Made by a program: the position numbers and the translations under genes
Shown: piece after piece, positions 1 through 24,000 of the stretch
Numbering within the stretch: the stretch's first letter is position 1
Layout of the letters: each line of letters begins with the position of its first letter
From: Oleidesulfovibrio alaskensis DSM 16109
Lineage (GTDB): Bacteria > Desulfobacterota > Desulfovibrionia > Desulfovibrionales > Desulfovibrionaceae
Direction of reading: 5' to 3'
Assembly: GCF_000482745.1 (NCBI RefSeq)
Contig: NZ_AXWQ01000013.1
Coordinates: forward strand, 51,279 to 75,278
Length of the DNA stretch: 24,000 nucleotides
Notes under the pieces: generated by a model
Databases searched by the model: none
The model's input: the letters and a program-made list of their open reading frames with translations, nothing else
Told to the model about the DNA's origin: nothing

Positions 1-45
1 TTTTGCGTCCGGCCGTCAGCAGATAAGATTCTCATGGCTGCAGGG

Positions 46-74
46 CTGACACCCCCCGCAGCCGTTGTTATATC
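46..74 (+). promoter_or_regulatory. Candidate sigma70-type promoter for the usp gene (CTGACA-N17-TATATC)
   Basis: CTGACA at 46-51, a 17-nt spacer, and TATATC at 69-74. It lies about 30 nt upstream of the GGGAGG RBS and the ATG at 104. Motif match only. Confidence 0.3.
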
Positions 75-103
75 CATGGTAAACCAGCAGTAAGGGAGGT
101 TTT

Positions 104-610
104 ATGCAGCCCGTCAAAAAAATACTATACGCCACCGATCTTTCAGAAGATTCCCGCCATGCGCTTTCGTACGCGTTCAGTCTGGCGCAACAGTACGGAG
201 CAGCGCTGCATGTGCTGCATGTGCTGCCGGACGTAAAGCAGAACTACCTGACCACATCGGGGCTGGATTTCGCCACAGTGTTTGACGATGCCACATGGCG
301 GCTGTTCACTCCGGAACAGCTTGTGGAAGCCAAACACAAGGTAAGAGGGCGCATTACGGGCATATGCAGTCTGGAAGGACTGGCGGACACAGCCTGCATG
401 CCCGTGGCGGAAAACATCGAGGTGGCCGTGGGGCAACCTGCCGATGTCATTCTGGAACGCGCTCCGCAATTTGACATGGTGGTCATGGGTACACAGGGAC
501 ACGGACGGTTGACCGGTCTGCTGCTGGGCAGCGTGACCCAGAAAGTCGTTTCGCGCTGCCCGGTGCCTGTTCTGGTGGTCCGCCTGCCGGAAGCTGATCA
601 CAAGGTCTGA
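104..610 (+). CDS. Universal stress protein (UspA family)
   Basis: 168 aa. N-terminus KKILYATDLSEDSRHAL and C-terminus GSVTQKVVSRCPVPVLVV are typical Usp motifs. GGGAGG RBS 6 nt upstream of the ATG. Confidence 0.85.
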   Translation: MQPVKKILYATDLSEDSRHALSYAFSLAQQYGAALHVLHVLPDVKQNYLTTSGLDFATVFDDATWRLFTPEQLVEAKHKVRGRITGICSLEGLADTACMPVAENIEVAVGQPADVILERAPQFDMVVMGTQGHGRLTGLLLGSVTQKVVSRCPVPVLVVRLPEADHKV

Positions 611-647
611 CAGACCGGCAGCACATACACAGCGTCCCCGCTACGCG

Positions 648-1331
648 CTACAGCGACTCATGCCCTTCGGCCAGTGCGGTCAGGTATTCACGGTCTGTAA
701 TGGTGATGGTGCGGCCTTCCATGGTTATGGCCCCTGTTTCCACCAGTTTTGCCAGTGCCCGCGAAAGAGTTTCACGCGCAGTGCCCAGCACACCCGCCAG
801 CAGACTTTTGGAAACATCCAGCCTGATAACGTCCTTGTGCCCTTTTTTCACACTGAGATGCAGCAGATACGCCGCCAGACGCTGGGGAATCTCCTTGAGG
901 GTCAGCGCCTCCACCTGCCGGGTGAACATGCGCAACTTGCGCGAAAGGGCAGCCAGCATGTTCATTGCCAGTGACGGGTCTTGGGCAATGCGGTCCACAA
1001 TACCCCTGCGCGGCAAAAAAAGAACGCGGCTCTGTTCCACCGCCATGGCATTGGCCGGAAAGACATCGTTCTGAAACACAGCCACCTCGCCGAAAGGTTC
1101 TCCCGCGCCGAACACATGCATCACAGCCTCGCGTCCGTCCGGAGCCGTCTTGAATATTTTGACACGGCCATCCAGCACTATGTACAGCCCTTCTGCACGC
1201 GTTCCTTCGACAAAAATAATCTGCCCCTTGTCCACCGGCCTGTCCACGGCTATGGATGCCATGGATTCCAGCTGCTGAGCCGACAACCCGCTGAAAAGGG
1301 GAATACGCCCCAGAAAAAGACTGTTTTCCAT
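648..1331 (-). CDS. Crp/Fnr-family transcriptional regulator (cNMP-binding domain plus C-terminal HTH)
   Basis: Beta-roll region FFGEVAV-like (GEPFGEVAVF) and HTH GTARETLSRALAKLVETG. I trimmed the ORF track start (1418) to the ATG at 1331 (MENSLFLGRIPLF), which has GGAG upstream. There is no N-terminal Cys cluster, so it is not a classical FNR. Confidence 0.85.
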   Translation of the reverse strand: MENSLFLGRIPLFSGLSAQQLESMASIAVDRPVDKGQIIFVEGTRAEGLYIVLDGRVKIFKTAPDGREAVMHVFGAGEPFGEVAVFQNDVFPANAMAVEQSRVLFLPRRGIVDRIAQDPSLAMNMLAALSRKLRMFTRQVEALTLKEIPQRLAAYLLHLSVKKGHKDVIRLDVSKSLLAGVLGTARETLSRALAKLVETGAITMEGRTITITDREYLTALAEGHESL

Positions 1332-1424
1332 TCTGTTCTCCGCTCCGTGCGGCACCTTGCCCACAAAGCCGACAATGATTACACCATGGTTCATACGCAG
1401 ACAGCACCGCGACACCACGGCGCG

Positions 1425-1440
1425 GTGATTTCATAGTCAC
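1425..1440. promoter_or_regulatory. Palindrome GTGA-N8-TCAC in the divergent crp / ORF-1464 intergenic region (possible Crp/Fnr-family site with non-canonical spacing)
   Basis: GTGATTTCATAGTCAC read directly. The canonical CRP/FNR spacing is N6, not N8, so this is weak. Confidence 0.2.
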
Positions 1441-1463
1441 ATACTTACGGAGGATTACACAGC

Positions 1464-1736
1464 ATGGCAAGCACCCCGCGGAACATCGCCGGAAGAGTGG
1501 AAGAGCTGCTACGGGAAGAACTGCTGGAAATGGGCGAAGACCCTTCGCGCCTTGAACCGCACGAAATTGCCGAAAACATGCGGTGCGAAGTACGCCCGGA
1601 CGACAGCATGATATACAGCTGGAAAGGAACCCCCATCCTGCGCGTACAGCCTGAACATCATCAGGACGGCAGCGTCACATGGCGCATGTTCACCCGCGAC
1701 GAGGTCATGACCCCGCAAACTGAAATACTGCAGTAA
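1464..1736 (+). CDS. Hypothetical protein (90 aa)
   Basis: ORF with a GGAGG RBS about 8 nt upstream. It sits 10 nt ahead of trmO on the same strand. No motif recognised. Confidence 0.55.
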   Translation: MASTPRNIAGRVEELLREELLEMGEDPSRLEPHEIAENMRCEVRPDDSMIYSWKGTPILRVQPEHHQDGSVTWRMFTRDEVMTPQTEILQ

Positions 1737-1746
1737 AGGAGCCCTG

Positions 1747-2250
1747 ATGCAACCTTTCACCGTCACCCCCATCGGCGTGCTGCGCACCCCGCATACATCG
1801 CGCGAAGGAATGCCCATACAGCCCACGGGAGCTTCGGCATGCAGAGGAGAAGCCCGCATCAATCCGGAACTGGCAGACGGGCTGAAAGATCTGGAAGGCT
1901 TTTCCCATCTTATCCTGCTGTATCACTTCCACGAGTCCAGCGGGTACGATCTCACGCTCACGCCGTTTCTGGATACCTGCAAAAGAGGGCTTTTTGCCAC
2001 ACGCTCGCCGCGGCGTCCGTGCGGTATCGGCCTTTCCGTGGTGCGGCTGACGGCGGTACACGGCAATGTGCTGGAACTGGAAGGCGTAGACATGCTGGAC
2101 AACAGCCCGCTGGTGGACATCAAACCCTATGTGCCGCGCTTTGACACGCCGCAGGGTGACATACGCTGCGGCTGGCTGGAAAATACCGCCGAGCAGGCGC
2201 AGGAAATGAAGTCGGATGACAGGTTCGTACAGCGCGACAGCACACGCTGA
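1747..2250 (+). CDS. trmO: tRNA (t6A37-N6)-methyltransferase TrmO / TsaA (YaeB) family
   Basis: IGVLRTP...EGFSHLILLYHFH...RSPRRPCGIGLSVVRL...VDMLDNSPLVDIKPY matches the TsaA/YaeB family pattern. Confidence 0.8.
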   Translation: MQPFTVTPIGVLRTPHTSREGMPIQPTGASACRGEARINPELADGLKDLEGFSHLILLYHFHESSGYDLTLTPFLDTCKRGLFATRSPRRPCGIGLSVVRLTAVHGNVLELEGVDMLDNSPLVDIKPYVPRFDTPQGDIRCGWLENTAEQAQEMKSDDRFVQRDSTR

Positions 2251-2314
2251 CCCCGCCCGCGGCCGCGCGGCACACAACACACAGACACTGACCGCTGAAA
2301 CAAAGGATATTCCC

Positions 2315-2731
2315 ATGCACGATTCCACACTCCAGCAGTTCATCGAAAAAGAATTCCCCTTTCACGTTCATCTGGGAGTGCGCGCCGACTATCTGGGCCG
2401 TGATGCGGTACGCCTGTATATCCCATTTGCACCGCAACTCATAGGACATACGGGGCGGCCCATGATTCACGGCGGAGTCATAGCCAGCCTTGTGGATATA
2501 TGCGGCGGTTTTGCCGTATGGGCTCACTGCAAGCCCGAAGACCACGTGGCCACCATCACCCTGAGCGTTGACTACCTGAGGCCTGCCAATCCGGCGGACC
2601 TGTATGCCGAAGCACGCATCCGGCTGCTCGGCAACAAAGTGGGCAACGCCCATGTCATGGTCTGGACGGCGGACAACAAAGACGTGAATGTGGCCGAAGG
2701 GCGCGGGGTGTACAACATCCGGCGCGGATAA
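2315..2731 (+). CDS. PaaI-family (hotdog-fold) acyl-CoA thioesterase
   Basis: The HGGVIASLVD motif and overall length fit the PaaI/4HBT class. The start is trimmed from 2216 to the ATG at 2315 (AAAGGA RBS). The longer form would overlap trmO. Confidence 0.75.
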   Translation: MHDSTLQQFIEKEFPFHVHLGVRADYLGRDAVRLYIPFAPQLIGHTGRPMIHGGVIASLVDICGGFAVWAHCKPEDHVATITLSVDYLRPANPADLYAEARIRLLGNKVGNAHVMVWTADNKDVNVAEGRGVYNIRRG

Positions 2732-2760
2732 TTCCCCTCCGCCGCACAGCCTCCTTTCTC

Positions 2761-2798
2761 AAAAAAAGCAGCGCCGTATCCATCAGGATACGGCGCTG
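2761..2798 (-). terminator. Rho-independent terminator downstream of gltX (possibly bidirectional)
   Basis: Perfect 13-bp stem (2769-2781 pairs with 2786-2798) with a 4-nt loop, followed on the minus strand by a run of 7 T (2761-2767). Confidence 0.75.
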
Positions 2799-2823
2799 TA
2801 TTCATTGACGCACAAAAACAGAA

Positions 2824-4218
2824 TTACAATGCCGCCGCACGGTCAAGGCGCGCCAGCGTGCGTTCCCTGCCCAGCAGGCCCATGACGGCGGAAAGGTCGG
2901 GTCCACCCATGGCCCCCAGCAGGGCCACACGCAAAGGCGGCCCCACGGCCTTGAATTTCAGCCCGTTGTCAGCCACATAGCGCTGCAGCACTTCATGGGC
3001 GGTGTGCCCGTCAAAGTCAGCACAGGCGGCAAGCGCCTGCCGCAACGCAGCCAGATGCCCGCGGCCTTCAGCCGTCAGTGCCTTTTCCACGGCTTTGGCA
3101 TCAAACTCCAGCGCGTCATCAGCACAGAGCACGGGTTTCATGGCTGCTGCCAGCTCCACAAGATCGTGGGCGCGTTCCTTGTACAGGCCCGCCGCAACAG
3201 TCAGAAAAGCTGCATCAATCTGGCCGTATCCCGTTTCTGCCAGAAAAGGCCGCACAAGACCGGCCAGCTGGTCGTCGGGAGTTTCCCTGATGTACTGACC
3301 GTTAAGCCACTGCAGCTTTTCCGGATCGAATCCCGCAGCGGAACGCGACAGATTATCAGTGGAGAACTTCTCTATCAGCTCATCCAGCGAAAATTTTTCC
3401 TGATCTCCGTATGACCAGCCGAGCCGTACCAGATAGTTCACAAGCGCCTGAGGCAGCAGGCCGGTTTCTTTATAATCTATAACCGCCTTGGCCCCGTGCC
3501 GCTTGGAAAGCTTCTGTCTGTCCGGCCCCAGAATCATGGGCACATGGCCGAATTCCGGCACGGGCAGTCCCAGAGCTTCGTACAGCAGAATCTGCTTGGG
3601 GGTGTTGTTCACATGGTCGTCGCCGCGCAGCACATGTGTTACGCCCATGGTGGCATCGTCCACCACCACGGCAAGGTTGTATGTGGGCGAACCGTCGGCC
3701 CGCCGGATGATCATGTCGTCCAGCTCGCTGTTATCAAAGGCTATGGTGCCCTTTACCAGATCGGTAAACACCGTCTTGCCGGTAAGCGGCGCCTTCAGCC
3801 GCACCACGCGGCCTTCACCGCCCTGCAGGCCGCGCTCGCGGCAGCGGCCGTTGTATTTGGGCTTCAGCCCGCGGGCCCGCGCGGTTTCACGCATGGCTTC
3901 CACTTCTTCGGGCGAACATTCGCACCAGTAGGCCTTGCCCTCTGCCAGCAGCCTGTCGATGTACTCGTTGTACAGGTCAAAACGGCGGCTCTGGTAGACA
4001 GGCTCGCCGTCCCAGTCCAGCCCCAGCCATGCCATGGAAGCCAGAATGGAGTCTGTGTACTCCTGCTTCGAGCGTTCCATGTCGGTATCTTCGATACGCA
4101 GCACAAATTCACCGCCGAAATGGCGGGCCAGCAGCCAGCTGAACACGGCGGTGCGTGCACCGCCGAGGTGCAGATGCCCCGTAGGGCTGGGAGCAAATCG
4201 CGTTACAACCTTGCTCAT
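2824..4218 (-). CDS. gltX: Glutamate--tRNA ligase
   Basis: N-terminus RFAPSPTGHLHLGGART (HIGH motif) and KLSKRHG (KMSKS motif), 464 aa. AAGGAAG RBS upstream. Confidence 0.95.
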   Translation of the reverse strand: MSKVVTRFAPSPTGHLHLGGARTAVFSWLLARHFGGEFVLRIEDTDMERSKQEYTDSILASMAWLGLDWDGEPVYQSRRFDLYNEYIDRLLAEGKAYWCECSPEEVEAMRETARARGLKPKYNGRCRERGLQGGEGRVVRLKAPLTGKTVFTDLVKGTIAFDNSELDDMIIRRADGSPTYNLAVVVDDATMGVTHVLRGDDHVNNTPKQILLYEALGLPVPEFGHVPMILGPDRQKLSKRHGAKAVIDYKETGLLPQALVNYLVRLGWSYGDQEKFSLDELIEKFSTDNLSRSAAGFDPEKLQWLNGQYIRETPDDQLAGLVRPFLAETGYGQIDAAFLTVAAGLYKERAHDLVELAAAMKPVLCADDALEFDAKAVEKALTAEGRGHLAALRQALAACADFDGHTAHEVLQRYVADNGLKFKAVGPPLRVALLGAMGGPDLSAVMGLLGRERTLARLDRAAAL

Positions 4219-4391
4219 GATGCTTCCTTGGTGCGCTCTGCGAACAGAGCGCCGTTGGACGGGGCGGCGCGCCCCGCGGCTAAATATGTAAAAGGGCGAA
4301 CACCATGTCCGCCTGAAAAAATACCTGCTTCGGGCTCGCAGCGCCCGGGCGTTTTACGTACTTGCTAACCGGTACCGTGTCAAACGGCAAA

Positions 4392-4416
4392 GGCGGCGCA
4401 GAATCTCTGCGCCGCC
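4392..4416 (-). terminator. Stem-loop, probable terminator or attenuator between the DUF2156 gene and gltX
   Basis: Perfect 11-bp stem GGCGGCGCAGA/TCTGCGCCGCC with a 3-nt loop. On the minus strand it is followed by TTTGCCGTTTG, an imperfect T-tract. Confidence 0.4.
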
Positions 4417-4439
4417 GGTACAGCAGCGTTGACGCGCGC

Positions 4440-4526
4440 CGGCCAGATGCCGGCCAAATGCGGTCAGATGTCGGCCAGTTGTCGGCCAGATGCCAGACAG
4501 ACGCCGGACAGCGCCCGGTCCGTCAC
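4440..4526. repeat. About 8 degenerate tandem copies of an 11-bp unit (consensus CGGCCAGATGC)
   Basis: Read directly: cggccagatgc / cggccaaatgc / ggtcagatgt / cggccagttgt / cggccagatgc / cagacagacgc / cggacagcgcc / cggtccgtcac. The array starts at the stop codon of the DUF2156 gene. Confidence 0.7.
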
Positions 4527-5404
4527 AACACAGTGACGGTGCTTTTGCGCAGCCAGTCCGCAGGGTGATAAGTCAGTTTTGCCTTACGCAGACCCTCGTC
4601 GCCCAGATCCTGCTCGCGGTTCACATATGTATATCCTGTGCCCTCATGCTCAACAAAAATCTGATTGATTGCCTGATACACCCCGCGATACTCCGAACGC
4701 GCCTTTTCAAAATGCACCACCAGAGTATCGTCTGTCAGTGCTTCGCCCACGGTATAGGCCACCATCACATCATTGACATACAGCGCACCGCCCTTCAATC
4801 CGGGTATGGTGTCCCAGTATTCCAGCACACGGATGACCGCTTCATTTTCCGCCAGCAGGGTTTCCGACTCTTCGCATTCACGCGAAAGACACCATTCCTG
4901 CTGCAGCTGCAGCACGGCTTCTATGCAATCAGCCGTCATGGGATGGTACTGCCAGTCATACTGCTTCTTGAACTGATTCACATGGTTCTTTTTTTTATGG
5001 TACTTGTTGCCCGAAAGCGTAGCCAGCTTTTCCGCGTCGTACAGATAGTCCCACTGATCGCGGTCCTCCTGCACCTGCACGCCGTCGCCCAGCGCCGCCT
5101 GCCACAGGTCGGCAAGCTGCTGCGGTACGCGTATAAAGGTTCTGCCCGCCGTCATCATGGGGCATTTTGCCCAGTCGGCCACGGCGTTCCAGTCACCCAC
5201 GGGCGCCCAGTAACCCACTTCCGGTCTGGTCTGGCGTATCCAGAAAAGATTGGGCGTGCGGCCCACTTCCAGCCCGTATTCGTTGGCCCAGCCCCACAGA
5301 TTGGTAAAACTGTAATCAGAAGCCCGCGACGGTGTGCCGGAGAAAAGAGTCAGATACTCTTCCATCACGTCCATGGTCAAAGGTTTAAATTCCACTGCGC
5401 ACAT
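4523..5404 (-). CDS. DUF2156 / MprF C-terminal-like (aminoacyl-tRNA-dependent transferase fold) protein
   Basis: 293 aa. The EFKPLTMDV...YSFTNLWGW...YHKKKNHVNQFKK pattern resembles stand-alone DUF2156 proteins as I remember them. AAGGAG RBS 9 nt upstream of the ATG at 5404, inside the 3' end of the MATE gene. Confidence 0.6.
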   Translation of the reverse strand: MCAVEFKPLTMDVMEEYLTLFSGTPSRASDYSFTNLWGWANEYGLEVGRTPNLFWIRQTRPEVGYWAPVGDWNAVADWAKCPMMTAGRTFIRVPQQLADLWQAALGDGVQVQEDRDQWDYLYDAEKLATLSGNKYHKKKNHVNQFKKQYDWQYHPMTADCIEAVLQLQQEWCLSRECEESETLLAENEAVIRVLEYWDTIPGLKGGALYVNDVMVAYTVGEALTDDTLVVHFEKARSEYRGVYQAINQIFVEHEGTGYTYVNREQDLGDEGLRKAKLTYHPADWLRKSTVTVL

Positions 5405-6872
5405 TGCTTTTCACTCCTTCAAGAGCCGCCCCTGCAGGCGTCTCCGTGGTGTTCTTTCTGTTGCCGTTGCGCTTGATCATGCTGAAACGGCTCCAGTCGT
5501 GGTACCAGAACAGCCAGAGCATGGTACCGGACTGGAATATCTGTGAAATCAGCATGGCTACAAACACACCTTCGGAGTTCCCCCACACATGGTGCCCCAT
5601 GACATAGGCCACCGGCAGCCGCACCAGCCATGTGGCGGAACTGTACACAATAAAGGTGTACAGCGTGGCGCCGGCGCCGGTCATTATGCCGCCCAGCGTC
5701 ATGCTGGCCACGGTGAAGGGAATGGATACAAGATTATATTTCAGATACACGGCCGCCTGCGCCTGCACCGCCGGTTGCGGCGACAGAAAAGCGCAGATTT
5801 CCGGCACAAAAGGCCACATGAAAACAGCAACCACCGTTAACGACCCGCAGGCCATCAGCAGAAGACGCAGCCCCACGCGTTTGGCCTCGGCCTTGCGCCC
5901 GGCCCCCAGAAAATGCCCGACCAGAATACTGGCTGTCATATTAAAAGCGAACGCAGGCAGAAACAGCAGAGATTCTATGCGCATGCCTGCCGTCATACCG
6001 GCCAGCGCATCAATGCTGCCCGCAGGCAGCGAGCCGGTAATGGCAAACAATACCAGATACCCGGTCTGCCACATTATCTGCATGCCGCCTGCCGGAAGCG
6101 CCACCTTGATAAGATACGGTGCCGCACAGCGGGCCCAGCGCCACGGAGCGCCGGAGTCGCGCCGCAGCAGGCCTTTTCTGACCAGCATCACCATGTTGAA
6201 CAGCGCACCGGCCGTAATGGAATAGAATGTGGCCCATGCCACACCGGCATAGCCCATCTGCGGAAAGCCCCACCAGCCCAGCCCCAGACCAAAATCCGCC
6301 ACGGTGTTCACCAGACTGACAATCATCATGCAGCCCAGAGGAATCAGCACCATTTTGCGGGCGCGGAACATGGCATTGGTCATGTTGAGCATGTAGTACA
6401 TGGGCAGCACATACAGATACACGTCAAAAAAATACGACGTGATGGGGCGGATGCGTTCCGGCACCTGCAGCAGGTTGAGAAACGGCTCCTTGAACAGCAT
6501 GCCGCAGACCAGCACAACCAGACTCATGACAACGCCCAGCTTGATGACCAGCGCCACATAGCGCCGCGCGCGCCTGTACAGTCCGGCCCCGGCGGACTGA
6601 CCTATGGCCGCCACGGAAGCATTGGCCACGGCTATACCCACCACCATCAGAAAAAAAAGACACTGCGTGATGATACCCAGCGATGCCTGTACATCCTGAT
6701 GAATTTTGCCTGCCACCCACACATCCACAAAACCGATGATGAAATGAAAAAACATCATCATCATCTGCGGCCATGTAAGGCTGAAAATGGCGGTATCGGA
6801 ACCGGAATCCGGTTCGGGCGCAGCGGCGCCTGCCCGCGCCGCCTGCATGGTTCGGGTACTATCCGACGACAT
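5385..6872 (-). CDS. MATE-family (MOP superfamily) efflux transporter/flippase-like membrane protein
   Basis: About 12 hydrophobic segments and a length and composition typical of MATE/NorM. The start is uncertain: GTG 6917, ATG 6872 (AAGGCAGG RBS, chosen) or ATG 6848. Confidence 0.75.
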   Translation of the reverse strand: MSSDSTRTMQAARAGAAAPEPDSGSDTAIFSLTWPQMMMMFFHFIIGFVDVWVAGKIHQDVQASLGIITQCLFFLMVVGIAVANASVAAIGQSAGAGLYRRARRYVALVIKLGVVMSLVVLVCGMLFKEPFLNLLQVPERIRPITSYFFDVYLYVLPMYYMLNMTNAMFRARKMVLIPLGCMMIVSLVNTVADFGLGLGWWGFPQMGYAGVAWATFYSITAGALFNMVMLVRKGLLRRDSGAPWRWARCAAPYLIKVALPAGGMQIMWQTGYLVLFAITGSLPAGSIDALAGMTAGMRIESLLFLPAFAFNMTASILVGHFLGAGRKAEAKRVGLRLLLMACGSLTVVAVFMWPFVPEICAFLSPQPAVQAQAAVYLKYNLVSIPFTVASMTLGGIMTGAGATLYTFIVYSSATWLVRLPVAYVMGHHVWGNSEGVFVAMLISQIFQSGTMLWLFWYHDWSRFSMIKRNGNRKNTTETPAGAALEGVKSNVRSGI

Positions 6873-7008
6873 ATATGAACCTGCCTTGCAGGGTAATGCA
6901 GAACCTGCTGATTTCACAGAATTCTGCCACCGGTTAACTGAAAACAGCCTGAAAGTATGCCTCAGCGGAAAAAACGGGTCAACGCACCGGAAAGTAACTG
7001 TGGCTTGA

Positions 7009-7048
7009 TCTCTTTGTACGCATTATGTACAAAATATGTACAAAGAGA
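7009..7048. promoter_or_regulatory. Composite operator-like element: 11-bp perfect inverted repeat plus a TATGTACAAA direct repeat
   Basis: TCTCTTTGTAC (7009-7019) and GTACAAAGAGA (7038-7048) are exact reverse complements. TATGTACAAA occurs at 7024-7033 and 7035-7044, an 11-bp period. The element is an AT-rich island 26 nt upstream of the ATG at 7074. Confidence 0.45.
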
Positions 7049-7073
7049 CCTCACCCGTTTCACAGGAGGCACC

Positions 7074-7406
7074 ATGCACATATTCAAAAACGAAAAAGAA
7101 ACAAAACGCGTCATCTTCAACATTGATTCCGGCCTTGCCCTGCGGCTGGAAAGAGCAAGACACCGGGCAAGAAAACTTTCCCGCAAGCTTAATGTCGACG
7201 AAGCCGTGGACCATGCACTGGAAGCTTTTCTGGCCGAAGCGGAGCACAGGCTGGACGCGCTGGCGCAGAAAAAAAACGCCGCACCCGCCGCACAGGGCCC
7301 CATCATAATGGGTCCTGCGGCAGCCGAAGAAGACAGCCGGGGCGACACTTCGGCCGTGGTGCTGCGCAAAAGCATGGTGCCGGAACAACGGAACAGACAA
7401 CGCTGA
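7074..7406 (+). CDS. Hypothetical small protein, possible ribbon-helix-helix DNA-binding protein
   Basis: AGGAGG RBS 5 nt upstream. The N-terminus KRVIFNIDSGLALRLERARHRA fits the strand-helix pattern of RHH (CopG/Arc-like) proteins. The C-terminus is low complexity. The start is trimmed from 6957. Confidence 0.5.
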   Translation: MHIFKNEKETKRVIFNIDSGLALRLERARHRARKLSRKLNVDEAVDHALEAFLAEAEHRLDALAQKKNAAPAAQGPIIMGPAAAEEDSRGDTSAVVLRKSMVPEQRNRQR

Positions 7407-7595
7407 CGTAAGAGTAAGTCTCCGCTGCCGCATGGCAACACCCTGACCGCACACCCGTTGCACGAAATCATTCCCCGCGGCACCGGCTCGGGACGAAACG
7501 GCAATGACGGACTGCCCGCAGCCTGAAAACCCGCAGAAAAAAGCTGACAGCCCGCAGGTACGGCGCGGCGTACAGCCAAGTACACGCGCCGTGCT

Positions 7596-7635
7596 CCTGC
7601 CCTCAACCGGCAGCAGGATGCCGGTTGAGGGCAGG
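7596..7635. other. Perfect 16-bp stem / 8-nt loop hairpin in a 358-bp non-coding gap
   Basis: CCTGCCCTCAACCGGC (7596-7611) and GCCGGTTGAGGGCAGG (7620-7635) are exact reverse complements. There is no flanking T-tract on either strand. Confidence 0.6.
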
Positions 7636-7711
7636 ACCGTGACACACGCGGAAAGCCGGAGCTTTCCGGCCAGTCTGATGCTCCGGCGCTGCCGCACGCG
7701 GACAGCCAAAC

Positions 7712-7734
7712 AAAAAAGCGCACCAGAGGTGCGC
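7712..7734 (-). terminator. Rho-independent terminator of birA
   Basis: On the minus strand: GCGCACC-TCT-GGTGCGC followed by TTTTTT, about 30 nt after the birA stop. Confidence 0.65.
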
Positions 7735-7764
7735 CCCGTGCCGGTCCTGAAGCCGTAAAAACAA

Positions 7765-8796
7765 TCAGCCGTCCAGAATGTCTCCCGCCGGCAGACGGTG
7801 AACAGTGCCGCTCTCATCTTCCAGCAGCAGCCAGCCGTTGTCATCCACATCGCGGACTTTTCCCGTCAGCACGGCATCCCCCCTGCCCAGCCGTATACTG
7901 CTGCCGGTTATGCCCGCCAGCTGCTTCCACCGGGCCACCACCGCGGCACCGCCGCCGCTGCGGAACAGTTCATAAGCTTCTTCCAGCGCTTCAAGAACCG
8001 CGCGGGCCACTCCCGCACGGGGCAACTGCGGCTGCTCCGTACCGTGGTGCGCCTCAAGCGCCCCGCGCAGCGAAACAGCCCGCATACCATCCCTCTCCAG
8101 CTCGGAACAGACGGTATTCACGTTGATGCCTATGCCCGCAACGGCATAGTCCAGCGCATCGACAACCAGTCCTGCTTCAATAAGCACACCGCTCAGCTTG
8201 CGGCCATGCACAAGCACATCGTTGGGCCATTTGGGCATTGCAGGCAGACCCGTAAGCCCGCGCACCGCCCCCACCACGGCAACCACAGTCATCAGGGTCA
8301 GCACGGGCACCTGCTGCGGGGCGCACTGCGGGCGCAGCACCACAGACATATACACCCCCCCGCGGGGCGAAAGCCATGTCCGGCCCTGCCGCCCGCGCCC
8401 CGCCGTCTGGCAGTCGGCCAGCACCACAGACCCTTCTGGTGCTCCGCGCTCCGCCAGCACCCGGGCCTCCATGTTGGTTGACGGCACGGACTCCATGTGC
8501 AGCACCGTGCCCCGCCCCAAAAGCCGGGTTCCCAGACCGTGGCATACCGCTGCAGGATGCAGGCTGTCCGCATCGCCTCCCAGCCGGTACCCCCGCCTGG
8601 TCATGGCCTCCACAGGGTACCCTGCGTCGCGGATAAGCCGCATGTGCTTGGAAACGGCAGCACGCGACATTCCCAGAATCCGGCTCAGTTCCTCACCGGA
8701 AACCCAGTTGCCGTCATGCTTTCGCAGCACTTCCAGTATGGCACCGCGTACAGCGCCGCCTTTTCCCTGTTCCTGAAAAGCCAATTGTAAACCCAT
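7765..8796 (-). CDS. birA: Bifunctional biotin--[acetyl-CoA-carboxylase] ligase / biotin operon repressor
   Basis: N-terminal winged HTH (GEELSRILGMSRAAVSKHMRLIRDAGY) and the GRGRQGRTW biotin-binding loop. There is no obvious SD before the ATG at 8796, so the exact start is somewhat uncertain. Confidence 0.9.
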   Translation of the reverse strand: MGLQLAFQEQGKGGAVRGAILEVLRKHDGNWVSGEELSRILGMSRAAVSKHMRLIRDAGYPVEAMTRRGYRLGGDADSLHPAAVCHGLGTRLLGRGTVLHMESVPSTNMEARVLAERGAPEGSVVLADCQTAGRGRQGRTWLSPRGGVYMSVVLRPQCAPQQVPVLTLMTVVAVVGAVRGLTGLPAMPKWPNDVLVHGRKLSGVLIEAGLVVDALDYAVAGIGINVNTVCSELERDGMRAVSLRGALEAHHGTEQPQLPRAGVARAVLEALEEAYELFRSGGGAAVVARWKQLAGITGSSIRLGRGDAVLTGKVRDVDDNGWLLLEDESGTVHRLPAGDILDG

Positions 8797-8817
8797 TTGA
8801 ACTTAAAAAGTTGACAA
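8785..8817. promoter_or_regulatory. Candidate BirA operator (bioO-like): TTGTAAACC-N15-AGTTGACAA
   Basis: The left half matches the E. coli bioO half-site TTGTAAACC 9/9. The right half matches GGTTTACAA 7/9. It lies in the divergent birA/bioB region, overlaps birA codons 1-4, and contains a TTGACA hexamer. Confidence 0.55.
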
Positions 8818-8904
8818 TAAGCCGTCACGCAGGCTAGGAGTCGGCCGTTGACCGCGCCGGGCGGTCTTTCCTGACATGCTGCCACGCTGCAAGGATACAC
8901 GCCC

Positions 8905-9879
8905 ATGACCATAAACCCTGACGACCTGTGCCGCCGCATTATGGCGGACCCTGAAGCCTGTGCCACGGAAGATGAGGCACTGCGGCTTCTGGAACTGCCC
9001 GCCGAGCAGACTCTGCCGCTTATCGCCTGTGCCCAGCGCATACGCACGGCACATGCCGGACCGGCGTTCACCTGTGCCATTGTCAACGCCCGTTCCGGAC
9101 GCTGCCCCGAAAACTGTTCATTCTGCGCACAGTCGGCCCATTATGCCACAGGTGCGCCCGAACACCCCATGCTGAACACCGCCGCACTGGTGGAGCACGC
9201 CCTGAAGCTGGCCGACGCCGGTGCGGACAGATTCGGCATTGTGACCAGCGGCACACGCCCCGCCCCCCGCGAACTGGAAACAGTATGCGAAGCCGTGGTC
9301 CGCATACGGGCGCGCACGCACCTTTCGCCCTGCGCATCACTGGGCCAGCTCAGCCCGCAGGCAGCTGCAATGCTGCGGCAGGCGGGACTGGAGCGCTACC
9401 ACCATAATCTGGAAACCGCACGCAGTTTCTTTGCATCGGTATGCACAACGCATGACTACGACGAAGACATATATACCGTCAAACTGGCGCGCGAGGCCGG
9501 ACTGGCTGTGTGCTGCGGAGGCATACTGGGGCTGGGCGAAAGCCGCGCGCAACGGGCGGAGCTTTCCGGTCAGATAAAACGGTGCAGGGCAGATTCGGTG
9601 CCGGTCAACCTGCTGACCCCTGTGGCAGGCACGCCGCTGGAGCGCATGGATCCGCTGCCGCCGTTTGAAGCGCTGCGCACCATAGCCGTATTCAGATTCA
9701 TGCATCCGCAGGCCGACATACTGGTGGCCGGAGGCCGCGAACATGTGCTGGGCGAATACCGTTCGTGGACATTCATCAGCGGCGCCAACGGGCTGATGGT
9801 GGGCAATTATCTGACAACCGCGGGCCGCAGCACCGCTGACGACTACACCATGCTGCGCCATATGGGAGTACTCCGATGA
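8905..9879 (+). CDS. bioB: Biotin synthase (radical SAM)
   Basis: CPENCSFCAQS radical-SAM CxxxCxxC motif, with length and overall pattern typical of BioB. Confidence 0.95.
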   Translation: MTINPDDLCRRIMADPEACATEDEALRLLELPAEQTLPLIACAQRIRTAHAGPAFTCAIVNARSGRCPENCSFCAQSAHYATGAPEHPMLNTAALVEHALKLADAGADRFGIVTSGTRPAPRELETVCEAVVRIRARTHLSPCASLGQLSPQAAAMLRQAGLERYHHNLETARSFFASVCTTHDYDEDIYTVKLAREAGLAVCCGGILGLGESRAQRAELSGQIKRCRADSVPVNLLTPVAGTPLERMDPLPPFEALRTIAVFRFMHPQADILVAGGREHVLGEYRSWTFISGANGLMVGNYLTTAGRSTADDYTMLRHMGVLR

Positions 9880-11255
9880 ACGCACTTCAACCCGACACGG
9901 AACGGCTGCGCGCACTGGACGCGGCCCATGTATGGCACCCCTTCACCCAGATGGCGACGTGGCACGAAGACGCGCCGCTGATAATCGAAAAAGCCCGCGG
10001 CAACTGGCTGGTGGATACCGACGGCAACCGCTATCTGGACGGGGTTTCTTCGCTGTGGACCAACGTGCACGGCCACAGACACCCGCATATTGATGCGGCC
10101 ATACGCGCCCAGCTGGACAACGTGGCACATTCCACGCTGCTGGGTCTATCGAGCCGCCCTGCCATTGAGCTTGCGGCCATGCTGGCCCGGATAGCCCCGC
10201 AGGGACTGAACCGCGTCTTCTATTCCGACAGCGGCTCCACTGCGGTGGAAGTGGCGCTGAAGATAGCCTACCAGTACCAGAAGCAACGCGGCCCCGCCGG
10301 AGAAGGTCGCAGCAAGTTTTTATGCCTGCGGGGAGCGTACCACGGCGACACCGTGGGGGCCGTTTCGCTGGGCGGCATAGACCTGTTTCATGCCGTGTAC
10401 GGCGGGCTGCTGTTTGAAACCGTACGGGCCGAGGCACCGTACTGCTACCGGTGCCCCTTCGGCCGGCAGAAAGAATCATGCCGCCACGAGTGCTTCACCC
10501 ATCTGGAAGAAACGGCCACACGCCACGCGCCGGAACTGGCCGCCATGGTCATAGAGCCGCTGGTTCAGGGTGCCGCCGGTCAGATAACACACCCCGACGG
10601 TTATCTGGCCCACGCCCGCGCCCTGTGCGACAGGCTCGGTATTCTGCTTATCGCCGACGAAGTGGCCGTGGGTTTCGGCAAAACCGGAACCATGTTTGCC
10701 TGCGAACAGGAAAAAGTGGCTCCCGACCTGCTGTGTCTGGCCAAAGGCATTTCCGGCGGATATCTGCCGCTGGCAGCCACCATGGTGACCGACGCCGTAT
10801 ACGAGGCTTTTTTGGGCGACCACGCGCAATGCCGCACGTTTTTCCACGGGCACACCTATACCGGTAATGCGCTGGCATGTGCCGCAGGCATAGCCAGCCT
10901 GCAGCTTTTCCGCACCGAAAGCACACTGGAGCGGCTGCAGCATATCATCACCATATACGATGCACTGCTGCGGCAGCTGGAAACACTGCCCCATGTGGGC
11001 GATATCCGCCGCAGGGGCATCATGACCGGCATAGAGCTGGTGGAAGACCGCGCCACACGCCGTCCGTATCCTTTTGCCCTGCGCACCGCGCACAAGGTGG
11101 TGCTGGCAGCACGCAGGAGAGGAGTTATCATCCGGCCGCTGGGCGACGTGCTGGTGCTCATGCCGCCCCTGAGCATCACCGCGCAGGAGTGCGGCCTGCT
11201 GGTCGAAGCCACGGCGGAAGCCATACAGGAAGTGACCGGAGGCCCCCGTGTCTGA
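9876..11255 (+). CDS. bioA: Adenosylmethionine-8-amino-7-oxononanoate aminotransferase
   Basis: Class-III aminotransferase with DEVAVGFGKTG (PLP lysine). N-terminus WHPFTQM. ATGA overlap with the bioB stop. Confidence 0.95.
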   Translation: MNALQPDTERLRALDAAHVWHPFTQMATWHEDAPLIIEKARGNWLVDTDGNRYLDGVSSLWTNVHGHRHPHIDAAIRAQLDNVAHSTLLGLSSRPAIELAAMLARIAPQGLNRVFYSDSGSTAVEVALKIAYQYQKQRGPAGEGRSKFLCLRGAYHGDTVGAVSLGGIDLFHAVYGGLLFETVRAEAPYCYRCPFGRQKESCRHECFTHLEETATRHAPELAAMVIEPLVQGAAGQITHPDGYLAHARALCDRLGILLIADEVAVGFGKTGTMFACEQEKVAPDLLCLAKGISGGYLPLAATMVTDAVYEAFLGDHAQCRTFFHGHTYTGNALACAAGIASLQLFRTESTLERLQHIITIYDALLRQLETLPHVGDIRRRGIMTGIELVEDRATRRPYPFALRTAHKVVLAARRRGVIIRPLGDVLVLMPPLSITAQECGLLVEATAEAIQEVTGGPRV

Positions 11256-11703
11256 AAAAAATATGCCTGAAAAAACTGTGTCTGAGCGGGACGGGGAAAG
11301 TTCGGACGCCCCCCGTGATACCGCCATGTCCGGCGCGCAAAAACACCCCGCAGAAAAAATGGGCCGGAAAAGCTCCGCGGCTGTTCCCGCCGCCCGTACC
11401 GCTTCCGTCTTCTGCTGTTTTCCTGCGGATGATCCTGTCTACGCAGAGCATTTTCCCGGTGCGCCCTGTGTGCCCGGCTCGCTGCTCATGCAGGCGTTTA
11501 TCCGCGCCGCGGAACAGATGACCGGCCCTGCACCGGACGCGGGACAATGGACATTCACGGGGGTACGCTTCCGGAAGTTTGTGCCGCCCGGCACTCACGT
11601 CTGCACGGTCAGCGCAGTCACGGACGGCAGCGGCAGCGCATACCGGTGCACCCTGCTTGTGGACGGCGTCGCCGCCGTCACAGGAACCATACAATGCGCC
11701 TAA
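11248..11703 (+). CDS. FabZ-like 3-hydroxyacyl-ACP dehydratase homolog (hotdog fold), atypical
   Basis: DDPVYAEHFPGAPCVPGSLLMQAF aligns with E. coli FabZ [24 protein letters not shown], and VRFRKFVPPG aligns with ARFKRPVVPG. The start is uncertain: GTG 11248 (overlapping the bioA stop), ATG 11263, or a later Met. The first ~45 residues are low complexity. Confidence 0.7.
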   Translation: MSEKNMPEKTVSERDGESSDAPRDTAMSGAQKHPAEKMGRKSSAAVPAARTASVFCCFPADDPVYAEHFPGAPCVPGSLLMQAFIRAAEQMTGPAPDAGQWTFTGVRFRKFVPPGTHVCTVSAVTDGSGSAYRCTLLVDGVAAVTGTIQCA

Positions 11704-12449
11704 GCCATACCCGCGGATGTGTACTGGTGGCGGGCGGCGGCAGCGCGCTGGGCACCGCTTCGGCCACGCTGCTGGCCCGTGCGGGCGTACCGCTGTGCCT
11801 GACGGCAGGCAGCGCAGAGGCAGCCGCCCGCATACACAACGCTTTCAGCGCAGCGCACCTATCCTGCCCGCCGGTACTCATCGTGCGCATGGAAGACACA
11901 GCCCGCGCCGATGCCCTGCCGGAACAGGCGGCAGCAGCCGCAGGCATGCCCGCGGCATATCTGCTGGACCTGATGCATACGGATCATGAAAGCCTGCTGG
12001 CATCGGCATCACCGGACACAATCAGCGCATACATAGAAGCCAATATAACATGGCGTGCCCGTCTGGTGCGTGCGGTCAGCCGCCATATGCTGCACCGCCG
12101 CTGCGGCCGCATGGTTTTTGTCTCGTCAACGGCTGCGGCGCTGCCCGCCGCCGGACAGGGACTGTATGCCGCGGCAAAACTGGCTGCCGAAGCCCTGTAC
12201 CGCAGCACCGGTACAGAACTGGCCGCACGGGGCATCACAACATGCTCGCTGCGTCTCGGATATGTGGCTGCAGGGCGCGGAGCCCGCTATCTGAAGCAGC
12301 ATCCGGACCTGCTGCAGCGCATTCCGCTGCAACGGGCGGTGGACGTGCACGAGGCTGCCGGAGCACTGGCGTTCCTTCTCAGCGACGAAGCCGCCGCCAT
12401 CAACGCCACCGCCATCACCATGGACGGCGGTCTGACCGCCTGCAAATAA
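11694..12449 (+). CDS. SDR-family 3-oxoacyl-ACP reductase (FabG-like)
   Basis: Gly-rich NAD(P) loop VLVAGGGSALG, catalytic Ser (VFVSSTAA) and YAAAK (YxxxK), and C-terminus MDGGL. The ATG at 11694 overlaps the preceding stop by 10 nt. The start is trimmed from 11547. Confidence 0.8.
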   Translation: MRLSHTRGCVLVAGGGSALGTASATLLARAGVPLCLTAGSAEAAARIHNAFSAAHLSCPPVLIVRMEDTARADALPEQAAAAAGMPAAYLLDLMHTDHESLLASASPDTISAYIEANITWRARLVRAVSRHMLHRRCGRMVFVSSTAAALPAAGQGLYAAAKLAAEALYRSTGTELAARGITTCSLRLGYVAAGRGARYLKQHPDLLQRIPLQRAVDVHEAAGALAFLLSDEAAAINATAITMDGGLTACK

Positions 12450-12463
12450 AAGGAGACCACAGC

Positions 12464-12886
12464 ATGACTCAGCAGACCGCCCCCTGCGCCGTGACAGAAC
12501 GGGTCATCGGCATCATCGCGGAAGTTCTCGATATTCCGCCGCACACCATCACTCCGGAAACCCGCGTATTACGCGATCTTGAAACCGAATCCATCGATCT
12601 GCTCGAATTCGGCGTGGGGCTCAATGCGGCATTCGGCATACCGGTCGCCGACGACACGGTGTTTCTCACCTCACTGCGCGTGCACCTTGAAGAAGCCCGG
12701 CATGCAGATGCTGACCCGTACAAAATGATGGCAGGACGGTATCCTCACCTGAGCTGCGACCGCGTGGCCTGCATACTCCGCACACTGGATGATGGGCCCG
12801 TGCTGAGCGTACAGGATATTGCGGATTACGTGCTGCACGCCCTGCGCGCCGGACAGCATGAAAAGGCTCCGAGCCATGCAGGCTGA
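12464..12886 (+). CDS. Acyl carrier protein with a ~60-aa C-terminal extension
   Basis: LRDLETESIDLLEF resembles the ACP DSLD phosphopantetheine-attachment motif (Ser in ESID). AAGGAG RBS 7 nt upstream. 140 aa against about 78 aa for a canonical ACP. The start is trimmed from 12050. Confidence 0.75.
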   Translation: MTQQTAPCAVTERVIGIIAEVLDIPPHTITPETRVLRDLETESIDLLEFGVGLNAAFGIPVADDTVFLTSLRVHLEEARHADADPYKMMAGRYPHLSCDRVACILRTLDDGPVLSVQDIADYVLHALRAGQHEKAPSHAG

Positions 12887-14186
12887 ACGCAGGGTGGTCA
12901 TCACCGGCGCCGGTGCCGTCACCCCGCTGGGGCATACACCGCAGGACATCCGGCAGTCGGTGATGACCGGCCGCACCGTATTTGAACCTACTTCCGTGCC
13001 GGCGGGGTATGCACAGGCACCGGCGCAGTTCGATGCCGACGATGCACTGCGGGGCTGGCGGCACCGGCGCTATCTTAACCGCGGTGCGGCCATGGCCGTG
13101 CATGCCGCACGTCAGGCTGCCGGTGCTGCCGGTTTTGCTGCGGGTCTGCCCGGATACTGCGGAATATTCGCCGGAAGCGGTCCGCATCTGGATATGGACA
13201 GCGACTACGCACAGCCGCAGCATCTTCCGCAACGGCATGATACGCTTTGTGCCTTATGGATGCTGCGCTATCTGCCCAACACGGCAGCTTCGGCCATCAG
13301 CCAGTTGCTGGGCGCCCGCGGCGAAAGTCTGGTGACCGGTACTGCCTGCGCGGCCTCGCTGCAGGCAGTGGGAGAGGCCTTCCGCCGCATCCGCCACGGG
13401 GTACTGCCTGTGGCGCTGGCCGGCGGAGGCGATTCGCGCCTGTCATACGGCGGCCTTTTGGCCTATGCCAAGGCGGGCGCACTGGCTCCGTGTTCTGAAG
13501 ACACTCATGCCGCAGCAGCAGCGGCATGCAGGCCCTTTGACACCGGTCGGCAGGGATTTGCCGCAGGTGAAGGAGCCGCTTTTTTTGTACTGGAATCGCT
13601 GGACCATGCGCAAAAACGCGGCGCTGTTCCGCTGGCTGAAGTATGCGGATACGGCTGCAGCATGGACGGCCACGCCATGACCGCACCGCACCCGCAGGGC
13701 ATGCACGCGGAACAGGCTGTCAGAACCGCTCTGCACGAAGCAGGGGCCGGACCGGCCGATGTGACCGCCGTCTGTGCACACGGTACGGGCACGCTGCGCA
13801 ACGACACCGCCGAATCAGTCATGCTCACGCGGCTTTTTGCCCCGACCGGACACCGGCCGCCGGTTCTTGCCCTCAAATCATGGACAGGACACTGCGCCTC
13901 TGCCTGCGGTGCCGTGGAACTGGCCGTACTGCTGGCCTGTGCCCGGCACGGTTTTCTGCCCCCCGTGCGCAACCTGCAGGCTCCGCTGTGCGACAGTCTC
14001 TCGTTTGTCCGCCGCATTCAGCCGTGCACCGCTGCAGAGCTGTACGCTGCCGGACGTCCGGAAAAGCTTTCCGCCCTGACGCTTCTGCAGAGCTTCGGGT
14101 TCGGCGGCCAGAACGCCGCGCTGGCGGTACGTCCCTTCCGCGCATCAACCGCCGCGGCAATACAGGATGACAATATACCGGCATGA
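12876..14186 (+). CDS. Beta-ketoacyl-ACP synthase, KAS I/II type (Cys-His-His)
   Basis: RRVVITGAGAVTPLG; active-site Cys in GTACAAS; His in CAHGTGT; Lys/His in LKSWTGH; C-terminus SFGFGGQNAAL. The start is ATG 12876 (11-nt overlap with the ACP stop) or ATG 12858. Confidence 0.85.
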   Translation: MQAERRVVITGAGAVTPLGHTPQDIRQSVMTGRTVFEPTSVPAGYAQAPAQFDADDALRGWRHRRYLNRGAAMAVHAARQAAGAAGFAAGLPGYCGIFAGSGPHLDMDSDYAQPQHLPQRHDTLCALWMLRYLPNTAASAISQLLGARGESLVTGTACAASLQAVGEAFRRIRHGVLPVALAGGGDSRLSYGGLLAYAKAGALAPCSEDTHAAAAAACRPFDTGRQGFAAGEGAAFFVLESLDHAQKRGAVPLAEVCGYGCSMDGHAMTAPHPQGMHAEQAVRTALHEAGAGPADVTAVCAHGTGTLRNDTAESVMLTRLFAPTGHRPPVLALKSWTGHCASACGAVELAVLLACARHGFLPPVRNLQAPLCDSLSFVRRIQPCTAAELYAAGRPEKLSALTLLQSFGFGGQNAALAVRPFRASTAAAIQDDNIPA

Positions 14187-14692
14187 AACATAAAAACACT
14201 ATCACGCTGCGCTGCAACGCCGCTCCGGCGCCGGAAACGCTCCATACGCCGGCCACGGCCCTGTTCGTTGTACCCGCCGCGGTAAGTGCGGTCTGCAGCA
14301 GCAGCATACGGGGGACAGTACGCGGGGGCGGGCATTCCGGCGAGCCATGGTTCATGACTGAAGCACTGGCCCAGTTTGCCGCGCTGCACACCCGCTGGCT
14401 GTGCGGTTTTTCCTGCCACGCATTTCTGCTCTCGGTACGGCGCATGCCCCATATACGCCTTTCTGCCGCCGACCTGCCCGCAGGGGCAACCGCACCGGTG
14501 CATGTGCTGCTGACATCACGCACCGGTTCGGACAGCAGGCACGCATTTGAATACACCGTGCAAATGCAGCTGGGTGCCCGCACCGTGCAGGGAATACTGC
14601 TTACCGGCACCCTGCCCTATGACGACAGATTTTCAGCTGACCGGCTGCAGAAGCGTTACAGGGAGCTTTTCGCATGGCTTACGCGGCATTGA
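14183..14692 (+). CDS. Hypothetical protein, possible divergent hotdog-fold partner of the FabZ-like protein
   Basis: ATGA overlap with the KAS stop and a 19-nt overlap with bioF. The only recognisable element is FMTEALAQFAAL, resembling the FabZ central-helix motif LEAMAQ. The fold assignment is a guess. Confidence 0.45.
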   Translation: MKHKNTITLRCNAAPAPETLHTPATALFVVPAAVSAVCSSSIRGTVRGGGHSGEPWFMTEALAQFAALHTRWLCGFSCHAFLLSVRRMPHIRLSAADLPAGATAPVHVLLTSRTGSDSRHAFEYTVQMQLGARTVQGILLTGTLPYDDRFSADRLQKRYRELFAWLTRH

Positions 14693-15831
14693 ACGCGCGG
14701 TTGCGGGCACTGACGGCCGCAGGACTGTACCGCAGACGCATCTGTCAGGAATCCCGTCAGGGAAAATGGGTGACCGTGGACGGCAGGCAACTGTTGAATT
14801 TTGCCTCAAACGACTATCTGGGACTGGCAGCGGATACAGACTGGCAGGCTCAGGTGGCCCGCTGCTTTGCACAGCATCCCCCGTCCGCCTCTGCTTCGGC
14901 TCTGGCGGGGGGGCACTCGCGCACCATCAGGGCCGCCGAAGAATCACTTGCCGAATATTTCGGCTATGCGGAATGCGTGCTGCTGCCCAGCGGTTATCAG
15001 GCCAATCTGGCCCTGCTGCAGGCGCTGGCCTTTTGCGGCGATACAGTGCTGTACGACAAACGCATCCATGCCAGCACTGCAGCAGCCGTACGCGCCGGTG
15101 CCGCAACGCCCTGCGGTTTCCGCCACAACGATACACGGCACCTTGCCCGCAGGCTGGAAAAAACGGACAAGCCGGACAGTACGGGCACAAAAGTTATTCT
15201 GGTGGAATCGCTGTACAGTATGGACGGCGACAGTCCGGACTTTGCCGCACTGCACCGGATCAAGGAACGGCATAACGCCATACTGGTGGCAGACGAGGCG
15301 CACGCCTTCGGCGTGCTGGGCACAGAAGGCAGAGGGCTGGCAACCGGCAGTGCCGACATGGCTGTGGGCACGCTGGGAAAAGCGCTGGGACTGTTCGGTG
15401 CATTCATTCTGCTGCCGCGCGGCGGAACAGAATTGCTGTGCAATCTGGCGTCGCCCTTCATTCACTCCACGGCACTGCCCGACGCGCACGCCGCATGCGC
15501 GGCCATGCTGCCCCGGCGCATTGCACGCATGGAGGAACAACGCGACCGTGTGGCCCGGCTGAGCCGTCTCATGCGGACGGAACTGCAGGGGCTGGGGCTG
15601 CCTGTGCACGGCACAGCGCACATCATCACGCTGGAAACAGGCGACGAAGCACTGACAAGCCGGACAGCTGCCGCGCTGCGGCAGCACGGTATTCTGGCAC
15701 TGGCGGCACGGCACCCCACCGTGCCCGCACGAAGAGCCGTCATACGTCTGGGCATGACGGCTCTGCATTCGGCCCGCGACGTAGAGGTATGCGTGCGGAG
15801 CCTTACGACGATCCTGCGAGGTATTGTATGA
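14674..15831 (+). CDS. bioF: 8-amino-7-oxononanoate synthase
   Basis: N-terminus LYRRR...NFASNDYLGL, and PLP lysine in GTLGKALG. Alpha-oxoamine synthase family within a bio context. Confidence 0.9.
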   Translation: MAYAALNARLRALTAAGLYRRRICQESRQGKWVTVDGRQLLNFASNDYLGLAADTDWQAQVARCFAQHPPSASASALAGGHSRTIRAAEESLAEYFGYAECVLLPSGYQANLALLQALAFCGDTVLYDKRIHASTAAAVRAGAATPCGFRHNDTRHLARRLEKTDKPDSTGTKVILVESLYSMDGDSPDFAALHRIKERHNAILVADEAHAFGVLGTEGRGLATGSADMAVGTLGKALGLFGAFILLPRGGTELLCNLASPFIHSTALPDAHAACAAMLPRRIARMEEQRDRVARLSRLMRTELQGLGLPVHGTAHIITLETGDEALTSRTAAALRQHGILALAARHPTVPARRAVIRLGMTALHSARDVEVCVRSLTTILRGIV

Positions 15832-16544
15832 ATCATCGTGAACCGATGCCCCTGCACCTGTTTGTCACAGGAACGGACACCGGTGCGGGAAAAACCGTGG
15901 TCAGCCTGCTGCTGCTTAAAGTTCTGCACGGGCGCGGGCACATGCCCCGTTACTTCAAACCGCTGCAGACCGGCTGTATTTCTCCCTCGGATGCGGACAG
16001 TGACGCCCGTTTCATCCATAACTATCATGAGCCGCTGCGGAACATTGCGCCGGAACATTCCACGGGGCTGTGCTTCAAGTCTCCCAAGGCTCCGCTCTAT
16101 GCCGCACGCGACGAAGGCCGCGGCATAGAGGCGGAAACCGTCTTGCGCAGGCTGGCATCCCTGCGCAGGGAAAAGGCGCCCCTCGTGGCGGAAGGAGCAG
16201 GCGGGCTGCTGGTACCGGTAACCCCGCACGCCACCGTTATCGATATTATCGAACAGTCGGGCATGCGGCCCGTACTGGTGGCCCGCACGGGGCTGGGCAC
16301 CATCAACCATACGCTCCTTTCACTGGAGGTGCTCAGGCTGCGGAACATAAAACCGGCAGGGATTGTGTTTGTCGAGGCAAGGGATGAACCCACGCCCGCA
16401 GCCATGATTCAGGAAAACATGGACGCCGTGTCCGCATTTTCCGGAATATCCGTCAGCGGCGTTGTGCCGCATATTTCTGATTTTCATTCACCGCCCCCGC
16501 AGGCTCTGGCCGTCGTGGAGCGGCTTGTGGACGGGATGCTTTAG
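15828..16544 (+). CDS. bioD: Dethiobiotin synthase
   Basis: LFVTGTDTGAGKTVVS P-loop typical of BioD. ATGA overlap with the bioF stop. The start is trimmed from 15438. Confidence 0.9.
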   Translation: MNHREPMPLHLFVTGTDTGAGKTVVSLLLLKVLHGRGHMPRYFKPLQTGCISPSDADSDARFIHNYHEPLRNIAPEHSTGLCFKSPKAPLYAARDEGRGIEAETVLRRLASLRREKAPLVAEGAGGLLVPVTPHATVIDIIEQSGMRPVLVARTGLGTINHTLLSLEVLRLRNIKPAGIVFVEARDEPTPAAMIQENMDAVSAFSGISVSGVVPHISDFHSPPPQALAVVERLVDGML

Positions 16545-17845
16545 CCCCGTCCGCCTGCCACCCGCACAGACCCGCCGGTCTTTTCCGCATGCTCCGGAAA
16601 GCAGGCCAGCAGGTCGTCCAGAGTTTCGCGGCGGCGGATAAGCCGGTCGCGGCCGTCTTTGTCCACCAGCACTTCGGCCGGACGCAGACGCTGATTGTAG
16701 CTGGAACTCATGGCAAAACCGTAGGCTCCGGCATCCAGCATGGCGATGATGTCGCCTTCCTGTATCTCGGGCAGGTCGCGGGCGGCAGCCATGATATCGC
16801 CTGATTCGCAGATATTGCCCACGATGGTCTGCTGCATGGTTTCCTGCTGCGGAACACCGTCTTCGCGGTATATCTCCACATCATGAAAAGCGTCGTACAT
16901 GACCGGACGCTGCAGAACGTTGAACCCGAGATCTGTACCGGCAAAGCGGCGTTCGCCGTTGTTTTTGACGGCATGCACGGTACCCAGTACCACGCCGCAC
17001 TCAGCGGTCACATAGCGGCCCGGCTCGATCATAAAGCGTCCGTTGTATCCCGTGCGTTCCGCCCATCTGCCGATGCAGTCATCCAGCATGCGGCCCGTGG
17101 CTTCCATGTCCAGCCGGGGCTGTTTTTCATATTTGCGGTACGGAATGCCGAATCCTCCGCCGAAGTCGATGACCTCCAGCGAATCCCACTGTTCCGCCTC
17201 GCGCAGAAGAAACTCCACGGCTTCCAAGTAGCTGTCCGGCTCCATGAACAGCGAACCGATGTGCTGGTTAAGCCCTGCAAGAGTCAGGTTGTGCCGCTTG
17301 AGAATGCGGCGCACGGCATCGCCGTCGTCCGGCCCTATGCCGAATTTCGTTTCCTTGCCGCCGGTGACAACCTTTTTGTGGTGTCCCGCGCCGATGCCTG
17401 GATTGATGCGGATCATCACCTTGCCGCCGGGGTTCACCTGCCCCAGCAGATCAAGCTGCGACAGAGAGTCCACGCTGACCAGCAGACCGTGATCGACAGC
17501 ATTGCGCAGTTCTTCGGCAGAAACGTTGTTGCAGACGTAGGTTATTTCGTCGGGCGTGAATCCCGCCGCAAGATGCATGGCGATTTCGCCGGGAGACATG
17601 GCATCCACCACCAGTCCTTCGGAACGGATAATGCGCAGCAGCGAAAGATTGGCATTGGCCTTGGCCGAATAATTGACCCGGAACCCCGGATGACTGCTCA
17701 ACCCTTTCAATTCGCGGCATCTGCGGCGCAGTACGTTTTCATTATACACGTACAGCGGGCTGCCATAGGTTTCCACCAGCTCCATGGGTGTGGAAAGCCC
17801 GTAAAAATCCAGTTCATCTGTCACGGCGGAACGAACGTTCGACAT
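16541..17845 (-). CDS. lysA: Diaminopimelate decarboxylase
   Basis: Fold-III PLP decarboxylase: YSAKANANLSLL (PLP Lys), DFGGGFGIPY, EPGRY, and GNICESGD typical of LysA. Confidence 0.85.
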   Translation of the reverse strand: MSNVRSAVTDELDFYGLSTPMELVETYGSPLYVYNENVLRRRCRELKGLSSHPGFRVNYSAKANANLSLLRIIRSEGLVVDAMSPGEIAMHLAAGFTPDEITYVCNNVSAEELRNAVDHGLLVSVDSLSQLDLLGQVNPGGKVMIRINPGIGAGHHKKVVTGGKETKFGIGPDDGDAVRRILKRHNLTLAGLNQHIGSLFMEPDSYLEAVEFLLREAEQWDSLEVIDFGGGFGIPYRKYEKQPRLDMEATGRMLDDCIGRWAERTGYNGRFMIEPGRYVTAECGVVLGTVHAVKNNGERRFAGTDLGFNVLQRPVMYDAFHDVEIYREDGVPQQETMQQTIVGNICESGDIMAAARDLPEIQEGDIIAMLDAGAYGFAMSSSYNQRLRPAEVLVDKDGRDRLIRRRETLDDLLACFPEHAEKTGGSVRVAGGRG

Positions 17846-18588
17846 TATTTCCCCCTTGTGGGACTCTCCTCCGGTTCTGCACCGCTCATGCCGGACCGGA
17901 TCTTGATAAGTTCAATTTCATTCAGCAGCGCCTCGCGCATCAGATACACCAGATGCTCGTTGGCGGAGTACAGACACTGCCCTGTTCTGGCGGCCTGATC
18001 CACCACGCCGGTAATCACTTCGCGCGTGTCGGCAATAAGCTTGATATGCCCCGTACCCGCGGCATTATGCATAAAAATGGCTCCGGAAATCTGCGGGTCG
18101 GCATCCGACAGAATAACCACCTTGAGTCCGCGGGCGGCACAGGCGGCCATGTCTTCCTTCAGCTGCGCGGCATTGCCCGAATGCATCGAAATATACACGC
18201 GCAACTGCGCCAGACGCAGCATGTTGCGCACTTTATCCATGGTGTTCTGATACCCCGTCACCGTCAGGTAGGGCATTTCCACCGGCTGCTCTTCGGGCAG
18301 ATGCTGTTCGAGAAACTCCAGAGTCTCGTCACAGTGCCTGCGTATGGTGACCAGCAGCTCCTTGCGGGGTGTGGGCACATACTTGCTGGTGTCGTCGCTG
18401 GCCACCACGGCCCCGCCCTTTTCCACCAGACTGGATAACGCCGCATATGCGTTGGAACGCGATATGCCCGCCAGCTTTGCCGCCTCATATCCTGTAAGCG
18501 CACCGTGCCTGCACAGCGTCACGTACATGATGGATTCCTGCTGGGTAAACCCGAACCGCTTAAGAGCCTTTATGATTTCGCTATCCAT
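17845..18588 (-). CDS. TrmB-family transcriptional regulator
   Basis: N-terminal HTH FGFTQQESIMYVTLCRHGALTGYEAAKLAGISRSNAYAALSSLVEKG. ATG 18588 (AGGAA RBS) is preferred over the upstream GTG at 18603. Its stop overlaps the lysA ATG (TAATG). Confidence 0.75.
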   Translation of the reverse strand: MDSEIIKALKRFGFTQQESIMYVTLCRHGALTGYEAAKLAGISRSNAYAALSSLVEKGGAVVASDDTSKYVPTPRKELLVTIRRHCDETLEFLEQHLPEEQPVEMPYLTVTGYQNTMDKVRNMLRLAQLRVYISMHSGNAAQLKEDMAACAARGLKVVILSDADPQISGAIFMHNAAGTGHIKLIADTREVITGVVDQAARTGQCLYSANEHLVYLMREALLNEIELIKIRSGMSGAEPEESPTRGK

Positions 18589-18613
18589 GCAATTTCCTGC
18601 CACGCCTAACGTG

Positions 18614-18627
18614 GTACTATTTAGTAC
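18614..18627. promoter_or_regulatory. Palindrome GTACTA-TT-TAGTAC upstream of the TrmB-family gene
   Basis: Read directly. It lies in a locally AT-rich stretch 26 nt upstream of the ATG at 18588, with a further TACTA repeat adjacent. Confidence 0.3.
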
Positions 18628-18837
18628 TACTAATTACCCTGAACCCGGTTGTCAATATCCGGTCTGCAAAAAAACACCCTGCGGCCGGAGGCATGCCCGG
18701 CCGCAACCGGCCAGACAGTGTACGCCGCCTCGGCCTGCCGGGCAACGCGGCAGCCACCCCTTTACGCGGAGACTTACTTTTTTTAGCGTAAACAGCAGCC
18801 TGCCGTGCACGGCAACGCGCAAACAAAGGATGGTACA

Positions 18838-20052
18838 ATGCAACACCCCGTACATGAAAGCACCATAGCCGCACAGACTGCCGCCATACTGCCACAGGTC
18901 ATCAGCTGGCGGCACGACCTGCACCGCATACCCGAACCCGGGCAGGCCGAAGAAAAAACCGCCCGCTATGTTTCCGCCTGCCTCGAATCTCTGGGCATAA
19001 CGCACAGCACGGGCATTGCCGGTCACGGCATCTGCGGCATCATCGACACCGGACGGCCCGGTCCCACCGTGCTGCTGCGCGCGGACATGGATGCGCTGCC
19101 GGTGACAGAACTGGCCGATGTGCCGTTCAGGTCCGCCCATGACGGCTTCATGCATGCCTGCGGTCACGACTGCCATATGGCCATGCTGCTCGGGGCGGCG
19201 GGCATATTGCGGCACCTGGCGGACGAGCCGCACAGCGGCATGTGCGGTGCCGTCAAGCTGATCTTTCAGCCTGCCGAAGAATACCCCGGCGGAGCAAAGC
19301 CCATGATTGAAGCCGGTGTGATGCAAAATCCCGCCGTGGATTACTGTCTGGGGGCGCATGTATGGCCCACGCTGCCCGAAGGCACAGTATCGGCCTGCTC
19401 CGGTCCGGTTATGGCCGCCATGGACAGGTTTGACATAACCATCAGAGGCCGCGGAGGCCACGCCGCCAAACCGCACCATTGCGTGGATGCACTTGAAACC
19501 GCCACGCAGGTTGTTTCGGCCATGCAGCGCATCATCAGCCGCAAGGTCGACCCGCTCAAACCCGCGCTGCTCACCGTAGGGCAGTTCAATGCGGGAACCG
19601 CATTCAACGTCATTCCCGGCGAAGCCTTTATCAGCGGCACGCTGCGCACTTTCGATGCGGACATCCGCAAACAGTGGGAACCGCTGCTGCGGCAGGTCAC
19701 GCAAGGTGTGTGCAGCTCCATGGGCGCCACCGCAGATATACTGTTCAGCCCCGGCTACCCTGCCGTGGTCAACAACGCAACAGTGACGGACATAGTCCGT
19801 CAGGCTGCCGCGCATACAGACGGGGTCACCTGTCCGGACCGCCATGAGCAGAGCATGGGCGGCGAAGATATGGCGTATTTTCTGCAACGCGCTCCGGGGT
19901 GCTTTTTCTTCATCGGCAGCGGCTTTGAAGGCTGCGCTCCGGCCCATAACGCACATTTTCAGGTGCACGACCACATACTGGCCCACGGTATCGAAATTTT
20001 CTGCCGGGCCACATTGCGGCTGCTGCTGGACAAACCGGCAGCCACAGCCTGA
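18838..20052 (+). CDS. M20D-family amidohydrolase (N-acyl-amino acid amidohydrolase / hippuricase-like)
   Basis: RRHDLHRIPEPG, LLRADMDALP and HACGHD metal-binding motifs. The start is trimmed to ATG 18838 (AAAGGA RBS). Confidence 0.8.
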   Translation: MQHPVHESTIAAQTAAILPQVISWRHDLHRIPEPGQAEEKTARYVSACLESLGITHSTGIAGHGICGIIDTGRPGPTVLLRADMDALPVTELADVPFRSAHDGFMHACGHDCHMAMLLGAAGILRHLADEPHSGMCGAVKLIFQPAEEYPGGAKPMIEAGVMQNPAVDYCLGAHVWPTLPEGTVSACSGPVMAAMDRFDITIRGRGGHAAKPHHCVDALETATQVVSAMQRIISRKVDPLKPALLTVGQFNAGTAFNVIPGEAFISGTLRTFDADIRKQWEPLLRQVTQGVCSSMGATADILFSPGYPAVVNNATVTDIVRQAAAHTDGVTCPDRHEQSMGGEDMAYFLQRAPGCFFFIGSGFEGCAPAHNAHFQVHDHILAHGIEIFCRATLRLLLDKPAATA

Positions 20053-20194
20053 GGTCTTTGGCTTTGCCTGTTAATACAGGCTGTAAGCCACATGAGACAC
20101 GCACAGAAGCATAAGAAACGTTTTGACTTTCATGGCTGAACAAGCCAAGGTGACGATGTTTCTTTATGCCAAAAACCATGCAAGGAGTTTTTAC

Positions 20195-20617
20195 ATGGCA
20201 ATCAAAAACGGCGACACCGTGCGTGTCCACTATACAGGAACTCTTGATGACGGCACGGTGTTCGACTCATCCCGCGACCGTGAACCGCTGGAATTCACCA
20301 TGGGCGAAGGTATGCTCATTCCCGGTTTTGAAGCGGCTCTGATGGGTCTTGCCGCTGGCGATACCACCAAGACCACCATCCAGCCCGAAGACGCCTACGG
20401 CGAGCCCAATGACGAACTCATTCTGGCCGTTGCGCGTGAGCAGGTGCCCGACCACATCACCCCCGAAGTGGGTCTGATGCTGCAGGTGCAGACTGAAGAA
20501 GGCATGATGGATGTGACCATCACCGACGTAACCGACGAACAGGTCGTGCTGGACGCCAACCACCCGCTGGCCGGCGAATCCCTGACCTTCGAAATAGAAG
20601 TGATGGAAGTTCTCTAA
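20195..20617 (+). CDS. FKBP-type peptidyl-prolyl cis-trans isomerase, SlyD-like (with IF insert, no His-rich tail)
   Basis: GDTVRVHYTGTLDDGTVFDSS...LEFTMGEGMLIPGFE...DANHPLAGESLTFEIEV. AAGGAG RBS before the ATG at 20195. Confidence 0.85.
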   Translation: MAIKNGDTVRVHYTGTLDDGTVFDSSRDREPLEFTMGEGMLIPGFEAALMGLAAGDTTKTTIQPEDAYGEPNDELILAVAREQVPDHITPEVGLMLQVQTEEGMMDVTITDVTDEQVVLDANHPLAGESLTFEIEVMEVL

Positions 20618-20646
20618 GCCTCAGTGCCGCCCGTGCGGCTTTGACA

Positions 20647-20682
20647 GGGCGCCGCGGTGTATACCGCGGCGCCCTTTTTTTT
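20647..20682 (+). terminator. Rho-independent terminator after the FKBP gene
   Basis: Perfect 11-bp GC stem GGGCGCCGCGG/CCGCGGCGCCC with a 6-nt loop, then 8 T. Confidence 0.8.
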
Positions 20683-20691
20683 GCAGCACGG

Positions 20692-20723
20692 AAAAAAGGC
20701 CGGAGAGGCGAACCTCTCCGGCC
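20692..20723 (-). terminator. Rho-independent terminator after feoB
   Basis: On the minus strand: GGCCGGAGAGG-TTCG-CCTCTCCGGCC followed by TTTTTT. Confidence 0.75.
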
Positions 20724-20757
20724 GGTTACCGGTATGATGATGCGGCGGGGGATGCAG

Positions 20758-22935
20758 TTATAGCGACCCTATCTGGTACACCACCGTGGCCACCGCAAAA
20801 GCCAGAATGGTGTTGAAGACAACGCTGAACCCTGCCCAGCCCCACGAACCGGCCTCCTGCTTGATGGCTACCACAGCCACAAAGCACGGAGCGTACAGCA
20901 GCACAAAGAGCATGAGCGCCAGCGCACGGGCGGGATTCCACGACGGGTCGTTGGCTATGCGTTCTGCCAGACTGCCGCTTTCTTCGGGGTCAACCTCGCC
21001 CAGTGAATACGCGGTGCCCAGTGTGGATACGATAACTTCCTTGGCCGCGATGCCGCCCACCAGAGCAATGTTGGTACGCCAGTCAAAGCCGGCCACAGAG
21101 GTTACGGATTCAATGGCAGTGCCCACACGTCCCGCTGCGGAGTACCGCAGTCCGGCCATGGCTTCTTCCGCATCCACTGCGGCAAGGGCTTCTTCCATGG
21201 GGGCCACATCATGGCCTTCGGCCTCGGCTGCTTCCATCTGACCGGTTATAAGCTGCCGCTGGCTTTCAAACTGCGCCACCTGAGTATCAGGCAGCTCCGG
21301 AAAGGTCATGGCAACCCAGAGCAGAATGGAAATGGCCAGAATAACGGTACCCGCTTTTTTAATGTACTGCCACGTACGCTCCCATGTGTGAATGAGCAGT
21401 CCGCGCAGCGTGGGAATACGGTAGGGAGGCAGTTCCATGACAAAGGGAGTGGATTCGCCTTTGATAAGCGTGGAGCGCAGCAGGCGTGCCACAAGCAGCG
21501 CCGCCACCCAGCCGCCCAGCGTCAGCGAGAACATGACAGCCGCTTCATTATCGGCAAAGAAAATACCCACAAAAAGAATGAATACAGGCACTTTTGCACC
21601 GCAGGCCATGAAAGGCGCCGTGATGAGCGTGGCCAGTTTTTCCTTGCGGCTGCGCAGGGTGCGCGTGGCCATAACGCCGGGCACGGCACAACCGCCGGCA
21701 ATACCGCCGGAAACGATGAACGGCATTACCGAGCAGCCGTGCAGGCCGAACATGCGGAAGACCCTGTCCAGCATATAGGCGATACGCGCCATGTAGCCGG
21801 AGTCTTCCAGAAACGCGATCTGCAGGAACATGAACAGAATAAGCGGCACAAACCCCATGACACCGCCCACGCCGTCTATGATGCCGGATACGATAAGCGA
21901 TTTCAGCAGGCCGTCGGGCAGTGCGGCAGAGGCGGTCTCGTTAAGCCAGCCGAACATTTCTTCCACCCAGCCCATGGGAATTTCACCGATGGCGAAGGTA
22001 ATTTCATAAATAAGGTACAGCAGCCCCAGCATGATCAGCGGGCCGAACAGCTGATGGGTAAGCACTTTGTCAAGACGGTCGGAAAACTGAATACGGTCCG
22101 TCATCTCGTCGCGGCGCTTCACCACGCCGTCACGCAGCACGGAAGCAATGAACCCGTAGCGGTAGTCGGCTATGACAGCTTCGGGGTATGTATTGAGCGT
22201 GCTCTGCAGGTGGTCGGCCACTTCCTTGACCTGCGCTTCCAGCTCCAGCGCCAGCGGACCGGCATCACGGCCGAGACGCATCATTTCCTCGTCGCCTTCG
22301 ATATATTTGATGGCCACCCAGCGTGCGGGGTATTTATCAAGAAATTTTTCCGACTCGATACGCGCAGTCATGGCGCGCAGCACAGGGTCGATGTCTGCCC
22401 CGTAAGAAATCTCCAGCGGAGTCCATGGCTGCTTGCTGCGGGAATCGCCGAATTCCACGGCATCCTGAAGCAGTTCTTTCACGCCCTCGCCGCTACGGGC
22501 AACGGTTTCGCGCACGGGCACACCCAGAGTTCTGGAAAGACGGGCCACGTCAATCTCGATACCCTGCTTGCGGGCTTCGTCCATCATGTTCAGCCCGAGC
22601 GCCACGGGTACGCCCATTTCAAGAAACTGCACGGCAAGATACAGGTTACGCTCAAGCGCAGCCGAGTTGAGCACGTCCACCACCACATCGGGGCGTTCGT
22701 CCACCACATAGCTGCGGGCAACCAGTTCTTCCTGCGTATAGGCGGTAAGAGAGTACGTGCCCGGAAGGTCGATGATGTGCACTTCCCGTCCATCAAGGCG
22801 CACTCTGCCCTCTTTTTTATCCACGGTGATGCCCGGATAGTTGCCCACATGCTGGCGGGCGCCTGTCAGTGCGTTAAAAGCCGTGGTTTTGCCGGAGTTC
22901 GGGTTACCGGCAAGTGCAATGGTAGTAATTTTCAT
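20758..22935 (-). CDS. feoB: Ferrous iron transporter FeoB
   Basis: N-terminal G-domain IALAGNPNSGKTTAFNALTG and DLPGTYSL, followed by a large polytopic membrane domain. The start is trimmed from 23007 to ATG 22935 (MKITTIAL). Confidence 0.95.
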   Translation of the reverse strand: MKITTIALAGNPNSGKTTAFNALTGARQHVGNYPGITVDKKEGRVRLDGREVHIIDLPGTYSLTAYTQEELVARSYVVDERPDVVVDVLNSAALERNLYLAVQFLEMGVPVALGLNMMDEARKQGIEIDVARLSRTLGVPVRETVARSGEGVKELLQDAVEFGDSRSKQPWTPLEISYGADIDPVLRAMTARIESEKFLDKYPARWVAIKYIEGDEEMMRLGRDAGPLALELEAQVKEVADHLQSTLNTYPEAVIADYRYGFIASVLRDGVVKRRDEMTDRIQFSDRLDKVLTHQLFGPLIMLGLLYLIYEITFAIGEIPMGWVEEMFGWLNETASAALPDGLLKSLIVSGIIDGVGGVMGFVPLILFMFLQIAFLEDSGYMARIAYMLDRVFRMFGLHGCSVMPFIVSGGIAGGCAVPGVMATRTLRSRKEKLATLITAPFMACGAKVPVFILFVGIFFADNEAAVMFSLTLGGWVAALLVARLLRSTLIKGESTPFVMELPPYRIPTLRGLLIHTWERTWQYIKKAGTVILAISILLWVAMTFPELPDTQVAQFESQRQLITGQMEAAEAEGHDVAPMEEALAAVDAEEAMAGLRYSAAGRVGTAIESVTSVAGFDWRTNIALVGGIAAKEVIVSTLGTAYSLGEVDPEESGSLAERIANDPSWNPARALALMLFVLLYAPCFVAVVAIKQEAGSWGWAGFSVVFNTILAFAVATVVYQIGSL

Positions 22936-23092
22936 TCCTGATTCCTGTTCCCCATACTGTTGAGCCGGACCGCGGAAGCTTCCGGCCCCCGCAACTGCCG
23001 GAAACATCCCCTGTTCCGGCAGGCTGCCGTGTCGCGACCCGTTTTACGTTCAACCAGACGTCTGACGATGCCTGCACCTTGCAGCCGTGCGG

Positions 23093-23329
23093 CTACACTG
23101 CTTCCACTGTGATGTAGTCTGCCTCGTTGTTGCGCAGCGACAGGGTGAAGCCTTTCAGACGCAGCGCCACCGGATCCTGCAGCGGAGCCCTGCCCATGAT
23201 TTCAAGCTCCGCACCGGCAACCAGCCCCATATCACGTATGCGGCGGCCCAGTTCTCCGCCTGCGCTTACAGAAACAATGCGGGCCCGTTGCCCGACCTTG
23301 AGCTGGCGCATCGGAATTGACTGACTCAT
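23093..23329 (-). CDS. feoA: FeoA (SH3-like ferrous iron transport protein A)
   Basis: 78 aa. LKVGQRARIVSV...RRIRDMGLVAGAELEI is the typical FeoA pattern. Confidence 0.9.
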   Translation of the reverse strand: MSQSIPMRQLKVGQRARIVSVSAGGELGRRIRDMGLVAGAELEIMGRAPLQDPVALRLKGFTLSLRNNEADYITVEAV

Positions 23330-23371
23330 TGTGTTCCCCTTTTCCCCCCGCGACTGCCTGCGTCAGGGGTG

Positions 23372-23394
23372 TGAAATTGAAAATCCTTCTCATC
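23372..23394. promoter_or_regulatory. Weak Fur-box-like AT-rich element upstream of feoA
   Basis: TGAAATTGAAAATCCTTCTCATC. It matches the 19-bp GATAATGATAATCATTATC consensus at only about 9 of 19 positions and has partial dyad TGA-AA...TT-TCA. Its position is plausible for iron control. Confidence 0.2.
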
Positions 23395-23404
23395 GAATGG
23401 CCGT

Positions 23405-23432
23405 AAAAAAAGCGTGTGAGACATCATCACGC
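23405..23432 (-). terminator. Rho-independent terminator between the Cys-rich peptide gene and feoA
   Basis: On the minus strand: GCGTG(A)TGA-TGTC-TCACACGC (one bulge) followed by 7 T. Confidence 0.55.
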
Positions 23433-23455
23433 ATCCGGCCCAGTCCCTGAACCTG

Positions 23456-23650
23456 CTATTTATGATTGGCTCCGCCGCAGCAGGTGTGCTGCGAAGAAGA
23501 CTTGCCTTTGATATCCTTTATCTGCCCGCTGCCGCATCCGCCGCTGCATCCGCAGCCGCATCCGCCGGACCGCTTGCGCGTGTACCTGTAAACCAGATAC
23601 ACCACCGCCAGCAACACAATGACCGCCACAACGGCTGTCTCCCAGTTCAT
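23456..23650 (-). CDS. FeoB-associated Cys-rich small membrane protein
   Basis: 64 aa with one N-terminal TM helix (AVVAVIVLLAVVYLVY), then GGCGCGCSGGCG and a CC pair. It matches my memory of the FeoB-associated Cys-rich family and sits in a feo context. Confidence 0.7.
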   Translation of the reverse strand: MNWETAVVAVIVLLAVVYLVYRYTRKRSGGCGCGCSGGCGSGQIKDIKGKSSSQHTCCGGANHK

Positions 23651-23668
23651 AGCAACTCCTCGGATTAG

Positions 23669-23953
23669 TTAAGGGTGCACCGCAGCACGGTCGGCATCGG
23701 CGGTATCGCACAGGGGTTCGCACAGCACCTGATCGGCCATGCCGTTACCCAGCACAACGCAGCAGTTGCGTACTTTCACGCTGCAGGGTCCGCCATTACG
23801 CGGGCCGCCGTTGCGCGAGCACACTTCCACTTCCGTGCCGGGGGTCAGCCCCAGCGCGCACAGCCTGCCCCGTGCTTTGGGGCAGTCGCCCAGCGCGCTT
23901 ACACGTACCTTTTCACCAACCGCAACCTGATTCAGCTTACACTGACAACCCAT
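23669..23953 (-). CDS. FeoA-domain protein, unusually Cys-rich paralog
   Basis: VGEKVRVSAL...LCALGLTPGTEVEV is a FeoA-like core. There are 10 Cys in 94 aa, including an N-terminal CxC and a CC pair. AAGGGGA RBS upstream. Confidence 0.7.
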   Translation of the reverse strand: MGCQCKLNQVAVGEKVRVSALGDCPKARGRLCALGLTPGTEVEVCSRNGGPRNGGPCSVKVRNCCVVLGNGMADQVLCEPLCDTADADRAAVHP

Positions 23954-23990
23954 AGTTAATCCCCTTGAATGAGCTCCACTTAATCCCGCA

Positions 23991-24000
23991 TGAGAATGAT
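23991..24000. promoter_or_regulatory. Partial Fur-box-like sequence at the window edge, upstream of the first feoA-like gene
   Basis: TGAGAATGAT (minus strand ATCATTCTCA) resembles the Fur-box half TGATAATGAT. It is truncated by the window end. Confidence 0.25.

Follow-up and report, generated by a model that had tools for sequence, protein, structure and literature searches.

Gene content and layout of the operon

We analysed a 24,000-nucleotide stretch of DNA (the window), the proteins of which are exact or near-exact matches to database entries of Oleidesulfovibrio alaskensis in a protein comparison. This species was formerly placed in Desulfovibrio, and the strain D. desulfuricans G20 is O. 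alaskensis today. The window displays, in this order, birA, a BirA operator and the genes bioB-bioA-hotdog1-SDR-ACP-KS-hotdog2-bioF-bioD (Table 1). Based on ORF calls and translations, the latter form a unit of nine genes (8905-16544), in which five FAS-like genes are located between bioBA and bioFD. In profile searches against Pfam and NCBIfam, BioB, BioA and BioD cleared the NCBIfam equivalog cut-offs, and BioB was identical to the G20 protein ABB39451. BioF scored below the equivalog cut-off of its model (8.7e-87, 291 bits, cut-off 426). The divergent birA encodes the HTH_11 (8.9e-14), BPL_LplA_LipB (1e-21) and BPL_C (1.3e-7) domains, and a terminator-like hairpin is found 3' of its stop codon (7737-7715).

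Table 1 Features of the biotin locus (positions in the window)
Feature	Position	Strand	Description
birA	7765..8796	-	Bifunctional biotin-protein ligase and repressor; divergent from the bio operon
BirA operator TTGTAAACC-N15-AGTTGACAA	8785..8817		Match to the BirA consensus, 2 mismatches
bioB	8905..9879	+	Biotin synthase; TIGR00433, 386 bits (cut-off 225); Radical_SAM and BATS domains
bioA	9876..11255	+	Adenosylmethionine-8-amino-7-oxononanoate transaminase; TIGR00508, 538 bits (cut-off 405)
hotdog1	11248..11703	+	Short FabZ/ApeI-like subunit; Pfam FabA 5e-6
SDR	11694..12449	+	FabG-like 3-oxoacyl-ACP reductase paralogue; adh_short_C2 3.7e-23
ACP	12464..12886	+	Dedicated ACP, 140 aa; PP-binding 1.7e-8
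KS	12876..14186	+	FabF/FabB-type elongating ketosynthase; ketoacyl-synt N 1e-29, C 1.5e-25
hotdog2	14183..14692	+	169-aa 'orphan', predicted hotdog-fold subunit
bioF	14674..15831	+	8-amino-7-oxononanoate synthase, pimeloyl-thioester consumer; best NCBIfam match TIGR00858; Aminotran_1_2
bioD	15828..16544	+	Dethiobiotin synthase, last operon gene; TIGR00347, 134 bits (cut-off 83)

The genes of this unit are tightly packed. From bioB to bioD the junctions measure -4, -8, -10, +14, -11, -4, -19 and -4 nt, with ATGA overlaps between bioB and bioA and between bioF and bioD, and with the start of bioF lying 19 nt inside hotdog2. The 14-nt gap between SDR and ACP holds an AAGGAG ribosome-binding site, 8 nt ahead of the ATG of ACP. 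At the end of the unit, bioD and the convergent lysA share 4 nt at the bioD stop. An earlier note on this DNA had described the nine genes as a single unit with these junction lengths, and every value was reproduced by the ORF calls. No internal promoter or terminator signals above shuffled expectation were detected within the operon, GC3 was uniform over all of its genes (0.65-0.73), and gene calls on near-identical contigs agree with those of the window. The start of hotdog1 is uncertain: its 8-nt overlap with bioA hinges on a GTG at 11248, which is preceded by GGAGG 7 nt upstream, residues 1 to about 48 are not conserved among orthologues, conservation sets in around residue 49, and the JGI annotation displays a 125-aa version. 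For KS, an alternative start lies at 12858.

A scan with the BirA consensus TTGTAAACC-N15-GGTTTACAA yielded a single match in the window and none in 100 shuffled sequences. This operator precedes the ATG of bioB by 120 nt and shares 12 nt with the 5' end of the birA coding sequence. For bioB of G20, the identical string has been published as a BirA site at -119 (PMC545781 Table 1). The proposal of a BirA site ahead of the whole unit is upheld.

Conservation of the module and the proposed condensation steps

We compared ten loci, seven of which came from other taxa (Syntrophobacteraceae, Desulfobacteraceae, Syntrophales and other metagenome lineages) and were retrieved via hotdog2 alone. The module adjoined bioF in all ten, with bioF directly downstream of hotdog2 in each, and the order KS-hotdog2-bioF was kept in 7/7 retrieved loci. 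Among these, hotdog1 was found wherever the contig reaches far enough, and the SDR in every locus except L014, so that the module is not always self-contained. Neither a BioC-like methyltransferase nor a BioH-like hydrolase was called beside the module in the seven retrieved loci. In other Desulfobacterota a nitroreductase gene often lies between ACP and KS; this gene, a candidate enoyl reductase, has no counterpart in the window.

Among the main ORFs that were scanned elsewhere in the window, there was no match to the BioC methyltransferase, the BioH alpha/beta-hydrolase, BioW, the BioI P450, the BioZ KAS III or a nitroreductase, in agreement with the earlier claim that the window lacks the known sources of pimeloyl thioesters. 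We consider it likely that the nine genes make up one BirA-repressed biotin operon, and that the five in its middle act as a small dedicated fatty-acid synthase, the source of pimeloyl-ACP for BioF.

The catalytic motifs of three of these proteins were all found as previously described, namely the SDR triad, the ESID motif of the ACP and a Cys-His-His ketosynthase. Profile-HMM searches matched FabA, adh_short_C2, PP-binding and ketoacyl-synt N/C in four of the five module proteins, with no match for the 169-aa ORF. The SDR displays Ser145, Tyr158 and Lys162 in motifs conserved among its orthologues, and its best NCBIfam models are FabG, far under the cut-off (102 against 222 bits). The KS aligns residue by residue to FabF 1ox0 with Cys158, His302 and His339, as well as Lys334 and GFGG Phe409, and scores 253 bits with TIGR03150 fabF, under the cut-off of 494. 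The attachment site of the ACP is Ser43, within T-E-S-I-D. All ten ACP orthologues have an insertion, some 36 aa long, ahead of the last helix; E. coli AcpP lacks it. Among solved structures, the best relative of this protein is 2kw2 (5.6e-8), a 'specialized acyl carrier protein' of the AcpXL type. The two are carriers with a dedicated role and exceed the housekeeping AcpP of about 78 aa in length, but their similarity is limited to helices I-II around the serine, and no counterpart of the insertion was detected. Their cargo would differ too, with very-long-chain fatty acids on AcpXL and C3-C7 diacids proposed for the window ACP.

In the route that we propose, Ser43 would receive phosphopantetheine from AcpS and malonyl from FabD, housekeeping enzymes whose genes are not in the window. 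The KS would be acylated at its Cys158/His302/His339 site by a dicarboxylic primer whose omega-carboxylate is free, in the simplest case malonyl, and condensation with a decarboxylating malonyl-ACP would yield 3-oxoglutaryl-ACP. The 3-oxo group would then be reduced by the SDR. To our knowledge, acylation of a Cys-His-His ketosynthase by malonyl without decarboxylation is unprecedented, and no sequence feature that explains it could be shown.

This difficulty would be sidestepped if pimeloyl-ACP were instead made by a single KS elongation of a glutaryl unit, already an alternative in the earlier note and one with a natural precedent in BioZ, which converts glutaryl-CoA and malonyl-ACP into 3-ketopimeloyl-ACP (PMC7645780, PMC8024396). 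As proposed for the window KS, the alpha-proteobacterial BioZ is a ketosynthase dedicated to biotin that uses malonyl-ACP in a condensation to give an ACP-bound C7 skeleton. Nevertheless, BioZ is a FabH-like KAS III primed by glutaryl-CoA from lysine catabolism, whereas the window enzyme is of the FabF/FabB type rather than the CoA-primed one. BioZ also borrows FAS II for a single reduction cycle, while the window KS is accompanied by its own ACP, KR and DH, and in relatives by a reductase, an equipment that suits an iterative pathway. Furthermore, no acyl-ACP synthetase, acyltransferase or CoA ligase for glutarate was found in the window cluster or in 9/10 loci; L011 has an AMP-binding gene some 9 kb downstream that is truncated by the locus end. 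We thus regard a glutaryl primer as unlikely.

The FabZ-type dyad and the proposed dehydration step

The active site of FabZ combines His54 from one chain with Glu68' from the other (PMC10054515). The protein hotdog1 aligns to E. coli FabZ 6n3p and to 4i83, and displays the catalytic His68 in an HFPG motif with Gln82 at the position of the FabZ glutamate. Its family profile matched FabZ at 9e-7 and ApeI (6qsr_A) at 0.82, and its orthologues bear the ApeI-like label PF22818 in existing annotation. In nine loci the histidine is invariant, Q, G, H or N stands in place of the glutamate, and the family has no invariant acidic residue whatever.

The orthologues of hotdog2 are Dde_2661 in G20 and DORF42491 in D. 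vulgaris, and about 110 distant relatives were found at 50% clustering. Profile searches of Pfam and NCBIfam returned no match for this protein. Its AF2 model displays hotdog topology (pLDDT 79, pTM 0.77), and we predict a hotdog fold for this 'orphan'. The top Foldseek matches of the model were FabZ 4h4g (3e-5) and the ApeI:P heterocomplex 6qsr_B (3.8e-5). Glu60 lies on the central helix, and a profile alignment, weak at an E of about 0.2, places it on the catalytic glutamate of FabZ. At the sequence level, the hotdog2 profile had eight PDB matches, all of them dehydratases of the FabZ type with the E-A-x-A-Q helix as the aligned segment. The link to FabZ is weak in sequence and comes from the predicted fold. 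Glutamate occupies its column in 60/60 sequences, and the His column is Gly or Ala in 60/60. An hhalign comparison of hotdog1 with hotdog2 gave no significant alignment.

Since hotdog1 keeps the histidine and hotdog2 the glutamate of the FabZ dyad, the two point to one heterodimeric active site rather than two dehydratases. Most likely they are the two subunits of one dehydratase, with hotdog1 His68 and hotdog2 Glu60 forming the single site at which the 3-hydroxy intermediate would be dehydrated. A precedent is the ApeI/ApeP dehydratase of aryl-polyene type II PKS (PDB 6qsr), a heterodimer with a single active site in place of the two of homodimeric FabZ (PMC8041823). As in that system, the bio cluster encodes two distinct hotdog subunits, one longer and one short, the short ones being ApeI with 119 aa and hotdog1 with a core of about 95-105 aa. 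The match of the hotdog2 model to 6qsr_B and that of hotdog1 orthologues to the Pfam ApeI-like family make a physical heterodimer plausible. Sequence identity to ApeI:ApeP is only about 14%, and the substrates are aryl polyenes in one case and, presumably, short dicarboxylic acyl chains in the other.

The earlier note had counted the pair as two enzymes, DH and DH', a reading that does not hold well given that each family is without one half of the dyad in every sequence examined. As independent homodimers they might serve one round each (C5 and C7), or hotdog2 might be a thioesterase or acyl-transfer factor. Foldseek ranks hotdog thioesterases almost level with FabZ for the hotdog2 model (HI1161, PA1618 and YhdA at 4e-5 to 1e-4), H69, R71, H79 and Y159 are additional near-invariant positions of hotdog2, and the two genes are not adjacent. 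Against this, the eight PDB matches of the hotdog2 profile are all FabZ-type, and both genes occur together in 9/9 loci that reach the hotdog1 position, L010 ending short at its 5' side. A thioesterase would release free pimelate and require a BioW-type ligase; the window has none, and bioW is listed by Rodionov et al. among the genes missing from Desulfovibrio genomes (PMC545781). We judge independent roles for the two proteins improbable.

Proposed later steps and relation to published systems

After dehydration by the proposed heterodimer, the double bond would be saturated by an enoyl reductase encoded outside the window, for which a housekeeping FabI/FabK and the nitroreductase-like flavoprotein known from the D. 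vulgaris work are candidates. A second round would lead to pimeloyl-ACP, which BioF, BioA, BioD and BioB would convert into biotin, without a methyl-ester disguise. What we infer are the priming unit, how many rounds are run, which reductase takes part, the physical association of hotdog1 with hotdog2, and that BioF accepts the module ACP. As noted earlier, the module lacks an enoyl reductase, a malonyl transferase and a phosphopantetheinyl transferase, and none of these was found in the window. The accompanying claim that the enoyl step must be borrowed from housekeeping FAS or be unnecessary does not necessarily hold, because the published candidate DVU1220 and the in-cluster nitroreductase of several relatives offer another source.

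The E. coli BioC-BioH pathway is similar in that FAS-type condensation, reduction and dehydration convert a malonyl thioester in two rounds into pimeloyl-ACP for BioF. It differs in that BioC adds and BioH removes a methyl ester and that housekeeping FAS and AcpP do the work, whereas the window has no such methyltransferase or esterase and its enzymes and ACP are private paralogues.

The operon itself is not new, since it was predicted in this same species in 2004 and received genetic support in a relative in 2023. Rodionov et al. described the extended bio operon and BirA site in D. desulfuricans G20, predicted a novel pimeloyl pathway from the five genes, and listed bioC/H/G/W as missing from Desulfovibrio genomes (PMC545781). 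By RB-TnSeq, Trotter et al. found the D. vulgaris orthologues DVU2558-DVU2565 and DORF42491 to be specifically needed without biotin; these nine clustered genes and the nitroreductase-like DVU1220 were specifically important in that condition, bioC and bioH are reported as lacking, and the route up to pimeloyl-ACP is described as undefined there (PMC10102598) and in the other papers found. The genetic evidence comes from D. vulgaris, a relative of O. alaskensis. A dedicated, methyl-ester-free pimeloyl-ACP pathway has thus already been proposed for the same cluster, and our data support it: the private FAS module first suggested from the sequence, making a pimeloyl thioester on its own ACP, retains intact domains and catalytic residues and agrees with the published model.

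That the product of the five genes is an unrelated lipid or polyketide, and their place inside the bio operon incidental, is very hard to credit: all five proteins do fall far under housekeeping equivalog cut-offs and look like components of type II PKS (ApeI-like, AmcF-like and PKS-type KS matches), but they are translationally coupled to bioA and bioF behind a BirA operator, their linkage to bioF holds across distant taxa, and the D. vulgaris orthologues display a biotin-specific fitness defect (PMC10102598).

Neither the dyad split nor the ACP insertion is mentioned in the passages that we consulted of the published work on the Desulfovibrio bio operon. What we add is the hotdog fold prediction, the split FabZ dyad, the ACP insertion and the bioF linkage in relatives with its frequent nitroreductase. 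The Dde_2661 region of G20 encodes proteins identical or near-identical to those of the window, and both G20 and D. vulgaris Hildenborough (DVU2558-DVU2565 and DORF42491) share its gene order and its five FAS-like genes, one of which is the second FabZ-like ORF. With the same BirA site string and position, and with the neighbouring lysA and TrmB-type regulator matching too, the window is a strain-level variant of the published Desulfovibrio operon with no substantive difference.

The extended biotin operon and its operator

In the biotin operon of Oleidesulfovibrio alaskensis DSM 16109, bioB-bioA and bioF-bioD flank five genes resembling those of fatty acid synthesis (two FabZ-like genes, an SDR ketoreductase, an acyl carrier protein (ACP) and a ketosynthase (KS)) within one transcription unit. 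We refer to these five genes as the module, and to the two FabZ-like products as hotdog1, encoded after bioA, and hotdog2, the 169-aa product encoded between KS and bioF. Both the ORF listing and direct reading of the sequence bore out the gene order described in the earlier note, as well as its eight junction values, which run from bioB to bioD as -4, -8, -10, +14, -11, -4, -19 and -4 nt. The 14-nt gap between SDR and ACP contains AAGGAG upstream of the ACP start. A consensus scan inside the operon found promoter and terminator signals that were not above shuffled expectation, and searching the window for Rfam families and tRNAs gave no hits.

Genes of the biotin operon and the divergent birA, with positions along the whole stretch
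Feature	Position	Strand	Evidence
birA	7765-8796	minus	Divergent from the bio operon (ORF listing, direct reading)
bioB	8905-9879	plus	NCBIfam equivalog cut-off passed
bioA	9876-11255	plus	NCBIfam equivalog cut-off passed
hotdog1	11248-11703	plus	Pfam FabA match
SDR	11694-12449	plus	adh_short and FabG model matches
ACP, 140 aa	12464-12886	plus	PP-binding match
KS	12876-14186	plus	Both ketoacyl-synthase domains (ketoacyl-synt N/C) and fabF match
hotdog2, 169-aa ORF	14183-14692	plus	Predicted hotdog fold
bioF	14674-15831	plus	Best NCBIfam match is the bioF model
bioD	15828-16544	plus	NCBIfam equivalog cut-off passed

Two of the gene starts are ambiguous. KS may begin at 12876 or 12858. The GTG of hotdog1 at 11248 is preceded by GGAGG, and the first 48 or so residues that follow it (11248-11390) are of low complexity and unconserved even in a sister Oleidesulfovibrio contig (L006), where the gene calls leave a 215-nt gap after bioA. 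The window protein has 151 aa and orthologues elsewhere 94-104 aa. Since the real start of hotdog1 is uncertain, so is its overlap with bioA. GC3 is even over the nine operon genes and their neighbours. A recent horizontal insertion of the module was considered and rejected, as both GC and GC3 are uniform across operon and neighbours.

The BirA consensus TTGTAAACC-N15-GGTTTACAA has its sole match in the window at 8785-8817, with two mismatches, and had 0 matches in 100 shuffles. This is the BirA-type site that the earlier note had placed ahead of the operon. It lies between the divergent birA and bioB, 120 nt upstream of bioB, and is the same string as the site published for strain G20 (once Desulfovibrio desulfuricans G20, now O. 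alaskensis), which Table 1 of Rodionov et al. gives as TTGTAAACC-[N15]-aGTTgACAA at -119 of bioB (Rodionov et al. 2004, PMC545781). The site covers the start codon of birA (8796-8794, minus strand) and the first 12 nt of its coding sequence. To judge from this position, bound BirA would cover its own translation start; an operator both there and upstream of bioB implies autoregulation.

The operon is real, was correctly read and is biologically interesting, and it is already known in O. alaskensis, as G20 was one of two species in which the extended bio operon was described (Rodionov et al. 2004, PMC545781). The window ACP and BioB match their G20 counterparts exactly, and hotdog2 (WP_027181836.1, annotated as "hypothetical protein") has the G20 orthologue Dde_2661; the window SDR is WP_027181835.1. 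The gene order is that given for the Desulfovibrio-type extended bio operon by Trotter et al. (2023, PMC10102598). By RB-TnSeq with avidin in D. vulgaris Hildenborough, that study found nine clustered genes (DVU2558-DVU2565 and the unannotated FabZ-like DORF42491) to be specifically important without biotin, as was the unlinked nitroreductase-like DVU1220. Operon function is genetically supported in this congener, while the biochemistry up to pimeloyl-ACP was, per the same authors, still to be defined (PMC10102598). The dedicated pimeloyl-thioester pathway proposed in the earlier note is supported by our analysis and is also the published reading (PMC545781, PMC10102598).

The window is a clean copy of this published system and adds no new one; the idea of such a pathway dates back 20 years. 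What novelty remains consists of a putative split-site dehydratase and an insertion in the ACP, both modest refinements, of which we found no mention in the available portions of the published accounts of the operon. A literature search on the pimeloyl pathway of the module found nothing after Trotter et al. 2023. Bacterial biotin synthesis varies, and is partly unsolved, in the half that makes the pimelate moiety. To our knowledge, the chemistry of the pimelate route of sulfate reducers and related anaerobes has never been reconstituted; the putative split site and the ACP insertion make this pending reconstitution easier to design.

Downstream of the operon, the bioD stop overlaps by 4 nt that of a convergent, diaminopimelate-decarboxylase-like lysA, which together with a TrmB-type regulator occupies 16541-18603 on the minus strand. 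This arrangement is kept in related contigs, and the pair matches the lysX-lysA pair discussed for Desulfovibrio by Rodionov et al. (2004, PMC545781).

Divergent synthase components and the choice of primer

Hotdog1, SDR, ACP and KS all score far under the NCBIfam cut-offs of their housekeeping equivalogs and are thus divergent paralogues: 28 bits against a cut-off of 113 for hotdog1 (FabZ), 102 against 222 for SDR (FabG models), 35 against 70 for ACP (AcpP models) and 253 against 494 for KS (TIGR03150 fabF). Residue-level alignments upheld the catalytic motifs noted earlier from the sequence. The SDR has the Ser145/Tyr158/Lys162 triad and a Gly-rich nucleotide motif, GGGSALG, and Ser43 in the ESID motif of the ACP aligns to the DSL of AcpP and 2kw2. 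Meanwhile, the KS displays the Cys158/His302/His339 triad, Lys334 and a GFGG gating loop with Phe409, and is of the FabF/FabB elongating type. BioZ, a KAS III, is characterized by a FabH-like fold, a Cys-His-Asn triad and an acyl-CoA primer; unlike it, the KS matched the ketoacyl-synt N/C and FabF models and has His at the second catalytic position, which places it outside the BioZ group.

Members of the KS family share the conserved basic motifs RYLNRG (around residue 70), LR[YF]LPN (around 130) and GDSRL (around 185), which are absent from the E. coli FabF sequence used for comparison. These motifs could be ACP-docking or substrate-carboxylate contacts, and we give them no weight as a sign of carboxylate binding.

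The ACPs of the bio clusters are all long (115-154 aa in the window and in the orthologues of L006 and L008-L014, the comparison loci). Common to all of them is an insertion of about 36 aa before the last helix, which E. coli AcpP does not have. Its consensus is FL..LR.HL...YP.LS..R...IL..L..GP...V.D...Y, within residues ~66-125 of the window ACP. The closest solved structure to this ACP is 2kw2, an AcpXL-type "specialized acyl carrier protein".

As the earlier note had stated, no BioC/BioH, BioW, BioI or BioZ is recognisable in the window. The other main window ORFs scanned had no match to methyltransferase, alpha/beta-hydrolase, BioW, P450, KAS III or nitroreductase families, in agreement with the genes called on near-identical contigs. 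The BioC/BioH methyl-ester route differs in its use of a SAM methyltransferase and a pimeloyl-ACP methyl ester esterase, neither of which is among these ORFs, and in 10 loci no BioC-like methyltransferase or BioH-like hydrolase was called beside the module. The genes bioC, bioH, bioG and bioW and other pimelate routes are reported as absent in G20 and D. vulgaris (PMC545781, PMC10102598).

An odd-numbered dicarboxylate needs its omega-carboxylate from the primer, so the only simple options are a malonyl primer with two rounds of elongation or a glutaryl primer with one. The second would involve a single condensation, and we consider it fairly unlikely. We favour the malonyl primer because this type of KS uses ACP-bound primers, the cluster encodes no glutarate-loading enzyme, and a complete private cycle fits iteration.

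Two hotdog proteins with complementary catalytic residues

FabZ has its active site at the dimer interface, where His54 from one chain is paired with Glu68' from its partner (PMC10054515). In hotdog1 the H-F-P-G-x-P-x-x-P-G motif is intact and His68 aligns to EcFabZ His54, while Gln82 stands in place of the catalytic Glu68. The His is invariant in 9/9 loci; the Glu position is occupied by Q, G, H or N, and no acidic residue is invariant across the family. Precomputed Pfam annotation labels orthologues of hotdog1 as ApeI-like, and the hotdog1 profile weakly matches ApeI (6qsr_A).

Hotdog2 was the one module protein left unmatched in the profile searches proposed by the earlier note, which matched FabA, adh_short, PP-binding and ketoacyl-synt N/C in the others; it had no match in Pfam or NCBIfam. 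A phmmer search of 1.84 billion representatives returned about 110 relatives, each around 150 aa long, none with a Pfam match. The invariant family motif is E-A-x-A-Q...H-x-R...F-x-x-H-A-F-L-L, followed by a C-terminal Y-D...H-Y-R helix. An AlphaFold2 model built with 60 homologues in the alignment (pLDDT 79, pTM 0.77) begins with two strands and a central helix of 17 residues, continues with four long strands and ends in a C-terminal helix, a predicted hotdog topology. Foldseek against the PDB placed FabZ 4h4g at the top (3e-5) and second chain B of 6qsr, "The Dehydratase Heterocomplex ApeI:P" (3.8e-5), with hotdog thioesterases close after these. At the sequence level, the PDB matches of the hotdog2 profile were weak (E 0.2-0.9) and all to FabZ-type dehydratases. 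By the family profile, E60 aligns onto the catalytic Glu of the FabZ V-E-A-L-A-Q helix. This Glu60 is present in 60/60 sequences; at the position corresponding to the FabZ His, 32 of them have Gly, 28 have Ala and 0 have His.

Each protein by itself lacks half of the FabZ dyad, hotdog1 the Glu and hotdog2 the His, and the two co-occur, with complementary dyad residues, in each of the 9 loci long enough to include the hotdog1 position. The earlier note had taken them for two separate dehydratases; the complementary losses favour two subunits of one enzyme, which is the most economical reading of these alignments. This would resemble ApeI:ApeP, where two different, co-encoded hotdog subunits combine to form one complete active site; by fold and Pfam label, hotdog2 is similar to ApeP (6qsr_B) and hotdog1 to ApeI. 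As hhalign gave no significant alignment between the hotdog1 and hotdog2 profiles (probability 0.7%), the relation between them rests on the FabZ alignment and fold of each. We consider it unlikely that the two proteins act independently, for instance with hotdog2 as a thioesterase, since their residue losses are complementary and the window ORFs scanned include no BioW-type ligase.

Among the 60 homologues of hotdog2, Q64, R71 and Y159 are also invariant and H69 and H79 nearly so. These residues may recognise a carboxylate, make contacts at the interface or serve a second catalytic function. The protein has 251 aa in L006 (10001-10756) and 188 aa in the comparison contig L011 (8950-9516), where big low-complexity insertions occupy the loop that follows the first of the long strands and the hotdog core is otherwise kept.

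Conservation of the module and a proposed route to pimeloyl-ACP

Comparison contigs were chosen by their hotdog2 homologues alone, disregarding neighbours, and came from another Oleidesulfovibrio, Syntrophobacteraceae, Desulfobacteraceae, Syntrophales and further metagenome lineages; a separate look-up (P0008) gave a 1-kb contig lacking gene context. Searching hotdog2 peptides against genome contigs gave only two weak matches in Arthrobacter/Paenarthrobacter (L001, L002; 31-34% identity over 74 residues). Every comparison locus has the order KS-hotdog2-bioF, usually with a hotdog2/bioF overlap, and ACP upstream of KS. Hotdog1 is found in every contig that is long enough, and so is the SDR, except in L014. 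That the five genes make an unrelated product is highly improbable, considering the operon coupling, the BirA site, the bioF linkage across phyla and the D. vulgaris genetics (PMC10102598).

Four loci have a nitroreductase gene between ACP and KS (L009 8128-8802, L010 1107-1739, L012 8154-8804 and L014 8284-8874), which is not in the window. Trotter et al. (2023, PMC10102598) noted a nitroreductase within the cluster of other genomes, and it is a candidate for the pathway-specific enoyl reductase, as they suggest.

Based on these findings, we propose as the most likely mechanism that BirA with biotinoyl-AMP would repress both divergent promoters at the operator, and that the operon, once derepressed, would supply the four enzymes of ring assembly together with an elongation system of its own. 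The ACP would be charged by host AcpS and FabD, and the FabF-type KS would condense malonyl-ACP onto a carboxylate-bearing primer. The SDR would then reduce the 3-oxo group, a hotdog1:hotdog2 heterodimer would dehydrate the product, a reductase encoded elsewhere would saturate the double bond, and BioF would take the resulting pimeloyl-ACP. In this scheme we infer the primer, the number of rounds, the reductase, the chain-length control and the carrier preference of BioF. Taken together, there is about an even chance that the module makes pimeloyl-ACP by a self-contained route free of methyl esters, in which a malonyl-primed chain with a free omega-carboxyl grows on the insertion-bearing private ACP, an ApeI:ApeP-like dehydratase has a single site split over His68 of hotdog1 and Glu60 of hotdog2, and a nitroreductase-fold flavoprotein is, in the wider family, a new kind of enoyl-ACP reductase.

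Two loci depart from the common gene content. L014 (6363-12212) reads bioA-hotdog1-ACP-nitroreductase-KS-hotdog2-bioF-bioD without the SDR, so this locus would need to borrow its ketoreduction step. L011 has no nitroreductase and carries a radical-SAM/SPASM gene (5799-7082) between SDR and ACP; its bioD, bioA and bioB are not adjacent to the module, and an FtsJ/S4 (TlyA-like) methyltransferase gene (3763-4575) shares 4 nt with the start of hotdog1.
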